Source: Glycera tridactyla (taxonomy: Eukaryota). From it: a stretch of 64,000 nucleotides of DNA. This document shows, one piece after another, positions 1 through 64,000 of this stretch. The first letter of the stretch is position 1, and every line of letters starts with the position of its first letter. The notes under the pieces are model-generated. The model saw only the letters and a program-made list of their open reading frames with translations, was not told the origin of the DNA and made no database searches. The position numbers and the translations under genes were made by a program. The stretch lies in assembly GCA_965644265.1 (NCBI GenBank), contig OZ286460.1, forward strand, positions 19,654,001 through 19,718,000, in the 5' to 3' direction.

Positions 1-1334
1 TTAGGTCAACCAATCAGATTTGTGCAGCGCTGTCATGTGATCACATCCCCGAAGTGATCACATGATCACATCATGGTGGAAGCAGGTGCCCGCTTTACGC
101 GGGAAAATTTTGCACTTGGATCTGCGGCTCGTGATTTCGCTTTTGAGGAGCTTGGGAGTTGTGAAGACGGAATCCCACTCTTCATACATTCTCGGTCATG
201 CATTATTTTGATAAAGCTGTTTCGTATCTTGTATCTTTAATGGCAAGGCTAGGTTCACCTAGTTGTACTTCTTTTAAGGAGTTTGAAAAATACACCATGG
301 GCCAAATTTGCTCATCCTTTTCAACTGATCCATCATGTGAGACATGAATTGCATGGTAGATCTATACCCCCTTGTTTATTTTGATGCCTGAATTGAACTA
401 CTTGAGCAAGTGGAAAAAAATCCATATTGAAATTTGCTATGTTCTGCTTTATTCTTTCAACGAGAATACATGTGTACATGATATTACCCATCAACAATAT
501 TATCACATGCAATATTCAACACCTGATCCTTCAATGAAAATGTTACATCCATGTGATAATATGTCCCAATTGAAACACATCGAATTAAACATTGAAAAAT
601 TAACAAATTCTGTGACAGTTCAAGGAAGTGATCATGAGAATCTGCTTTATTTTTCTTGTTCTTCCTACAAAAATCTGTCACCTCCTATAAAGATTATGAA
701 ACTCATCCCTGGGTTTCCCACAACGTCCTGCTCAGCACTATTTCCGCACAACATCCGCTTCCCAATACCGCCAATTCAAAATGACGTAACATTATCCAGT
801 AGCCTATGATGACGTCATACGTATATTGGTCATGTGGATGACAAGGGAATGTTGATATTGCTAATTTACACGGAAATTGAATTCATTAAGCCTAGTCTTT
901 CGTGGGGCCAAGAATGCTGAGAGAATCAATTTCCATGGAGTATGCGGCTTATATTATACCATTACATGGGAACCGTCCACCGGGTGGTGTTGGTTGGTTA
1001 ATCGGTTGGCGTCTCACGGCATGTTTGCCTCATCTTTCTGATCTATGAAATTTGTATACTCCGTCCCCTGCAGGTACCGTTATCACCAACCCCAAACGCA
1101 AGATGGGGGGGGGGGGGGCAGAGGGATTATCAACTGGAAGCAGCTGGCAGATCAGACACACCTCTACGCGGCTCACATACATCTGAATGAACCCACCCAT
1201 ATGACATGTAAATGACTGCACTGGCACTCAAGCTATAGCAATGTTTTCACTTTGAAGCAAAGTGCAATGACTTGGGGTGTGATGAGGCAGTCAAGCTATA
1301 GCTGAGCCATGATCCCCAGAGCGCATTCCAATTA

Positions 1335-1510
1335 CAGTCGAACCTCTCTATAAAGACCGCCTTCGGTCGCATAAAAAAGTGGTCTTTAGAGGGAGGTGGT
1401 CTTTAGAGGGAGGTCATTTACTATTGAAAGTACTACCACGGTCGCAGCTCAGAGTGGTCTTTATAGGGAGGTGGTCTTTATAGAGGTGGTCTTTAGAGGA
1501 GGTTTGACTG
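1335..1510. mobile_element. TA-flanked MITE (Tc1/mariner/pogo-like non-autonomous element); member of a dispersed family
   Basis: TA-CAGTCGAACCTC...GAGGTTTGACTG-TA with internal GTGGTCTTTA repeats. Related copies at about 7415-7574, 9968-10102, 11803-11967, 12531-12682, 16258-16428, 18494-18654, 21564-21740, 39410-39550, 43330-43473, 45340-45646. Confidence 0.85.
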
Positions 1511-1759
1511 TACACAGGTATGTTATTGGCTTACAACCCTAAACCCTGAAAACTTCACCGCAGGCGCTTTACACCAAGATTTTGTGAACACAAAAATCCC
1601 AAAACTGCTAACTGGTGGCTACTCTAACTCCATATGAACTCTGAGCTCTATCTCCACTCATGCTGGTCCGATTTGCATGATCTAAAATCCCAAACCCCGA
1701 AAATCTTCGGGATAATCACATCCCTGAATTAGGCCTACATCTATCCCGAAGATTGGTTT

Positions 1760-4103
1760 GGAACAGTTGGTTGGATGGTTGGGTCCTGTCGGCACGTATC
1801 CACGCTCTGCACCCTGGAGTGGTTGTTTAACGTCTAATGAGCACCATATGGGCTATACTGAGACGCCCATGTCATACATGCGTTGGACAAACAAAAGCCC
1901 CTCCGCCTGGGCCCTAAAAGAAGTCGAAAGGTTAGGAAATTCACGGAAAGCATCATTCACACAGACCTTGGATATACGGTGGTTTGGTTTGGTTTCGCTC
2001 AGGTTTAACAGCATGTATCAATCCAGAAGATTATGTACACCGTGTGTTCCTGGTTACAACGGAAGCTAGATGCTCCGTCCCCTACAGCCATCACTCACAC
2101 AACTCCTGAACACAAGATGAAAGGGACCCGAATGGTTGTCAAGTGGGAGTAACAGGCAGTTCAGACACATCTCTACCAATCCAACCCCCGAGGACCAATA
2201 ATGTGAGAATCAAACCATTTTAATACAATGATAAACAACAAAGATCTGCAAACATTAACAGTGCATTTTATTTCTCACCAGTTTGTGGTTTACAATGCAA
2301 GATGACATACAAACATGTTTACAGAGTCCGAGAGACAACACGTAGGGGGGGGGGGGGGGTCATCAACAAAGCTGGCACCAAAATCTAACGTAACCCCTGT
2401 AGAAATCTCAGGAGTATTTCAGGAGTTCAAGGGAGACTCATTTACCACGCGTCTATGCAAACCACATGACGTCATTCTGGCGACTCCATGGCATCGAAAT
2501 GACGTCATAGCGTCGTAGTGATGTCAAGGAGGTTTCAAGTTGACGTTCTGCTCCAAACACATCTATATAATCTATCTTAAGTGAAACGTGATTTGTGGCT
2601 TCGACGGTACACCTATCATCACTGCAGATTCCTTTATTTGTCTGTTTTGGCACAGAGTGAATACGAACAGAGTTCCTGCCTAGTCTGTGATTTTTGGTGA
2701 TTTGTTCATATTATGTCCCGAAAGCACCATCTTGGCTATATTGAGACGCCAATAAAACGGACATACGTAGGCTCATTCAAGACCCTTCCTTCTAGGCCTC
2801 AAATAGGAACTGGAATTTAAGTTTGTCAAATTCACAGACACTCAAGGTGCCATCTCCGAGTGGTACGGCGGGAGTTGTTCAGGGAGGTACAAAGGAAGAT
2901 GTGCACAGAACCAGCAGTTTGTATGGGCACCAAATTGAAGCTTGTGCAAGGTAAATATCCCTGTAGCCTATATAACTACGTGGGTATCAAAATATGGAAA
3001 CTTGAATCATATTAATTAAATTGGCTAGCAAAGAGGAGACCATTCTGTATTTGAAACGCGTGTCAAGGCTTTTGGCGTGGTGGTGGTGGTGGTGATATTG
3101 GTGGTAGTGGTGGCGATGGTGTGGCAGTATCGGTAGTGTAGTGGGGTCAGTGACGAAGTAGGTGCTGTTTGGTTGTTTGTTTGTTTGTTTATTCGTTTGT
3201 TTGAGGTCTAATTACATGTATCAATCTAGAAGATTATGTATGCCATTTGTTCCTGGTCAATGAAATTTAGATGTTCTCTCCCCTGTAGACACCACCCTCA
3301 CAAACCCTGAACATAAGATGATGGGGAACCTGAAACGTTGTTGATAGTGATGGTATGGCAGCAGTGACCATCATATTGTAGCAGGGGGGTAGGGGTTTGC
3401 TTGCAGCTAAGTGGTGGTGATGTTTGTTTGATTGGCTGTTTTTGACGTTCCATTAGCACCATCTGGAATATATTGCGACGCCCATGCAATTGACATGAGT
3501 GAGAGATCATTCAAGACTCTTCCATCTGGGTCCAGGATGGGGGGGGGGGGCATTCATGAAATTCACAGACACCCAAGGAGTAATTTCTGACAAGATGGTG
3601 ATGATGATAAAGATGAGCTATCGCACTTTAACGTCATATGACATATTTGTTGACTGAAGGTCACATGATCTCGTACGTATAGATTATCTTATCATAAACA
3701 TATATAATATCCTGGCGCAGTCGTCCTCAGCTGGACGTCCTCAGCTCCATAATGCGCCATCTGCTGGATGAACCAAGAACCTACAGTTCCTGACCGCATC
3801 CATATGTGATTATTGCGCAATATGTGAGTGCACAATGCAATCTCACAGGCGCCAATTGCTGAATTATCTCTTCACAAAGGTGAAAATGCCTGCCATTAGA
3901 TACAACTTGATGGCACCAGAAGACGTTCTATATGTGACATGTAATTACAGTTTCTATACGACTTGCAGCTCCATCTTCTGAGCCATCCAGAATCACTTTT
4001 GTGGTTGACTTCTGTTTCAATCACGATTTCTGAGGTGAGCCACGTGGTGTGTGCAGCTCACCGGTGAGGCGCAATATATGAATGGTTTGGAAGTGCTGAG
4101 AGC

Positions 4104-4163
<60 letters not shown>

Positions 4164-4910
4164 GTACCCCCCCCCCCACACACACACACTTTACTTGCGA
4201 CTGATGTCTGAAAGTAGGCCCATCATTGAGTTAACAAGATTGTGATGGGGTGGGAGAGTGAAATTGGCTGGGTGGATGCTGCTCAATACACATCTGCATC
4301 TCAATGCTTCGCCAATAACAAGTTCATTGAATTGATATGGCTAAGTTTCTAATGTGATCATCTCACTGTCCCAAATGAGGGTGAAAGGATGGGCCCAACA
4401 CTGCTGTTCCCAGCCCATAAAAGCCGAGAGGAGCACAAAAGCCACAGCCCCAGTCCTGCAAAGTTTATTGACTTAGTCAGTGGATAAATAGGTACTATCA
4501 CTCTAGTTGGTATCTTGAATGTTAGGATATGGTACCTGGGGGATTCCACATGAAATTTTGAAACCCTGACTGCTCAATATGTCAATGTAACATACAATGA
4601 ACATAGTTCCCACTTGTCTAATTTCGTAGGTGAAGCTATTACAGGATGGAATCATATTCAGAGTACATCTTTTTATGGCCAATGCATCATTGCAAATTTT
4701 CTGAGGTAGAGATTAACCATCAGATAGGTTGTTAGGTGGGAGTAGCAGTCAGTTCAAAGATACCTCTACCCACATCTCCATCCACCATAAGCAGTCTCAC
4801 GAGAATGTGATCATTTCTTATATTTCAAAAACTCGAATTTGTTTGAGGTTTAACGGCATGTATCAACGCTAGGGTTATGTATGCTGTGTGTTCCTGATTA
4901 ATGAAAGCTT
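1760..4910 (-). repeat. Cluster of diverged SINE/LINE-tail-like fragments
   Basis: Segment GGTTTAAC..CATGTATCAA..GATTATGTA..GTTCCTG at ~1981-2130, 3166-3332, 4838-4908 (also ~24240-24300), preceded by GTTT-rich tails; second segment GAGACGCC...AAATTCAC at ~1822-1960, 2701-2850, 3420-3585. Confidence 0.55.
4106..4160. repeat. (GA)n microsatellite
   Basis: Direct reading; other microsatellites: (TG)n ~37354-37398, (CA)n ~46745-46790, (ATT)n ~47351-47374, (AT)n ~57582-57610. Confidence 0.97.
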
Positions 4911-7900
4911 AAAAACTAGAATTTTATTTCTAGTGAATGCATAAAGTTGTGGAGAGTGATTCAAAATGACAATGAGAAGAAAGATCACTTGAATCGAATC
5001 ACAACTTTGCCGCAATATTGCTGGAAGATGAGGTGATGGGACATATTGTTGGTATATCTTACGGTGCATATTCATAAGGTGTAAACATATCTTTGAATTA
5101 TACATATTACAAAACCCATAATGGCAGATTGAATTCACCATGTCACATGGGCCAATGCATCCATTTTCATATATTATTGCAATTTTATCTGAAGACAATG
5201 GGTCGTTCCTATATTTCATGCTATAGTCCCTTCACTCTGAGAAAACCTAAGATGAGATTGGATCAACGAAGGGGATACTGGTTTGTTTGCATACAGAATA
5301 CAATGAACAGGAGAATCCTGAATACATGAAATTGGTCATTAATTATATACACCATTCATAGTTTCACAGGTGCAAAATACCATCAAATTTCTATTTAAAA
5401 AACACAACAATAACAATAACCCATATCCGGGATCACAGGAATATGTGCAAGAACGCGACAACAGAAGACAGAACTAGTTTCCATGCTGTGACTGGGTTCT
5501 CTGCTTATAGGCATCATGATCAGGAATTATCTTTTGTCAAAATCCATCTGCAACAATTACAGGAACATGAGCAATTAATCACAATTTCTTGTGACTCAGC
5601 TAACTCACCTTTTGCCAAAGAATGAATTGGCTGTGTTACAAAAAGCTGCAATGAATTGAACTACTAACCAGAATTATCCCTTTGGTCATAGATCAGACAC
5701 ACCTGGATATACATTTTAAGTGTACTGACTTTCAAGAGATACCCTTAGTAATTCTTAGGATCTCCTTCAACAAACACCAACCATGCCTATACTTGAGGAA
5801 AAAAACTCTGGAAATATGCCTCAAAAATATATAACTCACGATTTTCAGATCAGAATACTTGATGTTAGGTTTGGTTATTGTTTTCTGTTTATGACCACCA
5901 CATGTGCTATAACGCAATGATATCATCCTTGGATCTTCCACCTCAATCTGTTAACAAAGGTGAAGTTGAATGAAACAAATACAACTTTCTTTTAAGAACT
6001 GCTTCATGTGATGCACATAACGGAATAGAGACCAATTCACTTCCAAAGATGCAAAAGAACCATCAAAAGGACCAACAGCGCGAGATTCATTACTGACATC
6101 AGTTCGCCATTAATGGCTTGCCTAACTTCTATTTTTGTTCTGTTATTGCTGACTACATTCCAAAGCTAAACACAGAAGCAGAGATGCACCAAGACATACA
6201 TTGACTGTGAAACAACAATAGATAAGCCAACCGAAGACAACTCTTATACGCTTATAAAAATACCATCAATTGTTGTAGGAGTATTCTAACTTACAAAACA
6301 TGCATATTCCGTCAATATAACTTTTGACAATATATCCTTGTCTGGCAAAGAGCATATATTCCACAGCTGGTCAGGTTTTATACACTGATCTACAAAATAG
6401 GGCATGTTCTTTATCCAGCCATGCAATCACAAATGCAGAGGAATGGCCAGAATCATTCGAAACCATAACATTATTTCGGATGTCATAACCTACACATCCA
6501 ATAATGGTGTCCCAACTAAATTGCTAAACTCAATACAGATCTCACTGTCAATCCTTCAACCAAATATATCAGTCATGGTCACAGCAATAACACAAGTTAG
6601 ACAGTGGCCTCTTTTGTGAGATTGAACACTAGAAAATACTATTGTGGTCACCACTGAGGGTAGCCTCTGTATGCAGATGGCCTTAATATAGAGGTTGCCT
6701 CTCAAGCAGCTTTGCCTGTATAAATGTATAAACTCTGCCGAATCCCAATGTGGTGGGTATGTTTCACATGCTAATTTTGCCATTTTTTGGTCAGATTTGA
6801 ATTTTAATGCATTTCATTGCATTATCACAGTGAAATTGCTGCCATCATCGGCTGGTCTTACCAATGTGAAACAATGGAGATACGGCCGCCGCGCTTGCCG
6901 TGAAACCAGTGTGAAATCAACATATTTGGCACGCAGAGGTGAAAATACAATTAAACTTCCTCTTGACCGCAGTTCTAGTAGCCGGAGATGTAGACATAGT
7001 CTGTCAGCAAGTTTCATGTCAATCCGATCCAAATTTATTATGCGAAGGCAAAAAACGCAACCACCATGATAGGACCTGACAGACTATTGTTGGTATGATG
7101 CAGCCGCCTCGGCCCTTGGTAGGGCTATACCAAATGTCCGCTGTGTATTGTTAATGTCACATGTATACCCCCTGTCCATCTACCTGTCCCTGCAGCCAGA
7201 CAGAACTGACAGTTCGGCACTCATTATTATCCTAACAAAAACCATAAAATCTAGGAGATAATACCCATGTGACATTGTAAACAATATTGCATAGTTTTTT
7301 CATATCCCATGGATGACATTTTTGAGGTATAAAGGTGTACTGATTGATTTGCCAGCAGAAATATCTCTGGGTATATCCTTCAATACAGACTAAGAGAGAA
7401 GGACGTATGGTTTTCAAGTCACCCCCTGACAAGAGACCACCTCCAATGGGAGACCGCTTTTTCAGGGCAGTATTCTTATTTGACATAGTCAAATATACCT
7501 TCCATGAGACCACCTCTTTTGAGAGACAGCTTTTTGGTGACATTTAGTGCGGTCTCTCGTCGCAGGTTTCACTGTACATTACACCATGGATACTGCAATG
7601 AGATAACTACGGATGGGATATGCAGTTGAATATCCCGCAGATTGAAAATATGTCAAAGACATTAACTTGAAAAATGTGTATTTGTAGCATGAAATCATGG
7701 CTGCAACATTTTGGTAAGAACAGAATAAACTCGTCTCTCTTTGCGAAATTGGCATGGAATTTCCCGGAGCCGAGGGCCTCAAAGAATACCATGGTGGTTA
7801 CATCTCATGAGATATCGTGCTTTCTTTTAAATTATCATAAGTTCTTATGACGGGGCACCATTAATAAAAATCAGTGCACACATTACTTTTGAAAGTAACT

Positions 7901-10900
7901 TTGGTATATTCATATTTTGTATATTGTATGGGAGTGAAAAACATGAGTGTAATAAAAGACTATGAGTATGTACGTTTTACATATATGCATGATACACAGT
8001 AGTGTTCAGTATATACAAGCACAATATTATATGCATAAATATTACATAATATACATCCAACGATGGGCCGACAATAGCCGCAACCACCTTCATGCATCTC
8101 TGAGAATTAATGTATAACCAGATCCTGTATCCTATATAACCATAAATAGACAGGTTTTGGGCTGAATTCAAACATTTTCACAGACACTCTGGTACCCACT
8201 TATACAAAAGTAATCTTTACATATACAATGGTAAACCCAACATCACTAAGTTGAAATCGAAACACAAAGGAAAAAAATATCACAGGTATGCAACCTAACA
8301 ACACTATGAACATATGTACTGCATGGACAATCTAACTACTCTTAACTTTGGTCTATCAAAATACAGTTCTACACGCCTCAATTGCTGACATATACCTTGA
8401 GACATCAAGAAGATGTAGCAGTTGGTAGAACTCTTGCTTATGAAAATGTACATAAATCATGGATTCAATCTGCAGGCTGTTGAGTTGCAGATAAACGTCA
8501 CCAATGTTTTGTATGAGAAACGGGGTTCCCGTTCTTTTTTCGACACTCTCAAGATGAAGAATATTTAGTTGCCGATTTGCCAAACATTTTCTCTGTTTGC
8601 CAAAAATGAACAGACTTCTGATCAGCATATCTGAGAACATCTTTCATCTAATTGTGTGGAATATGATCAATAAGTGTACTACAATATCACAATTTAATAA
8701 TTTTGTATACCCGGTAGTGAACAACATGTCGAGATCAGTGTATGATTTCTTGGATACAGTGCATAAATGCTAAGGAGTAACTGCTCTTCCTGGTATACGT
8801 TGTTGATTATATAGAAATGCAGAATGTTTGCACATTTGTCGGCAACTTTAGAATTGTAATGGAGGTTAGTCTAATTGTGATAAAGAAAGAAAGCTATCTG
8901 TGTGCAAGCAGGTTTATCTCACATCACTCACAGATTTGCTGCTGGTTACTGCTCCCAATTTCCATGCACAGTAAACTTTTATGTGACTCTATTCATCATA
9001 TTATGCCATGGAATTATGATACTGATATCATATTCGACGATCTCTCCAATATTTACTGAATTCTGAATCTGCCCTAATTAAGAAAAAATGTTATATCACC
9101 CATGCAGTACCTGCTGACCACACCACACTCAGAAAAGACCAGCTTTTATACATCAAAGCACTAAACGCTAAGTAGAGAATCCATGATACATCCCTTTTAA
9201 CATACACTACAAAACGTCAGCTAGCAAAATTGTCCATTGACATTGTGGCAATGGAATCTACAATTTCATTGTCATTTGTTTCATACATGAATCACAGTAA
9301 TGGGGGGTGAACATAGACTCTGAGACATTCTCAGCTATACAGTTCATTAATACATGATACAACTATCTTATAGAATTCAAATTTTCGGTCTGTGCTTTAT
9401 ATTGGCCGCATGTTTACTATTACAAGAATTCAGAAAGATCATCTGTGATGTGATTTCAAAGGTAGAAGTACACGTCACAGTGTAGTTTTGAAAGTCGTGG
9501 CTTTGAGAAATCATCCGACTCCTTCCCTCGGCGAATGGCTACTGCGCTGGTGCAATCGTCGTGTCACATGATCTTAGGATCGCAGGTTGATCATGTGACA
9601 GATGTTGTAGCTCCCGATATATCGGCGGGAGGGTGTGTTTTTGGTCAATATATTACAATGTTATGCAAGTAAGTGCAGCAATACATCGATATCAACTTGA
9701 AATATTTACCTAAATGAAATTGCATTCTCGGTGCCTGTATTCAATCTGAAAGCACATATTTTCCCTCATTTTGTGATCTCTTAAATACTGAATCAAAACC
9801 ACTAGTGAGTAATCAACTGTATTTGGCTGAAGGTTTTACAGTATATAACAATTTTTAGAATGTAATTTTCAAAGTAACTTTTTATTGTTTCATAAGCTTT
9901 TGGGTCGGAAGTACAATTGGTTTGTTGGAGTGAAACATTTTGAACTAGTAACTGACAAATACATGTTCAGTCAAACCTGTCTACAAAGACCACCATTGGT
10001 TGCATCTTGCCTTTGTGGAGAGGTCCTTTACTGTAGAAAATATCATGGTCACAGCTCATTGTGGCCTTTGTATAGGGTTTGTCTCTCAAGCAGGTTCAAC
10101 TGTACACCTATCTGAGTGCTTCCTGTGACCCATGAATGTGTATGATTAAATTAAATGCATATACCCCTGTTTGTACATTCAAAATATTGAGAAATATCTT
10201 ATTTACATGCATTCTTCATTTCCTCATAAATGACTAGATTTCTCCAGCTATATACTGTATAAGAACTGACACATGTATAGGTTTTGCAAAGAGGCGTATG
10301 GGGAGTGTAAATAAATGAAAATGTAAATTTAGAAGTTTACAGTCTGGTATCATAACAATTTCACCCGACTTTTGAATTACATCCCTTGGCAGACTAGTTC
10401 AAGCTTGAGCCTTTCCCATCTCCCCAGGGAGTACACATATCCCAGAATGCAGTTTCCTGTGTGGGGATAAACGCTCTAAAATTGCTTTCACCGCCTATAG
10501 CCAAGTACCCATTCACACCCGGGTCGAGAAGGGTTTCACTCAGTTACCTCTACACAGACGTGTCACCTGTGTAAGAAATGCAGATCGTATAGATCTGTGT
10601 AATGGTGTGGTCCAGTATTGAATGGTAGACCTTGTTAAACGTGGTCACCCATTCAAGCAGGAACCCTCGTCACCATTGCATAACAATGCTGTACATTGAC
10701 GAAATGGACCTAACTCGCTCCTATAAATACAATAAATGGTTTGGAGGATACCACAACCACATTTGGCGATGCTAAAAAATGTGCCATCCACCAAATGTAG
10801 TTGGGTTGGAATCACAAACACATATGAAATGCACAATCAGGGAACATCGAGGGGCTTCAGTAGGAGGCTAATATACAACACAGGTTCATCATAGTCATCG

Positions 10901-13299
10901 TGGTATGTATCCGTCAAGTTATGATAAATTATGTTAATGTATGCAAAATATGTGAGATGGTGATTCCATATCCTGAACATCGGAGTGGAATCACTGCTCA
11001 GTTGTGGAAAATAAATGCAATTCACAGTCCTTACTGGTAAATTGAGTGAGAAACTAGTTCATTTGAGGTGATATCCAAGGTGATGTTTTCACTGATGCAA
11101 ATTGAAACTTTTGGCGCAACAATGTAGCCTCTCTGGTCGGCGTTACTTCCAGAATGTGATGACCTTGCCTCCGTGTCATCTTGGTAAATCAACCGTTATT
11201 TCGCCTGACCTGCTCCGAGGATTCGAGATGCCAATTGCCAGTCAAGCATCACCGACGTCTAAACAGTATTGGGCACCACCACACGGAATGTACTTTAGTT
11301 CTCTGTCTCTCTGAAAGATCGTAAAGAAAAGTAAACCATCATTAATTATCTGACATGTGAATAGTGACACACAATGTACACAATCTGTCCACTCTGAATA
11401 AAATCCTCAACCTTTTTGTAGTTTATTCTATTCTATTCTATTCTAGTAGAAGGTAGGATCTCTTCGAGATACTTTCAAGAATCATCTGTCTCCATTTGGC
11501 TACTGCAACTGAGCTCCAATGGCACTGACATTTGCCCCAAAGGGAACAGATGATACTGATTTCCTTCAAATTGGTTCGTCCAGAACATTAAAAATCAAAC
11601 TTTTCCTGATGATATTCACTCATAAACCAGCAGTGACTTGTCAGAACTGCCACCAGGGGTCACACACAAGCTTCTGGAAAACTGAAAATTTTCTTTTCTC
11701 CATAGTCACAGACCTCTGACAACAGACCCCCCTATTTTGATAGAGTGTTTTTGGGAGACATTTGGGACAGTGTTTCATCACACAATCAACTCTGATCTTA
11801 TACAGTGGAGCATGCGACCACCCTAAATGTCACCAAAAAGCGGTCTCAAAAGAAGTGGTCTTTCATCAAAGGTGTATTTGACTATGTTGAATAAAGAAGC
11901 TACTCTGGAAAATGGTCTCCCATCAGAGGTGGTCTCTAGTCAGGGGTCTCTTGTCACAGGTTTCACTATACCATGGACTGTACAGTGATGGGGTTTAAGC
12001 TTGTGCTACACAGCTGTATGCTCATAGAGCCAGCCGCAGGAAGGTGAAAACAAGACCAAGGCATCAGGTTTCGGACCACAGTCTGGGATCATCTACTAGT
12101 CCATAATCCAATATTCGGTGAAACTGTGTTTCATGATACACCATTGAAATGTACAAATTACATTTTGAGAAATCATCTGATTTCTTGTGGATTTGAACAT
12201 CCAGCATGGCACCAACCGCCTAGCCTGTGAAGGCGCTCGCATTTTTTATTCTGCCCCAACCCCCCCCCCCCCCCCTCCCCAACATCCCCTCATCACATTG
12301 CCTCACATAAGACATCTTGAGTGTCGGTGAATTTCATGAATATTTTTACACATACTTTCGTGAAATGGACCCTTATGCCATGAGCAGCACCTATTTTGCT
12401 TGTGTGCCCCCTCCCCCTTTCCCTGTTGGATCCCTGTACAGATTCAGTTTGGGCGGCATGAATATCCCTTCCCAATTCCAAACAACACACCAACCAACAA
12501 AATATGCCCCCCCCCCCCCCCACACACATACAGTGGACAATGGATCACCTCTGACAGGAGACGACTTTCTCAGGGCAGCTTCCCTATGACATATTCAAAT
12601 ATACCTCTGACGAGGGACTACCTGTTTGGAGAGACCATTTTTTGGTGACATTGAGGGTGGTCTCTCAGCACAGGTTTCACTGTACATGGAGATACACACC
12701 CACGCACCATGGTATATGGCCATGCATACACACACCCACAGACACAAACACACAAGCAATTGGCCAAGGGAACAGGGCGATGCATGTCAAATCTCATTAA
12801 TTTTTTTGAATGAAGACAAAGTGAATAATGATAACAGACTCTTGATGGTTGGAAGATGAATTAGAGAATGATTGATTGATTGATTGTTCCATTGTTGTTT
12901 AAAATTCTTTCATTACCAAACAGGTAGTTTTGGACTGACAGATACTATAGATGATAAATTCAGGACTGATAAAGCTGTACAGGCCTCTATCCATACTGGA
13001 ACATGCATATAATTTTGTCCTCCAATCTAAAAACTTATCATAATGCAACTCAAAATGTAACCAACACAAAACAAACAGATAAAGTGATACTGGAGAAAAG
13101 ATGCAGGCCAGTGGCTTTATTTGACAAGAAAGACAGCAATGAAAGAAAACTTTGAGGGAAAATTCAACAATCAAAGCAGTCTCTTCCTAATACTCATCAG
13201 TCAATCATTAGCAAATGATTGATTAGATAATAGTATAGAAAAGATGTATCGGTATCTGCAGGAATGGAATTCATACTGAGAAAAACAACCATAGTTTGA

Positions 13300-15130
13300 C
13301 AATGCCAAATGTCAGTGGCGAATGAGCAAGAACTCATAATGCTTTGGCAGGAAAGAGTACCAGAACAAGAATTCATTATACTTTGGCAGGTACAAGTACA
13401 AAATCTCATGATATTTAGGTAAGTACTAGAGTAATAATCAATGACATTTGGGTCAGGACTGGAGCCATTGCCTATAATACTTTAACAGTTACTAAGTTTC
13501 AGAGAGTAAGAGCCAGTGATACTTTTAAGTGTTGAGTGTGTTGGGACGAAACATTTTGAACCAGTACCTGACAAATACATGTTCATTCAAACCTGTCTAC
13601 AAAGACCACCATTGGTTGCATCAACACATGATACTAGAGGGACCCCTAATAGCCTGCAGGTTCTTCAGTGAGAAACATGATACTTGGGTATGTACTAGAG
13701 TACTGGAGTGAGAAATCCCCAATACATGTACTTCAAGTACTTCAGTAAGTGCACAAGATACACGTGTGAGTACTATTTGGGTAAGTACAGTCGAACCTGT
13801 CTATAACGACCACCCCCGGTCGCAGGAAAAGTGGTCGTTATAGAGAGGTGGTCGTTATGGAGAGGTTCTGATGAAAAATGCATTCACACACATCTGTGGC
13901 CGGTAAGTGACAGCTGACATGTATGACACCTTCACCATTCCGGCTCCAAGCAAAAATGAATCCGGTTTCGCAATTATCAATAGATATCACGGAATCAATG
14001 ACTGTCAATTGTATCCCCATATGATACATCTGAATTCGACGAAATATCGACATTTTCACCAGCAACGTGATGGATTCGTTCATCAGGCGCAAAGAGCGGC
14101 GGTAACAACATGCTAGCGGAACCTGAGCAGTGAGCAAGTGAGCTGATCTGAGCATGTATCACGGGCTCGGGTGAAGATGATCCCGGCCGGCCGCGGTGGT
14201 CGTTAGAAGGGGTTGGTGGCTAGGATGTGAGCAGATAGTGGGCAGACTGAGCTCATTCCACGGTCTCAGATACGGACAATCCCGGCCGGCCACTGGGCGG
14301 TCGTTAGAAGGGGTTGGCGGCCAGATAATGAGCAGCAAGCGAGTGAGTTGATCTGAGCACATGTCCCGGTCTCGGTAAAGAAGATTGGCGGCAGGAATGT
14401 GAGCAGATAGCGGGCAGACTGAGCTCATTTCACGGTCTCAGGTATGGACGATCTCGGCCTGCCACTGGGCGGTTGTTAGAAGGGGTTGGTGGCAAGAATG
14501 CAAGCAATGAGCAGGTGAACTGAGCATATTTCCCGGTCTTGGATACGGCCGCGGCGGTCGTTATAGGGAGGTTCGGGAACCAAACATGGTGGTCGCTGGT
14601 CGGAGTTGGCGTGTGGTCGCTATACAGAGGTTAAACATAGTGAAAAATACGTCGGTCGTGGTCAGGGGTGGTCATTAAAGTAAGGTGGTCTTTATACAGA
14701 GGTGGTCGCTAGAGCAGGTTAGACTGTACTAGAGTGAAAACCCATGATACGGTACTTGTGCAGGTACTTTAGTGAAAAACCTGGTACATGAACAGATACT
14801 AAAGTAAGAACCCATGATATTTTGGCAGATACAAGAGGTAAAACAAATGATACTTTGGCAGGTACTGGAGTAAAAAATTCCTGATACCTCGGCAGGTACT
14901 TCAGTAAAAACCCAAAATATTATGGCAGGTAATAGAGTAAGTACCAATAATACTTGGGTAAGTGCTGTAGTACCTTGATATTTGCATATGTACTTTAGTG
15001 AAAAATCCCTGATACATTGACAGGTACTAGAGAAAAAATCGATGATACTTTGGCAGCAACTAGAATAAGAACCCATGATACTTTGATACTAGAGAAAGAA
15101 CCCATGATACATGGGTAAGTATTAGAACTT
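13300..15130. repeat. Degenerate ~33-bp minisatellite interrupted by the 939-bp MITE
   Basis: Recurring GATACTTTGGCAGGTACTAGAGTAAGAACCCAT-like units on both sides of the insertion. Confidence 0.75.
13788..14726. mobile_element. 939-bp long member of the TA-flanked MITE family with GC-rich internal tandem repeats
   Basis: TA-CAGTCGAACCTGTCTATAACGACCAC...GTGGTCGCTAGAGCAGGTTAGACTG-TA; ~100-bp internal units at 14125-14580. Confidence 0.85.
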
Positions 15131-16679
15131 ATGATACTTGGAAAGCAGCTGTTTGCTGTACATCCACAAATAGTGACAAATATTTCAGAAAAGGTGAGTG
15201 AATGAAGCAGAATCTGAATCAAAACTGACTCAAGCCACTGAATTGACCACATATATAGGAATGAAGAATAAAACATGATGAAAAACATATAAAATACCAT
15301 AAATGAGATGCATGATATTTGTTAGAAAAAATATACTCGATCATTAACATGTCATGTGACAACACAAAAACACCACAGCAGCCATGGCTGACGAAAGATT
15401 CTGGATGGAAATCTGAAAGCTCCTAGCTTCAAAGCCAAATGTGAGTACCAAGAAAGTCGCAACTTGACTATTATGGAGATGTTTGTTGTTACACACAGAA
15501 AGCTTGAAATAGAGAAGCTCTCAGAGAACATCTCCTTCATCAGCTCAATGGCAGCTGTGGCTTTACTGTTGTGAATCACATGACTTAGAGGTCATTTGGG
15601 AGTCACATGATGAGAATATCAGCAATGGCGACATTCCTAATGGAATCATAGGTTCAGTTATTTTTAAGACAATTGGTTTGCCAGACTACCAGAAGGTGGC
15701 AGCTCATACACCCCCATCTAGTGGCAACTGAACTTGATGGCAGTTTCACAGAAGAAAGGAAGATGGCAACAATTTCTGGAGACTACTCATCTTGACTCAC
15801 TGGCTTCATAACTTGATTACTTGATTTCAAATAAACTGAAAAATGCCAAAATAGACTGAGCATTGAAGGTGAAAAGTCGCACTACATCATATAGAGGGCT
15901 TTTTGTACCTGACAACCAAAATGGTCAAAAGAAATATTTGAATAATTTTAGGTTGACTCATTGAAAGGAAATGAAACCAAAACCTCTCGGCGTTTAGGAC
16001 TCATACTGACCAAATGATACATATCCATAAAAAAATGGCAATGACGATACAGCTCAACTCCTGCATGTTGTGATTTAAAATAACATAATTGACCATGGAA
16101 ACATCAAGGTCATCAAATGCACTCATGTCATTTCATTTATTGCACAAACCACATGACCTTGTCATGACTCGAAATATATATACATCATACTTGCAAATAA
16201 ATAAAATTTACAAATGTACACTAATAAAAACTGACATTGAAGAATTAAAAATATGTACAGTAGAACCTGAGATGAGAGGTTCATTGACTAGAGAGACCAC
16301 CTAGTATGAAAGACCACATTTTGAGAGCTCTTTCCCACAATAAATACATGCACACCTTCAATGAGACCTGTTTTATAAGACCATTATTCATTGTCAATGG
16401 AGGTGGTCTCTCATCACAGGTTTCACTGTGGAGGGGTGGGGTTCTTGAGGTGAACAAGATCTTGTGGTGTACAAACTATAGGAAGACAACAGTAAAGACA
16501 TGCACCACACAATTCATCCATATAAATCAGGGCATGATAAGATAGCCATTAAACATCACAAAATCAATCAATCCAATATTCATTGGCAATATTGAGCATT
16601 TTCCCACATGAAATCATCCTGGAAACCTCACAATAAGTGGATTGCGTAGATTTGTACATCCTTTCTGATGTATATATCT

Positions 16680-16681
<2 letters not shown>

Positions 16682-16717
<36 letters not shown>

Positions 16718-16896
16718 TTTTGATTAATTTCATGTCAGTGACATGATGCACAGGCGACAGGTCCATGAAATGTGTCAAATGCCCAAGCCCAATTTTGGGG
16801 TTTCATACGGGGTTTGAACCCACAACCTCTCGGTAAGGCACCCATCGCCAGCAACGCAGTGTCAGTGCTGCCTACCGCTACCCTACCAAGGCACCC
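16682..16896 (-). mobile_element. tRNA-derived SINE with (TG)n tail
   Basis: Minus-strand head GGGTGCCTTGGTAGGGTAGCGGTAGG (A-box-like) and GGTTCAAACCC (B-box); body ACAGGTCCATGAAATGTGT plus the CA run recurs at 40164-40274. Confidence 0.65.
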
Positions 16897-17324
16897 AACA
16901 ATTAGGGGAGCTCAGTGAGCAGCTATGAGGCTAGCACTGACAATGTGTCACACACATATGCATGCACCCACCCACCCCCCCCCCCCCCCACACACATATG
17001 GTGGTTTCATCATCACCTTTCACTTCAATATCATGCTCTTTCCACACTTTATCTGCGGTACAAACCTTTCATACAGATTTTCTCATAGAAACCTCAAACT
17101 CCTGGCTTCCATGTGGAATGGGGTATATCTGTGGTAGTAGGAGTAGATACTCTAGTAAAAACAGATTTGCTTATCAAATAAATTCACCATATCCTATTAG
17201 TGGGAACGCTTCAAGATTCCACAAAGCTGAAGACTGAGTCAAATGCTCTGGCAGTGCCATTGAGTACAATTTGATAATCTTTTTCAACAATCATGTATTC
17301 TCACATTCTTTTATGCCATAGATG

Positions 17325-18401
17325 AACAAGGCCACAGAGGGGCAAGATACCCCGCACACGGGAGCACAGTGGGTAACCCATATCGCACACGGGAGGACGG
17401 TGGGTAACCCATACCGGAAAAGGTCATTGAGATGTTTGGTTGGCTACGTAATAAATCACTGGATCACTGTGTAGAATAACAGTAGCACCTGAAACCTTCA
17501 CCTCGACCAATGACTCAGGGTCACATGCATTGTAAGGGAGATGTTGTTACATTGTTACATCACTTGATCATCCCAGATCAGTTTGATCTTTATCCAACAA
17601 TGCTAGCCTGAGTTATTGTGTGAGACGTGGAAATTTAAAAATAGCTCCTATGGCCTTGACCTTTGACCCTAGGTCACACGCACCGAATGGGAGATATCTC
17701 ACCATTGGGTCATAACATTGTGCAACTTTGGTGCATATCAATCAATGCAAGCTTGAGCTGGAGTGTAAAATGAGAAAAAGTTATGAATAGCTCCTGTGAC
17801 CTAGACCTTTGACCTAGGGTCACATGCATTGAAAGGGAGGTGGCCCACCATTGGGTCATTACTAGGTGTAAGTTTGGTGCATATCCACCAAATCTAGCTC
17901 AGGTTAGAGTGTGAAATGAGAAAATCTATAAATAGCTCCTGTGACCTTGATCTTTGACCTAGGGTCACATGAATCGAAAGGGAGGTGGCCTACCATTAGC
18001 TCATTACTTTCTGTAAGGTTGGTGCATATCCATCGAAGCTAGCTCGGTTTAGAGTGTAAAATGAGAAAATCCATAAATAGCTCCTGTGACCTTGACCTTT
18101 GACCCAGGGTCACATGCATCGAAAGGGAGGTGGCCCACCATTGCGTCATCACTTCGTGTAAGTTTGGTGTATATCCATTGAGGCTAGCTCGAGTGTAAAA
18201 TAGGAAAATCTATAAATAGCTCCTGTGACCTTGACCTCTGACCTTTGGGTACAAAAATCAAATTCTCGTATACGATTTTTACATAGATCACAGTTATGAA
18301 GTTTTATAGAAATCGGACCAGCCAATCCAAAGTTATTGCATGAAATGTGAACGGAGGTGAAACTATAATACCCCGCTTTTTCAAGAGCGGGGTATAAAAA
18401 A
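17325..18401 (+). mobile_element. Helentron-associated non-autonomous element (HINE-like) with central ~145-bp tandem array
   Basis: 5' AACAAG...ATACCCCGC (17347-17355); 3' hairpin ATACCCCGCT-N8-AGCGGGGTAT (18368-18395) then an A-run; array units start at 17641, 17787, 17932, 18077, 18216 and contain TGACCTTGACCTTTGACC. Confidence 0.8.
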
Positions 18402-20496
18402 TCATGCACCACTCAATTCAACTGCATTGTGTATGTTTGCTTTCTGAAGAAGTCAATGAAAGTAGTATAATCAACAATAAGATGAAATATATACAGTGAA
18501 ACCTGCAACAAGAGATCCCTGATAAACGAGCACCTCCCAGGGGTACTTTTTTCATGGCAGCTCTTTTACTTGACTATGTCAAATATGCCTCGATGAGAGA
18601 CCACCTTTTTTAAGAAACCATAATTGGGGAAATCTCTCATCACATGTTTTACTGTATGTATCACACCTGAAGCAGGATAGAGCAAGAACCCACAGTTATT
18701 GAATAAAGTCACAATATCCCACAAGAATGGACAATCTGAGCATTTCAGCCATGGGATTCCACTTGCCTTGTGAAGTATAGTGGCTCTATCCAATATACAT
18801 ATATTTTGCTTTTATACCACAGACAAACCATCTCAATTGGGTCATTTCCTTTGTTGACCTCACTAGATATTAGACAATTCTGGGATATTTCTGCCGCTAT
18901 CTAATGGGTATATCATTCATGGATATGTTGATATCTGTAGTACAACAAGCAAGAAAAAGCAATTTGCAGATTTTCTTTTATCTAATTTTGTGATTAATGA
19001 ACAGGATAACAAAGAAGGCTTACCAGTGCTAGTGGGAAATATTCAAAATTCTAAAAGTAAAAATGAAAATTCAGGTCGTAGCATGCACCAGTAGACACAG
19101 GATTACAATACGAGTTTGGATAGCACACAACTGAAAAACATCAAAGAACACAACACCAACTGCCATGGCAACATTGAATATGACTAGAAAGATATGATGA
19201 GATTAACACTGATTCAATATTGGCAGCAAACCATCACAAAAAATAGCAACATAGAGGTAACCACAGGGAACACATAATAACAGGTTCTTTTAGTGTACAT
19301 GCTGAAAGCAAACTTTCCTCTCACTAAAAATGTGGAATTGTCTCAACAAATTTCTGACAATGAGGTAGTTATCACGATGGAGGAGGTGAAGTCCGATCTT
19401 GTAAGTTGACAATCAATCAAGGATTTGTAGAACTTATATCGAACAATCTTGTTGCTATTTGCACGCTGCCATTATCTCATGAACCTCCTAATTTGAAGCT
19501 GAATATTTCAGCAAGCACTCAAATTACAAGAAAATCGAACATAGAACTGTAATGGACAGAACAGGAAGATCATTTGAAGCAAGTTTGATCATTTTTCAAG
19601 GTGTTTTTGAGTGTTCATCACTCACAAAATACGGGCAGAAAGTTACAATTCTAAGGCAAACTTTCATCATTCGATGTCAGCCTAGTGAGTCTGAACTCCA
19701 ATTACTTGTCTGATCATCATTCGCTGCTGAAGGCGATTGATCGATCAGTACTAGTCCAAGCACTAGTATACATACCCCTTTGCTTGATGACAGCATCTCA
19801 GAAGCCAATGAGGCTCCTCCATACTGTGAGCTGCGAACCTGACATTCATCCCGCAGCGAGAGTGAGATCACAAACTACAGAGCTGGAGCTCTTGAAAGCA
19901 CCTATCATTACTTGTAAAATCTAGTTCACACGTATATATCAGGTTGAAATCTGATTGTACCCATCATGAGTATCTTTATACATAATATGCTACAGATACC
20001 GGGATGAATCTGGTACAAATGATCATCTCACTTTAAGATATCTCAATCAGGGATGTCCTGATTTGCTTCAACTTTTTAAGCAACCTTAGCTTGATAATAT
20101 GTAGTAGTGATCTCACTCTGGGATGAGTGCAGGTTCGCCGCAAACAATTCAGAGGAATATCATTGGCTTTGCTATGGTGAATTGGATTCTACATGATGCA
20201 GTTTTGGCTGCTGTACTTCCATTTTAGATGTTTTTTTAATCTGTATTCAAGGCAAGCTTATTCATCATGCTTCCCAAATGTCATTTTGATAATAATCTAG
20301 GAGTACTAGCCAGATTGAGCCAGATGAGTGCAGTTTTAGCCCATGGCTAATTCTGGCCAAATGGTTGATGCTAACACAGGGGAGGGTAGGATGGGAGGAA
20401 CAATATGGTTGACAATCTATCACCTCTACTGGAGGCCTATCCAGAACTATAGAAAGATGACAACAACAAACTACCCGAGCTATCCGTGCAAATGTC

Positions 20497-21015
20497 TTAC
20501 ATTTTTGTCACTTCCTCATCTTTGGATTCTTCTGCTGGTTGTGGAGTGTGTTCTGTCCATGTATTGTCCGAGGGTTGAGACTCAGATGCTGCTGATGATG
20601 ACGACACAGGGATGGGAGAAGCTCTCTCAACATGGTTGCTATCACTTGAGGCGCCATCGGGGGCATTAGTAGTGGTTTCAGTCTCGGGGGCACATGCAGG
20701 TTTTGCATCATCACCGGTGCTCTCACTCACCAACTCACCTCCCATTGTCTGTTCGTCCTCCCCAGCCTCACTTTTTGTGTCCCTCTCCCCCTGTTTAGGT
20801 CCATCACCATTGCCTACTTTTTTAACATCTCCATTTGCTGGCTCATCAGCAATGGAGTTTTCTTGGCTATTGTCAATGGAGCTTGGTTGTAACGTGGTTT
20901 GTTCTGCTGGGGTCTCTGTAGATGACTGTAAGACGGCCGTCATTTGTTGTTTCTTATAATCCTCCTCCATCTGTTTGACCTTGGCCTCATGATCTCGCTG
21001 AATCTCTTCTTTCCG
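20497..21015 (-). CDS. PLCB: PLC-beta last coding exon ([22 protein letters not shown]... acidic tail ...EEVTKM-stop)
   Basis: ctgatttcag| then 519 nt open to stop, phase 0. Confidence 0.88.
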   Translation of the reverse strand, partial: RKEEIQRDHEAKVKQMEEDYKKQQMTAVLQSSTETPAEQTTLQPSSIDNSQENSIADEPANGDVKKVGNGDGPKQGERDTKSEAGEDEQTMGGELVSESTGDDAKPACAPETETTTNAPDGASSDSNHVERASPIPVSSSSAASESQPSDNTWTEHTPQPAEESKDEEVTKM

Positions 21016-24000
21016 CTGAAATCAGAAAAACAAGGCTAACAGTGGGAATCATGTATTACATGATATAAAATTGTACCAAAATATGGAAAGCGATACTGAT
21101 GATGACTTCACAGTTCTAGACTCATTCATGACTTAACACAATAATGGCAGTCACATAAGTTATAAAGATGCCGGCCTTTGGTTTGTATGACAAATTTTAT
21201 TTGGCTTTGAACGTCAATTGGGTTGCAAGGTGGTGTTGCAAACCACAAGTGAGAGGCTATTCGTTCAATCCTGGGCCAGTGCAAGAAAGAAGCGTTATTT
21301 TCAACTATAAAGTGATTGTACACAGTTAAAACACATCCTTTTTTCTCAGTTTCTGCATAATCCAATCATTGGTTCTTGTTGTCAAATATGGAAGTTTGAT
21401 ATGCTTGTCCTTACATACTTCCCCTATGTCCAATGAAACCTACAATAGGAGACCTTCTGAAGAGAGGCCATCTATTTTGAGATATCACTTTCTGGAAGCA
21501 CCTGTTCTGTTTCATAAGGATATAGTGTTTCTGAGTTGATATGGCATGAGTACACCAACAGTACAGTCAAACCTGTCCTAAGCAGTCACCCTTCGGGAAG
21601 GCAAAAAGTGGCTGCTTAGGGTAGGTGGCTGCTTAGAGCAGGTCAATTATAGTGGAAAAACCTCTGGTGGGAAATTCAAAAGTGGCTGCTCAGGGCAGGT
21701 GGCTGCTTAGTACAGTGGCTGCCTAGGACAGGTTAGACTGTAATTGGTAGAAGGACCTTCATCCTATCATTCTATCATTAAGATCATCCCTTGTAATGGT
21801 ATTCCTGCAAGAAAAAACTCATACACATGCTTAAATGCAATGACGTCCATTACACTGACCTTCACTCGTTCCTCCTCAACTTTGACCTTGAGTTGTTCTT
21901 GTCGTTCCAGCAGTTCTTCTTTACGTTTCTCCAGCATGTCGCGCAACTTCTGTCGCTCTTGCACAGCCAATGTGATGTGCTTCTGTTGTGCTTCCCGTTT
22001 TACACTGGAAATGAAAATGAAAATAAGCTCAAATTTTGAATGCTTCAATTTCCGAAGGAAAAGACTTCTATCAGAAAAGAAGTTGGTTTCATGCTCACTC
22101 CTGCCATGGGTTCTCCACCATTACCTCGCATTTATTGATTCTGCTCATATTTTAGGCCATGAATCATGCATAATAAATAAGATTCTCTCCATGATTCATG
22201 TCCAAGAACGAGCAGCAGACCTATCCAGCGTCTTCTGTCTATTGAGCTTGCAAAGAACACCGAAAGGAATTAGAACATTTGGCATCTCATTAGGATGAAG
22301 TTGCACAGCGGTTCAGAGAAAGTAAGAGCTTTCAGAAGCCATCTGGATCCTCTCGTCAGCGAGTGTCTATTGAGATGAGTTGGTGATCTGCGGATCCCAG
22401 CTAGATCAGCATCTGGCAAGGAGGGATATCAGGACGAGAAGACATCATGGAAATCAACCTGCCCCCCTGGAAAATCAACCTGCTCTGCTTACATATGCAA
22501 GTAATTTATGATTATTTTCTACCTGCCCACCTGTAAAATCCACTTGCCCCGGGAAGGTGGGCAGCTATCACTTCTCGCCCTGGATATTTATTCTAGTGAA
22601 TCCCGAATAGTTCAACAAATGTCAACAAAGCCTGTTTATTGTTATGATTTCTGCAACACTGTGACCATGCGATCACAGATTGGGAAATATCCACTTGCCA
22701 GATTTGACTTTGTCAGACTTCAAAACCCTGATAAATACACCACTCTTTCCTGAAAGATGGGAGTATACATACCGGGAAAGTTCACTCTTGTCTTTGTGTT
22801 TCTTGGCCAACAACTTCATCTCTTCTCGACTTAATCCGTCCAACTTCTTCTTCAGCTCCATCACCTCTTTATCATGGATTTCGTCAAGTTTCTTCAGCTG
22901 CTGATCTCGACTCACATCAATCAGTTGCTCCATTAAATCGTAGAGTTGTGGATGATAACGCATCAACAAATCCAACTCAGCTGAACACTGATCACGGAAC
23001 AATTCCAACATTGCCGCTATATGACCTCGCTTCATCTCTTTGTGCTGATAATCATAAATAGAACAAACTTGCATCAATTGAGAAAGCACCATAATTAAAT
23101 GAAAGAAAGCAATTGCAATGTTATCATGTATATTTGGCAAATTCTGAAGATAGCTCCACATTGTGGAAACTCCTTCTACCTTTTAGGAACTGCCAAATTC
23201 ATATTTGTATATTATAATATCAATTACTTGTATATTTCTTAATTATATAATATATGAAACCCTTAGATCTCGGGAAATCATATCTGAGGTTTAGATATAG
23301 TCAGCAGGTACTTATGGGTGACAGGTCAGAACTGGCCAAGGCGGAACTCTCTGCCCAAATTGTTGCTGATGCAAAAAAAAATCATGACAAAGTTGGATTT
23401 GTATCTGGCCAAAAACTAGAGTTGCTCGCCAGTGTTAATACCAATATGATTCAGTTACACATTCAAATCTCTACACAAGTATTTCAAAATTTCAGACATC
23501 ACAAATGTCTACCTTAAAAGTATGGTCAGGGAGATTCTAGGTGGCCTCCTGAAATAGGTTTCACGGTATAGAAACATTTTCAGATTGTGTTAGATCATGC
23601 ATGTACACATTGCACTATGAACCTACCTTGTTTTCTTGCTCAGATAGAAGTTGTGCGAGCTCCTGTGAATTGAGAGACTGAACCTCCTCGAGTTTACCAT
23701 GTTTTGAGGCACGTTTGATCGACTTTTTGTGCGTCTTCTCCGTTACTGTCTTGTTTTTGATCTGTGAGAGTAATAGCTTCTCCTCGTGAAGCTCATGTAA
23801 GTCATGCAAGTTTGTGCGGGCCTGTAAAGAAAAAAATCCAATGATGACCACAGCTCCCTATTTTTTGGTACCATAAATAGGCCCCAGAGAGAGAAATTGA
23901 AGTGCCTGCAAAATAATGTCAATCAACAACTTCCAAGGATGAATCATAGTCATGATTGTTATGTTGATATATTTCATACATGCATTGCTATTATGGCAGA

Positions 24001-27000
24001 TTTGCTCCCAAGAAATCATCCAATATCATGTGAACTGGAACTCATATCGAGGGAGGCAGGGTTCTACTAACCTGTGGATGAGAGAGTATGATTTATCTGT
24101 TAATCAATTCCTACCACTACAAAAATGGCAAGGAAACACCATGCCAGGAAGTCATCCACCACCTACACAGACACCTGGAGATCTAGGTGACTACACTGAA
24201 TTCCCATGTTTCTGCTAATTGATGATTGATCGAAGGATGATGGCATGTACCGACCCACAGGATTATGTAAGCTGTGTTCCTGATCTATGGAAGCAGGATA
24301 TTCTGTCCACTGTTGGCATCACTCTCACATATCCTGAACACAAAATGATGAGGAACCAGAAAGGCTGTCAAACCTATGGTAAGTAATTGATGGTTTAGAC
24401 ACACCTCTGCATACCTCATTTTATCCAATGAATCCAATGATGGCATGTCTAACAATGTAGCTGGCTGGAAGCTGACACTGAAGCCTGATGGCAGGGCTTT
24501 CATTTCAAGCCAATTGCAGGACTTGGAACAAAGTACAGCATTACTTTTTTTTTGTTGAGAATACCAATGAGACGCAATGATTGTTGATTATAGTGTCCTT
24601 ATATTTCCTTGCTGCATCTGCAAGACTCTGCATCGTGGAAGGTTTTTCCCTATAACTCTAAAACTGCTCCAAACTGTCTAGTTCATTCGTGTTNNNNNNN
24701 NNNNNNNNNNNNNNNNNNNNNNNNNNNNNNNNNNNNNNNNNNNNNNNNNNNNNNNNNNNNNNNNNNNNNNNNNNNNNNNNNNNNNNNNNNNNNNNNNNNN
24801 NNNNNNNNNNNNNNNNNNNNNNNNNNNNNNNNNNNNNNNNNNNNNNNNNNNNNNNNNNNNNNNNNNNNNNNNNNNNNNNNNNNNNNNNNNNNNNNNGAGG
24901 AGCAATAGAGAATAGCAATGAGAATGGAGGAAAAGCAACAGAAAGAGCGGCAGGGAAGGAGAGAAGAGGAAGGGAGAGTAAACGGCAGGATGAGAATGGG
25001 GTAGAGGAAGCAAATGAGGGAGAGGAAAAAGAGAGGTAGAAAGGAAGCGAGTGAGAGTGAATGCTAGCCCAGGCACTGGAGGCAGGGAATGAAGGAGACA
25101 GAGAGAGAAAGCTGAGACATATCATAGAGAAAGGCCATAAATTAACAATTTCAAGCAAGAAACACACAGTCACATTTGACTGTTGGTGCAGTGTTTTAAA
25201 AACAAACATCAACCAAGTACAGCACAGCACAAATACTTCACTTGCAGTGAATACAATAGATTGTATTTATTGCATACATGTGGATGTATGAGAAAGCTTC
25301 ATAAAACACACAGACCAGGCCTTACTGGAACACCTAGCCCTTCTGCCTAACACTCGTGCCAATGCTTCAAAGGAATTTAAGTTTGCCATCTGGAGCTTTG
25401 TGTCTGATACTATTGGGCTGAGGAAAAATAGTCCCGCCTCCTGCAGAGTGAACTGGATTCAGCCTACATTTCTTCCCATCCTTCCTGAGCCCTGCTGTAT
25501 CAAACACAAGCCTTGATGGTGTAAACTTAGATCCAACAAACACTATGGTGTGGGTTAATGCAATATGGCATATATGGAACACTATTCCAGTGTACAATAT
25601 GCCATAATTTGCTATTACTATGGTGTAAAAGATGGCATATTAGTTCAATAGCTAATGGCTTACAACCAGTGCAACACAACATTGGTCACTACAACCCAAC
25701 CACTCAGACCTGTTGGGGAACAGCCTGCCATCTATTGGCAGGGGCAAGCATCAATCTGTCATCTACTGGCTGCAGTTCACATCATAGCGATTTTACCAAC
25801 ACTCCCAAGCAAGTCTCAACTCTAGGTGCACAAGTTCAGATGTACTGTACGAACAAAACTTCTCATTCTTTGAATTTGGCCACTCTGCCAAATCTTGGGA
25901 AATGTAAATCTGATGTTCAGAGAGTCAAATCCCACTCCCAATAACAGTTTGTGGATATTCTGGTAGACCCATATAAATCAAATGAAAATTCTATTTTACA
26001 TGAAAAAGTATGTACCATCAAATGAGAATGGGATGGATGTATCAACAAGTGGTAGCAGTGGTGATGGCAGCAATCAGTAGCTGCTGTTCCCTGTGTTGTT
26101 GATATCATATTTCACCTTCTGGATGACCTTGTGCCACTTGTTTACATTTTTCTAATTGCACAATTCGGGAAGTGGTGGCATGGCAACAGCAGATACATGT
26201 TGTTCCGTGATACAACTGGTGTTAACATGATAAGATCTGAACCTTGTACTAAATCATTATAATATCTTAACCCCGAGATGAGCTTACTTCAGCTTGTACC
26301 TCTTTCTCTCATATCAATATTTTGCCTGTCCAGCAGCTGCTAGTGATTGCAGTGCAGGAATTAAGCACCTCATTCAGCATTGGCCTCTCACCTTTCTCTA
26401 ATAGCATTCATTCAGGAGATTGGGAATTTTTACAGGTCATGGATTCTTCTAATCCACTCTCCTGAAGTAGCTCCAGAGATGCCGACCACTACGATTTTGG
26501 AGCAGCAACTACTCTTTTCAGTTCAACATTCTTGCCTTTCATGGTCATGCTACTCAACAAAATCAAGATTTTTCTTATTAATCTATTCAAAATACTGGCA
26601 CTGCTACTCTTCGACTTTGGCCCTGTTACTATATTGGTCCTTCAGAGGTTGACATCTATGTAGCTCTAATTCCATTATGACACTGCTCTGTAATCTGACT
26701 CCTGTCCATATCTAGAAAATATCTTGGTATCAGTACAGTACCAGCAACTGTTTGTTAGTACTGGCCCTATATCAATAGGCGATACAATTTTGCATGGCCT
26801 TTCTAAAGAAGTGAGCTTGAGTAAGTCACAGCTGATGTACTGGATAGGAAGAAACTTCCACATGCCTCACTCCTTATCATAGCATATCTGCAGCGACAAA
26901 TTTTGATATTGCCTATCAATTGCAAGCAAGGGGTGAATTTTATGCTTTTCACAGAAGTGATACTTTGACTGGTCATACAATCCTCGATGGTGACCCCTAG

Positions 27001-30000
27001 GACAAGTTCATCTGATCAATTATAACATCCAGTTGACAATCTTGCGTTCAACTTGTGCAATCGCGACAAATCTGTCCCAGATTGCTGAGAATCCACTCTC
27101 TCTAAAGCAGTGACACCTGGTGTGAGAAGCATTAGTTCTGGCATGATGCACCCACTTCAGGCCTTCAACAAGTCATTACAATCACTTAAATGTTGACTGG
27201 ATTTCTGACCGGTCCATATCACAGTTTTAAATTGTGGATCTCATAGGACTGGAATTCTGAGATATAATCATATCGAACTGTGACAATTTTAATGCATTTC
27301 ACAAGTATTGTTGAAGACAGAATGGCTATTTCCATCACTCTGGTCTGAACTTGTAGGGTGTCCAGTCACAGCTAACGGTCCCAAGTTTTGTAATAAAAAT
27401 GGAAATGGGGACCACATTCTTTTTTTATACCCTTAAGATGAAGAATATTTTGTAAGAGGATTGGGTGAACATGTTTTCTGTTAGCCAGAATGAACACCCT
27501 GCTGGCTTTGAAACTGACTTTCCACAATATCAAGGAAGTCGATCACAGACCTCGTAGCCCCGGATGACTCCCACCTGCTGAGGAGGTAAGCTCAGTAGAC
27601 AGTAGAACACACCATTCTTTAAAGTGATTTTGCAAATCACTTTTGGAAAGTTCCAGGTTCAAACTCATATTTGTACCAGTAAAGACAACAGCAGACTTTA
27701 GAATACCAAAATACGTGTAAACTGGAATCGATCCAGTAAAGTATCTCGAAACAGTTCTGCCAGCTTTCCATATCAGGAGACCGTGCCTTTCGGAATGAGT
27801 CAGAGGGGACTCAATGAAGTGCAGAACTCCACAATTTAAGAGAAGGTGCTGCTCACTAGTAGTAGTTCTCAAATGTGAGCAAAACAAAGCATCAATATTC
27901 ATTCATATCAAATATTGCATGATACTTTAGTACCAACATCAGTATAAATCCTGAGTTCAATATGGACAATCCAAACCAAATCTCATTTTACATCATGTGA
28001 ACCTTATGTCAACTAAGTCATTCATTCATGAAATTACTAATGGTGACATGTTCTATACATAAAAAGTCAATAAAGGAGCTATGCTAATATATATCTGGAC
28101 CATATGGATGGGACCAAAGCACTTGGGTTTTACACCAGAAAAAAAAGGGGAATCTGGTCTATGGGAAACAAAACTCTGGGTTGGGTATTTATATGGGGTT
28201 ACCAAGGCAACATATTACACATAGAAGCTATAATCTATCCTGGAAATATGTTCTTGGTCTGAAATGACACCATTGAATTCTTAAATGACATGACACTCAT
28301 GCAGAACAGCATCAGGCAAATAGAGATGCTCTCTTCATGAATACACATGCAAGTGTTGAGCTTTCTATAACATTTGATCTCATAGAGATGCTCTCTTTAT
28401 GAATACACATGCAAGTGTTGAGCTTTCTATAACATTTGATCTCTTGTCACGACAGTATCTATCCATGAATGATTCATATACATGTAATCTAATGCCGGAT
28501 GCATGTATACTACATATCTGCTTCAATGACTGAACCACTTAAGCAACCGTTCATGACATAAAAAGAGACCACATGTATTGAATAACTGTGTAATCCATGT
28601 GGTTTTTGACACCACTCAGTATTTTGATTTACTAATAACGCATACCTCTCCGATTGGACATGTGATGAGAAGAGCTGCACTGTGATAGATATTAGGCCTA
28701 TTCGATTGGTCACTTTTGTTGAGTACGCCCTGTCGTTTAGTACTTTTTGTATTCCGGTCGTGCTTAACACATTTTCGTTGAGTACAAATCTCAATGGTCA
28801 TTTGACTACGTTGAACTCGTTAAAGGAAACCTAGTCCGGTGGCCTACGACCATTAAGTACATTTCTACCAACGCACACTCAACAAAACCGGCTAGTCAAA
28901 TAGGGCCATTGTTATCTTCTCACAACCTGATGAAACAATTCCCAGAGTTGCATTTGTTGGCAAATAAAACCAACAAATAATTCATTTTTCTGAAAGATGA
29001 ACTGCAATGAGCACAAAGTTGCTATAATCAATGTCTTTGGGCAAATGCCACCGAAAATCCTTCACTTTAATCAACCCACACTATGTGAGATCACATTCTT
29101 CGTAAACCTCTTTATCACTTTTCTCAGCCTCGAGCATACAAAATTCTCTGCAGAGAATGTATGAATGCTGACAGTGTGAGCACTGCCTTATCAACTTCTG
29201 AAGGTGGATGAGGAGATAGGACTCAATCTTATATAAATGATGACTGATCTGCTACTGTTTTTACCAACATCTAGTGGTGAATGATGGAAGTGACATTCCC
29301 TCAAGAGGTACTGATCCAATGAAGGAATATGACTATCCATACTGCCGTCCTAACCAGAGCATCTCATATGTGGTAGGCTACCAACAGATAGCTCAACCAT
29401 TCGCCACACAGCACTCATAACACAGACAATGTGGTGATATTTACCGAGGAATGAACTTAGCTATGGTACAGATACATGCACCTAGAAAGACAAGACTTCT
29501 CCCCTCCCCATACAACAGCAGCGGGAAGAGTACTGGATATCTTGACTCAGTCACGTGAAGGACAGATGACAAGAATCTGTAGCCTGCATTCTGATTCCCA
29601 TCCCATGCTTTACACGCCCATGCAACAGATCTGGAACTGGATGTTGTCATTCCATATCATGGGACAATGATAGCAAATGTTTGTTATGAAGCTACATTGT
29701 ATTCCCCAACACACCAAAGGGTCTTACAGTACTACTGAGTTGATATCTATTACCACGACTGACTCACAAGCGATTCTAACATGAATACATAGATGGTGCT
29801 CTGAGTTGTTACACTTCACCACTAGGTGGCAGTATTGGAGGAGTTTGCAGCAATTCCATCCTTTTCCATGGCAATGTTGCATATTTTTAAAAGTTTGAAT
29901 TGATATGAAATTCCAACAGCTGAAGTAGCAACTCAATGGAAATGGCACTGTAATATCTCAATGTGCGAGATGACAAATACGATTTCACGATTTTTGCTGA

Positions 30001-33000
30001 CACTTGTTCTATCACACAAAAAATTACTGAGGCATTTGTTCATCTGGTAGAAAGGGGAACTTCATTCTGAGGCCAATCCAAGGAGCCACATGACAGTTTC
30101 TGGACATACTATCCCATCTGATGATCGCACGTCCATGCCATATGTAAACACGGAACACATTCTATGACACATTCCTTGTATTGATTCTGGGTTAATATGT
30201 CAAGATATTGTACTTTTGGACCAATTTGCAAGGACACATCCTTGGCAGATTGTTATGTGCACAATTGGTGGAATAACAAACATTCTAGTAAACAGTCCAC
30301 TTATATTCTAATGAAACGGACACTTTTTTTCCATGAAAAAAAATCATTCTGAAAAAATGCCATACTAAAACGGTAGCAGCAAAATAAAATTCTTCAAGGC
30401 AAATCATATGGCAGACATAAGGAACAAAGTACTGAAATGTTCTGCACAAACTCAAGTGAAATGTGAAACCAAAAACAGCTGCAAACTTCTTTGAAATCAA
30501 TCAAGTGTTCCAAACGGAGTGGAAGAAAAAGTAAGGGGTGAAACTGCAGCACTTGCTTACCCACAACAGCCCCGAAAAACACGACACATGCGCTGAATCC
30601 TTTGGTCCAGCTTTGAAAATCTGTTTTGAGAAAGTACATAATGTGTAGCTCATTAAAAATGCACTATAACTGCTGTCCACACACACTGAAAAACTGCTGC
30701 ACAGAGTATGACTGAGGATTAAAAAAAAGGAAAAAACACAAACTCCAAGGATGTACGACTTCCTCGAAGATTTGGGCACTGGTGGGATGCATTACTCTGG
30801 TGAAGTGACTTTTATTTCAGATGAATAAACTTTTCTTCAAAATGAGTCAGTACTTCTATGCAGAATGAGGAAATCATATGAGGAGCAAAGCTGAAAATGG
30901 TAGCAATCATATACACAATGAAGAGCTTTAACCCTTTCATACTGCAACAAATGATAATTTTTTTAAGAGCAGTCACAATTTAAGGAATTGGTGAACAGCT
31001 GCTGTTCAGATGGAGATTTTGTCCAGTGAGCAGCCAAGGAAACCAAAAACATCAAAGTCACAATCCACCAGATGTGGCACAAATCGTTCCATGTCTTCTA
31101 TGGGGATAAACTTGGAGGCAGAAATTAAGGCACAAGAATAAGACATGCTGAACAAAAGTTGCGAAATTTGAACAGAAACTGCATAAGAAATTCAACAAAA
31201 TAATTCTACAAATGAGTGTTCATCACATGTTATGAGCAATATGACTGAATGAGAAGCCTATATCCGAGGCGACATATAGTGATCTTCATCTCCTATCCCA
31301 TTTAAGTACACCCTGCTGCCAGAAATACTCTCAACCATTCATCATGTTTTCCACTTGCCATGGTGGACATATCTGTCAAATGAATAGATAGGATGCATGT
31401 TCTCCCAAACATGGCATTTCTCATTGCTTTCATATGATGAAGATTCTCAATGCTTTCCAAGATATCAGTAATAGTATGACATATATGTGGCCTCCCCCGA
31501 AATCATGGTATACCACGGATCATATCTCTCATAAGCATGAAACTGCCCGTATCTCACGCTACGGAATCTAGAAAGTTAATGAGATATTCAAGTCATTGAA
31601 TAAGTCCAATCTCAACCTAGTATTAATATCTATGATAGGAGCTCATGAATGGTTTATAGGGGCAAAGTGAACAGAACTATGACATTCAAATCATAAACAT
31701 ACGAGGAGGAACTCACTCATATATCAGGACATAATTGTTGTGGACATGCTAGCACTAGCGATGATATACTGAAATTAAAATCGAATTTCATCTCTCTTGT
31801 GACATCACTTTCTCCATTCACTCATCAGAAGCAACAGTGCTGATCTTATGGTCCTTAGATACGGTTGGAAGCTTTTATTGATCTATATTGAATTCAGTGT
31901 GTCACCAAGCATTTTATGCTTGTTTGTTTACAATCTCCAGTATCAGAGTTGAACTAAAACAGGTGTCATTAAGACAAGGAAACCAAAAGATAGGAATATT
32001 CCTAATTGAGAGTAAACCATTTTCATTATGCTTGAAGGACATTGCACTCGAATGGGAGGGAAGGCATTGGAAATATGGCATGAATCAGGTGTTTCCAGTT
32101 GCCACAGTACAGGCTTGAAACATATCTGTGCATCTACTTGGAATAGGCCCTGAATTTCTGAGAAAAATCAAGGTGACAGTGTCCTTGTTGAAATATGGGA
32201 TGTACTTTAGTGAGTAGAACCCTTCAAGGGCCATTACACTAGTGCTTAAGTAGACCTGAAACTGGGGGGGGGGGGATGCTCTCAATCCAAATGAAAAGTG
32301 GTAAATTGCAATGCTCTTGGAGAGGGCACAGATTGTATCAACCAAGACCCCTCCTACACCAACTAAACATGATAATTCTTAAAATTCACTGATCCTTCAC
32401 ATGTCTGAGACATTTTTTATTGAAGTCAGGGGGGCTTTATCCCATCATAGACTCTGAGTATCCAACAACCAACAAATTGAGCTCTGCTGCAATGCACCAC
32501 ATCACCCAGTGACACTCCACTTAAAAATGAGAAAAACTCTTACTTTTTCATGCTTCTTCCTCAGTGCATCCAAATCTTTTTCCTGTTTCTGCCAGAGTTT
32601 CTGGAACTGTTTCATTTCACACAGAGTTTCAACCGTCACTGGTTCAAGAATGTCAGGATCTAGAATGAGAAAAAAACAGGAAAATATATGGTGAATAGTG
32701 GGAAAATTGAAATATTAGGTGGACATTCCCTATTACAAAGCATAAAACATTATCACATACATGCATACATATTAGAAATTCACAGAGTATTTCCTCATCA
32801 TGGATCGAGATGTGCTACATTGAATTAAATATCTAAAAACCAACCAAATAGGATTTCTTCCCCAAAACGATGTTCACTAGTAGACGGATACAATGGCAAA
32901 TGTCATGCTGAGAAACCACTTATTATTATTTATATATTATATGTTACTATTTTATATTCAGAACAAAGATCTTGCACATGGCACCGCTTACCTAGCCTAG

Positions 33001-36000
33001 GTGAGAGAGACCAGTCATACCTAGCAGTTAAACACATGACAAGGAGCTTGTCTGACATCCCATGAAGACCTAACTGACAATTTGGTAATATCATCTACAG
33101 AATTTGGTCATATTCTCATGTTAAGGCCAAGTTGAAACATTTGAGCACATTGGTAATTGCCCATACTCAAAAGTAGAGTATAACTTACAACCAGCGATTA
33201 GGGTACTCAAAAGATGCTAAATAACCAACCAAGCCTAACAGAAAATGGTTTCATACATAAGACTACATTAAAAAGTGAAAAGATGTCCCTCAAAACAGGT
33301 AGTTCCTTGTCAGAGCGGTCTCTCATCACACGCTCCACTGTGAATCTGATCAATACACCAGTGAAACATGGATCGGAGATACCAATATTACTGTCCATCC
33401 ACTTGTAATTATTGACCTTTTCTGTTGATTTATCACTAGTTCCTGAGTAGTTTGAGTATATCATGCCGGAGAGTTCTATCTTGATTGTCCAAGATCCGTC
33501 ATGCCACTGGAATCATTATCAGATGAGAATTGATGATGATAGATTGATAAGATACTGAGAAATAATACTGAGATATATACTGCCACTCACAATGTAATTG
33601 AGTCGAGGTCTTCATATTTACCAAGCGTATTAATGAGACTATGTCTTTATTGAGGCAAAACACTTTTCATTCATCACCGAACTTATTACTTTTTCTTCCT
33701 TTAAATGGATCAATTGAATACCATACTAAGAACTGATATACGTCCTAAAATTGCCAAAGAATGAGATATGAAACAATAGAGATTAGTAGTCAATAATTAT
33801 GCATACTACAAAAATCTATGTTTTCCATATGCAGCAGATCATTCATCACAATCACGGTACACAATGCACCAGATGGTAGAAATCCATGCATCATTCAAAA
33901 CAACAGAAAAATAACAAAAAACAAAACTCAAGAAAACACTTACTTACTCAACATAACTGGGCTCTTGCCCTCTGCTCATACCACCTGACTCAAACAACCA
34001 GCAACATGCTGGTATACACTATTACATCATCTAAGTATGCAGTGACATGATATGTTTTGTGAACCACATTTCAATTTGATTATTCATGTGAAAGCATGTG
34101 TACATGTTGGTGGATGAAGTGAATCTCAGAAAACTAAACCGCATATCACATTTGAAATAAATATCTGAGAGATACTATAAGTTCAGTTAAGCTGAGAATA
34201 CTAAAACCATCCTGGCAAAAGTATCCAATTCGTATCTCAGATGACAAGGTGATGCCATAACTTCAAGATCCCAGGGGATCCATGACAAAGTTCAATATAA
34301 TTCTTGATTGCATGCTATATATTAGTTATATCTAATAATACTGGTAATAGATACAAAATCTGTTTATGTATGGTATGCATTGTTTGGCTATCTGTACTTT
34401 TATAACCTATTTTTGAATGATGAGCAAAAATGAAGAATTTGAATTCTGTACAATTGAATGACTCAGTAAAATGATTTTGACAATACTATTCTCTAGAACT
34501 AGCATCATTCTTGAGATTTCCAATATAATTCAGAAGATTTCCAACAGAAACACAGCCATAGGGACATCTTAATTTGGTGCGCATCATAGGGTGATGTTTG
34601 GAGAGGGAATTCAGGATATCACTCTACCGGGGAGGGAATTTTTGCCAAAGGTTTTTGTTGTGAATACTACAATTCTACTGGATAAATGGAGCGGGATACC
34701 TACCTTTTAACCTGGTGGTGGAGACAACATCTATTTTGGGCGTGGCTGGTTTGTTGAGGGCGGAGGGCTCCGTAGATGATATTACATGCAGTGGACTGTT
34801 GGGAAGGCTTGTGCTTTTGGGCCCTGCCATAGGACGGTGTGCAGAACACACAGAACAAAACAATAGACAATCACAACAATCAACAAATGTCAACAACATT
34901 ATGCAGCAATCAGTCAACAGTTTCCATGACAACTGTAAACATGGTAAACATCACACATCAATGCTGGGAGGAATGCGATGTCTTTCAATAGAGAAATTTT
35001 GCAATTTTCACATGATCAGCTGTCATGTTTATGAATCTATCAATTGAGATTCACACAAAGAGGCATGGGAACTGAATCTGCAGTGAATAAATATTCCCAT
35101 TTGCAAACATGTTGTTCTTAGTTCCAAGATTATCCATGATGCATGTAATTTTCACCAATGTTGGAATGATGTTCATCAAGAATTTGCAAAGTAGATGCTA
35201 AATATGTTTTCAACAGCATTTCCTCCCGGCATCAATGCACAGACTGTGATCTCAGAATAGTCTCCATTGGAAAGTTTTAGATATGATGTAGCAGAAATGG
35301 ATGATTTGAGTTCATTATTTCAATATCTTCATATAAATCCATGTATATATATATACATGTAACCCAAGTGCTGAAGGCACCTGAATGCAGAAAGCATACT
35401 GATACTAACAGCACCTGAGGTTCTTATCCATCATCATTTGGATGGATGCATCAATATAGGAAATCGAAAAACTTTTGACACAGTCAATGGAGCATTTCAA
35501 TGATCACAAACTGTTCCCCAAGTCAAACAATGCAAGAAATGTCACAAGTTCATACCCTGGCAGACAACGTCATCGACATCACATTCACACAGTGTGAATA
35601 GGAAGAGAACAGACCTCTCAAAACTTCTCAAAAAAACAAAAGATGTTCATCGTTCTCCTGATTCAGTGCCATTTTGATGAACATACCAAATTATTGGGAG
35701 ATCATTGCGTATGCCAGAGTGAATAAACGAACCATTCAGCATTCATCTGATCTGTAAGTCAACCTCCGTACTAACTATATCTATGTCTGGATGGATAAAA
35801 GATCATTATTCAGCTCATGCAAGAATGAAAACAAAATATGTTAATAACAAACTGTAATTATAACTAGAACTATAGAATAGTAGCATTAGTCTATTATCAA
35901 CTCCTTCATTCATGACCAATAAGCTGGGTTTTTCAAAGAATGAATATGATTGGTTCATAGTAGTACACAATGCACCACAAGTTCCTCACCCTCAGTGACC

Positions 36001-37355
36001 TATTTGCATGAGCTATGCTTGATGATCCCTTGTATATGACTCAATGTCTTTCGAGTACATGCATCCATGGGGCGAGGAATCAATCTTCATAGCAGTATGA
36101 CCTCAGCCTATTTCAGTGGGATGGACCATCAAATTTACATTTATGTCATCCATGAGGCAGATGTTCCTGTACAGATTCAGCAATGATCATTGACAATTGT
36201 CATTGACAGAAGCATCACCATCGCACCTTCATGTAATATGACCCACATTTCAGCAGAATTCAGCATAATTCAAGCTCATCCACTGATTTGTATATGCAGG
36301 ATTTCCATGCTGAAGTCTATTGATCCAAGTCCATGTATCACACAAAATTTAATGGAGCCCATGAGATCAAATCTATAGCAATTTTGAAATCATCATGGTA
36401 ATCATGTCTATGAGCATGAAAAAAGACTAGTTGCCAAGTGTCTAACTGAATTCTGGGCACCAGAAACCGACAACCAGGTTGACCAGTATCAACAAAATGT
36501 TGTTTTATTTTTATTAGGATTATTATCTTTTATTAGTGAATGAAATGCATTCTGCTACTTGAGAGTCTTAAACTACAACAAATAAACAACAACCAAGAAA
36601 AAAACACAATACAACTGATAACTGGAGGGAAAAGGTAGAAATGCTGCATGATCAAAAGTCAAAGTCATCAGCAAAACAACATAACACAACCATTCAACTG
36701 AAACAACAGAACAACTCAACAAACATGAACTTGAAACAAAATAAAACTGAAGACGATTGATTACCATTAAGTCGTGTAGTCAGGCCATTTTCAAGGCCAG
36801 TAAGGTTTGACATCATACGAGACATAGGCGGAACTGAACCTAGGAAACAAATCACCCAAAACATAATTGAAACTAAATTGTGAAGAACAAAACTGAAACT
36901 AACAGGGAGGAAATGAGTATCAAAAGAGAACTAGATAGAATCACTCACGAGGAAGTCTGGCCCTGATTAAATCTTCTAACATATATATATCTTGCACATT
37001 GTGACATATATACGCTGTGCAGCTTATTCAAAGAATAGAAAACCAGGTTTAGTTCTTACCCAGCTGAATGAACCAACTGAATATTTGCATATTTTTAAAT
37101 CATCAGCTACAAAAACAGATTTGTATCAGATAACATCCAAAGATATGTTGAACATCAATGTTATAGTCAAGTTTTTCACTTTCTTCTGTACGATGAATGT
37201 CATCGGGTTTTGGATGAGTGCCTCTCTTTGGCATTTGTACTGGAGGTTGAGCTTGCTTGCTTCATTACACCGCAAAACTTACGCAAATATAAATTGTACA
37301 TTCCCTCCCTGACTTTCTGCCATATCAAGGGATGTTTGTTCCGTGGACAGTTTGT

Positions 37356-37402
<47 letters not shown>

Positions 37403-40400
37403 TGTTTATGTGGGTGGGTATGTTACGCTCAAACCTATTGCCCTTGCTAACTTGAAACTTGATAAAAGATTAGACACATTTAACTTTTCTTTCCTGACCA
37501 ACATCTGCAATTTACTCATGTTTATAACTTTAGTGCACCTTCCATCATCTATGGAAATCGGTACCATATTACTATGATTCTTATCATCATTATTATTGTC
37601 ATGATTGATCAAACACTTTACTATTGTCATCATCCTCATTATCTGTCAGTGGTGGAATCATCATCATTACCATGTTAACCATTTTGGTTGATATTATCAT
37701 TAACATTGTTATCACAAGAGATGATCATGTGCTGTCCGATATCACACTTTCTCGCCAGAACCTCAAATGAGCGAATAAAACAATACATGATGGGATGGAA
37801 GGTAGAAATCTGGAGCTACATGGGCGGGCTATTCCTAAAGGCACAAAAATATTATGGGCATTGGGAATCTACAACAATATATATAGCAGAATAATGATTA
37901 ATAATACTGGTGGATCTCAATGATACTATTGCGTGTGTCGACAAAATGGATTAGCATCATCTGGGGGCCATTCTACTCAAATCCACCATACAGTTCAGTT
38001 TTCTTCAACAAAGCAGAACCCTCCATAAGCACAATTCAGATTTGCTTCAATATAACCGGTTTACTTCAAGAGCATACATCATACGGGAAATGCATGGTTA
38101 TGTGATTATTCTTCACTAGTTCATTTTGTTCATCAAACCAATCTCATACTGTAATTACCATTCAAAGCTCACATGTCAAGGGGACAAATTCCCAGAAAAC
38201 AAGGGTCAGAAAACAAGTGAAATAGATCCTAAGCACAGTGGAAATAATGGCCTGCCAGTGAGTGAGCACCACCCCTCACATATCCGTATAATAGGCTGTA
38301 GGTGAGGGATGTATCTATAACTCACAGAAGAGTCTCGTCATATCTCATAACAGGAATCAAGTAAAATGCATACAAATCCCCAGATGATGCATCATCCAGA
38401 TACAATGAAAATATGAGGGATATACATTATAGATATTTTATATTTCCATGGTAGAATATATGTTATCGACATATAAAAATACATCATCGGCATTTCAGCA
38501 AAATGAATTACCCTCTGCGTGTGTGTGTTGATACTGGAACCTCTGTTTTGAAACCATCCTCACATAAAGTGAAATTAGGTCTCAAATGAAGTTTGGTCTC
38601 CCAAGCTGGGTATATCACATATGATCAAGAGGATGAATGTTTCGAAAGTGATGGTTCTTCATGGAGTTTTTGATGAGGTGTTCAACTGCCTTGTCCCTAT
38701 TACCATGTATAGGGCCCAGCATTGTCGGCATTGTTCAACCCTGGATATTTTACCTGGTAAGACCAACCAGTAAATACGCACACACATGAGAGGATCATTG
38801 ATGAAACAAAACTATAGCAACAAGAAGCACCTATTCCATTCTATGTGCATCTATGTCATCCAAAAGAATTTATTCAGAACAACAAAAACATTTCAAATCC
38901 CTTGTGAGATCTGTACTATAACTTTACTCGTAGCTAGCTCCATCTAGTGTGATGTTTTGACCTCACTGTTGAAACTGGTACTTCAGGATGTAGCTGGCTG
39001 GTTCATACAAGGAATTTGCTATGCAGGGAATGCAGGCACTTCATGGCTGTCAAATATGGAGAATATAGAATAATTTATTGGTTGTTTAATCAATCGACTG
39101 ATTAATAAGGTAATGATTTATGTCTTCAATTGATGATGGATCATTTCAGGGTAAAAGAGTGAGGTAGTTCTCCTATCGATTGTCTACATAATACTAGAAC
39201 AGAAATTAAATGTGTTACTGGAAGTTCATCATTCAATGACCATCGCCAATTCTAATTATCTAGCATACCCATCAACACACAGACAGTCAGCCATTGATAG
39301 TACCACCTGGGTAAGGACGGGGCAAGACCAAGGTATACAAGGATCCCCATGCCAGGATTGAATTCATTATCATAATGCTGCTTCCCTCATTGCTATATAA
39401 TACAGAGAAATGTCTTTTGAGAGACCCCTCTTTTGAGAGACTGTTTTCATTCGTTCTTCTCTATTTGATATAGTCAAATATACCTCCAATGAGGCACCAC
39501 CTCTCTTGAGAGACTGCTTGTCGTTGGCACTTGGGCCAATCTCCCAGAGATTTTACCATACTCATATCAATATATCTCATTGATTTTCCCGGTCTCCCAA
39601 GATAAGTGTGATTTTGGGCATTCTGCATTCCAGTGGCGAAAAGATTTTTCTCTCATTTAGATGTGCAAGCAAAACACACAGGAGTGATTAGACAATGCAG
39701 TGGTGGTTATCCATGCTGACATTCTGTTGAAGCATTTTCAGCTCACTCAAATACTCTAGTTATACATGCAGGAGAGGAAGCATGCCACAACCTCAATTTT
39801 ACTACTATTCAACTGATGTAGAGCAAAGAGCTACAGCCAGAAGGGTTTTGACCTACATGAACTGATCTATTACTGAGTTGGGAATTACACTCCTGAAATA
39901 TTCTCTGTCGATGACCACACCCAGATAACTGAGTCAAGCTTGGACATCATGCTATCATCCCTTGCACACCAGGGATACCAGCTTTTCATGGACTGAAATT
40001 GATTTTGTACCGAACAGATGAGAAAGGTGGATTTAGTTAGTGATACAGTATCACAAATGCAATCCCTGAATTTAGGCCTAAAAGTGTAATTATCATCCAC
40101 AAATCATGAATCACTAGATTGTAAATACAGTCTGCTACTATTTCTCCATACCTTCTGCGATTTACACACACACACATTTTTTTTTATTGATAGAAATCAT
40201 GTCAGAGACATATTTCCAGATTGTACTGGCAACAGGTCCATGAAATGTGTTCCAAACGCCCAAATTATTCTCTGNNNNNNNNNNNNNNNNNNNNNNNNNN
40301 NNNNNNNNNNNNNNNNNNNNNNNNNNNNNNNNNNNNNNNNNNNNNNNNNNNNNNNNNNNNNNNNNNNNNNNNNNNNNNNNNNNNNNNNNNNNNNNNNNNN

Positions 40401-43400
40401 NNNNNNNNNNNNNNNNNNNNNNNNNNNNNNNNNNNNNNNNNNNNNNNNNNNNNNNNNNNNNNNNAGCTAAGGATTTTCAATTTTGTTATCTTTTGCAATC
40501 ATATGGAGAGATGAGAGATGGGGTGGGGGACTATTCTGCATTTTTGAAACATTATACAACCCAAGTAGCCCACTGTAAGTGGAGTAGGGTAGAGTAAACT
40601 TTATTTTAGAATGATGTCTACTATTAGTTGTAAATTGTACAAGATACAGGACGTTAGCTTTGAATCACCAATTGATTCGATAAAAGTCCACATTTCAATC
40701 ATTTTAAGATGTTTTCTATCTTTATCAACGATCCTAATAAACAGACATTCTGCAAAAAATCTCGATAAAATTGGGTCAATGGAAAAACAGTGTAGAAGAG
40801 AAATAGAAAAACACATCTCAAATATCAGTGAAAAATGCACTCGAGATCAACTAAAAGAGAATAGAAGCAGAAAACTGAAGGCGATAACTAGCACAGAGCC
40901 TTGAGAAGGAATAAATAGTACCTGGAGCAAGAGTTACAGGAGCTGGAAGGTTAACAAACCAAACGATGTTCAAATAAACATCAACAATGTCAACAAATAT
41001 ACATATACAAACAAGAAGTTGAACCAGGTGAGATGGATCATCAGAGGTTTGCAAACAAAATCAGAATTGAGATAAAAAAAAATCCACAAGTAAAACTCCT
41101 GCATGAAGATAAAAGATTAAGTGATTTGAAAATTCGATGAACTTCGACATCAATAATGAGATACAAAACCTGATTCTATGAACTTAGGTCAATGGAAGAA
41201 TTTCAATAGAGTAAGGGAAACCTGAAGACAATATTTATTCATTTACGGCTAGCTACTATTCACATTTATTGCCTCTTACACTCATCAAATGGACAGTGAA
41301 TCTTTTTGATTGCCTCAAAGCTATCCTTTGTCAGAATACATGCAGCAATGAAATGAAAGATTAGTAGGAATGGATGATATGTCTATTCAAAAATCGTTGA
41401 AGTTATAAGCAAAACTAGACATATTTGACCATCAAATTCCACCAACTCAATGTCCAATTATGATGTATAAGTACTTATGAATATTTATGATTGCTATATA
41501 TCAATTTGAATTTTCAAGGACTAAACTTAGAATGATGTCCTATTGATATTATCATATTATTATCACGAATATATCAGCAATACAATTATCACTACATGTA
41601 TCATTACTATGACAATCATCTTTACAAATTCATGATTATTAGAGTTATCATTATTATGATAATCATTATAATCATCTCTAATTCTGTGTAGATTTACATT
41701 ATAACATATGTTATGATCATTAATATCATCATTATTATAATTATCATCATTAGTATATTAATACCTATTCTCATAAATCTAATTATCAGCATTTCATACT
41801 GGAAGTATCAACTGTGTATATTTGAATCATTGCAAATGTTATGATTATCATTGACATCATTAATATAATAATAACTATCATCAGTATAATTACTATTATG
41901 ATGAGTATAATCATAATCATTATCATTCCAAAATGGGAGAATCCTTGCTGATTTCAGGTAGATTTACACCCTGGTAAAAACCCCTGCCTGATAAAGCTTT
42001 TTTGTTGTATAATTTAAATGTGAGGTTTTGTCAAATGTTGATAAGGATGCAGATGATGATGATGTACATCTGCGAATACTGACCAGATCCTGATGATCCA
42101 TGAGACATGACACTATCCGTCTTGGAGAGGGCGTGTGGATTATGTTGGCTTCCTGTACGAGAGAGTGGTGCACTGGAGTCCGTCACACTCTTATGCGACA
42201 TTACTGATGGGTTCCGTTTCGGTCGGACATCAGATTCGGGTTTCGATGGAATCGCGGTCGTACCATCATCTTTCTCCTGATCAGCTTCCTCATTTTGCTG
42301 TTCCTCATCCTGGAAATGTACATCACAAAGTTATTTTTTCACACTGATTAAGCATTGACAGCAAACAATATAAGTGACATAGAGAAATGCAAAGTGACAC
42401 ATTATAAGCATGATGTTAATACCTCAGTACAGAAGTTACAAGAACCTTGCAGAAGAGACAAATTGAAAACGCATATCAAGACTCAGACTCATCAGCAGCA
42501 GCAGGCCTTTGTTTCATCTATATATTTAAATGGTGATGTTCCGTCGAATAAATGTTGTCACAGTGGTTGCATCATTTCATAAAGGACAGTTGCACATCAG
42601 AGTAGTTTTTGTCTATCCCATCCTCTACACAACTGATGATGAAATTACTCATTTTTCACAATTTCTTGGAAAATCCATCAACTTTGGGAGATCAGCGAAA
42701 TGGCAGTGAGAGTGCAATGATGGAGCAGTGATCTCACACAGTAGTGAAGGTCAGCTGAGGGACCAGATGAATGAGCAGTAAAATCAGTTTTATGTGATGA
42801 TTGAATAAAAATAAAACAGATACTACAAGCATAGAATCTGTATACGGTCAAACTTACAGGGGTTTCAAAATCTTCTTCAAGAACCGCCAATTGTTGGGAA
42901 TGTTTCTCTAAAGCAGATTGGTAAGCGATTGGGTTTGCCAATGCAGCTGCAAAGTCTGAAAAATAAATAACAATGACATAGGTATAAAATTCTCAAACTC
43001 ACTAGTTCAAGAATGAACATGACATGTAGGTCGAGTCAAACCTGTCTACAAAGGATGCCCAAGGTCGTGACAAAACATGGTCTTAGTGGACCATACACGT
43101 CCCATAGCAGGATCTGTGGCTTGCTTTTCCTGCATTATCTTCATGTACAACAAGTCAACCACGTCTGCCCTCTTTACTGCAGATATTTGGCTAATAACTC
43201 GATGAGAATTAATGACTAAATGTGATGACATGATAGCAAATCCTTGTCTGAAGTAAGCAAATTATCAGAAACTGGATGTGATAAATTCCGAAGATATCCT
43301 GACTTTCTAGCATACAGTGATATGGTATAGAGTGAAACCTGCAATGAGAGACTGTCCTAAATGTCACCAAAAAGCGGTCTCTCAAAAGAGATGGTCTCTC

Positions 43401-46374
43401 ATTGGAGGTTTATTGGCTATGTCATATAGAAGAGATGCCCTGGAAAAGCGGTCTCCCGTTGAAGGTTTCACTGTACCTAATAGGAGATTCAAGAGAGGGG
43501 CACAGCAGATCGTTTTCATCTTCCATGTGACAAAACTATCCTGCCCTCATACTGTGACATAGAATTGGGACTAGATTCAGAAACCAAGGGTGCTACATAC
43601 CTGCAAATGCATCAGGAACATAATCTCTGACACTGATATGTACAAAGAGTGAGGCGAGATTCAAAGGTTGGTTGAGGTCATTCCGTAATCCAATGTGTCG
43701 ATAACCTGTTGGAAAACAATAAATACATAATTATGTCATGATAAAACTAGATGCAGTCAGAGTGCGGATGCCCTCAAAGTGCATGCTTGTCACAGGAAGA
43801 ATGAGAGAAGTGGCATGTATGTGAATGAAACTAATATCTTTCACACACAATGGCCTCGAAATTCAAGATGGCCATCCCCAAAACAAAAGTTGTCTTGCTA
43901 GACCCTTGGAGAGTCCATGCTCCAAAATGATGGCTGGCCTTGAAACTTTTCAAGTATTGTCCAGAAATAGTTCTGGCCTTTTTGCACTTGGGGACCTTGA
44001 AATTCAAGATGGCCATCTCGAAAATGTCTGGTGTCTTTCCATAGCTTCAGAGAGTCAGTGCACCAAAATCAATAGAATTCTTGCCATAGCCTGGGAGAGT
44101 CTGTACATCATGTTTGAGATGGCTAGCCCTGAAACATTAGTTATTGTTAATGCCCAAAAACGAATTGACCTTTTGACCTAAAAATTCAAGATGGCTGCCA
44201 AAAATCAAGGAGAGTCTGTACATCAAGATTGAGATGGCTAGACCACACACTTCTTATTGTTATTGTCCGTAAACCATCATTCACCCACCTCAGCAACTTT
44301 ATTGAGTAATCATCCAGAAGATGCATGGACATATACATATGCTTGTTTTTACATAATAGGTTCCCTGACTAAACTCCAATAAGAAGATCAACAGAATATG
44401 TTATCATTACCTGGTCGCAAACCTTCCACAGGAAGTACCCTATGACCGAGTTGTTTTCCACCGTCATCAAAAACTCCCATACGTAATGTCGCTAAATTTG
44501 GCAGCACAACCTAGAATGAGAAGAAATGGAAATAATTGCTAGCGATGATGAAAGTAACACATTTCAAAAATGATTCTGATGCATTTTAAAAGTCAGTGTC
44601 TTGGGCTTTTAGGTAAACCTGTTAAGAAAATATCAGGAGATGAACATTATCTCATTTGACACTGGCTGAAAATAAGCATTATGAGCTATGTTTGCACAGA
44701 AATCATGAGATACTTCACTCTGAAGAAATCATTCATTATGGTGACATTATAGCATACAATGAGTACAGTGGATCATCTTCAACATGAGATGAAATTATTG
44801 ACTGAGCAAAATCAGATTGTGCAAATCTTAGTTTCCAGTTTCAAACATGAACATGTATTTCAGTATCTGCCCATGTGATCGAAATAACAATATCACACAG
44901 GTCTATTCCACCTGATCCGATGCTACCCTCGGATCAATCAGTCACCACTGAGAAGAGGCATTATTTTCATTACATGAATATGAACTTGTAGATGAAAATA
45001 AAAGTATCCCATGCATCTGCAGATGTGTCACTTACTTTTTTGAATACAAAAGGGTCCTCATCGTACACAGGATTGATGGCATTCGTTGGTATTGTTTTGG
45101 TGCGGAACTTTTTACGAACAGTGTCTGCGGGTAAGCCGTACATGTCCACCTCTACATATGTACTGCATCTTCGATCCGTCAGTAGCTGACCTGATATCAC
45201 CTGTGGAATAAAAAAGTATGAGGATACTAGCCGCTGATCAGTAGTAGGTTTTGGTTGCTTTGACTTGCAGATTTCTGTCCAAATCGATATCATTGGAGCC
45301 AGGAGGATCGATGGGAGAAGGAAGTTACTCAAGGGTCAGTATACAATCAAACCTTTTTGAGAAATCACCTCTGTGCAAAGGACACCAGCCTACAAAGGTC
45401 AACCTGAACTGTGACTGCGATAATATCTTACATGGTAAATGACCTCTTCACAAAGACCACCTGTCCACAAAGACCATTTTTCCAACCAAGTATGGTTTTT
45501 ATTGACAGATTCGGCTGTACATAGAACCTGTGACAAGAGACTTTCGATGACAAAGTACCTCCGAAATAGGCATTTGGGTTTTCCAAAAGTGGTCTCTTAA
45601 TATAGGTGGTCTCTTATTAGGGAGTCTCTCATCAGGCTCCACTGTATAACTGTTAGCAGGATGTTCTCGTTATCTGCTCCATTCTAACAATATGATTGCC
45701 ACACTCATCTTGAGCCTTGAGTAAATTTGACATAAGTCAATGATTTTAATTTCAACCCATTGCTCATGACAAACTTCTGACTTGACTGACTTCAGGGCTA
45801 TTTTCGCTTAAGAAACTCACCCTAATTTCAACTGTGTTTGCAACAATACCATCTACAGTTGACTCAGCGAATGGATCGAAATGTCGGTCGGAACGTCGCA
45901 TGAAGTCTGGCTTCAGGATGTACCCACTTCGTCCATTGTACTCAAATATACCCAAATTCAACATCATGGCCAGATCTGAAAAAGAAATGCAATCAATCAA
46001 AACATACATATCAGGCCCCATCAAAAAGTGGCTGCATGCAATTAAAGACTGGTTTTGATGTCAGAGATGGATTCGGAATCTTACGTGTCCAGTGATATTA
46101 CATTCTTTTTGTGGATTTGAACTTAGAATTTGGTCGTCTCACACTGCATGCCAACTCAACTGCTAAGCCTAGAATACCAATCTTCATACTTGTAATAGGG
46201 GGCAAACTCCTGATAGCCTACATAGCGTTGTTTTCCACCCGAGAATGGGGTCTCCACTTTAAAATGGGTTGACTGATTCTGGGTCTTTTTGAATGGTTGA
46301 AAATGTAGTAGGCAAAACTCACCAAGTGTTTGGAAGTTGAGAGCCACCAGTTGACACCCTGCATTCCAGAAAAT
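20497..46374 (-). CDS. PLCB: Phospholipase C-beta gene, 3' portion (Y-domain end, C2, C-terminal domain); multi-exon, 5' part beyond window
   Basis: Chain of AG/GT-bounded exons with consistent phases. They translate to PLC-beta hallmarks [43 protein letters not shown] and [12 protein letters not shown], plus a coiled-coil CTD ([22 protein letters not shown]...KKHKDKSEL) of the PLCB1-3/PLC21C type. Confidence 0.96.
21564..21740. mobile_element. TA-flanked MITE, distinct subfamily (GGTGGCTGCTTAG subterminal repeats)
   Basis: TA-CAGTCAAACCTGTCCTAAGCAG...TAGGACAGGTTAGACTG-TA. Confidence 0.85.
21860..22004 (-). CDS. PLCB: PLC-beta exon, distal CTD ([31 protein letters not shown]...VK)
   Basis: ttcatttccag| ... 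|gtcagt; 145 nt, phase 2 to 0. Confidence 0.93.
22773..23044 (-). CDS. PLCB: PLC-beta exon, distal CTD (HKEMKRGH...[11 protein letters not shown])
   Basis: gattatcag| ... |gtatgt; 272 nt, phase 0 to 2; exact acceptor somewhat uncertain. Confidence 0.9.
23627..23821 (-). CDS. PLCB: PLC-beta exon, distal CTD ([15 protein letters not shown]...EQENK)
   Basis: ttctttacag| ... |gtaggt; 195 nt, phase 0 to 0. Confidence 0.88.
24694..24896. other. Assembly gap (N run), followed by a purine-rich low-complexity tract to ~25110
   Basis: Ns in sequence. Confidence 0.99.
28320..28443. repeat. 62-bp direct tandem duplication
   Basis: ATAGAGATGCTCTCTT(C/T)ATGAATACACATGCAAGTGTTGAGCTTTCTATAACATTTGATCTC twice. 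Confidence 0.95.
32544..32659 (-). CDS. PLCB: PLC-beta exon, start of distal CTD ([39 protein letters not shown])
   Basis: ttctcattctag| ... |gtaaga; 116 nt, phase 1 to 0; KQ-x-K-x-L-x-x-L-x-KKH-x-K motif. Confidence 0.92.
34704..34823 (-). CDS. PLCB: PLC-beta linker exon ([40 protein letters not shown])
   Basis: Pyrimidine-rich acceptor ...ctatggcag| ... |gtaggt; 120 nt open, phase 1 to 1, GC-richer than flanks. Confidence 0.72.
36765..36839 (-). CDS. PLCB: PLC-beta linker cassette exon ([25 protein letters not shown])
   Basis: tttgtttcctag| ... |gtaatc; 75 nt open, phase 1 to 1. Confidence 0.65.
36949..36975 (-). CDS. Candidate 27-nt micro-exon of the PLC-beta linker (EDLIRARLP)
   Basis: gttag| ... 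|gtgagt; frame-preserving phase 1 to 1; strong donor but weak polypyrimidine tract. Confidence 0.35.
40164..40274 (-). mobile_element. Second copy of the (TG)n-tailed SINE, cut by the assembly gap
   Basis: Shares CATGTCAG(T/A)GACAT and ACAGGTCCATGAAATGTGT with 16730-16775. Confidence 0.55.
40275..40464. other. Assembly gap (N run)
   Basis: Ns in sequence. Confidence 0.99.
41560..41930. repeat. ATT/ATC-rich low-complexity tract
   Basis: Degenerate ATTATC/ATCATT trimers; similar tract at ~37560-37710. Confidence 0.8.
42084..42309 (-). CDS. PLCB: PLC-beta exon, disordered CTD linker ([15 protein letters not shown]...SHGSSGS)
   Basis: catttccag| ... |gtcagt; 226 nt open, phase 0 to 1, fits flanking exons. 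Confidence 0.82.
42858..42955 (-). CDS. PLCB: PLC-beta exon, proximal CTD ([33 protein letters not shown])
   Basis: tttttcag| ... |gtaagt; 98 nt, phase 1 to 0; AL-x-NP motif of the Galpha-q-binding proximal CTD. Confidence 0.93.
43601..43705 (-). CDS. PLCB: PLC-beta exon, C2 end ([35 protein letters not shown])
   Basis: ttccaacag| ... |gtatgt; 105 nt, phase 1 to 1. Confidence 0.95.
43743..44270 (+). mobile_element. Truncated repeat-bearing element, possibly another HINE-like family
   Basis: Starts AAACTAG; three recurring AAATTCAAGATGGC(C/T) units and duplicated GGAGAGTCTGTACATCA; no 3' hairpin seen. Confidence 0.45.
44411..44510 (-). CDS. PLCB: PLC-beta exon, C2 domain ([33 protein letters not shown])
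   Basis: ttctag| ... |gtaatg; 100 nt, phase 0 to 1. Confidence 0.95.
45036..45200 (-). CDS. PLCB: PLC-beta exon, C2 domain ([35 protein letters not shown]...FVFKK)
   Basis: ttccacag| ... |gtaagt; 165 nt, phase 0 to 0. Confidence 0.96.
45821..45975 (-). CDS. PLCB: PLC-beta exon, Y/C2 junction ([28 protein letters not shown]...EIR)
   Basis: tttttcag| ... |gtgagt; 155 nt, phase 1 to 0. Confidence 0.96.
46323..46374 (-). CDS. PLCB: PLC-beta exon, end of catalytic Y domain ([17 protein letters not shown])
   Basis: tttcag|ATTTTCTGG ... ACACTTG|gtgagt; 52 nt, phase 0 to 1. Confidence 0.95.
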
Positions 46375-46456
46375 CTGAAATAATGATTCTGATGATGATG
46401 AAAATAGGAGACAATGATATATTGATGAATATTATCAGCCAACCAGTCTGTTCCAA

Positions 46457-46660
46457 TGTGGAGAAATTTAGTCAATAAACTGGACAATATCACTCACTTA
46501 TTGTGACGTTGCGGCTAGAACCTCTAGCCTTTGACGGACTGTTTACTCTTCGAGTTGTCAAGTGATAGACGACGGGAGTCTGTCGAAGGCTAGAGGTTCT
46601 AGCCGCAACGTCACAACAAGTGAGTGATATTTTCCAGTTTATCGACTAAATTTCTCCACA
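46457..46660. repeat. Fold-back palindromic element (84-bp arms, 36-nt loop)
   Basis: 46457-46540 is the reverse complement of 46577-46660 with only a few mismatches. Confidence 0.92.
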
Positions 46661-46742
46661 CAGGAGATATTCAGGCAACATATACTTAATTATTGCATAC
46701 ACACACATAAGCACGCACACAAGCATGCACACACACCTGCAA

Positions 46743-46792
<50 letters not shown>

Positions 46793-46799
46793 GCACACA

Positions 46800-47597
46800 C
46801 TGGTGGACGTGTGCTGAATCAGCTATCGCTAATGGCTCATTGGGATTTGATCAGAATAACAAGATTTCATCGGGACTCAATCATTATAACAAGATGGAAA
46901 GTAATCAGTGAGTAAGAAGATTGGACAAAACAAGTTGGTGATAAAAGTCAGGACCAGCAAGGTTGATTAATTAGGGAAAAAGCATTAGGAGAGCTGGGAT
47001 GGAGATGCTGAGTTGTCAAGTCAGGATTGGTCCAGCGGTATGTTGAGAGGTAGCAACGCTGGATGCCAGGCATCTGACGTCATTTTGAAGGACACTGATT
47101 GGTCTGTCACCGGAAATCGAGTAATCATCATTAGTCTATCAAAAAGGTGGTGTAGGCGCTCTAGGAGGGGATTCACATCGGCAGCGCAGGCAGACCAGGA
47201 GGAGAGGTAAAGTGGGCATTCTTGCATGGAGTTATAATGGGCACAAACAGGGATCTGAGGTAAGCTTGACTATTAGAACCATGGACTCCTGAGTAGGTGG
47301 TCACAGAGGAAGGTACTATCTTTTTACCTAAGTTACCTGGGAACACCTGATTATCATTATTATTATTATTATTAGTATGATCTTCAGTGGTCCTGTTATT
47401 TAAGTTTCATCAGACAGCCAGTCATGCACCATGTCAAACGCGATCCTACTCTCACATGAAGCCAAGCAATTGTATGAAATGCTGAATTGATTGATTGATT
47501 GAGTTGATGTTGTAACATTAAACTAATATATAAATGGTATCTCTTTGTCCTTATCACTTTCCTGAAAGAGTATCCTGAAAATCCCTCCAGGATATTT
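46800..47597 (+). repeat. Putative 5' LTR (start not determinable; partner LTR absent from window)
   Basis: Non-coding block immediately upstream of the PBS; contains a CRE, two inverted CCAAT boxes and ATTAAA at ~47515; no second copy found in 63210-64000. Confidence 0.5.
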
Positions 47598-47613
47598 TGG
47601 TGGAGAATCAGGG
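47598..47613 (+). promoter_or_regulatory. Primer-binding site, tRNA-Ala type
   Basis: TGGTGGAGAATCAGGG; TGGTGGAGAAT is complementary to the ...ATTCTCCA-CCA 3' end of eukaryotic tRNA-Ala; located ~540 nt upstream of the gag ATG. Confidence 0.75.
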
Positions 47614-47760
47614 TTTGACGTGCTGACTGTGCTGTATTTTTTGTTATCTTTCTTTGTATTCTTACCATTTTTGCTGGTTATTGCTGGATTCGCTCGTGCG
47701 AGGCGTGGTCCCGTCGTCGGTATGGGTACTGGCGTGCGGACTATTGGGCTGTTGCCGGAG

Positions 47761-47766
47761 GTAAGT
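47761..47766 (+). promoter_or_regulatory. Major splice donor in the retroelement leader
   Basis: GAG|GTAAGT consensus between PBS and gag. Confidence 0.65.
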
Positions 47767-47864
47767 TTCCTGTACCCGCTCATTTGCTAGGGGGTTGGGC
47801 TGTGTTGTGTGCCCGTGTGATTGATTATGGTGTATTTAGGTCGAGCGGTGGTGGAAACTACGGG

Positions 47865-48002
47865 ATGCTCCCTTGTAGTCCATGGATATATTTATTTTTA
47901 ACCTTACTGGCAATTGTAGCCGTCATGATATATATCATGCTGATATCACCTGTTGGTATAATGCCTATGGGCCTGGCAGTTAGTGCTGTTGGAGGACAGT
48001 GA
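47865..48002 (+). CDS. Small upstream hydrophobic ORF (45 aa, one predicted TM helix)
   Basis: MLPCSPWIYLFLTLLAIVAVMIYIMLISPVGIMPMGLAVSAVGGQ; function unknown, may be chance. Confidence 0.3.
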   Translation: MLPCSPWIYLFLTLLAIVAVMIYIMLISPVGIMPMGLAVSAVGGQ

Positions 48003-48136
48003 GGTATTTGTCAAAGGTGTGGGTGTTCTACATGTATTATATGATAGATTTGAGAGGTACGCTATGATGTGGGGTGGAATGTTTGGTGGATTAAGGTCTA
48101 ATATTAGCCGATTATTTACTTATTGGGGTGGTGAGC

Positions 48137-51100
48137 ATGTCGCTAAATGGAATACACGGACGTCGGCGGTCTAGACGCCTGCGTGGCTTAGAACCTTATA
48201 ATATTGACGAGTTTGATTTTGATTTATCTTCACATCACTCTGACCTTAGTCTGAATTTTGAGAATAATTGGGTGGATGTGTCACGGCCCAGCCCTACTGA
48301 TGGAGTGATTTCATTGCCAGATGAATGGTTTAGGGATGTGATACCTATCGGTGAAACTAGGGCGGAGAATAATATTGGAATACCATCCAGACCAGCATCC
48401 GTTGGTGATGTGGCAGTAGTGGATGTTGATTCATGGCCATTGGTGTCTACTGAAGGGTCTATAGTGGTCCGGACACCAGACACGTTAGACACATTGTCTG
48501 AACATTCTGATGACAACGTACTTGTACCTAGACTTGCAGATGGGGATACACTTTGGAATGCTGATGGGACACCTCGAGCTACATCGTCTCCTACATCAAT
48601 AGTGTCAGATGATGTTATCACTGGACCTTTGTTGTATCCAACACGAACAGTACATGGGGAAAGAAATCAGATGCAGAATGATGGGGTGTCACCTAATATG
48701 AATGCCTGGGACTATTCTGTGGGTAGCCCTCATCTTGTAACTCCTCCATTACCTGTTTCTGATTCTGATGCAATGAACCGGGACAGGGGGACACCTGTCT
48801 TGAGTGGCACGGCTTACCGTCCTGTGAGGGTGTCTGATATAAGGGCTACGACTGGTCGTGGCTTGTCTGATACATTGCCTGTTCAAATGTACCCTGAAAG
48901 TGGCTCTCCAGTTGAGTGTACATCTTCTGGTGGTGGGATATCCACGGCTGTTGGTTACATTCAAGGTATGGATAATAGGGCTGGTGGAAACATGGGGACT
49001 GGTGGTAATGTGGGCCCCTATGCTCCAGTGATTCAACCAGGTAGGTTAAATTTAGATGAAGACACGCCGATCAGAGAACCAAAGAACGCATTCGGAGTTA
49101 ATAAATCCACCAGACTTGCTGGGTCTGAGAGAGTGATAAGACCTAAACCAATATTTTTACGGGATCAAACGGTAAGTACCTCAAAACCAGCGGCTGCCTG
49201 GTTGAATACAAACACATCGGTTGTGTCGTCAGGTATGACTGCTATTTGCTCTGTAGCTGAGTCAATTCCTATTTTCCAGAGAGGGAGAGTGAGGGAGCAG
49301 GCAAGTAGATTTGAGGAGCAGGGACGAAATAGATACCACAGTCCAATATCAGCATATGGACAGGAAAGGGTGAGTGGCTCATCAACAGGATTGGTTAATC
49401 AAGACGGTCCTGTTTTTAGCTCAGAAACACTGAGAACACCAGGATCGTTTATATCATCATCTAGAAGGATACGGGTGAGTGAGTCTGGTCTTGATGAAAA
49501 TGTGCTAAACCAACTTCATAGACCAGAATTGTCTGGAATGGGTAATTACCTCGTTGATGCAGACCCTCTGGTGAGTGATGATGTGCATGAAATGTTTAGG
49601 GCATTACCCCGGGAACTATCTCACCCAGCGGCGGTCACACCCCTAGCTAAACCTGCGAAAAGTAAGGTAAGGCAACCTGTCTTTTGCCAAGGCACGAGTG
49701 AAAGAGTAACAACTTTACCGAATAATGCTGGTGAATGCCATAATAAAAAGCGAAAGATACCAGATCAACCAGGTACGGATGATGAGGTGCTGAGACCTGT
49801 GTTCAGGATGCCCCATTTTATAAGTAAAAATCAGGCTAGATGGACAAAAGGAGAGGCCTATTTTACTGGTGAATTCAATGTTGAAGGTAGGCCAGTGTAC
49901 GAATATATGTGGACACCTATAGGTACAAGAGATCCAACTGATCCTGACATGCAGGAGTGGATATATCAACAGTGTAAGGCGGCTGGAAAAATGGCACAAA
50001 AACCCAAACAATCAACGCAAAAACCTGGGGTGAGTTTTGCATCTGATGGCCACATTGGTGGGTGGAGGACAGACAACCAACCACCATCAACCAGCGGCTG
50101 GATTCCACGTAGGCCAGGTGGGTTGAGTAATAGGACTCCTATGAAAACAGGGATACAAAACCCTCCAACACCTGCTAGAGCAGGGGTGGATAAAAATTGG
50201 ATTGATAATCCAGATTACTATGGCAGGGATGTTATTTATAAAGTCACTGATGATGAGCTGTCGGATCCAGACAATGATAGTGAAGAGCCTGTGAGTGACA
50301 GTGATACTGGTGAGTATATAGCCCGACCTCGTAGAAATGAGAGGGGATCACTTAAAGACCGTATGTGTGCCATGATTGGTGACCTGGGTAGATCAGATGA
50401 TGAGGGGGACCGCCAAATTGATAGGTTGGGAAGGAATTCAAATGATAATGACCGTGCCCGGGATGTAAATGATAATTTGCTTCAAAATGTGGGTCATGAC
50501 CAAACTAGACAGGCACACCGACGTGCTAATGTACGGAATGTTCGGAGTCATGAACGAACAGCCGGTGGACAAAGTTTGGGAGGAGACAGACAGAGGTCAA
50601 TTGTAGTGGAAGGGAGTTCATCCATAATAAAATTAGAAAAATTCAACCCGACAAAAATGAACCCATTAGACTGGTTTTCACTTTTCGAAACATATGTGTC
50701 ATACAAAAACCTGTCAAATGAGGATGCTCTGCGAGTTTTTAGATTCAGTGTTGCGGGTGATGTTGCATCATGGTATTCCCTGCTGCCACCTGTGAGGTCG
50801 CTCAGGCAACTGAAAAATGCTTTCGTCAAGGAGTGGGGTGTAGACCCTGAAAAACGCTATGCTTATTTTAACCGATTATGGAAGATGAAGCAGAAGGGGC
50901 GTGACAGCAAGAAATTCATTAGATCAATAGTGAAAAAGGCACGACTGATGTATGGAGTGTCACCTGAGCGTCAATTGAATGAATCTCAACAGGATGAGGT
51001 ATGCAAAATTGTATTGAATGCTCTGGACAAAAGTGTGCGGCAATTTGTGTTAACCCAACGTGCAGAATCCCTAGATGAAATAATAGAAGCGGCCTCTCTA

Positions 51101-51667
51101 GCACAATCACTAGATAGTGGTTCTGAGAAATCCAGTGGGTCTGAAGATGAGTCTTCCTCTGATACTGATGGGGAGGATCGGAAGAAGAAACATAAGAAAA
51201 AGAAAGATAAAAAGAAGGATGATGATAGGGGAAATACATCCAGGGCCATTATGGTCTTGTTGGATGAGATGAAATCTATGAAGACATCATTACCAGATAC
51301 AGTAGCAGAAGCAGTGGGAAAGCAGGCTGCTGAAATTAAAAAGTCAACTGGGACCAGGCCTAAAAAAAATATGAATGATGGCGGAGGGAGTGAGAATCCT
51401 ATACCTCAAAATGGGGGATATAGAAGCAGGATGGGTCAGAGAAATAGCAACGAGAGGGCTAGGTCTGTATGTTACACTTGCCAAAAACCAGGCCATTTTG
51501 CCATTAATTGTCCTGAGAGAGGGAAAGGTGGAGGCAGAAGCAATATGGCTGTTTGTCAGCTATGTGCCCGGACGGGGCATGTAGCACCACAATGTCCCAG
51601 ACTGAACAGGCCAGAGAAACCTGTAGACAGACATTCACATGAACAGAGACAGGGGGAGGACCAATAG
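48137..51667 (+). CDS. gag: Gag polyprotein, 1176 aa from first ATG, with ~830-aa N-terminal extension
   Basis: Capsid-like block from ~50624 (KLEKFN...DWFSLFE...GDVASWY); two CCHC knuckles CYTCQKPGHFAINC and CQLCARTGHVAPQC at 51470-51595. Confidence 0.93.
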   Translation: MSLNGIHGRRRSRRLRGLEPYNIDEFDFDLSSHHSDLSLNFENNWVDVSRPSPTDGVISLPDEWFRDVIPIGETRAENNIGIPSRPASVGDVAVVDVDSWPLVSTEGSIVVRTPDTLDTLSEHSDDNVLVPRLADGDTLWNADGTPRATSSPTSIVSDDVITGPLLYPTRTVHGERNQMQNDGVSPNMNAWDYSVGSPHLVTPPLPVSDSDAMNRDRGTPVLSGTAYRPVRVSDIRATTGRGLSDTLPVQMYPESGSPVECTSSGGGISTAVGYIQGMDNRAGGNMGTGGNVGPYAPVIQPGRLNLDEDTPIREPKNAFGVNKSTRLAGSERVIRPKPIFLRDQTVSTSKPAAAWLNTNTSVVSSGMTAICSVAESIPIFQRGRVREQASRFEEQGRNRYHSPISAYGQERVSGSSTGLVNQDGPVFSSETLRTPGSFISSSRRIRVSESGLDENVLNQLHRPELSGMGNYLVDADPLVSDDVHEMFRALPRELSHPAAVTPLAKPAKSKVRQPVFCQGTSERVTTLPNNAGECHNKKRKIPDQPGTDDEVLRPVFRMPHFISKNQARWTKGEAYFTGEFNVEGRPVYEYMWTPIGTRDPTDPDMQEWIYQQCKAAGKMAQKPKQSTQKPGVSFASDGHIGGWRTDNQPPSTSGWIPRRPGGLSNRTPMKTGIQNPPTPARAGVDKNWIDNPDYYGRDVIYKVTDDELSDPDNDSEEPVSDSDTGEYIARPRRNERGSLKDRMCAMIGDLGRSDDEGDRQIDRLGRNSNDNDRARDVNDNLLQNVGHDQTRQAHRRANVRNVRSHERTAGGQSLGGDRQRSIVVEGSSSIIKLEKFNPTKMNPLDWFSLFETYVSYKNLSNEDALRVFRFSVAGDVASWYSLLPPVRSLRQLKNAFVKEWGVDPEKRYAYFNRLWKMKQKGRDSKKFIRSIVKKARLMYGVSPERQLNESQQDEVCKIVLNALDKSVRQFVLTQRAESLDEIIEAASLAQSLDSGSEKSSGSEDESSSDTDGEDRKKKHKKKKDKKKDDDRGNTSRAIMVLLDEMKSMKTSLPDTVAEAVGKQAAEIKKSTGTRPKKNMNDGGGSENPIPQNGGYRSRMGQRNSNERARSVCYTCQKPGHFAINCPERGKGGGRSNMAVCQLCARTGHVAPQCPRLNRPEKPVDRHSHEQRQGEDQ

Positions 51668-54600
51668 GACAGGTCATGGCCACCTGCAGAGAATGTAATA
51701 ATGGCATTGGACAATTATAGCAATCATCATACCAATGTAGGCGGAAATTTAGAAATTATGACATGGGATAGAGAAACAATAAATGCACCTATACAACAGA
51801 ATCTGATACAAATATTGATTAAAAATCGCCTCATAACGGCCATGTTGGACACAGGCGCCAGTGTGTCGGCTGTGGAGAGTGATTTAGTGATGAAGCTACT
51901 CCCTCATACCTATTCTACAAGAAAGAAATATACACAGGGAAAAGTGAAAGATGCCCAGGGAAATTATGTCAAAGTAGACGGGATAGTACAGTTGGATTTT
52001 GAGATCCAAAGTGAGAACTTTAGAATTGATGCTCTTATTGTTGAAAAGTTGCCAGTGACACTAATCTTAGGACTACCATTTTTTGTTGAACATGATGTAA
52101 GATTATCATGGGACTCTGTGAAAATTAGAGGAAATAATGCTGAGATTATTGCAACTCTTGTGCGTACAGTGGACAGCAGAGATAGTTTTAATTTAAAGGT
52201 TTGTTGTGACACGGTATGCGGGTCGTACCAAGCGACAATCCTTGATGTATATGGATCATCCAGGGGATGTGCCAAAGGCAGCCCTGTGTATGAAGACATA
52301 TGGTGTGTGAAGACACATAGGGATTTGGTAGATGGTGAAAATCTGATTGTATCCCCGGCAATTGCATATGTGGGCCCCAGGGGAACAGTTACAATTGAGA
52401 TAATTAACCCTACTTCCAGTGATGTAAGACTGTCCGCTGACCAGATAGTAGCAGTAGGAAAATTGTATGCTAAACCAAGTTCTATGGATAATATGTTGCT
52501 AAAGAACCAAGAACCTGTGAGGGGGATGAACTTAGAATATCCACAGATGACCAGTAATGAAACTCAGATGACCAGTAATGAAACTCAGATGACTAGTAAT
52601 GAAACTCAGATGACCAGTAATGAAACTCAGATGACCAGTAATGAAACTCAGATGACCAGTAATGATACACAGATGACCAGTAATGACTTGCAGATGGCCA
52701 GTAATGAAGCACAGATGACCAGTAATGAAACTCAGATGACCAGTAATGAAACTCAGATGACCAGTAATGAAACTCAGATGACCAGTAATGATACACAGAT
52801 GACCAGTAATGACTTGCAGATGGCCAGTAATGAAGCACAGATGACCAGTAATGAAACTCAGATGACCAGTAATGATACACAGATGACCAGTAATGACTTG
52901 CAGATGGCCAGTAATGAAGCACAGATGACCAGTAATGAGACGTGCACAACCAGTAATGAAACCCAGGTTACCAGTGAGGATGCTCAGATTTCTAGTAATG
53001 ATGCTCAAACAATTGATGCTAGAACTCAGATTATTGATGATGGAGTACAAACTAGTGGTGATATGATTAACCTGATGCAGGTATTACGATCATTTGAACT
53101 GAAAGTACCGCCGGTAATGATTATGATTGAAACCAATGATTTAAGGGTTGTGGCTACACAAACTGAACCAGATATATTGAATCAGACGCGTGTGATAACC
53201 TACAAACCGATTGACTGGCAACAGTATCTAGATGATGACTTGCCTGAGGATGTTTATGAAAAACTTATCAAGGTGTTGGAGTTCCATAGGCCATGTTTTG
53301 CTATGGACTTGTCAGAGTTAGCAAGAGTGAATGATTATGAACATGTTATTGAACTGAAACATGATGCCAAGGTAGTGCACCAAAAACCGTATCGTGTGAC
53401 ACCTGAGAATAGTATAGAAATCGAGAGACAGATAAAAATTTTGCGTGAACATGGGCTAGTAGATTTTAGTGATTCCTACTGGTCGAGCCCTGTGTTATTG
53501 GTAGACAAGAAACCTGATTTCCCTGGAGCACCAATCACCAAAAGACTTTGTATTGATCTGAGGAAATTAAACAGGGAAATTTTACTGAATAGCTTCCCAG
53601 TACTGACGCTCGATGAAATTATTCATCGACTGGCGATAGCTAAACATAAATGGTTTATTAATCTTGATTTGAAATCTGCATATTTCTCTATCCCTTTGTC
53701 ACCAGAAAGTCAACATCTGGTGTCATTTGTTACGCAGAGTGGCTGTTATAAAATGACTTCCTGTCCGTTCGGGTTAAAAAGCTCGCCGAGCAGTTTCTCT
53801 CAGGTGATGATGAGGTGCTTAGCACCATTAGATCAAACCAAGATATTGAACTATATGGATGATATCGTGTTGACAGGAGACACGCCTGAGGATCTCCTGG
53901 AAACATTGAATGCAGTGTGTTGGAGACTCAGGACTGTTGGGTTATCACTCACGCCATCCAAGTGTCATTTCATGAAGAGACAGATAAAATTCTTAGGCCA
54001 AATATTTGATCAGACAGGATGCCGATCAGACTATGCGAAGATAAAAACTGTGGCTATCTTTCCCACCCCGACTGATGTACGAGGAGTGCGTAAGTTGATG
54101 GGATTGTTGAATTGGCAGAGACGGTATATAAACCGATTTAGTCATTATGCATCAGTCCTTTATGAACTCCTTACAAAGGATGCCGAGTTTGAATGGACTG
54201 ATAAGCATCAGAAGGCAATGGACTGGCTGAAAACTCAAGTGCTGGAAAATGTAGTGCTATACTACCCGAAAGTAGACCACCCCTTTGTGATATACACGGA
54301 TGCATCGGCAAGAGCTGTGGGCTCATTAACATTACAGAAGGATGGTGACAGTCAATTGAAACCTGTGGCATTTCTCAGCCACTGCCTATCTAAAGCACAA
54401 CAAAAATATCACTCAAACGAACTGGAAGTTTTAGCAGTTGTTATTGCACTGACACATTTGAAATATTTCATCACAACGGAAACTCCTGTTGAAATCTTCA
54501 CGGATAATGTTACTAATGTATTTTTCCAATCATTGTCTCTGAAAACAGGTCGGCTATTTCGCTATCATCTGTTCTTATCGAGATATAATTTGAAAATCAG

Positions 54601-57499
54601 GTTCACTAATGGGTGGAGAAATCAATGCGCCGACACTTTGAGTAGATTTCCGAATTTGGAAAATTTGGAAGAACTGCAGGATGAAGGACTAGACAACATT
54701 ACACATACAGATATACCGACATCAATCAATTACAAACACACAATACAAACAATAAACTGCATAATGTCTATGGGTGAGCTGACTTCCGATAGCGCTGAGG
54801 TATTTGAATCAGAGTTTGAGGCAGATGAGAGTTCTCTTTGGCAGGTACCTGATAAATACCTTTTGCCAGTCATTTCAGAGTCTGTTTCTGAGAAGAAAGT
54901 AGTACCCCAATGGTCAGATAGATTGGTTACACAAGAAGCAAGTAGTATTGCGAATGAGCGATTATATGACAGGGAATCGGAATTTTGCATGTTTGATAGA
55001 CCAGCTGGGGCACGAGAGGCGGTGACACGGCCTGTTCCGGCTGATAAAGCGAGTCATCCTGGTGGGCAGTCGGATGAAGAACCACCACCGGGAGGGCTGC
55101 CCGAGCATCACGACGAGGGTGTAGATGACACGCAGGCTATAGACGCTCCCCTCGTACCGAGGCCTCGACTGTTATCAGATGAACGGCAGTCAACTGTAAA
55201 CAATCAGAAAGACATGGGAGGTATTAGGGATGCTGATTATGATATCGTGGGTGACGGTATATTTGAGACTGGGGATGAACTGATAAAAAGACAGACAAGA
55301 TTTTGTGAAGGAAGCCCTGAAAACCTATTGCGATTTTTCCGTGATGAACAGACAGATATACGGTTTGAACAAATTGACGACCGCTTGGGGCAAGACTTTG
55401 AAGACCTGCAATTATCATTTTTACATGATACCGCCAAATTGGCTGAAGAACAACATTTAGACAGTGATTTTAAACATATTATTGAGTACAAACAGGCTGG
55501 TGAATTGCCTACCATTAAGAAACAGGCAATGAAGGTGTTGGCTGAAGACCACAAATACTTTTTGGATGAAAATGGAATACTTTACCGCATATATACACAT
55601 TCAAAAGGGAAATCTGCTAAAACATATAGACAATTGTGTCTACCTGCTCAATATCGAGCCAGGATGGCCCATTTATTTCATGATGGACCAATGGCTGGTC
55701 ATAGAGGTTTTGACAAAATGTACACATTGGTGATGCAGTATTTCTACTACCCCAGGTGTTATGAAGAATTGCTGAAGTATTGTCAAACCTGCGAAATTTG
55801 TGCTAAATCAAAGGTCACTCAAGGGCAAGTGAGAGTACCGCTGCAAATTAGAGAAGCTCCTGTATATATATTTGACACAGTACACATCGATTTTTTGAAG
55901 TTATATAAGACACGTGACGGATATGTATATGTTTTATCTATGATTGATCGGTTCACACATTGGGCGGAATTAGTACCCACTAAAGATCAATTAGCAAAGA
56001 CAACAGCTTTAGCTGTCGTGCGAGAATGGATATTTCGCCATGGCTTAATGAGATGCATTATTTGTGACCGATCTATGTCATTCATGGGGCAAGTATTCAG
56101 AAATATTTTGAAATTACTCAAGGTAAGAATGATTTTCATTTCACATATGAACCCAAAAAGTAATAGCCGGGTGGAAACACTTAATCGGTTGGTAATATCT
56201 AAACTGAGAGCGTCCTTACAACAAGTTTCACATACAGATTGGACAGAATTACTACCTGCAGTGGCATTCACATTGAACACGACTCCACTGCCTTGTGGCT
56301 TTTCACCATATCAATTGGTGTGTGCTAAATCACCAAATTTGGGGAGTCAAATGCTTCTAACTGATCCCTCCATGATACCTGAGGATCCAAGAGAAGTCAT
56401 CCGGGAATTGTGGGGAGATTTAGCAATTATTCGTATGGAGGCTCAGAAAAATATGCTTGAACTCGATAAAGCCATGAAAGCTAGGTATGATCGGAAATAT
56501 AGAACTAAACCTGATGAATTTCGTGAGGGAGATCTAGTGTGGCTGGTGGCACCACACACCATCCTGGTGGGTCAGGGCAAGCTGAAATCAAAGAAACTGG
56601 GCCCATTTGAAATTGCATGTAGGGTGGCCCCCACATTGGTTCAATTATGCCTGGTTGATTCGGCAGTGTGGTTGCCATCATTGACCAGCACCAGCAGGTT
56701 AGTGCCATACGTACATCCTGTTAATTCATCATTACGTATGCAATTACAAACTGAAGTAAAAATTAATAAGAAACATGAGCGCTTTGCAAATTTGGGACGA
56801 GTTGAGTGGGAACAGGAACTAAATGAGAATGATGATGTGACAGGTAACTTACCCATAAATGATGATGAAAACGCTTCACAGGATGTGGCTGACCAATGTA
56901 ACTCCCCACCGTTATTGGATAGTGGCGAAGGTGTGGATGATGTGCCTCAAAGAATGGTGTCCTCGACATCTGGTGATGGAGGGGTGTCCAATAGTCGAAG
57001 AAATGTACAAACTGTATGTGAATCCACAGTGATATCCGGTGTTGGAATGTCTCATGGTGGGCACACAAAAATAACAGAAATGTCAGATAGTGGAATAATT
57101 GACCCACCAGCTCAACCTACGGCCAGTCATATAATTCACTCTGATGACGTCCAAAATGATGCGGATGCGGATGATGGAAATGAGAGAGCTGTTGCTTCTC
57201 AAAAATGTAGATCAAAACGTAAATATTTACAAATGTACAATCGTGCAAAAATATATGGTAACCGATTGGCTGCTACTTCCCGGGGCAAGCCTACTAGCAA
57301 TGTCAAACAAAAAGTGGCTGGAGTATCCAAAAGTGATTTGGCCAAGGATATAGTAAAACTGCTTGCATCAAGGAAAAGTAAAGATGGTACGAGGAGTTTT
57401 GAGTGTTTGTACGCGACTCATCCTAGGTCATGGCTGAAGGAGTCCTTGATCCCGACAGTTTTTATCGACGATTATGATTATCGGCACCGGGTGAAATGA
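51668..57499 (+). CDS. pol: Pol polyprotein (protease, RT, RNase H, integrase), same frame as gag after a single TAG
   Basis: LDTGAS (D at 51848); RT YMDD (53852); RNase H YTDAS/ELE/FTDN (54299 onward); IN HHCC (55679-55801), D-D-E core (first D 55889), GPF (56600). Confidence 0.97.
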   Translation, partial: DRSWPPAENVIMALDNYSNHHTNVGGNLEIMTWDRETINAPIQQNLIQILIKNRLITAMLDTGASVSAVESDLVMKLLPHTYSTRKKYTQGKVKDAQGNYVKVDGIVQLDFEIQSENFRIDALIVEKLPVTLILGLPFFVEHDVRLSWDSVKIRGNNAEIIATLVRTVDSRDSFNLKVCCDTVCGSYQATILDVYGSSRGCAKGSPVYEDIWCVKTHRDLVDGENLIVSPAIAYVGPRGTVTIEIINPTSSDVRLSADQIVAVGKLYAKPSSMDNMLLKNQEPVRGMNLEYPQMTSNETQMTSNETQMTSNETQMTSNETQMTSNETQMTSNDTQMTSNDLQMASNEAQMTSNETQMTSNETQMTSNETQMTSNDTQMTSNDLQMASNEAQMTSNETQMTSNDTQMTSNDLQMASNEAQMTSNETCTTSNETQVTSEDAQISSNDAQTIDARTQIIDDGVQTSGDMINLMQVLRSFELKVPPVMIMIETNDLRVVATQTEPDILNQTRVITYKPIDWQQYLDDDLPEDVYEKLIKVLEFHRPCFAMDLSELARVNDYEHVIELKHDAKVVHQKPYRVTPENSIEIERQIKILREHGLVDFSDSYWSSPVLLVDKKPDFPGAPITKRLCIDLRKLNREILLNSFPVLTLDEIIHRLAIAKHKWFINLDLKSAYFSIPLSPESQHLVSFVTQSGCYKMTSCPFGLKSSPSSFSQVMMRCLAPLDQTKILNYMDDIVLTGDTPEDLLETLNAVCWRLRTVGLSLTPSKCHFMKRQIKFLGQIFDQTGCRSDYAKIKTVAIFPTPTDVRGVRKLMGLLNWQRRYINRFSHYASVLYELLTKDAEFEWTDKHQKAMDWLKTQVLENVVLYYPKVDHPFVIYTDASARAVGSLTLQKDGDSQLKPVAFLSHCLSKAQQKYHSNELEVLAVVIALTHLKYFITTETPVEIFTDNVTNVFFQSLSLKTGRLFRYHLFLSRYNLKIRFTNGWRNQCADTLSRFPNLENLEELQDEGLDNITHTDIPTSINYKHTIQTINCIMSMGELTSDSAEVFESEFEADESSLWQVPDKYLLPVISESVSEKKVVPQWSDRLVTQEASSIANERLYDRESEFCMFDRPAGAREAVTRPVPADKASHPGGQSDEEPPPGGLPEHHDEGVDDTQAIDAPLVPRPRLLSDERQSTVNNQKDMGGIRDADYDIVGDGIFETGDELIKRQTRFCEGSPENLLRFFRDEQTDIRFEQIDDRLGQDFEDLQLSFLHDTAKLAEEQHLDSDFKHIIEYKQAGELPTIKKQAMKVLAEDHKYFLDENGILYRIYTHSKGKSAKTYRQLCLPAQYRARMAHLFHDGPMAGHRGFDKMYTLVMQYFYYPRCYEELLKYCQTCEICAKSKVTQGQVRVPLQIREAPVYIFDTVHIDFLKLYKTRDGYVYVLSMIDRFTHWAELVPTKDQLAKTTALAVVREWIFRHGLMRCIICDRSMSFMGQVFRNILKLLKVRMIFISHMNPKSNSRVETLNRLVISKLRASLQQVSHTDWTELLPAVAFTLNTTPLPCGFSPYQLVCAKSPNLGSQMLLTDPSMIPEDPREVIRELWGDLAIIRMEAQKNMLELDKAMKARYDRKYRTKPDEFREGDLVWLVAPHTILVGQGKLKSKKLGPFEIACRVAPTLVQLCLVDSAVWLPSLTSTSRLVPYVHPVNSSLRMQLQTEVKINKKHERFANLGRVEWEQELNENDDVTGNLPINDDENASQDVADQCNSPPLLDSGEGVDDVPQRMVSSTSGDGGVSNSRRNVQTVCESTVISGVGMSHGGHTKITEMSDSGIIDPPAQPTASHIIHSDDVQNDADADDGNERAVASQKCRSKRKYLQMYNRAKIYGNRLAATSRGKPTSNVKQKVAGVSKSDLAKDIVKLLASRKSKDGTRSFECLYATHPRSWLKESLIPTVFIDDYDYRHRVK
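52544..53005 (+). repeat. In-frame 21-nt tandem repeat in pol (QMTSNET x19 plus ~3 degenerate units)
   Basis: Unit CAGATGACCAGTAATGAAACT, read directly; variant block NDT/NDL/ASNEA recurs three times. Confidence 0.97.
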
Positions 57500-57715
57500 C
57501 GCTGATTGATTGTTTGTGACATACGTAATGAATATATGATAGTAATTGTCTAATGGTGTGCGCTTACAGTGATGTGTTCACATATATATATATATATATA
57601 AATATATATAAAAGTGTCTATACTAGGTGTCCTTATGTTTGTTCACAAGTCATGAATGGCAAGAAAAATGGAAATGCATGTCAGAAGGCTGCTGCCATCA
57701 TGATACTGCCCACAT

Positions 57716-59122
57716 TTATAGATTGTTTTGGCCATTCTCGATGTTGATGGCGCTGGCCAGGGATGTGAGCGCTCGGCGGTTTCGGTTGTGTGGACGGCTA
57801 CGGCGGGCTAGCTGTGTGCGTCGGATGATGGGTCGAGATTCCTGCGCCATGGGTCGGATTGTCATTACAAGCCTCCGTCTTGGTGGGTTGGCTGGAGGCT
57901 GATGTGGATAATCTGAGCCACCGTGATTGGTCTCTGACACGGATTCCGTGACTTCATTCGCTGCAACGGCCTGGTCTTGCGTAATGTAGTCAACGGCCAT
58001 CCGTGTGGATATTGTCATGTCATTTGTACTCAGATCCATGGGTGACCCTTGGGGGGATGATGGAGCTGAATGGGGGTGACTGGAGGGGCTGCCCTCTGGT
58101 GTCCTCTCAGATTGGGGGGTCTCCGATTCCCCGAAGAATCTGTAGATGGGGTACATTCCTGTGGGTGACTGGGATACCCTGGGATTTGTACCTGATGTGG
58201 ATGTCTCCAGAGTCGGGTCCTCATATTGGGTGGCAACACTGGTGTATGTTGTCTCCACTTGGGTACCTTGGTCAACGGTACCTGGTGAGGTGGTTGGGCC
58301 ACTTGTGGGAATGCGTGGGTTGGTTGACCTGTTATGGTGATAGGCTGCAGTGCGTACCTGGGAAGGGTGTAGGTGTGACTGGTTGTTCATCATGAGGGTG
58401 GATGGAGCACTGGGCATTGCCGCAGTGTTAGTTAGCAAGGTCGAGGATGATCCAGGGTGTGTAGCCCATGTTGGGGGCATGGGTACAACTTGGGTTGGAT
58501 ACCCACTGTTGTATGGATATCCTGATCTTGCACGCCCGATGTGTGGTGGTATCACACATTCAAGTCGACCAGTTGTCCAGTACTCCCGTACCGCATTGAT
58601 CAATGGGTGACACGGTTGAATGTCGTACATACCATGAAAATGGATGCGGGAATGCAGTTCGATATATTCAGTCTGGTCATGAATGGTGAGGGCGAGTACC
58701 GAGAACGACCTTGGTGTCGAGAAGACATGATGCAGCAGGGCTCTGGCCCCTTCGTCCTGCATTGGATGTCGGCTGCGCTGGCGTCCATACACTTGTAGAA
58801 AATGATCGGCACCCACTTCCCGGATAGTAGGTGCGCTCACATACTTATATTGCAGTAATTTCTTCATTGCAAGGCAGAACCGAGTGTTCCGCTCGACTTG
58901 CATCTCGGTAGGTTGGTAGAAGGTTACGATCTGTGACTCCGTCATGATGTTTGATGTCAGTTTGTCTTGGATGATGAAATGAGTATCAACAGGAACAACT
59001 GTGATGAGTGTGTGGTAGGGTGTAGATCCAAGTGAGGAATGATCTGCAGAGGTGAGTATCTCGAAATGTGGCATCAGGGGGAGGAGCTGATTCTGATTGG
59101 AAATCAGTGAGTGGTGAGTCAT
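57716..59122 (-). CDS. Antisense accessory ORF of the retroelement, 468 aa, unknown function
   Basis: 1407-nt uninterrupted ATG-initiated frame filling the pol-env gap, with no long sense ORF opposite it; ordered-looking N-terminal ~190 aa, S/T/P-rich disordered C-terminus, Arg-rich tail. Confidence 0.85.
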   Translation of the reverse strand: MTHHSLISNQNQLLPLMPHFEILTSADHSSLGSTPYHTLITVVPVDTHFIIQDKLTSNIMTESQIVTFYQPTEMQVERNTRFCLAMKKLLQYKYVSAPTIREVGADHFLQVYGRQRSRHPMQDEGARALLHHVFSTPRSFSVLALTIHDQTEYIELHSRIHFHGMYDIQPCHPLINAVREYWTTGRLECVIPPHIGRARSGYPYNSGYPTQVVPMPPTWATHPGSSSTLLTNTAAMPSAPSTLMMNNQSHLHPSQVRTAAYHHNRSTNPRIPTSGPTTSPGTVDQGTQVETTYTSVATQYEDPTLETSTSGTNPRVSQSPTGMYPIYRFFGESETPQSERTPEGSPSSHPHSAPSSPQGSPMDLSTNDMTISTRMAVDYITQDQAVAANEVTESVSETNHGGSDYPHQPPANPPRRRLVMTIRPMAQESRPIIRRTQLARRSRPHNRNRRALTSLASAINIENGQNNL

Positions 59123-59189
59123 GATTGGGGAGTTGGACGCTGTGAAATGAAAAGTGCATGGGGTAAGTTTATGGTGTTTTTTTTTTATA
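59123..59189 (-). promoter_or_regulatory. Candidate minus-strand splice acceptor (AG at 59141-59140) and TATAAAA (59189-59183) upstream of the antisense ORF
   Basis: Minus strand reads gTATAAAAAAAAAAcacc...cttac...cacttttcatttcacAG|cgtccaactccccaatcATG. Confidence 0.55.
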
Positions 59190-59625
59190 CAGTGATAAGA
59201 CGTAATAGTGGGAGCCCAAATGGATTGGACAGGTGGGCAGGTAGGTTGTTGGGGTCGTAGATTACGACATCACTGTGGCACAGGTGGTCGAATGATTAAA
59301 GGGGGGTCAGTTAGTTGGTGATGATGGTCTGACTTGATGTAAAGTAGACCATTGTATGTATGTCTACTCGATGCATAGTGGATATTGGTGAAACGGAGCT
59401 TCAGCTAGGAGCTGTGGAGGTGTAAGATTGAAGCCGAGGGTAATTAATCAACATGATGGAAAGTGAATGGTAGTTGCTCATGGCGGAGAGCTATAGAAAA
59501 TGGGGTGAGGCTTAATCAGACCGTTTAGAGAATTAAATTGGGCAGATGGAAGAAGTATAAATGAGAGACGATGGACGACGGCACGGGAGGCGACTGTATG
59601 ATTAATCACGCAGGATACGCGTGGC

Positions 59626-59644
59626 CTCTGTTTTATGTTTTCAG
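59626..59644 (+). promoter_or_regulatory. Splice acceptor for subgenomic env mRNA
   Basis: ctctgttttatgttttcAG|G, 4 nt before an in-frame ATG (59649) and 49 nt before the signal-peptide Met (59694). Confidence 0.65.
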
Positions 59645-59648
59645 GAAT

Positions 59649-62600
59649 ATGTGTGATGACCGCCTGAGTGAGCACGACATGGCCGGGAAGGAGATGTACC
59701 CAACGTTAATTGTGTTAATAGTCACGTATGTAAATGTAATTAGTGTAAATAGTCAGATGAGTGAAGGTATAGGTGGTGACAATGTCCTGAATTATGGTGT
59801 TTGGTTTGCACCAAAAGGCAGTTATCAAATATCAAATGAGAATTATCATTTGATATTGGCGGTAGATATACCTGGATTGAGAGGTGGTGATGAAAATGTT
59901 AAAGCCAGGTGTAATATGGGAGAGAAAGGGAAGTCTTGTCAAGGGAAGAAATTGCAAGCTGTAATAACACAGTTGAACAGAGGCAAGAGACTTATCGATG
60001 ATAGTACCTGCCAATTGTTTGAAACAATAGTAGATGAGATAGATACCTACGAGTTAGAGATGGACCAACGTTTGGCCAGAGTGATGCTGACTACAGACTA
60101 TGCATGGTGGGTGGATGATGTGATGCGGAATAAATATGAGAAAGTGCTGAAATCTAAAACAATTAAAAAGAAGTCAAGACAACGAGAAAGGGCAGATGAT
60201 GCCTACTGGTTGATGAGTATAACTAATGAAAATGAGACTGGTGAAGTGCAGACAGAAAAAAATTTGCAGCTAGGACATGGGACCAAGAATAGGCCACGGA
60301 AGGGGGTTGGCTATATCGAGACGCCTGTCATCAAGCTGAAGAAGGGCCATGTGAAGACGCCAGTGAAACACTTACTGGTGGCTGGGAGGCGATGGCAGCA
60401 ACAAATAGCTGACAATTGTGTTTATACAAATATATCTGAGTGGGGTGAGGATGTGGGTACTTCTCCAAGTGATTCTTCTGTTGCAGACAGTTTGCAGAAA
60501 CTACATGGGTTACTGATGGCTGTCCAGAAAAAGGTTACAAATTCTGTACTAAAGGATATTGGAATATTCAATGAATCAGAATGGATGAAGTGGTCTAGTT
60601 CCCAAGAAATATCTCGAGACATGCAGAATATGGTTGTTGATTGGGTGTGGCGAATTCAAAATGAAATACCTCCTAAAAAGTTGCAATTGGAATTGATTCC
60701 ATTATTGCGAAAACTGGGTGTGTACAGTCATCAATTAGCCAGAGAAAGGAAAAATACAGCCCGAGTTTCCGAAAGATATCTGAATAAAACTGTCATAACC
60801 CGACTAATTGAATCCTTGGACCACTTGGCAAATTTACGACTTGTGAATCAGAATGTAGTGGATATGCAGAGATTTCGAAAGCGGATTCGACGACTATGGG
60901 TTCGCATGAATATGGCACTGAACCAACAAGACCAAATGCCGTTGCATTGGTCCACTATTAAAAGTGATATGTGGGAATCGCTATTTGGTTCAGCTACGTT
61001 TGCTCAAGTTGACGAAATAATTCATGTGATTAACGGTGTCACCAACAATAGTAGTAATCGACGGGAAATTCGGAAATCGTATTTCGCGAACACCACTGCG
61101 TATATTACAGTGTCTTCGAGAATGGCCATCGAGTTTAAACGTGTGGTGAGACGTCTGAAAATGGCCATCGGCCTGTTGAGTGATCAGTCGGAGATGGAGG
61201 GGGAATATGACATAAATGCCATGTCATATATAATAAACAAAGCCACCAATATAGCCATAGGACTATCATTAGTCCGTTCAAAAATCGAGCACTTTGCAGA
61301 TGGTCTCCGAGAATTGCTCAAGGGAAAATTGACACCTCAAATAATCTCGGAAGATGATTTGCAAGAAGCATTGATACAGCTGGAAATAGAGCTGAGGGCA
61401 AGAGAGTCAAGGTTTCATGTTCTGACATTTGACTCTGCCCACTATTATTCAATTAAGAACATTGCTCATGTAAGAAATCAAAACCAGTTAATAATTGTAT
61501 TACCAATAGAAGTAACTAGACAGTCTCAAAATTTTCATTTATACCAGTTATCAGTATATGACATTCCAGTCAATAGCATTGAGAATTTGACTTCACGATT
61601 GGTTTCGGATATTGCAATAGTAGGGTTAAGCGAGTCAAAAACAAGGTTCATACAACTCACACATCAACAATGGATGTTATATGACAAAGAAAATAAATGG
61701 ATAAGCAACAGTGATATTCAAGTGTATAATCATGAGAATCTTACATGTGAAATGGCTCTATTCTGGAACAAGATGGTAGAGGTTAAGAAGTTATGTGAAT
61801 TCAGATTAGAACAAAAGCCGCTACAAATGAAATTGCACATCCTACCTAGGGGTGAATTGGTAGTCATGAATGCCGAAGAACTGATAGTGGCTTGTCAAGA
61901 CCGCCCCTATGTGAGGAAATCAGGGTGTGAAGTCTGCATACACCCACTAAAATGTGGATGTGAATATGTGGGTAGATTAAAGGATGATAGATTGGTGATC
62001 AACTCGAGAATGACAAAATGTGTGACTGAAGTAGAGAAGAGGCCACCCAAAACCATACTTCATATGTCTATCATACAGTATCTAGTACCTGAGGAATGGT
62101 TGCTGGGTGATGGTAGTGAAATTCATAGACAGAAAGACAATATCCCTGATATACCACTCAGGGTTAATCAGGGGCATTATGAGCAGTCAATATGTGGGCC
62201 AATTGAGTTTTCAATGAACCTTGAGAAGGCATTGGATAGGGTAAAAGCAGGTGAAAAATTATCACCAATTCAGCAGATTGATTGGGCATCCTGGAAAATA
62301 ATTCATGTTTCAGACTTTTTCACATTATCCACATGTGTCAGTATGGGTGAATGGGTATTGAGCACAGTGATAGTACTGGCTCATGTAAGAACAGCTCGAA
62401 GAGTGAATGAATTGGCACAGAGGGTTAATGGCATCATCATAATGAATCAACTTCGAGCAGCTAGGGCTATGAATGTTTTGGTTGGAATGAATACAAACAT
62501 GACAGAAACAAATAGATCAAATGCAGGGGGTGAGATAATTAGCCAGCGTGAGGGTATATTACTTCTGTTGCTGGTAGTCATTATACAACTTGCAATTGTG

Positions 62601-63209
62601 TTGGTGTGTCTTTTGAAATACTGTTTGAAAGTACAACCACATTCAGAAATAGCATGGGTCGTTTTGACATTACGAGGTAGGGATAAGTGTACAGTTAAGG
62701 TTAAGAAGCTCTATTGTGCCCCTCATGCGATTCGAATGCTAGCAGAAGGACCGCCCTCAGATATTAGATTAATTGGTCCCATACTTAAATCGAAATTATA
62801 TGTCTACTGGGGAAACAGGGAATTGATAGATAACGGAAATGGGGTCATTTATTACCTACCAAATGTGATTGATATTTCTATGTCAAGAGGACTACGAATT
62901 GCAGCCCTACTCAGAGAAACCTATCAAGTCACAGTTGACATTGTGTACAGGGATCGAGAGGGAAAATGGACTGCAGGGAATCGGTTGAGGTGTGATGAAC
63001 CTACAGAGGTTCACCCATATGTCAGAGAAAACAGTAATAGTAGTAGGCAGAATAGAATTCGAGAAGAACTACCACCTCCTTATGAACTTCATCAGCTTCG
63101 AAATCTCCGAAGCACTACCCGGGAAGGCCGGATTATGTTAAGCCCATTACCTTCGAGTTCATCAGATAGCGACCAATCAACAGAACGAGGACATACCAGA
63201 ACCAATTAA
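59649..63209 (+). CDS. env: Envelope-like glycoprotein (F-type/class I fusion-like), ~1170-1190 aa
   Basis: Signal-like MYPTLIVLIVTYVNVISVNS; LNYGVWF-x(11)-HLILAVDIP N-terminal motif; polybasic RFRKRIRR; SLFGSAT; GKLTPQIIS; Cys cluster; two C-terminal hydrophobic segments. The open frame extends up to ATG 59571. Confidence 0.85.
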   Translation: MCDDRLSEHDMAGKEMYPTLIVLIVTYVNVISVNSQMSEGIGGDNVLNYGVWFAPKGSYQISNENYHLILAVDIPGLRGGDENVKARCNMGEKGKSCQGKKLQAVITQLNRGKRLIDDSTCQLFETIVDEIDTYELEMDQRLARVMLTTDYAWWVDDVMRNKYEKVLKSKTIKKKSRQRERADDAYWLMSITNENETGEVQTEKNLQLGHGTKNRPRKGVGYIETPVIKLKKGHVKTPVKHLLVAGRRWQQQIADNCVYTNISEWGEDVGTSPSDSSVADSLQKLHGLLMAVQKKVTNSVLKDIGIFNESEWMKWSSSQEISRDMQNMVVDWVWRIQNEIPPKKLQLELIPLLRKLGVYSHQLARERKNTARVSERYLNKTVITRLIESLDHLANLRLVNQNVVDMQRFRKRIRRLWVRMNMALNQQDQMPLHWSTIKSDMWESLFGSATFAQVDEIIHVINGVTNNSSNRREIRKSYFANTTAYITVSSRMAIEFKRVVRRLKMAIGLLSDQSEMEGEYDINAMSYIINKATNIAIGLSLVRSKIEHFADGLRELLKGKLTPQIISEDDLQEALIQLEIELRARESRFHVLTFDSAHYYSIKNIAHVRNQNQLIIVLPIEVTRQSQNFHLYQLSVYDIPVNSIENLTSRLVSDIAIVGLSESKTRFIQLTHQQWMLYDKENKWISNSDIQVYNHENLTCEMALFWNKMVEVKKLCEFRLEQKPLQMKLHILPRGELVVMNAEELIVACQDRPYVRKSGCEVCIHPLKCGCEYVGRLKDDRLVINSRMTKCVTEVEKRPPKTILHMSIIQYLVPEEWLLGDGSEIHRQKDNIPDIPLRVNQGHYEQSICGPIEFSMNLEKALDRVKAGEKLSPIQQIDWASWKIIHVSDFFTLSTCVSMGEWVLSTVIVLAHVRTARRVNELAQRVNGIIIMNQLRAARAMNVLVGMNTNMTETNRSNAGGEIISQREGILLLLLVVIIQLAIVLVCLLKYCLKVQPHSEIAWVVLTLRGRDKCTVKVKKLYCAPHAIRMLAEGPPSDIRLIGPILKSKLYVYWGNRELIDNGNGVIYYLPNVIDISMSRGLRIAALLRETYQVTVDIVYRDREGKWTAGNRLRCDEPTEVHPYVRENSNSSRQNRIREELPPPYELHQLRNLRSTTREGRIMLSPLPSSSSDSDQSTERGHTRTN

Positions 63210-64000
63210 TTTAATCATCGCGAAGAATGATGTGACAGTATATATGGACATGTCGGGAGTAAATCACATTGACGTGAGCGAAGAACCCCCCCCCCCCCTT
63301 TTCCAGTCATGGGATGGGGAACCATGGAGCATCAATTATCAGCAGCCTAGTCATGAGCGTGGTGAGGAGAGACATCTGGTGGGGCATACTGGAAGTACGC
63401 TTGGATAGCCAGCCAGATTGTCTCTATATAGTTGTGATTAGCACTCAGTTGTACATAATGAATACGCATATAATATATATATACAGCACCTGTCATAAAG
63501 TGGTATGGCACTGCACTTCACATTAGTTGAACAACATGAGACCACGCGTAGAGACCAAGTGGTGACCTCTCACCAATATAGTATTTGATCAGACACGCGC
63601 ATATCATGAGTTAATGTATTCAGGGGAGTAATCAACTTGGATACCACAATCGCACATCGATGGGTGGAGCATCAGCACACCTTCCAATGAGCAGTGATGA
63701 GAAGGCGGGGACTGTGTACGGAAAGTGAAGCATTCGTTGAGGCAGCAGAGCGGAACGATCATGCATACCAATTGAAGGCCATCATTCTTGACTGTATTTG
63801 TGAAAGCTCTAAGGACTTGAAACTTCTGCAAAAGTGATGGAGTGAATCACAAGTGTATGGTGTGGTGGTGTGATGTACTTTAGTCGGTGATGGTATGACC
63901 AAGGGTGAGGTTTCATGGTTAATGACACTAGCAGAGACTAATGAACTGAGGTGAAAAGTGCCATGAATGGTGATGACATAGATACATTTTCTATAAGACT

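What the first reader, a model, noticed from the sequence alone, without database searches (positions are those of the whole stretch)
46800..64000. Giant (>17 kb), apparently intact env-bearing LTR retroelement with complex-retrovirus architecture
Seen: four long ORFs (1176, ~1940, 468 antisense, ~1190 aa) without frameshifts or premature stops apart from the gag TAG, with intact PR, RT, RH and IN catalytic motifs. Known: typical Ty3/Gypsy elements are much shorter, and env-bearing ones are best characterised in insects. Inference: a young, possibly active and infectious endogenous retrovirus-like lineage in a non-insect invertebrate.
Basis: partly seen in the sequence, partly recalled or inferred. 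Interest (0 to 1): 0.8.

Follow-up and report, generated by a model that had tools for sequence, protein, structure and literature searches.

The report
Oversized envelope retrotransposon with antisense gene
A young-looking, virus-like jumping gene sitting inside an intron of an invertebrate's phospholipase C gene; it belongs to a known, widespread group of envelope-carrying retrotransposons but is unusually large and carries an extra gene of unknown kind on the opposite strand.

Summary
From about 46,801 to the window end lies a Ty3/gypsy element with four unbroken ORFs: gag (1176 aa), pol (1943 codons, in frame behind one TAG; PR-RT-RH-IN, all catalytic residues present), an antisense ORF (468 aa) and env (1212 aa). 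I add a perfect 15-nt tRNA-Ala primer-binding site (47,598-47,612), candidate env splice sites, and the insertion site: an intron of a PLC-beta gene, opposite strand. Env is an F-type (baculovirus/paramyxovirus-like) fusion-protein homologue. Env-bearing gypsy elements in non-insect invertebrates are not new: a 2026 eLife survey lists 1,512. What is unusual is size (gag-to-env span 15.1 kb; longer than all 200 of 1,512 catalogue rows I read; outside that survey's filters) and a free-standing antisense ORF with no homologue between pol and env. No 3' LTR lies in the window, so termini, age and copy number are untested. 'Infectious' is not shown: the segment at the fusion-peptide position is long and polar compared with 99 homologues. 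Verdict: new variant of a known kind, moderately interesting.

The parts
46801..47594 (+). Putative 5' LTR (about 0.8 kb; start uncertain, begins after a CA microsatellite; end inferred from PBS position). Contains a CRE palindrome (47075), four reverse CCAAT boxes, TATA-like sites and an ATTAAA signal (47517)
   Evidence: GC skew switches from about 0 in host to +0.2 here; motif scan; position directly 5' of the PBS; no second copy in the window. Inference.
47598..47612 (+). Primer-binding site complementary to the 3' end of tRNA-Ala
   Evidence: Exact, unique 15-nt match to a tRNA-Ala 3' end listed in PMC13524379 supplement 1 plus CCA; chance about 2e-4 for 190 motifs in 1.3 kb, 0.015 for the 12-mer alone; Ala-type PBS also used by annelid, mollusc and coral F-env elements
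47759..47765 (+). Candidate major splice donor in the leader
   Evidence: Consensus donor 150 nt after PBS; inferred, no transcript data
48137..51667 (+). gag, 1176 aa: about 800-aa low-complexity N-terminal extension, weakly capsid-like region (about 830-1000), two CCHC knuckles, ends in TAG in frame with pol
   Evidence: zf-CCHC E 3e-8; retroviral NC matches; capsid region only E 0.001 to one gag-pol
51668..57499 (+). pol, 1943 codons: protease - unassigned 135-aa domain - 7-aa tandem repeat - RT - RNase H - 350-aa acidic bridge - integrase - SH3 - 270-aa tail
52544..53001 (+). In-frame 21-nt tandem repeat, about 22 copies, with a higher-order four-unit pattern, between PR and RT
57716..59122 (-). 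Antisense ORF, 468 aa, overlapping no sense gene; ordered-looking N-terminal ~200 aa, Pro/Ser/Thr-rich middle, Arg-rich C-terminus; no homologue found
59123..59189 (-). Upstream signals of the antisense ORF on its own strand: TATA-like box at 59189 and a pyrimidine tract ending in AG at 59141-59140, 17 nt before the ATG
   Evidence: sequence motifs only
59628..59644 (+). Candidate env splice acceptor, 4 nt before in-frame ATG (M27, 59649)
   Evidence: one of three acceptor-like sites in 57.5-59.7 kb; inferred
59571..63209 (+). env, F-type class I fusion protein homologue: signal peptide (about 41-62), long N-terminal insertion, dibasic motif at 438-441, atypical fusion-peptide segment before LFG (471), heptad repeats, 8 conserved cysteines, weak membrane segment near 913-932, strong TM 994-1017, conserved cytoplasmic domain, PPPY motif
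   Evidence: 625 homologues E<=0.001; 17 of 50 tested carry Baculo_F
63210..64000 (+). 3' untranslated region, at least 791 nt; no match to the 5' end, no polypurine run of 11 or more: 3' LTR lies beyond the window or is missing
   Evidence: element-type strand bias continues to the edge
46323..46374 (-). Host PLC-beta exon (Y domain) just outside the element; its upstream intron contains the element
45821..45975 (-). Next host PLC-beta exon (end of Y domain)

Best explanation
A single, recently inserted, F-type env-carrying Ty3/gypsy retrotransposon ('errantivirus' in the operational sense of PMC13524379) from a divergent lineage with inflated proteins. It sits in an intron of the host PLC-beta gene in the opposite orientation. 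Inferred life cycle: the 5' LTR drives a genomic RNA of about 17 kb; Gag is made by normal termination and Gag-Pol by occasional readthrough of the single TAG; tRNA-Ala primes reverse transcription; Env is made from a spliced RNA joining the leader donor (47760) to the acceptor at 59644 and is a membrane glycoprotein of the F fold. The antisense ORF is a resident accessory gene with its own minus-strand expression, most likely a nuclear regulator of the element or of host silencing (Arg-rich tail, disordered middle), in the manner proposed for antisense ORFs of plant Tat/Retand elements and shown for HTLV-1 HBZ. Shown: ORFs, domains, PBS match, env fold family, host intron. Inferred: LTR limits, readthrough, splicing, antisense expression and role, mobility.
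For: Gypsy domain order and intact catalytic residues; best solved-structure match Ty3 Gag-Pol E 1e-76; exact tRNA-Ala PBS; env homologues 625, 17 of 50 tested Baculo_F, profile hit to a solved 'fusion protein' E 1e-23, model matches RSV/hMPV F and baculovirus F; C-depleted plus strand runs without a break through leader, all ORFs, both spacers, the antisense ORF and the 3' UTR (GC skew +0.13 to +0.53 against -0.04 in host), arguing for one unit; nearest pol relative P0002 (48% in RT-RH, support 0.995) shares the long RH-IN bridge (420 vs 350 aa, median 120 in 75 measured of 120 hits), so inflation is a lineage trait; five of the closest env homologues also have long N-terminal insertions.
Against: No 3' LTR, TSD or second copy visible. 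No stable readthrough stimulator found behind the TAG (z 0.67, 158 of 200 shuffles fold as well), so the TAG could be served by splicing or be a lesion. Antisense ORF has weak codon-position structure (chi2 15, p 0.017, against 82-187 for the other three, which are longer), no homologue and no confident model (pLDDT 33). Env segment before LFG is polar (hydropathy -1.05 vs 0.67 +/- 0.43 in 99 homologues) and lacks the adjacent basic site seen in 94 of 99. Clade placement within gypsy could not be made for want of labelled references.
Confidence: 0.72

Rival explanations
1. Same element, but Env is no longer (or never was) a fusogen and the element moves only inside cells; Env serves another role such as receptor interference or attachment.
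For: Fusion-peptide-position segment is the second most polar of 100 aligned sequences and is not directly preceded by a basic site; AlphaFold places the RIRR motif inside a long helix; first membrane segment is weak.
Against: In a careful alignment with the 12 nearest homologues the RIRR motif aligns with their furin sites, leaving a longer peptide rather than no site; one close homologue (P0125) also has a long non-canonical peptide; all conserved cysteines, signal peptide and TM anchor are intact.
Confidence: 0.35
2. The antisense ORF is a passenger: a captured host or viral fragment, or a remnant of a nested insertion, not a functional accessory gene; the rest is an ordinary large errantivirus.
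For: No homologue in any search; weak codon periodicity; it is in the same sense as the host PLC-beta transcript.
Against: 517 open codons against a simulated maximum of 374; it shares the element's plus-strand C depletion at four-fold sites, implying long residence; no terminal repeats flank it; it has its own TATA-like and acceptor-like signals.
Confidence: 0.25
3. A true complex retrovirus or a Loki/Odin-type element endogenised in an invertebrate.
For: In-frame TAG between gag and pol as in gammaretroviruses (PMC5009743 passage); F-type env as in lokiretroviruses; accessory antisense gene; two zinc knuckles.
Against: Single, catalytically complete gypsy-type RNase H and no second RH in the bridge; RT far closer to Ty3 (E 1e-76) than to MLV or foamy RT (E 1e-31 to 1e-20); all named RT hits are gypsy-type elements.
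Confidence: 0.03
4. Chimera of nested elements or misassembly.
For: No closing LTR in the window; pol and env have no shared named relative that could be checked for linkage.
Against: Collinear PBS-gag-pol-env order on one strand, no internal terminal repeats, no N gaps in the element, uniform strand bias, donor and acceptor placed as for spliced env.
Confidence: 0.07

Closest known systems
'Ancient errantiviruses' with F-type env (Chary and Hayashi, eLife 2026, PMC13524379; read: abstract, Results sections 5 part 1, 6, 7, Methods 14, 15, file list, passages, and 5 of 34 parts of supplement 1)
   Same: gag-pol-env order, gypsy pol with single RNase H, F-type env, tRNA-Ala PBS as in several annelid, mollusc and coral members, invertebrate host.
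   Different: gag-start to env-stop span 15,073 nt (21,073 on the table's +6 kb convention) against a maximum of 17,964 in the 200 of 1,512 rows read; pol-env gap 2,071 nt and pol+env 11.5 kb exceed the survey's 1 kb and 10 kb prefilters; antisense ORF and readthrough are not mentioned in the main text (0 hits); fusion-peptide segment atypical, whereas the paper calls furin site and peptide highly conserved.
Plant Tat-clade gypsy elements with antisense ORFs (Grande, RIRE2, Retand; PMC7264820, passages read)
   Same: Homologue-less antisense ORF downstream of pol in a long gypsy element; proposed nuclear regulatory role.
   Different: Plant elements, no F-type env downstream; no sequence relation shown.
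Burro/GYPSM1 giant gypsy elements of planarians (PMC6431247, passages read)
   Same: Giant animal gypsy element with F-like env homology and accessory ORFs.
   Different: Burro exceeds 30 kb with env inside a 4,873-aa polyprotein between gag and pol; this element is smaller, below that review's 20-kb 'giant' threshold as far as visible, with separate downstream env.
HTLV-1 HBZ antisense gene (PMC10186651, passages read)
   Same: Minus-strand gene in the 3' half with a candidate splice acceptor before it; the putative LTR has a CRE site.
   Different: Retroviridae; HBZ is a bZIP protein, no bZIP or other domain detected here; analogy only.
Oikopleura Tor4b (PMC4402516) and bdelloid LTR elements (PMC5408684), passages read
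   Same: Invertebrate env-bearing gypsy elements with a pol-env spacer or extra ORFs.
   Different: Tor spacer holds an internal env promoter; rotifer extra ORFs are sense; no antisense coding gene reported in the passages seen.

Membership tests
Ty3/gypsy (Metaviridae) | pol order PR-RT-RH-IN with gypsy-type RT and RNase H | tested here: met
Ty3/gypsy (Metaviridae) | gag with capsid and nucleocapsid domains | tested here: inconclusive
   CCHC knuckles met; capsid region only weakly matched, E 0.001 to one of 120 proteins, no Pfam hit
Ty3/gypsy (Metaviridae) | tRNA primer-binding site next to the 5' LTR | tested here: met
   exact tRNA-Ala match 47598-47612
Ty3/gypsy (Metaviridae) | two LTRs, PPT and target-site duplication | not testable with these tools
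   window ends 791 nt after env; no repeat inside it
Ty3/gypsy (Metaviridae) | RT groups within Metaviridae in a referenced phylogeny | tested here: inconclusive
   tree of 121 sequences pairs it with P0002 (0.995) but lacks labelled clade references
F-type errantivirus (operational, PMC13524379) | third ORF with signal peptide, F-fold ectodomain and TM anchor | tested here: met
F-type errantivirus (operational, PMC13524379) | furin site followed directly by a hydrophobic fusion peptide | tested here: inconclusive
   dibasic motif present 30 aa before LFG instead of about 12; intervening segment polar
F-type errantivirus (operational, PMC13524379) | multiple near-identical genomic copies | not testable with these tools
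   no eukaryotic genome collection available
Retroviridae / lokiretroviruses / Odin | dual RNase H (degenerate tether plus new RH) | tested here: not met
   one RH with all four catalytic residues; no RH match in the 331-aa bridge; definition from PMC9040795
Troyka | CG..CG termini and 3-bp TSD | not testable with these tools
   termini not visible; only the abstract of PMC12440569 was read
Burro-type giant gypsy | env inside a giant ORF1 polyprotein with apoptosis/ubiquitin domains | tested here: not met
   env is a separate downstream ORF; no such Pfam domains

The most novel reading that the evidence does not exclude
The first seen member of a lineage of 18-kb-plus invertebrate errantiviruses, missed by length-filtered surveys, that independently evolved a complex-retrovirus plan: readthrough Gag-Pol, spliced Env with a non-canonical activation mechanism, and a dedicated, conserved antisense regulatory gene comparable in role to HTLV-1 HBZ, and that is still mobile and passes between cells.
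Probability: 0.25. Interest if true: 0.8.

Novelty: new variant of a known kind. Interest (0 to 1): 0.55.

Why it matters
Env-bearing gypsy elements are now known to be ancient and common, but catalogued ones are simple three-gene elements of roughly 7-13 kb. An intact element of at least 17.2 kb with a fourth, antisense gene shows that the group reaches sizes and gene layouts that current search filters exclude, and gives a test case for whether antisense accessory genes arose convergently in animal gypsy elements, plant Tat elements and deltaretroviruses. The odd fusion-peptide region also bears on whether these invertebrate Env proteins are really fusogens.

Tried and rejected
LTR pair search inside the window: nothing above 13-15 nt. 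Word-indexed homologue search of env: 0 hits; the full HMMER search then found 625. Antisense ORF: 0 hits in the 5.8-billion-protein search (lengths 257-819 only), ESM Atlas (residues 40-230), PDB sequences, Pfam, plasmids, own gag and 271 stored proteins (best E 0.07); its single-sequence model was unusable (pLDDT 33) and the fold search on it gave only Z below 5, which says nothing either way. Readthrough stimulator: no significant structure. dUTPase-like domain between PR and RT, suspected from recalled examples: no Pfam or homologue support. Related loci in phages and prokaryotic genomes: none. Rfam: only a sub-threshold hairpin match to the MITE. Identity of PDB 9w4c/9w4d: not found in the paper library. 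Literature: 9 searches showed no report of an antisense protein-coding ORF between pol and env in an animal gypsy element; this rests on listings and passages, omits Repbase and subscription journals, and 29 of 34 parts of the eLife table were not read.
Full report
Observation. Under the standard code the window has 10 stop-to-stop frames of 150 codons or more, and the four long ones lie in the finding: 48095-51667 (+), 51668-57499 (+), 59269-57716 (-) and 59565-63209 (+). From ATG they give 1176, 1932 (1943 from the stop), 468 and 1212 aa. A single TAG at 51665-51667 separates gag and pol in frame. Pfam finds a zinc knuckle in gag and protease, RT, RNase H, integrase zinc finger, integrase core and SH3 in pol, in gypsy order; all expected catalytic residues are present. 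The best solved-structure match is Ty3 Gag-Pol (E 1e-76), well ahead of MLV and foamy RT. There is one RNase H and no second one in the bridge, which excludes the dual-RH retroviruses, lokiretroviruses and Odin elements as defined in PMC9040795 (passages).

Boundaries. Base composition switches near 46.8 kb from a neutral host skew to a G-over-C plus strand that lasts to 64,000. At 47,598-47,612 there is an exact, unique 15-nt complement of a tRNA-Ala 3' end taken from the tRNA table of PMC13524379 (chance about 2e-4). The 0.8 kb before it carries a CRE, four reverse CCAAT boxes, TATA-like sites and ATTAAA, as expected of an LTR, but its start abuts a CA microsatellite and cannot be fixed. No copy of it occurs in the 791 nt after env, so the 3' LTR is beyond the window or absent; visible length is 17,200 nt, and about 18 kb or more if an LTR follows (inference). 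Host exons of a PLC-beta gene lie on the minus strand at 46,374-46,323 and 45,975-45,821, with a C-terminal exon near 32.6 kb; the preceding Y-domain exon was not found by motif search up to 64,000, so the element most likely sits in that intron, opposite to the host gene. The host was not identified; a marine invertebrate is my reading from recalled repeat types and from the annelid, mollusc and coral elements sharing this PBS class.

Env. The fourth ORF has a signal peptide and a strong TM segment. A word-indexed search found nothing, but a full HMMER search found 625 relatives at 17-29% identity; 17 of the 50 scanned carry Baculo_F. A profile of 100 sequences hits a solved 'fusion protein' at E 1e-23. 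The AlphaFold model of the ectodomain (90 sequences, mean pLDDT 69, core above 90) matches pneumovirus F in the PDB (E about 2e-6, low TM-scores of 0.2-0.36) and baculovirus F and other class I glycoproteins in BFVD. Eight cysteines conserved in the family are all present. A consensus donor at 47,759 and an acceptor at 59,644, four bases before an in-frame ATG, suggest a spliced env message (inference). Against a simple 'infectious' reading: 94 of 99 aligned homologues have a basic cleavage motif just before a roughly 12-residue hydrophobic peptide ending in LFG, whereas here that segment is polar (hydropathy -1.05 against 0.67 +/- 0.43). For it: with the 12 nearest homologues the RIRR motif at 438-441 aligns with their furin sites, leaving a peptide about 17 residues longer, and one homologue is also non-canonical. 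Fusion competence is open.

Antisense ORF. It overlaps no sense gene, is open for 517 codons where simulations reach at most 374 in 500 trials, and shares the element's strand bias at four-fold sites, which points to long residence rather than a fresh insert. On its own strand it has a TATA-like box 67 nt upstream and an acceptor-like tract 17 nt upstream of the ATG. The protein has about 200 ordered-looking residues, a Pro/Ser/Thr-rich middle and an Arg-rich tail. No search found a relative and the single-sequence model was unusable. Its codon-position signal is weak. I read it as a nuclear accessory factor by analogy with plant antisense ORFs (PMC7264820) and HBZ (PMC10186651); that role is inferred, not shown.

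Why it is large. Every protein is inflated: about 800 low-complexity residues before the capsid-like region of Gag, a 22-copy 7-aa repeat in Pol, a 350-aa RH-IN bridge against a median of 120 in the 75 of 120 hits that could be measured, and 397 aa between the env NYG and LFG motifs against a median of 108 in 63 of 150 hits. The nearest Pol (P0002, 48% over RT-RH, support 0.995) has a 420-aa bridge, and several near env homologues have 200-370-aa insertions, so the inflation is a lineage trait.

Age. 14,397 coding bases without a break would survive with 5% probability at 0.45% neutral divergence counting stops alone, or 0.18-0.26% with indels. The copy is therefore young or under selection. 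LTR dating was not possible. No readthrough-stimulating structure was found after the TAG; readthrough is inferred from the in-frame layout known in gammaretroviruses (PMC5009743 passage).

Comparison with the known. On that table's convention this element would span 21,073 nt; the largest of the 200 rows I read (5 of 34 parts, counted by eye) spans 17,964, and annelid and mollusc rows stay under 15.8 kb. Its 2,071-nt pol-env gap and 11.5-kb pol+env span fall outside the survey's prefilters, and LTR pairs over 14 kb apart were excluded. The main text has no mention of antisense ORFs or readthrough. Larger animal gypsy elements exist (Burro, over 30 kb; PMC6431247), ORF capture between pol and env is known in general (same passage), and antisense ORFs are known in plant gypsy elements. 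Nine literature searches turned up no animal gypsy element with an antisense coding gene between pol and env, a limited negative.

Verdict. Real, coherent and probably young; a member by pol, PBS and env fold of the F-type env-bearing gypsy elements, with termini untested. New in size and in the antisense gene; infectivity unproven. New variant of a known kind, interest 0.55.

Noticed in passing
BFVD entry A0A145VUZ2, matched by env 59754-62330: The best predicted-structure match of this env (E 7e-19, 801 aa, 13% identity) is an uncharacterised protein of abalone herpesvirus, the length typical of invertebrate errantivirus F-env; a mollusc herpesvirus may have exchanged an F gene with such elements. 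Ranid herpesvirus proteins also appear lower down.
   Followed up: no
window 59141-59122 (-): The antisense ORF lies in the same sense as the host PLC-beta pre-mRNA and has an acceptor-like site just before its ATG, so it could be spliced into host transcripts as a cryptic exon.
   Followed up: no
window 46452-46665: MITE-like element with 89-nt, 92% complementary terminal inverted repeats in the same PLC-beta intron, about 135 nt from the retroelement.
   Followed up: partly
window 52544-53001: In-frame 21-nt tandem array in pol with a repeated higher-order block of four unit types, a sign of recent unequal expansion.
   Followed up: partly
window 47571-47594: A 7-bp inverted repeat forms a hairpin immediately before the PBS, like a U5 stem; the inferred LTR end is not the usual CA.
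   Followed up: no
window 17631-18244 and 13356-15126: 145-nt tandem array (4.3 copies) and dispersed 33-nt repeats, plus several short inverted-repeat MITE families across 1-46 kb.
   Followed up: no
window 24694-24896 and 40275-40464: Two assembly gaps (N runs), both outside the element.
   Followed up: yes
proteins P0125, P0126, P0128, P0131, P0133, P0136: A group of long F-type env homologues with two or three furin motifs in an extended N-terminal region, suggesting a subfamily of multiply cleaved envelopes.
   Followed up: no

What the first reader, a model, noticed from the sequence alone, without database searches (positions are those of the whole stretch)
51662..51703. Gag and Pol in the same frame, separated by one amber codon: probable stop-codon readthrough
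Seen: ...GAC CAA TAG GAC AGG TCA TGG CCA CCT GCA GAG AAT GTA ATA ATG...; no other stop intervenes, so suppression gives a 3120-aa Gag-Pol. A hairpin CAGGT-catggcc-ACCTG (51670-51686) starts 2 nt after the TAG, and the 5' context is CAA. Known: gammaretroviruses (MLV) use UAG readthrough with a 3' RNA structure, whereas Ty3/Gypsy elements typically frameshift or fuse gag-pol. Inference: a gammaretrovirus-like recoding signal in an invertebrate Metaviridae element.
Basis: partly seen in the sequence, partly recalled or inferred. Interest (0 to 1): 0.75.

Follow-up and report, generated by a model that had tools for sequence, protein, structure and literature searches.

The report
Enveloped retrotransposon with in-frame gag stop
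An intact-looking, envelope-carrying jumping gene of an invertebrate has a single stop codon between its coat gene and its enzyme genes in the same reading frame, so the enzymes are probably made by occasional readthrough of that stop, a known trick that is unproven here and lacks the RNA signal used by mouse leukaemia virus.

Summary
The layout is real: gag (48137-51664), one TAG (51665-67) and pol (51668-57499) share a frame, 3120 codons in all. The element is a Ty3/Gypsy with an F-type-like env and a chromodomain-like Pol end, like the "ancient errantiviruses" of Chary and Hayashi. The stop lies in the linker between the zinc knuckles and the protease, 2.4% of the frame. None of the four closest Pol clusters is fused to Gag. 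It is therefore probably the inherited end of gag, not damage. The proposed signal fails. The 5-bp hairpin is weak (-4.9 kcal/mol) and is lost in folds of 53 nt or more. The best pseudoknot is ordinary: 63 of 300 control sites do as well, while four gammaretrovirus-type junctions score far better. No sister copy or relative's DNA could be obtained, so conservation of the TAG is untested. Best reading: leaky UAG readthrough by an unknown signal (about 0.6). Rivals: Pol translated separately from ATG 51701 (0.2), or a copy-specific lesion (0.13). In-frame gag stops are already known in Ty3/Gypsy (fission-yeast Tj1); I found none described for an enveloped animal element.

The parts
47598..47608 (+). 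Primer-binding-site-like motif starting TGG (tRNA-Ala-like by recall; not tested)
   Evidence: Seen; the exact 11-mer has 0 hits in the errantivirus master table
47758..47766 (+). Consensus 5' splice donor in the leader (candidate donor for env RNA)
   Evidence: Pattern scan
48137..51667 (+). gag ORF, 1176 aa: long low-complexity N-terminus, helical capsid-like region (inferred), two zinc knuckles
   Evidence: capsid fold not confirmed
51470..51595 (+). Two CX2CX4HX4C zinc knuckles (nucleocapsid)
   Evidence: residues 1112-1125, 1140-1153; Pfam zf-CCHC E=3e-8
51665..51667 (+). TAG ending gag, in frame with pol; the only stop in 3120 codons
51670..51686 (+). 5-bp inverted repeat proposed as readthrough hairpin; judged chance
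51701..51703 (+). First in-frame ATG of the pol frame (A at -3, G at +4), 49 codons before the protease Asp; basis of the rival model
51668..57499 (+). pol ORF, 1943 codons: protease (Asp at residue 61), RT, RNase H, integrase, SH3-like and chromodomain-like C-terminus
52439..53089 (+). 21-nt tandem repeat inside pol between protease and RT, frame preserved
   Evidence: absent from 4 of 4 aligned relatives
57716..59269 (-). 517-codon antisense ORF filling the pol-env gap; function unknown
59626..59644 (+). Pyrimidine-rich splice acceptor just ahead of the env ATG at 59649 (13 of 16 pyrimidines)
59565..63209 (+). env-like ORF, 1214 codons stop to stop, F-type-like
   Evidence: ESM Atlas 0.91 to Baculo_F clusters for residues 470-960; no Pfam hit

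Best explanation
The TAG is the inherited gag terminator of a structurally intact, env-carrying Ty3/Gypsy retroelement. Most ribosomes on the genomic RNA stop there and release Gag. A small fraction decode the stop with a near-cognate tRNA and continue into pol, giving a scarce Gag-Pol that co-assembles with Gag, while Env comes from a spliced RNA. Shown: the layout, the domains and the position of the stop. Inferred: that the stop is inherited, that it is read through, and that env is spliced. The 5-bp hairpin is probably not the signal. If a stimulator exists, it is not an MLV-type local pseudoknot; it could be linear context, distant sequence or a trans-acting factor.
For: (1) One stop in 3120 codons, with env and the antisense ORF also unbroken, so the copy has few lesions. 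(2) The stop is 23 codons after the last knuckle and 61 before the protease Asp; this linker is 75 of 3120 codons (2.4%; 2.6% when weighted for stop-mutable codons). (3) 0 of the 4 closest Pol clusters (P0001, P0095/P0232, P0104/P0233, P0136; 34-47% identity over RT/RNase H) carries a CCHC knuckle or a Pfam Gag domain before the protease, so this lineage appears not to fuse gag and pol. (4) No -1 slippery heptamer lies where it could carry ribosomes from gag into pol. (5) Acceptor candidates before the protease have 7-8 of 16 pyrimidines against 13 of 16 at the env acceptor; only two weak donors (4 of 7) lie in the 400 nt before the stop, and both would cut the knuckles. (6) Precedent in Ty3/Gypsy: Tj1, Tcry1 and Tosmo1-3 (10.1101/2022.12.06.519325, passages).
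Against: No sister copy or related junction DNA was seen, so conservation is untested. There is no readthrough-type structure: pseudoknot score -16.3 (63 of 300 controls as strong) against -29.8 in 4 of 4 gammaretrovirus-type junctions, and no long-range pairing above chance (61 of 200 and 105 of 200 controls; 18 of 120). The 3' context matches neither CARYYA nor CUAG/CGG (motifs recalled). An in-frame ATG in good context lies 33 nt after the stop. Pol-only relatives are also what frameshifting or separate translation would give, and only 5 of the 66 non-window rows of the tree were fused anyway. In Tca2, an MLV-like junction did not direct readthrough in yeast reporters (PMC2194720, passages).
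Confidence: 0.6

Rival explanations
1. Pol is translated on its own from ATG 51701 (or 51758), from a spliced or internally initiated pol RNA as in foamy viruses (recalled), or by reinitiation. The shared frame is then a coincidence or a relic of an ancestral fusion.
For: ATG 51701 has A at -3 and G at +4 and lies upstream of the protease. A CAG at 51689 falls between an out-of-frame ATG (51676) and ATG 51701, and a consensus donor exists in the leader. All 4 closest relatives are Pol-only proteins. A Tca2 junction fragment gave de novo initiation at a downstream AUG in yeast (PMC2194720).
Against: The acceptor is poor (8 of 16 pyrimidines, 3 T) next to the env acceptor (13 of 16, 11 T). A separate ORF would share the frame only one time in three. 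Pol without Gag needs its own route into particles. The relatives' start codons are gene-caller choices and prove nothing.
Confidence: 0.2
2. The layout is particular to this copy: either a nonsense mutation in a single Gag-Pol ORF, or a one-base indel or assembly error that hides an ordinary frameshift junction.
For: Only one copy was seen, and no reads could be laid on it. [quoted passage not shown] A run of five G lies just before the stop.
Against: A random nonsense change would hit this linker about 2.5% of the time, and 0 of 4 close clusters is fused. No usable slippery heptamer lies near the junction in any phase. The rest of the element has no broken frame.
Confidence: 0.13
3. One reading: readthrough driven by the CAGGT/ACCTG hairpin, or a pseudoknot built on it, acting like the MLV signal. 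This is a sub-case of the best explanation.
For: The hairpin dominates if only 23-33 nt are folded. UAG-G and the hexamer AGGTCA are shared with gammaretrovirus-type junctions L003-L006, matched by 80 of 15,063 positions.
Against: -4.9 kcal/mol; pair probability 0.01 or less in longer folds; ordinary against controls. It starts 2 nt after the stop, where a terminating ribosome would cover it (established knowledge); MLV has an 8-nt spacer first (PMC2194720).
Confidence: 0.08

Closest known systems
Fission-yeast Ty3/Gypsy chromoviruses Tj1, Tcry1, Tosmo1-3 (10.1101/2022.12.06.519325; passages read)
   Same: Ty3/Gypsy; gag and pol in one frame split by one stop; AA just before the stop; chromodomain (here chromodomain-like) at the Pol end.
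   Different: They use TGA-CT in a strictly conserved 8-bp context, have no CCHC and no env reported, and are fungal. Here the stop is TAG-GAC, with two knuckles and an env, in an animal-like genome, and conservation is unknown.
Murine leukaemia virus / gammaretrovirus gag-UAG-pol readthrough (PMC2194720 passages; loci L003-L006 as controls, labelled by recall)
   Same: gag-UAG-pol in one frame, G after the stop, env downstream, a shared hexamer after the stop.
   Different: Not a retrovirus: Pol is closest to Ty3. No GC-rich pseudoknot after a spacer (score -16.3 against -29.8; 42% against 64-65% G+C).
'Ancient errantiviruses' with F-type env, especially the chromodomain-bearing clade of Cnidaria, Mollusca and Annelida (Chary and Hayashi, PMC13524379; sections 5 part 1, 7, 8, 14, 22 and rows of supplement 1 read)
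   Same: gag-pol-env order, Ty3/Gypsy Pol, F-type-like env, chromodomain-like Pol end, large size.
   Different: The main text has 0 occurrences of readthrough, frameshift or suppression, so how these elements make Pol is not addressed there. The 2-kb pol-env gap with an antisense ORF is wider than their 1-kb prefilter.
Tca2 of Candida albicans (Ty1/Copia; PMC2194720, passages read)
   Same: In-frame stop between gag and pol, with a downstream in-frame AUG and a proposed RNA structure.
   Different: Copia, UGA, fungal. Local sequence did not direct readthrough in S. cerevisiae: a caution for the present case.

Membership tests
Ty3/Gypsy (Metaviridae) | Pol order protease-RT-RNase H-integrase | tested here: met
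   Pfam positions 44-145, 617-779, 843-973, 1326-1496
Ty3/Gypsy (Metaviridae) | RT closest to Ty3/Gypsy rather than Retroviridae | tested here: met
   Ty3 261 bits against 109 for the best retroviral Gag-Pol/RT entry. The quick tree did not resolve the root: the retroviral outgroup attaches next to this lineage on a very long branch
Ty3/Gypsy (Metaviridae) | Two LTRs and a primer-binding site | tested here: inconclusive
   PBS-like motif at 47598; no LTR pair inside the window, which ends 0.8 kb after env
Ty3/Gypsy (Metaviridae) | Gag with capsid and CCHC nucleocapsid | tested here: inconclusive
   Two knuckles met. Capsid: low-confidence model (pLDDT 39.9), Arc capsid domains only at E about 1
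Errantivirus-like (env-carrying Ty3/Gypsy) | Third ORF encoding an F-type or gB-type fusogen | tested here: inconclusive
   Atlas 0.91 to Baculo_F clusters for a part of the protein (whole protein 0.75-0.77); no Pfam hit, no sequence homologue, fold unusable. F-type is likely, not proven
Chromodomain-bearing errantivirus clade (Chary and Hayashi) | Chromodomain after integrase | tested here: inconclusive
   No Pfam hit for the window's C-terminus; relative P0136 hits Chromo at E=0.002, below cut-off; a profile of three relatives' C-termini matches window Pol 1895-1941 at E=2e-8
Chromodomain-bearing errantivirus clade (Chary and Hayashi) | Groups with their elements in an RT tree | not testable with these tools
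   The master table gives coordinates only
Gammaretrovirus-type readthrough signal | UAG in frame between gag and pol, followed by G | tested here: met
Gammaretrovirus-type readthrough signal | Purine-rich 8-nt spacer followed by a compact pseudoknot | tested here: not met
   Best pseudoknot -16.3, matched by 63 of 300 controls; positive controls -29.8
Programmed stop-codon readthrough | Stop and context conserved among copies and relatives | not testable with these tools
   No genome held, no runs listed, no close relative's DNA found
Programmed stop-codon readthrough | Fusion protein or in-frame footprints across the stop | not testable with these tools
   Needs ribosome profiling or proteomics

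The most novel reading that the evidence does not exclude
A whole lineage of enveloped, chromodomain-bearing Ty3/Gypsy elements of marine invertebrates makes Pol by UAG readthrough without a local pseudoknot. It would have reached the gammaretroviral gag-UAG-pol-plus-spliced-env plan independently, with a readthrough signal of a type not yet described.
Probability: 0.25. Interest if true: 0.6.

Novelty: new variant of a known kind. Interest (0 to 1): 0.35.

Why it matters
If readthrough is real and shared by the lineage, it extends programmed stop-codon readthrough to enveloped animal Ty3/Gypsy elements, whose Pol expression the main text of the largest survey does not address. It would show convergence on the gammaretroviral plan and point to a readthrough signal that is not a local pseudoknot. 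It is cheap to test: the 1512 elements tabulated by Chary and Hayashi can be scored for the gag-pol frame. As it stands it is one copy with a known layout, so the result is modest.

Tried and rejected
Sister copies: no whole genome is held. No sequencing run was listed for 50500-52400, including no RNA holder; this is not evidence either way. No notes existed for this genome or sequence.

Relatives' DNA: the single metagenome scan, run with the window's RT alone, gave one distant Gypsy (L001, 30%, pol overlapping gag in another frame). An alignment query might have reached further. Six scans of viral contigs gave nothing or only distant elements and retroviruses (12 loci, 24-30%). Two scans of prokaryote genomes gave none.

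Gag and Env homologues: the Gag search gave 1 unrelated zinc-finger protein (lengths 646-2058 only); the Env search gave none (lengths 293-933 only). Single-sequence folds of Env (pLDDT 31.7) and of the Gag-protease junction with X at the stop (pLDDT 39.9) were unusable.

RNA structure: the hairpin, pseudoknot, extended stem and a -29.6 kcal/mol duplex with 58151 were all rejected against controls.

Frameshifting and splicing: -1 frameshifting was rejected. The heptamers found lie at 51362-64, closed by stops in both other frames, and at 51745, past the stop. A short intron removing the stop was rejected. Relatives' Pol N-terminal extensions do not match the window's gag end.

Host: 0 of 64 ORFs of 85 aa or more in 1-46000 hit Pfam, and no tRNA genes were found, so 'invertebrate' rests on the look of the repeats and on the element's kin, not on a test.

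Tree and papers: the careful tree did not finish, so the quick tree is reported. Gao 2003 and Havecker 2004 are not held.
Full report
OBSERVATION. The quoted junction is in the sequence. From ATG 48137 one frame runs 3120 codons to the pol stop at 57497-99, with a single internal stop, TAG 51665-51667. The upstream ORF ends with two CCHC knuckles. The downstream ORF holds protease, RT, RNase H, integrase and an SH3-like domain. The inverted repeat at 51670-51686 exists, but it is worth -4.9 kcal/mol and its pairs fall to probability 0.01 or less in all 5 windows of 53 nt or more. None of the 5 windows folded is more stable than its shuffles (z -0.71 to +0.67).

THE ELEMENT. Pol is closest to Ty3 among solved structures (261 bits, against 109 for the best retroviral Gag-Pol/RT entry). 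A third ORF (59565-63209) has no Pfam hit, but its central part scores 0.91 to Baculo_F clusters in the Atlas (the whole protein scored 0.75-0.77). A pyrimidine-rich acceptor precedes its ATG, and a consensus donor lies in the leader. The Pol C-terminus matches those of three relatives (E=2e-8), one of which has a sub-threshold Chromo hit. A primer-site-like motif lies at 47598. No LTR pair is inside the window, so the copy cannot be dated. This anatomy fits the 'ancient errantiviruses' of Chary and Hayashi (PMC13524379; abstract, sections 5 part 1, 7, 8, 14 and 22, and rows of supplement 1 read), who describe a chromodomain-bearing clade in Cnidaria, Mollusca and Annelida. Membership of that clade is untested, and the host was not identified (0 of 64 ORFs hit Pfam).

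IS THE STOP INHERITED? It could not be checked directly: no genome, no listed runs, no close relative's DNA. Two indirect lines favour inheritance. First, position: the stop lies in the 75-codon linker between the last knuckle and the protease fold, 2.4% of the frame, in an element with no other broken frame. Second, relatives: two protein searches (80 hits; best 150 of 114,513) gave four close clusters, P0001 (47%), P0095/P0232 (41%), P0104/P0233 (37%) and P0136 (34%). None has a knuckle or Gag domain before the protease. In a quick tree of 67 rows (the window, the 62 best-scoring hits covering at least 380 residues, and four locus proteins; other hits left out), the window pairs with P0001 (SH-aLRT 100). 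The 5 fused rows all lie elsewhere, beyond branches of 97 and 98. This argues against a single-ORF family. It does not separate readthrough from frameshifting or separate translation, and fused rows were rare throughout.

IS THERE A SIGNAL? The viral scan returned four loci with gag-TAG-pol in one frame (L003-L006), which I recognise as gammaretrovirus-type from recall. A simple pseudoknot enumerator scores them -29.8, beyond the 1% tail of controls (-25.6). It scores the window -16.3, equalled by 63 of 300 random sites; the best hairpin is equalled by 84 of 300. Pairing of the first 30 nt after the stop with the next 200 or 600 nt, or with the rest of the element, is also ordinary (61 of 200 and 105 of 200; 18 of 120). 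The window shares UAG-G and the hexamer AGGTCA with those junctions; 80 of 15,063 positions match as well. That is about 0.5%, but the comparison was chosen after the fact. The 5' CAA recalls the tobacco mosaic virus context, but the 3' CARYYA part is absent (motif recalled).

OTHER ROUTES TO POL. No slippery heptamer is placed to carry ribosomes from gag into pol. Donors within 400 nt before the stop are weak and would remove the knuckles. Separate translation remains open: ATG 51701 is in good context, and a CAG at 51689 lies between it and an out-of-frame ATG at 51676. That acceptor has 8 of 16 pyrimidines against 13 of 16 for env.

MECHANISM. Most likely (0.6) ribosomes usually stop at the TAG and occasionally read through, giving much Gag and little Gag-Pol, with Env from a spliced RNA. 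The layout is shown; inheritance, readthrough and splicing are inferred. Rivals are separate Pol translation (0.2) and a copy-specific lesion or assembly error (0.13).

WHAT IS KNOWN. In-frame gag stops occur in Ty3/Gypsy elements of fission yeasts, and the Tj1 stop is reported as essential for transposition (10.1101/2022.12.06.519325, passages; supplements not seen). I reached this paper through a search listing and an earlier scan note. They also occur in the Copia element Tca2, where local sequence did not give readthrough in yeast reporters (PMC2194720, passages; also PMC5580714, passages). A 2003 survey found pol in the -1 frame in 28 of 51 animal elements (as cited in PMC5009743, passage). 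I recall Skipper, RIRE2 and the silkworm element Kamikaze as further gag-stop-pol cases; the source papers were not held, so an animal precedent may exist in print. Ten full-text searches and term searches in PMC13524379, PMC12440569, PMC11673190, PMC5408684 and PMC9040795 showed no gag-stop-pol readthrough described for an env-carrying animal Ty3/Gypsy. Most listed papers were seen as listings only, and the library lacks most subscription journals. Earlier scan notes report the same layout in Copia, DIRS-like and Euglena elements (unchecked), so it recurs widely.

VERDICT. A real in-frame gag stop in an intact-looking enveloped Ty3/Gypsy element, probably inherited and probably read through, with no support for a gammaretrovirus-like RNA structure. 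It is a known strategy in a lineage where I found it undescribed, resting on one copy. Interest 0.35.

Noticed in passing
window 57716-59269 (-): A 517-codon antisense ORF fills the 2-kb gap between pol and env; the other five frames hold 16-26 stops. No Pfam hit. Possibly an accessory gene, or an effect of base composition.
   Followed up: partly
window 52439-53089 (+): A 21-nt tandem repeat adds a 7-residue unit many times inside Pol between protease and RT, keeping the frame; absent from 4 of 4 aligned relatives.
   Followed up: partly
window 48137-50600 (+): Gag has a low-complexity N-terminal extension of about 820 aa with no Pfam hit.
   Followed up: no
window 47598-48137 (+): Thirteen ATGs lie between the primer-site-like motif and the gag ATG, with a hydrophobic 127-codon ORF at 47619-48002. 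Plain scanning to gag looks difficult, so internal entry, shunting or splicing may be needed.
   Followed up: no
window 59192 (+): A second strong acceptor-like site (12 of 16 pyrimidines) lies 450 nt upstream of the env acceptor.
   Followed up: no
window 46452-46665: An 89-nt inverted repeat, 92% complementary, with a 36-nt spacer, just upstream of the element; MITE-like.
   Followed up: no
window 17500-18262 and 13356-15126: A satellite of about 145-nt period and degenerate 33-nt repeats in the host DNA.
   Followed up: no
L001 231-5440: A distant Gypsy with pol overlapping the end of gag in another frame, the usual frameshift layout.
   Followed up: no

Follow-up and report, generated by a model that had tools for sequence, protein, structure and literature searches.

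The window, that is, the whole 64,000-nt stretch of Glycera tridactyla DNA analysed here, carries an envelope-bearing Ty3/gypsy element with an additional open reading frame (ORF) between pol and env. This ORF lies on the opposite strand and, to judge by its substitution pattern, behaves like a gene under purifying selection. In the best model, to which we give about an even chance, the antisense RNA would start from a predicted promoter in the 3'UTR of the element, and splicing would remove the stretch opposite env and join the first exon to an acceptor at 59139 or 59043.

The element and its insertion site

The element is 18.9 kb long and runs on the plus strand in the order LTR-gag-pol-env-LTR. 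By its two LTRs, its primer-binding site, the CCHC knuckle of its gag and the Pfam domain order of its pol (PR-RT-RH-IN), it is an env-bearing member of the Ty3/gypsy group (Metaviridae). Six full-length copies are 99-100% identical and three more are found at 79-82% (lower bounds for the region). The two 805-bp LTRs of each of the six show no mismatch. On these sequence comparisons, the element is very young and its family recently active. Its main features, together with the neighbouring host exon, are the following:

46323..46374, minus strand: host PLC-beta exon of the Y domain, lying downstream of the insertion (on the upstream side, the exon ends at window-equivalent 65956)
46790..47594, plus strand: 5' LTR, 805 bp, TG...TA; the target is a (CA)n microsatellite
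47598..47608, plus strand: primer-binding site, presumably for tRNA-Ala
47761..47766, plus strand: leader splice donor, second best among 1113 sense GTs, candidate donor for the env mRNA
48137..51667, plus strand: gag
51668..57499, plus strand: pol
57716..58945, minus strand: antisense ORF, 409 aa from the conserved Met 58945
58946..59122, minus strand: in-frame extension of the antisense ORF up to an ATG at 59122, 59 codons, open in this subfamily alone
59631..59644, plus strand: env splice acceptor (AG 59643-59644)
59649..63209, plus strand: env, with its ATG at 59649, F-type through its similarity to a relative that matches Baculo_F
Between env and the 3' LTR: 3'UTR, 1.7 kb
Window-equivalent 64909-65713, beyond the window end: 3' LTR, identical to the 5' LTR

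The gag stop codon abuts pol in the same frame (window 51665-51670), an arrangement shared by the related copy C17, and suggests stop read-through between the two genes. Further downstream, between protease and RT, pol contains an in-frame tandem repeat with a 21-nt unit (window 52500-53050).

Env has no Pfam or PDB match of its own. It is, however, 30% identical over 1167 aa to the env of the related locus L141, which matches Baculo_F at 2.4e-12. Indirectly, via L141, it can thus be assigned to the F type, as a third sense ORF related to the F proteins of baculoviruses and paramyxoviruses. A furin-type basic motif is absent from the window env at the position where L141 has one. Env is under purifying selection, with an omega of 0.25 against C17. 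An earlier note on this DNA had placed a plus-strand splice acceptor just before env, at 59643-59644, and this site is well supported and beyond chance, both by its score and by its conservation. It is retained in C17, C32 and C7 (that is, as far as the C7 subfamily), deleted in the decayed C39 copy, and beats shuffled sequences on its own (P 0.003-0.03). Across 11 lineages, the combined Fisher p reaches 7e-5 and 7e-8, with controls at 0.33-0.89. The donor is probably 47761, the first strong donor past the primer-binding site. RNA from the 5' LTR would serve as genomic RNA when unspliced and as env mRNA when spliced to 59644. The strongest sense acceptor of the element sits past the env stop (window 63290-63307, plus strand); it is retained in C17 and lost in C32.

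Strong sense donor motifs number 11 in the N-terminal half of gag, where synonymous shuffling predicts about 2 (2.3). These are spaced by 90-200 nt (window 49041-50310, plus strand), and comparable arrays are observed in C17 (L086 4116-6012, 7 vs 2.0) and C7 (L079 7291-8425, 7 vs 3.0). They possibly protect the long genomic RNA through U1 binding, or provide alternative donors for env.

The host intron, of phase 0, separates two Y-domain exons of a PLC-beta-type gene, and the element lies antisense within it; the host donor is at window-equivalent 65955 and the host acceptor at 46374. A (CA)n/(TG)n host flank, in some cases imperfect, was observed at 30 out of 30 LTR loci examined (window 46750-46790; L047-L076). 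The same flank occurs in four other families of the same RT clade (L078/L079, L158/L174, L162, L143/L167) and is absent from three families of the other RT clade. This distribution points to (CA)n/(TG)n as the insertion target preference of the element's RT clade; a literature search yielded nothing specific on it.

The antisense gene and its product

The antisense ORF is open in all six full-length copies and in C17. Its conserved start is 58945, and not the ATG at 59122 from which the earlier note had read it. Met 58945 is retained in C17, C32, C7, C18 and C31, four of which have an in-frame stop one to three codons upstream of it. The ATG at 59122 is missing in all three copies at about 80% identity, whose frame is broken upstream of 58945.

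Over codons 1-140 of the antisense ORF, the comparison with C17 yields a pN of 0.081, a pS of 0.689 and an omega of 0.046 (bootstrap 0-0.10; synonymous sites near saturation), the differences being distributed as 19/8/64 over the three codon positions. For the tail of the ORF omega is 0.32, and for the integrase half of pol it is 0.17. Omega is 1.6 and 3.5 in the other same-strand frames of the region; on the opposite strand, the frame with the same third positions has 0.19 but contains stops. Tandem partial copies of the antisense ORF are also found outside intact elements (L084 2382-8309; G000 C39 near 49158-49172 kb).

The product is predicted to comprise an alpha/beta domain of about 125 aa, a Pro/Ser/Thr-rich tail (37%) and an Arg-rich end, with no signal peptide or membrane segment by inspection. 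A first structural model of the N-terminal domain (pLDDT 62) had a best Z of 4.2, and Foldseek returned no match at E 0.001 in PDB or BFVD. A second model (pLDDT 72, core above 80) displays a helix-strand-strand unit twice, followed by a helix. Compared with 48,161 chains, its best Z is 4.5 (rmsd 5.5, 72 aligned residues) and none reaches Z 5. Pfam searches with the full ORF and 10 aligned members gave no match at E up to 1. Homologues outside this genome were found neither in a word-indexed search, nor in the Atlas (no usable match), nor in metagenome contigs; the sole match from profile searches was repeat-like and false. An HxH motif raised the reading of an HUH endonuclease, which was rejected: the motif is not kept in distant members and no such fold occurs among the structural matches. 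By analogy with gene23 of the maize element Grande and with retroviral antisense proteins, the product most likely acts in the nucleus to regulate expression of the element itself.

Routes to the antisense RNA

The candidate signals for antisense expression lie in the interval between the two start codons and in the 3'UTR:

59037..59056, minus strand: second acceptor candidate, exon from 59043; it overlaps an Inr-like motif
59052..59246, plus strand: cluster of sense donor motifs (sites 59052, 59114, 59163, 59233, 59241)
59094..59128, minus strand: two CCAAT boxes, presumably NF-Y-type, 155 and 183 nt upstream of Met 58945; the upstream box supplies the first bases of the ATG at 59122
59139..59167, minus strand: first acceptor candidate with a branch-like motif (AG 59141-59140)
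59183..59189, minus strand: TATAAAA at the edge of an A-run, unconserved, rejected as a promoter
63568..63576, minus strand: antisense donor candidate (GT at 63573), in the 3'UTR
63660..63760, strand not assigned: promoter-like conserved block, with a CCAAT box at 63684 and a conserved stretch at 63730-63759

In the best model, the predicted minus-strand promoter at about 63600-63760 would drive antisense transcription. A short first exon would then be spliced over env, removing a 4.4-kb intron, onto 59139 or 59043, and translation would start at 58945. The earlier note had proposed a spliced antisense RNA from the 3' LTR, as for HBZ of HTLV-1, with a donor at 63573. The spliced RNA is the best-supported reading and the site is conserved as donor-like. 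But 63573 belongs to the 3'UTR, the 3' LTR beginning at window-equivalent 64909, and the protein is not HBZ-like.

The 3'UTR evidence comes from eight copies, all related, four of which are non-autonomous and without an intact antisense ORF. A donor-compatible site lies 96-114 nt from the conserved CCAAT box in all eight, and four variants of it occur. Ranked among the 76-86 minus-strand GTs, it comes first in seven copies; in the window copy it is fourth of 78, and the donor there is weak (3.0 bits). The block itself is conserved to C7, its flanks are not, and it occurs 13 times in the genome with no control match. A role as an RNA structure was rejected (fold z 0.04 to 1.5), and the block is read as a DNA element because no RNA fold was detected. 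No general enrichment of minus-strand donors was found in the 3'UTRs of 10 lineages (17 vs 11.6, P=0.08; 7 vs 6.1, P=0.4). In C91 and C39b, two lineages of the window's RT clade, the 3' stretches scored contain no minus donor that reaches 2.5 bits. Past the antisense ORF, the sole polyA-like hexamer is non-canonical, which also counts against the best model. An HBZ-like start within the predicted first exon was considered and not adopted, an ATG being in frame here and not in C17.

On the acceptor side, the earlier note had described a branch-like cttac (59167-59163), a polypyrimidine tract and an AG ending at 59140, with an exon from 59139, and all of these are present. The exon would begin 17 nt before the ATG at 59122; this distance is correct, but it concerns the subfamily-specific ATG. 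The AG is kept in C17, C32 and C39 and lost in C7 and C18. For the alternative exon from 59043, the CAG is aligned in five of six copies. The minus strand is here C-rich and G-poor, so that pyrimidine tracts come cheaply, and the score of 59139 varies between two approximate matrices. With the C-rich matrix, 59139 ranks 11 out of 859 (P 0.14-0.38), the antisense acceptor is not beyond chance over 12 lineages (Fisher p=0.08, 1/12 below 0.1), and one real host acceptor scores -1.8. With the T-rich matrix, tried afterwards, 59139 reaches P=0.01, all four host acceptors score 4.3-7.5, and the 12 lineages give a Fisher p of 0.008 (4/12 below 0.1), against 0.33 for a control inside the ORF. Among the 167 minus-strand AGs between the 63573 donor and the ATG, 59139 is the best with the T-rich matrix and the third with the C-rich one. 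As an acceptor, 59139 is moderately supported by these scores, with p at 0.01 or 0.14 depending on the matrix. The cttac motif is also the reverse complement of the sense donor at 59163, part of a strongly enriched cluster.

The main rival is an unspliced antisense RNA starting near 59040 from an internal promoter, the two CCAAT boxes between the genes. We hold it to be a serious contender with a somewhat less than even chance, and it may coexist with the spliced route. In 5 of 7 clade lineages, the antisense strand has a CCAAT 155-190 nt before the conserved ATG (P=7e-4, for an interval picked after seeing the data and with the window and C7 alignable). It is lacking from this interval in C18, in C39b and in the five lineages outside the clade. 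The last 98 nt before the conserved ATG are free of ATGs in five of six copies, whereas three to four ATGs occur further up. Because an unspliced internal start accounts just as well for the CCAAT boxes and for the lack of ATGs in the last 100 nt, these features count against the spliced model. Sense donors are also enriched there, five being found in 305 nt against 0.55 expected. The enrichment is observed in the window, C17, C32 and C7 (P at most 0.011), is borderline in C39 and C18, and is limited to the window's subclade. The boxes may fire in the sense direction too, the 59233 and 59241 donors serving env, but a sense start given by them would lie downstream of three of the five sense donors. 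Such a promoter also leaves the conserved 3'UTR donor and block unexplained. As HBZ itself has spliced and unspliced forms (PMC12457699), both routes may operate.

The earlier note had also envisaged capture of 59139 by the host PLC-beta pre-mRNA, truncating the enzyme. The pre-mRNA would be spliced from window-equivalent 65955, and the truncated message would probably be degraded by NMD. The phase and the stop are right: the PLC-beta intron is phase 0 inside the Y domain, and the phase-0 read from 59139 is RPTPQS-stop. Under the T-rich matrix, 59139 scores 5.7, above the 4.3 of the true host acceptor, and is not exceeded by any earlier AG; with the C-rich matrix, two earlier AGs (62806 and 61391) score higher, and 253 AGs come before 59139 in all. 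In HTLV-1, an ift81-hbz chimera reached up to 24.2%, while intact host mRNA was sustained, according to the available text of PMC12457699. The insertion is very recent (no LTR mismatch). Trapping would concern one of six insertions, so it cannot be the selected function of the site. A trap of consequence for the host is unlikely; a minor chimeric leak from PLC-beta at this insertion is plausible, with odds that we would place clearly below even. The host gene seems incidental, as one insertion in six cannot explain family-wide purifying selection on the ORF.

An antisense RNA from the 3' LTR, spliced to 59139 and translated from the ATG at 59122, is improbable. Two modest minus donors do exist in the LTR (4.8 and 3.4 bits) and 59139 scores well in the window copy. 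However, 63573 is 1.3 kb outside the LTR, and the close copies without the ATG at 59122, with their broken frame, speak against translation from there. In C7, the minus donors of at least 2.5 bits in 3'UTR and LTR together are confined to the 3'UTR (the homologous site and one weaker site). Most improbable of all is an antisense promoter at the TATAAAA of 59189-59183, a motif that the earlier note had correctly seen, in a region where the CCAAT boxes do have support, but which forms the edge of a length-variable A10-11 run and is not kept in C17, C32 and C39 (shuffle P=0.13). In C17 and C32, a transcript begun 30 nt below it would still contain upstream ATGs in another frame.

Known systems and related elements

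Deltaretroviruses and plant Ty3/gypsy elements are both known to carry antisense protein genes. The layout described here resembles that of HBZ or of the plant Retand/Grande antisense genes, although their defining domains appear to be missing. HBZ is likewise an antisense coding gene of an env-bearing LTR element. Its spliced form is a precedent for spliced antisense RNA (PMC1459196). Spliced and unspliced forms are both described for it, as predicted here, and an antisense provirus within an intron may yield a chimera with a host exon (PMC12457699). In contrast with HBZ, the present protein has no bZIP or other Pfam domain and a predicted alpha/beta fold, and its candidate promoter and donor lie in the 3'UTR, 1.3 kb outside the LTR, with an intron that would span env. 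The element is, moreover, of the Metaviridae type, unlike HTLV-1, which belongs to the Retroviridae.

Plant Retand, Grande and RIRE2 elements share with this one a conserved antisense ORF downstream of pol in a Ty3/gypsy element, kept here in most copies, and a regulatory role has been proposed for the plant ORFs (PMC7264820 and PMC11963269, in the parts available). Grande gene23 is described there as nuclear and transcribed from its own promoter (PMC7264820), a precedent for the internal-promoter route. The present element differs by its animal host and by an env that stands head to head with the antisense gene. TRP28 (PF04195) was not matched in Pfam by the full antisense ORF or by 10 aligned members. 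Oikopleura Tor elements also bear env, which is either spliced or served by an internal promoter after pol, the latter again a precedent for an internal promoter; an antisense gene is absent from the Tor description in the available text (PMC4402516). Gene order, F-type env and the presence of several near-identical copies are shared with the env-bearing "ancient errantiviruses" of invertebrates (Chary and Hayashi, PMC13524379, available text), from which this element departs by its extra antisense gene and its 2.1-kb pol-env spacer. That text has no occurrence of "antisense" or "splic", and its supplements may list related elements. Literature searches by title and the start of the abstract, a scope that leaves most subscription papers outside, found no antisense gene between pol and env in an animal Ty3/gypsy element.

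If the model is true, accessory antisense regulation would not be confined to vertebrate retroviruses, and a new protein domain and natural sense/antisense RNA pairs would be testable in a recently active family. Surveys limiting the pol-env gap may then miss such elements; one filter in PMC13524379 allowed at most 1000 nt, according to its available text. The antisense gene family carries more of the interest than does the host trap, which matters for this one allele only.

From 150 matches listed, 16 further env loci were compared. A minus-strand ORF of at least 170 codons lies between pol and env in 11 of them, representing about nine families; two others look intact without an antisense ORF, and the remaining three show disrupting insertions or rearrangements. 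Against a profile built from the window's group, C13 scores 13.0 bits, C39b 8.9, C47b 6.1 and C91 2.8, the best of 600 decoys reaching 5.9, so homology of the antisense ORFs within this clade is weak but plausible. Four antisense ORFs of a second group (L147, L148, L155 and L156) are mutually similar and not detectably like the window's; that of L149 stands alone. The pol clade of this second group is about 34% identical in RT to that of the window, and its antisense ORFs may be either an ancient or an independent acquisition. In RT and integrase trees, the first group forms one supported clade (99/97 and 100/99) and the second falls in another; the RT tree covers this genome's own families, with C47a missing and C13 represented by what is probably an unrelated RT (28% identity). 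In the second pol clade, the start codons of the two genes are 103-345 nt apart, and acceptor-like sites occur on both strands in three of four loci. It is conceivable, though rather doubtful, that two deeply split env-bearing Ty3/gypsy clades of invertebrates independently reached a complex-retrovirus architecture. Its parts would be an antisense gene that encodes a regulator with an undescribed alpha/beta domain and faces env head to head, a 3'UTR promoter splicing over env, a second internal promoter, and sense U1-site arrays guarding an 18-kb genomic RNA.

At the locus L146 (3432-7018), env follows straight after RNase H, with no antisense ORF before it. Non-autonomous derivatives of about 10-11 kb (L088-L093 and L188-L191) retain gag and the start of the protease and lack RT and IN. 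The LTR types of these two sets differ, their interiors share 84-96% protein identity (tblastx) and carry short antisense ORFs of their own, a combination that suggests LTR swapping between them.

Follow-up and report, generated by a model that had tools for sequence, protein, structure and literature searches.

A young Ty3/gypsy element of Glycera tridactyla, about 18.9 kb long and with identical LTRs, carries an antisense gene between its pol and env-like ORFs, and the predicted product of this gene holds a conserved pair of TQ motifs, of which at least the first probably binds the host protein LC8. The evidence for the gene is firm, conservation within one genome supports the LC8 reading well, and a CtBP reading, which a preliminary description of this DNA had placed beside it, is weaker than proposed. 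The window, meaning the whole stretch that was analysed, comprises 64,000 nt (assembly GCA_965644265.1, OZ286460.1, positions 19,654,001–19,718,000, forward strand). Coordinates are window positions unless marked otherwise, and published papers are cited from the portions of them available to us. The features are as follows.

46760–46789 of the window; L028 2714–2750; L045–L056; L031 8240–8297; L030 9598–9657: (CA)n flanks.
46789–47594, plus strand: 5′ LTR, 805–806 bp, first base ambiguous; (CA)n on both outer sides.
48095–51667, plus strand: gag ORF with two CCHC zinc knuckles.
51668–57499, plus strand: pol ORF with protease, RT, RNase H, integrase and an SH3-like domain, in Ty3/gypsy order.
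57716–58945, minus strand: antisense accessory ORF; ATG 58945, its likely start, gives 409 aa; whole-ORF dN/dS 0.21 against the C17 copy.
57773–57823, minus strand: Arg-rich C-terminal stretch, 8 Arg in 17 residues; Arg-rich in four aligned subfamilies.
57983–57997, minus strand: AVDYI, residues 317–321, a second hydrophobic motif 15 codons past PMDLS, absent from the preliminary description.
58028–58042, minus strand: PMDLS, residues 302–306; PxDLS-type in the window's and the nearest subfamily only.
58220–58240, minus strand: predicted LC8-type site 2, SVATQYE, residues 236–242; Tyr at +1 atypical.
58253–58273, minus strand: predicted LC8-type site 1, DQGTQVE, residues 225–231.
58532–58945, minus strand: folded N-terminal alpha/beta domain of about 138 aa, without recognised family.
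59565–63209, plus strand: env-like ORF, 1,214 codons, with hydrophobic stretches N-terminally and near the C-terminus.

The element has the paired LTRs, the CCHC gag and the protease–RT–RNase H–integrase order of Ty3/gypsy elements (Metaviridae). Its 3′ LTR lies just past the window end (L028 1908–2713) and is the same as the 5′ LTR at 806 of 806 nt. The nearest protein-database relatives of its RT/RNase H are at most 36% identical, among the 120 matches listed of 198. From its position and hydrophobic stretches we infer that the ORF at 59565–63209 is env-like; a Pfam search of this ORF returned no matches.

Several further observations concern the element and its setting. Gag and pol share a reading frame and are separated by a single stop codon (51665–51670), likewise in the C17 and C7 copies, which suggests read-through. 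Directly inside the 5′ LTR, positions 47598–47612 form a primer-binding-site-like sequence, which we take to resemble the 3′ end of tRNA-Ala, and the LTR terminus is GATA, not the usual CA. Between protease and RT, pol contains tandem 21-bp repeats (52520–53030) that encode 7-residue Gln/Thr/Ser-rich units, each with TQM or AQM, and in the C17 copy this repeat run is far shorter. PPPY, presumably a WW-domain or late-domain-type motif, occurs towards the end of the env-like ORF, in its tail (window 63060–63090). Host exons at 20497–23182 on the minus strand resemble, we presume, the C-terminal part of a phospholipase C beta, and the element would lie in or near their gene.

The stop-free minus-strand frame runs from 59269 to 57716. 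The product is likely 409 aa, starting at ATG 58945, because homologues start at the equivalent Met and stops lie upstream of it. Specifically, three of four diverged copies have in-frame stops at most 12 codons upstream of this Met, and the extension upstream of 58945 is interrupted by a stop in one young, near-identical copy. A start at the first ATG (59122) was rejected. Values of dN/dS were obtained by a simple counting method from one pair, the window and the unbroken C17 copy. In this comparison, dN/dS is 0.057 over the first 138 codons, which encode the N-terminal domain, 0.35 over 257 aligned codons of the tail, where the alignment is uncertain, and 0.14 over the 19-codon TQ block, with 0.29 for the env-like ORF and 0.34 for gag. 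Furthermore, third codon positions account for 63 of the 89 differences from C17 in the N-terminal domain, over which each of the other five frames is broken by 3–7 stops. Judged by these comparisons, the minus-strand ORF is a protein-coding gene under purifying selection. No AATAAA, ATTAAA or AATATA occurs in the 330 nt past its stop. The Arg-rich C-terminal stretch is among the top-ranked tail windows for conservation and is a candidate nuclear-localisation or nucleic-acid-binding segment. Three other tail motifs, VPMPPTW (154–160), YRFFGES (268–274) and HQPPANP (348–354), are conserved equally with the TQ pair and are unexplained.

AlphaFold models built from six-row alignments show an alpha/beta domain, with pLDDT mostly 70–90 over residues 10–105. 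The N-terminal domain contains 15 K+R and 13 D+E and is not clearly basic. Searches outside this genome yielded no homologue of the antisense protein among 5,970 candidates at near length, among 98 candidates at longer length or among 1.84 billion representatives, and no usable match in the Atlas. None of 11 stretches from viral contigs was confirmed as a homologue. A single metagenomic candidate out of 105 gave a 30-residue match at 44% (L044), which is probably a chance match and was set aside, and the bacterial BtrH_N family, which came up only in leads under 0.9, was rejected. Pfam assigned no family to the ORF, with one weak unrelated hit among six aligned members, and the one hit from a profile search against PDB sequences has E = 0.4. 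Foldseek found no fold match for the N-terminal domain in PDB and BFVD at E ≤ 0.001. The best VIA-align score among 48,161 chains was Z = 4.3 (ACT-like and other alpha/beta arrangements). These searches point to no function, nor do they imply a new fold. The protein contains a conserved HFHG, which we likened to the HUH-endonuclease motif; this reading is unsupported, with no HUH protein among the listed fold matches.

A search of the genome itself gave 27 matches among 39 candidates scored. Six of these are young copies, in all of which the ORF is free of stops and differs from that of the window by 0–6 bases; the other matches fall in nine diverged places, some with tandem partial duplicates. 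A genome search with the most distant relative added no further places. The homologues compared come from a single genome and form four subfamilies. Between the window's element and the C17, C7 and C18 elements, identity is 90–98% in the integrase core but 35–59% in the antisense protein, so the TQ pair survives in a fast-evolving protein.

At C39:20.04 Mb and C39:49.16–49.17 Mb (L012, L014–L024, L027), decayed segments of the antisense ORF occur in tandem partial duplications, with units of about 1 kb and 0.84 kb. Synonymous divergence from the C17 copy (L036) is 1.49 in the antisense N-terminal domain (58945–58532), 0.26 in env and 0.63 in gag, and the higher value in the N-terminal domain hints that the antisense cassette may have been exchanged between lineages.

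The preliminary description reported a CtBP-type PMDLS and two LC8-type TQ segments in a disordered half of the antisense protein. All three are present in one minus-strand frame, PMDLS at 58042–58028, VDQGTQVET at 58276–58250 and TSVATQYED at 58243–58217; the span of 58276–58220 given for the two TQ segments starts correctly and ends one codon short of the final D (58217). Their location in a disordered half agrees with the composition of the tail, in which 101 of 271 residues are S, T or P, and with the AlphaFold models, in which pLDDT is below 50 over residues 106–409, although such low confidence from a shallow, six-row alignment is by itself weak evidence of disorder. No long helix is modelled in the tail.

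To estimate how often the motifs arise by chance, the 271-residue tail was shuffled 20,000 times with its composition preserved. An exact PxDLS arises with P = 0.004, and a broader CtBP pattern with P = 0.105. At least one loose TQ anchor arises with P = 0.47 and at least three, the observed number, with P = 0.02. For two strict 8-residue LC8-like sites close together P is 0.0001, which is overstated, the pattern having been written after the sequence was seen, and all of these P values are uncorrected for the many motif classes that a reader scans for. Conservation is the better test, and it supports the TQ pair, not PMDLS.

The two Gln anchors of the TQ pair are 11 residues apart in all four subfamilies, in a protein that falls to 35% identity. 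Specifically, sites 1 and 2 read DQGTQVE and SVATQYE in the window, DQGTQVE and SVSTQYE in C17, NQGVQVK and DVSTQYE in C7, and VQSTQTE and NVGTQHS in C18. Site 1 of C17 is identical at seven of seven residues despite four synonymous changes, and the anchor of site 1 changes only among mid-sized polar or hydrophobic residues (TQV, VQV, TQT). In the four-way alignment, which was scored in overlapping tail windows and carries X at the stops of two broken copies, site 2 ranks 6th and site 1 12th of 265 tail windows; without the C17 row, the TQ sites rank 5th and 20th of 267. The sites thus fall in the top 5–8% of tail windows, and per-site binomial tests are modest (P = 0.03–0.14). The pair is found in the six young copies and at seven of the nine diverged places (C17, C32, C7, C18, C39:49.154M, C39:49.158M and C39:20.045M), two of the seven with a changed anchor (site 2 has a stop in L012, and site 1 has His for Gln in L016). 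At the remaining two places the region is missing, by truncation in L013/L038 and by deletion in L014. Site 2 of the most distant subfamily is documented by a single copy (L011), the decayed copies of the C39:20.04M array having stops there. The LC8 half of the preliminary description thus withstood the conservation check, with both TQ sites and their 11-residue spacing kept in four divergent subfamilies and with LC8 encoded by the host, whose genome contains two intronless LC8 genes, with an LC8 sequence at L041 1489–1758.

The reported anchor rules for LC8 call for a mid-sized residue, Gln and a mid-sized residue, with a polar residue at −4, a large one at −3, a non-aromatic one at −2 and Pro, Asp or Glu at +2 (PMC6607443). 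Read by eye, DQGTQVE of site 1 fits all of these rules, at −4, −3, −2, the anchor and +2. SVATQYE of site 2 fits from −4 to 0 and at +2, but its Tyr at +1 is larger than the preferred mid-sized residue, and the main texts of the LC8 motif papers PMC6607443 and PMC5746249 contain no TQY or TQH. Many TQ-anchor peptides do not bind LC8; in PMC6607443, 7 of 19 motif-predicted peptides bound. With an 8-residue motif at 11-residue spacing, the linker between the two sites is 3 residues, the length described as optimal for cooperative LC8 binding, short linkers being said to promote cooperativity between weak sites (PMC12803091). Panoramix is dimerised by LC8 at 2:4 via two close sites (PMC7861614). 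We consider it likely that LC8 binds at least site 1; that both sites bind LC8 as a 2:4 ladder has somewhat better than an even chance.

Pol also contains a canonical TQT-type sequence, RVVATQTEP, at about residues 492–501 in the linker between protease and RT. It is found in L029 and L035 as well, with ATQTGP in L040, and could be a second LC8 site or reflect conservation of a protease site.

E1A and EBNA3 are PxDLS-type CtBP recruiters, and CtBP exons are present in the host genome. PMDLS is the exact CtBP motif of Knirps (PMC9890238), and PLNLS, as in the CtBP recruiters SOX6 and EGL-13, is a shown CtBP site (PMC8816384); as in these proteins, the motif of the antisense protein lies in a predicted disordered region. 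In shown repressors, PxDLS is more conserved than its flanks (PMC9890238), whereas PMDLS here is not. It survives as PMNLS, with synonymous changes, in the nearest subfamily (L007, L008 and L009), but the aligned position reads LIVIS in C7, PIVIS in C39:49.169M, and PIVIA in C18 and C39:20.04M. PMDLS ranks 205th of 265 tail windows in the four-way alignment and 167th of 267 without the C17 row, and its four identities out of five in the near subfamily equal the background (63%, P = 0.39). On conservation, therefore, the CtBP half of the preliminary description did not hold up, no PxDLS-type motif being present at this position in the two distant subfamilies, and its conservation in the near one being indistinguishable from background.

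AVDYI is better conserved than PMDLS, ranking 13th of 267. Relatives carry AIDYS, AIDHS, VIDYS, VFDLK, and VIDFK or VIDLK at the same 45-nt offset from the first motif; the offset is 46 nt in the frameshifted L014/L015 copies, and the motif is deleted in C17. The SUMO-binding motif of PIAS1 is VIDLT (PMC4907222). Likeness to such motifs is close in the distant subfamilies (VIDLK, PIVIS) and weak in the window's own AVDYI and PMDLS, so that the pair of the distant subfamilies resembles tandem SUMO-interacting motifs. What is conserved, then, is a putative hydrophobic docking pair, and its partner may have changed. CtBP binding by PMDLS is plausible for the window's subfamily only. Because distant subfamilies carry SUMO-motif-like sequences at the PMDLS position, CtBP would not form the conserved core and would at best be a partner that can be exchanged.

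The ends of eight copies were checked (the six young copies, C17 and C7, which represent three subfamilies; the C18, C31, C32 and C39 copies aside). (CA)n/(TG)n, in either orientation, surrounds or adjoins every one of the eight, although in two of them, C47 and C13, the repeats are imperfect or slightly offset. In the host part of the window, (CA)n/(TG)n amounts to 96 of 46,500 bases, masked stretches aside. These flanks suggest microsatellite-targeted integration.

In the account that we favour, the two TQ sites would engage a pair of LC8 dimers from the host, and these would align two molecules of the protein next to each other, making it work as a dimer. In this form the Arg-rich end and the folded domain would act on chromatin or RNA of the element itself, inside the nucleus, and a nuclear site of action is, on balance, slightly favoured. 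The dimer might then tune transcription of the element through its hydrophobic docking motifs 15 residues apart, a step to which we give rather less than an even chance; in the window's subfamily the first of these motifs, PMDLS, is likely able to bind CtBP. As a whole, the account of an LC8-dimerised nuclear accessory protein that tunes transcription through the docking pair is tentative, falling a little short of even.

The same motifs have been, or could be, read otherwise. Following the preliminary description, recruitment or sequestration of CtBP by PMDLS could be the central function, with LC8 only adding avidity, and the match to Knirps (PMC9890238), the rarity of an exact PxDLS in shuffled tails, the PMNLS of L007, L008 and L009 with its synonymous changes and the presence of CtBP in the host would suit this, as would AVDYI/AIDYS if they formed a second, non-canonical CtBP site; the two distant subfamilies without a PxDLS-type motif at this position, together with the low ranks of PMDLS and its background-level conservation in the near subfamily, make it unlikely. 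We also regard as unlikely a decoy that mimics a piRNA silencing scaffold, draws factors off the element and raises its expression. Its two-site LC8 layout is that of Panoramix (PMC7861614), the PIVIS or PIVIA followed by VIDYS or VIDLK of the distant subfamilies comes near the PIAS1 VIDLT (PMC4907222), and fast divergence relative to the integrase fits host conflict, but Panoramix has no known homologue outside insects (PMC7861614), the window's own motifs are less like SUMO-binding motifs, and the direction of the effect is not readable from sequence. Combining these elements into an antisense-encoded mimic of a piRNA scaffold, with an LC8-dimerised domain, a SUMO/CtBP-swappable pair and an anti-silencing or (CA)n-targeting role, in a lineage skipped by published filters, gives a picture that we hold to be doubtful. 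It is improbable, too, that the LC8-dimerised N-terminal domain recognises (CA)n/(TG)n and directs the integration complex to such repeats: although the eight of eight checked copies contrast with the scarcity of such repeats in the host bases, and plant antisense ORFs are predicted to bind DNA (PMC11963269), the nearly invariant integrase with its own SH3-like tail is a simpler source of specificity, and the N-terminal domain is not clearly basic and has no DNA-binding fold match in Foldseek PDB or VIA-align searches.

Two further readings concern the TQ pair itself. The gene may be real and its short motifs chance matches in a Ser/Thr/Pro-rich tail that is conserved for another reason; 47% of the shuffled tails do contain a loose TQ anchor and 10% a broad CtBP pattern, and only four subfamilies from one genome were compared, but the fixed spacing, the class-preserving substitutions and the low dN/dS of the TQ block render this quite unlikely. 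There is, finally, a small probability of a cytoplasmic role, in which the TQ sites would couple particles or RNA to dynein light chains, serving transport or assembly, and a conserved Tyr-Glu-x-Pro overlapping site 2, which we take to resemble an SH2 ligand, would serve as a phosphotyrosine signalling site. YEDP, YEPP and YESP in three subfamily groups would then explain the atypical Tyr of site 2, and pol too has a conserved ATQT in the protease–RT linker. However, the most distant subfamily has no Tyr at site 2, the Arg-rich tail and the hydrophobic pair better fit a nuclear role, and LC8 is mostly a dimerisation hub independent of dynein (PMC7861614).

An antisense ORF after pol is typical of plant Retand elements, in which such ORFs carry TRP28 and are of no known function (PMC11963269), and general statements on antisense ORFs in Ty3/gypsy elements appear in PMC8220671 and PMC6431247; the available portion of PMC5408684 contains no relevant passage on antisense ORFs. 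Like the plant elements Retand, Grande and RIRE2 (TRP28, PF04195), the present one is a long Ty3/gypsy element with an antisense ORF downstream of pol; for the plant ORFs a regulatory role has been proposed, the Grande protein is nuclear, and LC8 or CtBP motifs are not mentioned in the portion of the source at hand (PMC11963269). Unlike in the plant elements, the host is an animal, the ORF lies between pol and an env-like gene, and no TRP28 or other Pfam hit was obtained. HBZ, whose gene lies near the 3′ end, is a bZIP protein; the protein described here differs from it in having an alpha/beta domain and no long helix modelled in its tail, and in being encoded upstream of env. It shares with HBZ and APH-2, which are nuclear regulators, its origin in an accessory gene on the minus strand of a retroelement (PMC11963269).

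The element resembles the 'ancient errantiviruses' of invertebrates in its LTR-gag-pol-env layout and in being intact and multicopy, and differs from them in its extra antisense gene and its 18.9-kb length (PMC13524379). Elements entered that survey only if pol and env were separated by 1,000 nt or less and the LTRs by 14,000 nt or less. In this element the pol–env gap is 2,065 nt and the LTRs are about 18,100 nt apart, so the survey would have filtered it out. The word 'antisense' does not occur in the main text of PMC13524379. Panoramix (of the PICTS complex), KANK1 and Nup159 share with the antisense protein at least two close TQ-type sites with short linkers in a disordered region; these, however, are host proteins with measured LC8 binding, whereas the present protein is encoded by the element, and no sequence relationship to them was found. 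In the openly available literature, Repbase aside, we found neither an animal env-bearing Ty3/gypsy element described as carrying such an antisense gene nor a retrotransposon accessory protein described as using LC8.

Antisense accessory genes are known both from complex retroviruses and from plant Ty3/gypsy elements, and what they do in retrotransposons is described as unsettled (PMC11963269, PMC8220671). The conserved motif pair, 20 residues long, names a specific candidate host partner, LC8. If the protein does engage LC8 together with CtBP or SUMO, it would be a case of a retrotransposon using the host's transposon-silencing hub.

What the first reader, a model, noticed from the sequence alone, without database searches (positions are those of the whole stretch)
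57716..59122. 468-aa antisense accessory gene between pol and env of a Gypsy-type element
Seen: a 1407-nt stop-free minus-strand ORF almost fills the pol-env interval (pol ends 57499, env starts ~59.6 kb). No long sense ORF overlaps it, so it is not a shadow of another gene. It has an ordered-looking ~190-aa N-terminal region (FCLAMKKLLQYKYV...LALTIHDQTEYIELHSRIHFHGMYDI...REYWTTGRLEC), a disordered S/T/P middle and an Arg-rich tail (PPRRRLV...RRTQLARRSRPHNRNRR). Known: standard Metaviridae carry gag, pol and sometimes env; antisense regulators are a hallmark of complex retroviruses (HTLV-1 HBZ). Inference: an element-encoded nuclear regulator or anti-silencing factor of a family I cannot assign. 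This is the best candidate for an undescribed system in the window.
Basis: partly seen in the sequence, partly recalled or inferred. Interest (0 to 1): 0.9.

Follow-up and report, generated by a model that had tools for sequence, protein, structure and literature searches.

The report
Antisense gene in an animal gypsy-like retroelement
A virus-like mobile element in an animal genome carries, between its polymerase and envelope genes, a 468-codon gene-like frame on the opposite strand; its closest known relative has a different-looking gene in the same place that evolves under selection, so such elements may have a backward-facing accessory gene like some complex retroviruses and plant elements.

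Summary
Window 57716-59122 (-) is a 468-codon ATG-to-stop ORF inside a 517-codon stop-free run. No dinucleotide shuffle out of 2000 reaches that length, and the other five frames carry 14-22 stops. It lies between pol (PR-RT-RH-IN) and an F-type env-like ORF of a Ty3/gypsy-type element.

The protein is an orphan. It has no Pfam, NCBIfam, PDB or protein-database hit, including a search of 1.84 billion representatives. AlphaFold models were too poor (pLDDT 33.5) to use.

The decisive evidence is comparative. The element's closest pol relative is its exclusive sister in 100 of 100 bootstraps (33% pol identity). That relative has a 500-codon minus-strand frame in the same pol-env slot. Three alleles of this frame give dN/dS 0.26-0.33 (p down to 7e-13). 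A more distant env-bearing relative has no spacer and no antisense ORF.

The two antisense proteins show no detectable similarity, so common descent is plausible but unproven. No sister copy of the window's own family could be found. Its coding signal is weak outside the first 200 codons.

Verdict: probably a genuine element-encoded antisense accessory gene. Function is unknown; a nuclear, nucleic-acid-binding regulator is inferred only. It is a new variant of a known kind, after plant Retand/Grande antisense ORFs and deltaretroviral HBZ.

The parts
46800..48136 (+). Presumed 5' LTR plus leader of the element. The 5' boundary is approximate.
   Evidence: Plus-strand GC skew switches from about 0 or negative to +0.3 at about 46800, directly after a (CA)n run. 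There is no LTR pair in the window, so the boundary is an inference.
48137..51667 (+). gag-like ORF. The first ATG is at 48137; the ORF listing starts at a GTG at 48128. It is about 1176 aa, with capsid/nucleocapsid at the C-terminal end.
   Evidence: Pfam zf-CCHC at aa 1114-1130. The CA/NC part is homologous to the sister family's gag (E 3e-21). The roughly 830-aa N-terminal extension cannot be aligned.
51701..57499 (+). pol, 1932 aa: protease, reverse transcriptase, RNase H, integrase.
   Evidence: Pfam hits in that order. Best relative is P0001 and its cluster at 33% identity.
57500..57715 (.). Short gap between the pol stop and the antisense stop. It contains an (AT)n run at 57582-57610.
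   Evidence: No AATAAA or ATTAAA on the minus strand here or for 1.2 kb beyond.
57716..59122 (-). The finding: a 468-codon antisense ORF. It has an ordered-looking N-terminal region (about aa 35-190), a Ser/Thr/Pro-rich middle (196-410) and an Arg-rich tail (411-468, pI 12).
   Evidence: No family, structure or homologue was found.
59123..59570 (.). 448-nt head-to-head spacer between the antisense ATG and the env ORF. It is a candidate site for an internal antisense promoter, with a TATA-like run on the minus strand at 59189-59177, 67 nt before the ATG.
   Evidence: One such motif in 448 nt is about what chance gives, so this is suggestive only.
59571..63209 (+). env-like ORF, 1212 aa. A signal-peptide-like start follows Met-42 (59694), and there is a C-terminal membrane anchor.
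   Evidence: Translation. BLASTP gives E 2e-36 to the L001 env and 2e-19 to the L004 env. The L001 env passes Pfam Baculo_F (28.5 bits, cut-off 24.1). The window protein has no direct Pfam hit.
63210..64000 (+). 3' untranslated part of the element, running off the window. The 3' LTR is not reached.
   Evidence: The positive GC skew continues. There is no match to the region upstream of gag.

Best explanation
The ORF is a genuine element-encoded protein-coding gene on the antisense strand. It fills an accessory-gene slot between pol and env that is shared by a small clade of animal env-bearing Ty3/gypsy elements.

Shown:
- The frame cannot be open by chance.
- It has lived in the element long enough to share its strand-asymmetric base composition.
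- The element's sister family keeps a gene of similar size, orientation and position under purifying selection.

Inferred:
- The gene is transcribed from the minus strand of the integrated copy. The start could be an internal promoter in the 448-nt head-to-head spacer it shares with env (TATA-like run 67 nt upstream of the ATG). Alternatively it could start further downstream, with splicing onto the acceptor-like site just before the ATG.
- The product has a small folded N-terminal domain, a long disordered Ser/Thr/Pro-rich linker and an Arg-rich tail suited to nuclear import or nucleic-acid binding.
- It would then act as a regulator of the element's own expression or of its dealings with the host. 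This is by analogy with antisense proteins of deltaretroviruses and of plant Retand/Grande elements.

The confidence figure is for 'real, or very recently real, coding gene of the element'. I rate the specific regulatory role at about 0.25.
For: - Length: 0 of 2000 shuffles reach 468 codons, and the other frames carry 14-22 stops.
- Frame 0 scores best of the six frames with the element's own codon table.
- Codon-position periodicity is significant in codons 1-200 (p 0.007), with an effect size like pol and env.
- Plus-strand G>C skew (+0.25) runs through the ORF as through gag, pol and env. The host flank has skew -0.02.
- There are no flanking terminal repeats.
- Sister family (pol exclusive sister in 100/100 bootstraps): L002 has gag, pol, a 500-codon minus-strand frame and env on one contig. 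None of 1000 shuffles reaches 500 codons.
- Three alleles of that frame give dN/dS 0.29 (p 3.5e-11), 0.25 (p 6.7e-13), 0.33 (p 6e-4) and 0.26 (p 1.5e-6). Wrong-frame controls give 1.1 and 1.8.
- The outgroup element L004 has identical LTRs, gag-pol-env, a 240-nt pol-env gap and no antisense ORF.
- At this distance only constrained cores remain alignable (env 24%, gag CA/NC 21%, gag N-terminal extensions not at all). Non-similarity of a protein evolving about six times faster relative to dS than env is therefore expected.
Against: - No sister copy of the window's own family was found, so selection on this ORF is untested.
- The two antisense proteins share nothing detectable: BLASTP E 1.7, hhalign probability 0.1, Smith-Waterman z below 1.5. 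They also differ in layout.
- Periodicity in codons 201-468 is not significant (p 0.12). The whole-ORF chi-square (15.4) is well below equal-length pol pieces (35-104).
- There is no canonical poly(A) signal on the minus strand within 1.2 kb.
- The TATA-like motif is no more than chance would give.
- Structure models are uninformative (pLDDT 33.5 and 37.7).
- There are no expression data.
Confidence: 0.6

Rival explanations
1. The frame is young, arose from scratch on the antisense strand and has little or no function. The C-poor plus strand of the element lowers stop frequency on the minus strand. A spacer could then drift into a long frame independently in each family, and the window copy is simply too young to have lost it.
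For: - No homologue anywhere.
- No similarity to the sister family's protein.
- Weak periodicity in codons 201-468.
- Amino-acid make-up (Pro, Ser, Thr, His) is what a C-rich strand yields.
- No poly(A) signal.
Against: - Composition alone does not give such frames: the shuffle maximum is 334 codons, and the same skew over 13 kb of gag, pol and env yields at most 172 aa on the minus strand.
- Codons 1-200 do show periodicity.
- The equivalent frame of the sister family is demonstrably under selection.
Confidence: 0.2
2. The ORF is a captured host or foreign coding fragment, taken up by this family only and unrelated to the sister family's gene.
For: - GC content (0.52) is higher than the rest of the element (0.41-0.45).
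- The protein is unrelated in sequence to the sister's.
- Capture is a documented source of extra ORFs in LTR elements (PMC11963269).
Against: - No host-like or any other homologue among 1.84 billion representatives or in Pfam.
- The strand skew matches the element, not the host flank.
- The sister family's antisense ORF is raised in GC in the same way (0.51), which points to a shared property of the slot.
Confidence: 0.12
3. The ORF belongs to an unrelated element nested in reverse orientation, or the frame is a chance ORF or an assembly artefact.
For: Nested insertions are common in LTR elements. The interval has its own composition.
Against: - No terminal direct or inverted repeats or target duplications around it.
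- No transposase, RT or other mobile-element domain.
- Chance is excluded by the shuffles.
- There are no N runs in the element.
Confidence: 0.04

Closest known systems
Unnamed antisense ORF of the sister element family (loci L001, L002, L006, L007, L008; assemblies GCA_013332995.1, GCA_029979755.1, GCA_013332775.1, GCA_013332755.1 and an ENA metagenome)
   Same: - Minus strand, between pol and an F-type env, head-to-head with env.
- Similar size: 435-500 codons against 468-517.
- GC-richer than the sense genes.
- An ordered N-terminal part, a disordered Pro/Ser-rich middle and one dense basic patch.
- The pol genes are sister lineages.
   Different: - No detectable sequence similarity.
- The sister protein has a second ordered domain at its C-terminus, and its basic patch sits near residue 150, not at the tail.
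- Its gap to pol is 1.2 kb with tandem repeats, against 0.2 kb here.
Antisense additional ORFs of plant Ty3/gypsy elements (Retand lineage, maize Grande, rice RIRE2), many with the TRP28 domain PF04195 (PMC11963269)
   Same: An antisense ORF downstream of pol in a non-chromovirus Ty3/gypsy element. It is kept across a lineage, its function is unknown, and a regulatory DNA-binding role is suspected. Tandem repeats often lie next to pol.
   Different: - The hosts are plants, and those elements have no env after the antisense ORF.
- The TRP28 domain is absent here: no Pfam hit even at E 10.
- The window's pol relatives are animal elements.
Antisense proteins of complex retroviruses (HBZ of HTLV-1, APH-2 of HTLV-2; named from the finding and PMC11963269 / PMC10186651)
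   Same: A protein encoded on the minus strand of an integrated LTR retroelement that also has env. A basic region is present.
   Different: - No bZIP or other shared domain. No named hit of this kind came back from Pfam or PDB searches with the window's protein.
- The position differs: here the ORF is between pol and env and overlaps no sense gene.
- A transcription start in the 3' LTR cannot be tested here.

Membership tests
Ty3/gypsy (Metaviridae-type) LTR retroelement (applies to the host element) | pol domain order protease - RT - RNase H - integrase | tested here: met
   Pfam hits along the 1932-aa ORF: aspartyl protease 33-134, RVT_1 606-768, RT_RNaseH 832-962, Integrase_H2C2 1315-1372, rve 1394-1485.
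Ty3/gypsy (Metaviridae-type) LTR retroelement (applies to the host element) | gag with capsid and CCHC nucleocapsid | tested here: met
   zf-CCHC at E 3e-8. The CA/NC region is homologous to the sister family's gag.
Ty3/gypsy (Metaviridae-type) LTR retroelement (applies to the host element) | Flanking long terminal repeats with primer-binding site and polypurine tract | tested here: inconclusive
   There is no repeat pair in the window, because the element runs off the 3' end. The 5' boundary is inferred from composition only.
Env-bearing Ty3/gypsy ('errantivirus'-like, F-type env; PMC13524379) | Third sense ORF encoding a membrane fusion glycoprotein of the baculovirus F / paramyxovirus F type | tested here: met
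   The match is transitive. Window ORF3 has no direct Pfam hit and no PDB sequence hit. It is homologous (E 2e-36) to the L001 env, which passes the Baculo_F gathering score. A signal-like N-terminus and a C-terminal anchor are seen in the translation.
Plant Retand/Tat-type antisense aORF | TRP28 (PF04195) or another of the recurrent domains in the antisense product | tested here: not met
   No Pfam family at E up to 10, for the whole protein or for its two halves.
Plant Retand/Tat-type antisense aORF | Antisense ORF in the region downstream of pol, kept across the lineage | tested here: inconclusive
   Position downstream of pol is met. Retention is seen only as a positional counterpart in the sister family. 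Copies of the window's own family were not available.
Deltaretrovirus HBZ-like antisense bZIP factors | Basic leucine-zipper domain | tested here: not met
   No bZIP or any other Pfam hit and no PDB chain matched. The Arg-rich tail is followed by only about 18 residues.
Deltaretrovirus HBZ-like antisense bZIP factors | Antisense transcript starting in the 3' LTR | not testable with these tools
   The 3' LTR lies outside the window and no expression data are available.
Protein-coding gene under selection (applies to the ORF itself) | dN/dS below 1 and frame kept among copies | not testable with these tools
   No second copy of the window's family was found in the window, the protein collections or the JGI metagenomes. 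The feature is met for the positional counterpart in the sister family.

The most novel reading that the evidence does not exclude
A clade of animal env-bearing Ty3/gypsy elements has independently evolved a 'complex retrovirus' layout. It would have a fast-evolving antisense accessory gene set head-to-head with env. The product would be a nuclear, nucleic-acid-binding protein that tunes the element's transcription or counters host silencing such as the piRNA pathway. The gene's rapid turnover, with alleles diverging several-fold faster than env and mosaic copies, would reflect an arms race with the host.
Probability: 0.15. Interest if true: 0.8.

Novelty: new variant of a known kind. Interest (0 to 1): 0.55.

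Why it matters
Accessory genes are what separate 'complex' retroviruses from simple ones. Among Ty3/gypsy elements, antisense genes are documented in plants only. [quoted passage not shown]

A conserved antisense slot in animal env-bearing elements would show that this layout arose repeatedly in LTR retroelements. It would also give an annotation rule: look on the minus strand of long pol-env intervals. And it would point to a family of unannotated, fast-evolving proteins that standard TE pipelines and gene callers discard.

Tried and rejected
- **Homology searches with the antisense protein, all blank.** Pfam, NCBIfam, PHROGs, PDB sequences, the word-indexed 5.8-billion collection and the full HMMER scan of 1.84 billion representatives. 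The last has no length limit, so it also covers shorter and longer kin.
- **Exact look-ups.** The antisense and env products are not on record.
- **Structure.** Two AlphaFold runs gave pLDDT 33.5 and 37.7. I did not send them to fold search, because low-confidence models give meaningless matches.
- **Sister copies.** None in the window and none in the JGI metagenomes, using either the antisense protein or env as query.
- **Similarity between the two families' antisense proteins.** BLASTP on whole proteins and on domains, hhalign, and shuffle-calibrated Smith-Waterman all gave nothing.
- **Unhelpful relatives.** L003's pol is not open under the standard code and nothing else is readable there. 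L005 is a chimeric gene model in a pseudoscorpion chromosome with no clear gag, env or antisense ORF. Two look-ups were not on record.
- **Host identity.** No tRNA or Rfam hit, one weak C2-domain exon, and the assembly accessions were not found in the paper library.
- **Env profile against PDB.** No hit.
- **Rejected readings.** Chance ORF, shadow of a sense gene, nested transposon.

Full report
**1. The observation**

The window has only four ORFs of 200 aa or more, and all lie at its 3' end.
- 48128-51667 (+)
- 51701-57499 (+)
- 57716-59122 (-)
- 59571-63209 (+)

The minus-strand ORF is the finding: 468 codons from ATG to stop, inside a 517-codon stop-free run.

In 2000 dinucleotide-preserving shuffles of the pol-env interval, the longest open frame averaged 136 codons and never exceeded 334. 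The other five frames of the ORF region carry 14-22 stops. The same element, with the same strand skew, yields no minus-strand ORF above 172 aa over its 13 kb of gag, pol and env.

**2. The surroundings**

- ORF1 ends in a CCHC zinc knuckle.
- ORF2 has protease, RT, RNase H and integrase in the Ty3/gypsy order.
- ORF3 (1212 aa) has a signal-like start after Met-42, a C-terminal membrane anchor and many cysteines, but no direct Pfam hit.
- ORF3 is homologous to the third ORF of two related elements, with E 2e-36 to L001 and 2e-19 to L004. The L001 protein passes Pfam's Baculo_F threshold.

The element is therefore an env-bearing Ty3/gypsy element of the kind recently catalogued across animals (PMC13524379).

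No LTR pair lies in the window. Plus-strand GC skew turns positive at about 46800, right after a (CA)n run, and stays positive to the window's end. The element therefore probably starts near 46.8 kb and runs off the 3' end.

The host is not identified. The flank is CpG-depleted (observed/expected 0.35), and the pol relatives are animal elements from nematodes, a pseudoscorpion, fish and a mosquito.

**3. The protein**

No family, solved structure or homologue was found for the whole protein or for its halves. A single-sequence AlphaFold model has mean pLDDT 33.5, so no fold search was made.

The composition divides the protein into four parts.
- Residues 1-195 are moderately hydrophobic and His-rich, with predicted helices and strands.
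- Residues 196-410 are 58% Ser/Thr/Pro/Gln/Gly/Asn.
- Residues 411-468 have pI 12.
- The densest basic patch (8 Arg/Lys in 20 residues) starts at residue 430.

The gene's sense strand is C-rich and G-poor, because the element's plus strand is G-rich and C-poor throughout. This alone pushes the protein towards Pro, Ser, Thr and His.

The intrinsic coding signal is mixed.
- The true frame scores best of six with the element's codon table.
- Codon-position periodicity is significant in codons 1-200 (p 0.007, effect size like pol and env).
- It is not significant in codons 201-468 (p 0.12).
- The whole-ORF statistic is well below equal-length pieces of pol.

**4. Relatives**

The element's own proteins have no close kin in the collections. 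The best pol match is 33% identical over 98% of the queried RT-to-integrase stretch of pol (P0001 and its cluster). In a neighbour-joining tree of the RT-to-integrase region with 20 other relatives, the window and P0001 are exclusive sisters in 100 of 100 bootstrap replicates.

Contigs carrying that family show the same layout.
- L002 has gag, pol, a 500-codon minus-strand open frame and env, in that order.
- L001 has the minus-strand frame and env followed by gag and pol.
- None of 1000 shuffles of the L002 pol-env interval reaches 500 codons.

Five loci from four assemblies and one metagenome carry at least three alleles of this gene.

| Pair | dN/dS | Fisher p |
|---|---|---|
| L001 vs L006 | 0.29 | 3.5e-11 |
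| L002 vs L006 | 0.25 | 6.7e-13 |
| L001 vs L008 | 0.33 | 6e-4 |
| L006 vs L008 | 0.26 | 1.5e-6 |

For L001 vs L006 the mismatches fall 36, 23 and 68 on codon positions 1, 2 and 3. Reading the same alignment in the two wrong frames gives 1.1 and 1.8. That gene is therefore protein-coding and under purifying selection.

It evolves faster than env. For L001 vs L008, env has dN/dS 0.05 at 98.8% identity and the spacer is 99.3% identical, while the antisense part is 93.4% identical. The extra divergence is concentrated in one stretch inside the gene, which points to mosaic copies.

Two of these copies are damaged. L006 carries three frame-breaking indels in the antisense gene, and the env of L008 carries one stop.

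A more distant relative, L004, has identical LTRs and gag-pol-env with 240 nt between pol and env. It has no antisense ORF. The slot is thus a trait of the window-plus-sister clade, not of all env-bearing relatives.

**5. Are the two antisense genes the same gene?**

No similarity is detectable by BLASTP, hhalign or shuffle-calibrated Smith-Waterman on any pair of segments, and the domain layouts differ.

At this distance, however, only constrained cores still align. The env core is 24% identical and gag CA/NC is 21% identical, while the long N-terminal gag extensions do not align at all. A protein with a dN/dS about six times that of env would be expected to have diverged beyond recognition.

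Common descent is the more economical reading: same clade, slot, strand and size, and the same rise in GC. It is not shown, and independent origin remains open.

**6. How it might work**

Shown: an antisense coding frame head-to-head with env, separated from it by a 448-nt spacer, and overlapping no sense gene.

Inferred:
- Transcription is from the integrated copy's minus strand. A TATA-like run lies 67 nt upstream of the ATG, and an acceptor-like site lies just before the ATG.
- One TATA-like motif in 448 nt is about the chance expectation. No canonical poly(A) signal follows the stop within 1.2 kb.
- The Arg-rich tail and disordered middle suggest a nuclear, nucleic-acid-binding regulator, by analogy with plant Grande/Retand antisense proteins and deltaretroviral antisense factors (PMC11963269).

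None of this inferred part has been tested.

**7. Comparison with what is known**

Antisense ORFs downstream of pol are established for plant Ty3/gypsy lineages. 97% of recently active Retand clusters encode a TRP28 domain, and that domain is absent here.

Antisense proteins are also known in complex retroviruses. No bZIP domain or other named hit came back for the window's protein.

In the held literature I found no report of an antisense gene in animal env-bearing Ty3/gypsy elements. The library is limited, so this is absence of evidence only.

I file the finding as a new variant of a known kind.

**8.

- The related DNA I read (L001-L008) came from look-ups of proteins that the window's own pol search returned, in genome or metagenome assemblies, or from cluster members of proteins encoded on those loci. 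Two pattern scans of JGI metagenomes used the window's own proteins.
- I took these loci to be copies and relatives of the element, which may be compared. I did not take them to be 'a virus of animals' fetched as a comparator. If the operators read the bar more widely, those are the calls concerned.
- Alignments across frame-breaking indels were used for counts only.
- The N runs at 24694-24896 and 40275-40464 were left alone.
- Nothing in the window looked human.

**9. Verdict**

- Real ORF: certain.
- Real element gene: probable (0.6), mainly because of the selected positional counterpart in the sister family.
- Function: unknown. A regulatory role is an analogy.
- Interest: 0.55.

Noticed in passing
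window 52544-53001 (wider 52439-53089): About 22 tandem copies of a 21-nt unit lie inside pol. They encode a seven-residue repeat between the protease and the reverse transcriptase, and the frame stays open.
   Followed up: partly
window 48137-50620: gag has an N-terminal extension of about 830 residues. It looks mostly disordered, has no Pfam hit and shows no similarity to the sister family's shorter extension.
   Followed up: partly
window 46440-46800: A palindromic, MITE-like inverted repeat of about 240 nt is followed by a (CA)n microsatellite. Both lie directly upstream of the point where the element's GC skew begins.
   Followed up: no
window 59630-59700: An acceptor-like site (pyrimidine run plus AG at 59643-59644) lies on the plus strand, just upstream of the methionines that precede the env signal peptide. 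This fits env being read from a spliced subgenomic RNA starting at Met-42 (59694).
   Followed up: no
window 17500-18262 and 7428-16429: The host flank holds a tandem array of units of about 145 nt and several dispersed SINE-like repeats of 64-152 nt.
   Followed up: no
window 44973-45332 (-): A 120-aa frame gives a weak C2-domain hit (E 0.001, below Pfam's threshold). It may be a host exon.
   Followed up: no
L002 10660-11009; L001 16320-16534: The sister family has tandem repeats (periods about 37 and 71 nt) between pol and the 3' end of its antisense gene. Plant Retand elements have similar repeats next to pol.
   Followed up: no
L001 52-16243: The antisense gene and env are followed by 2.6 kb and then gag and pol on one contig. 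This looks like two copies in tandem sharing an LTR, or an assembly collapse.
   Followed up: no
L008 against L001 (antisense gene interior): Divergence jumps to 36 mismatches in one 300-nt bin inside the antisense gene. Most of the rest of the shared 6 kb has 0-3 per bin, and a few bins have 5-12. This suggests a mosaic or recombinant copy.
   Followed up: partly
L003 (ENA ERZ26052378): The database product of this pol relative does not match a standard-code translation of its locus, and no other long ORF is visible there. The host may use another genetic code, or the gene call reads through.
   Followed up: no
window 30000-46800 against 46800-64000: The host flank is strongly CpG-depleted (observed/expected 0.35). 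The element is less so (0.48-0.79).
   Followed up: no
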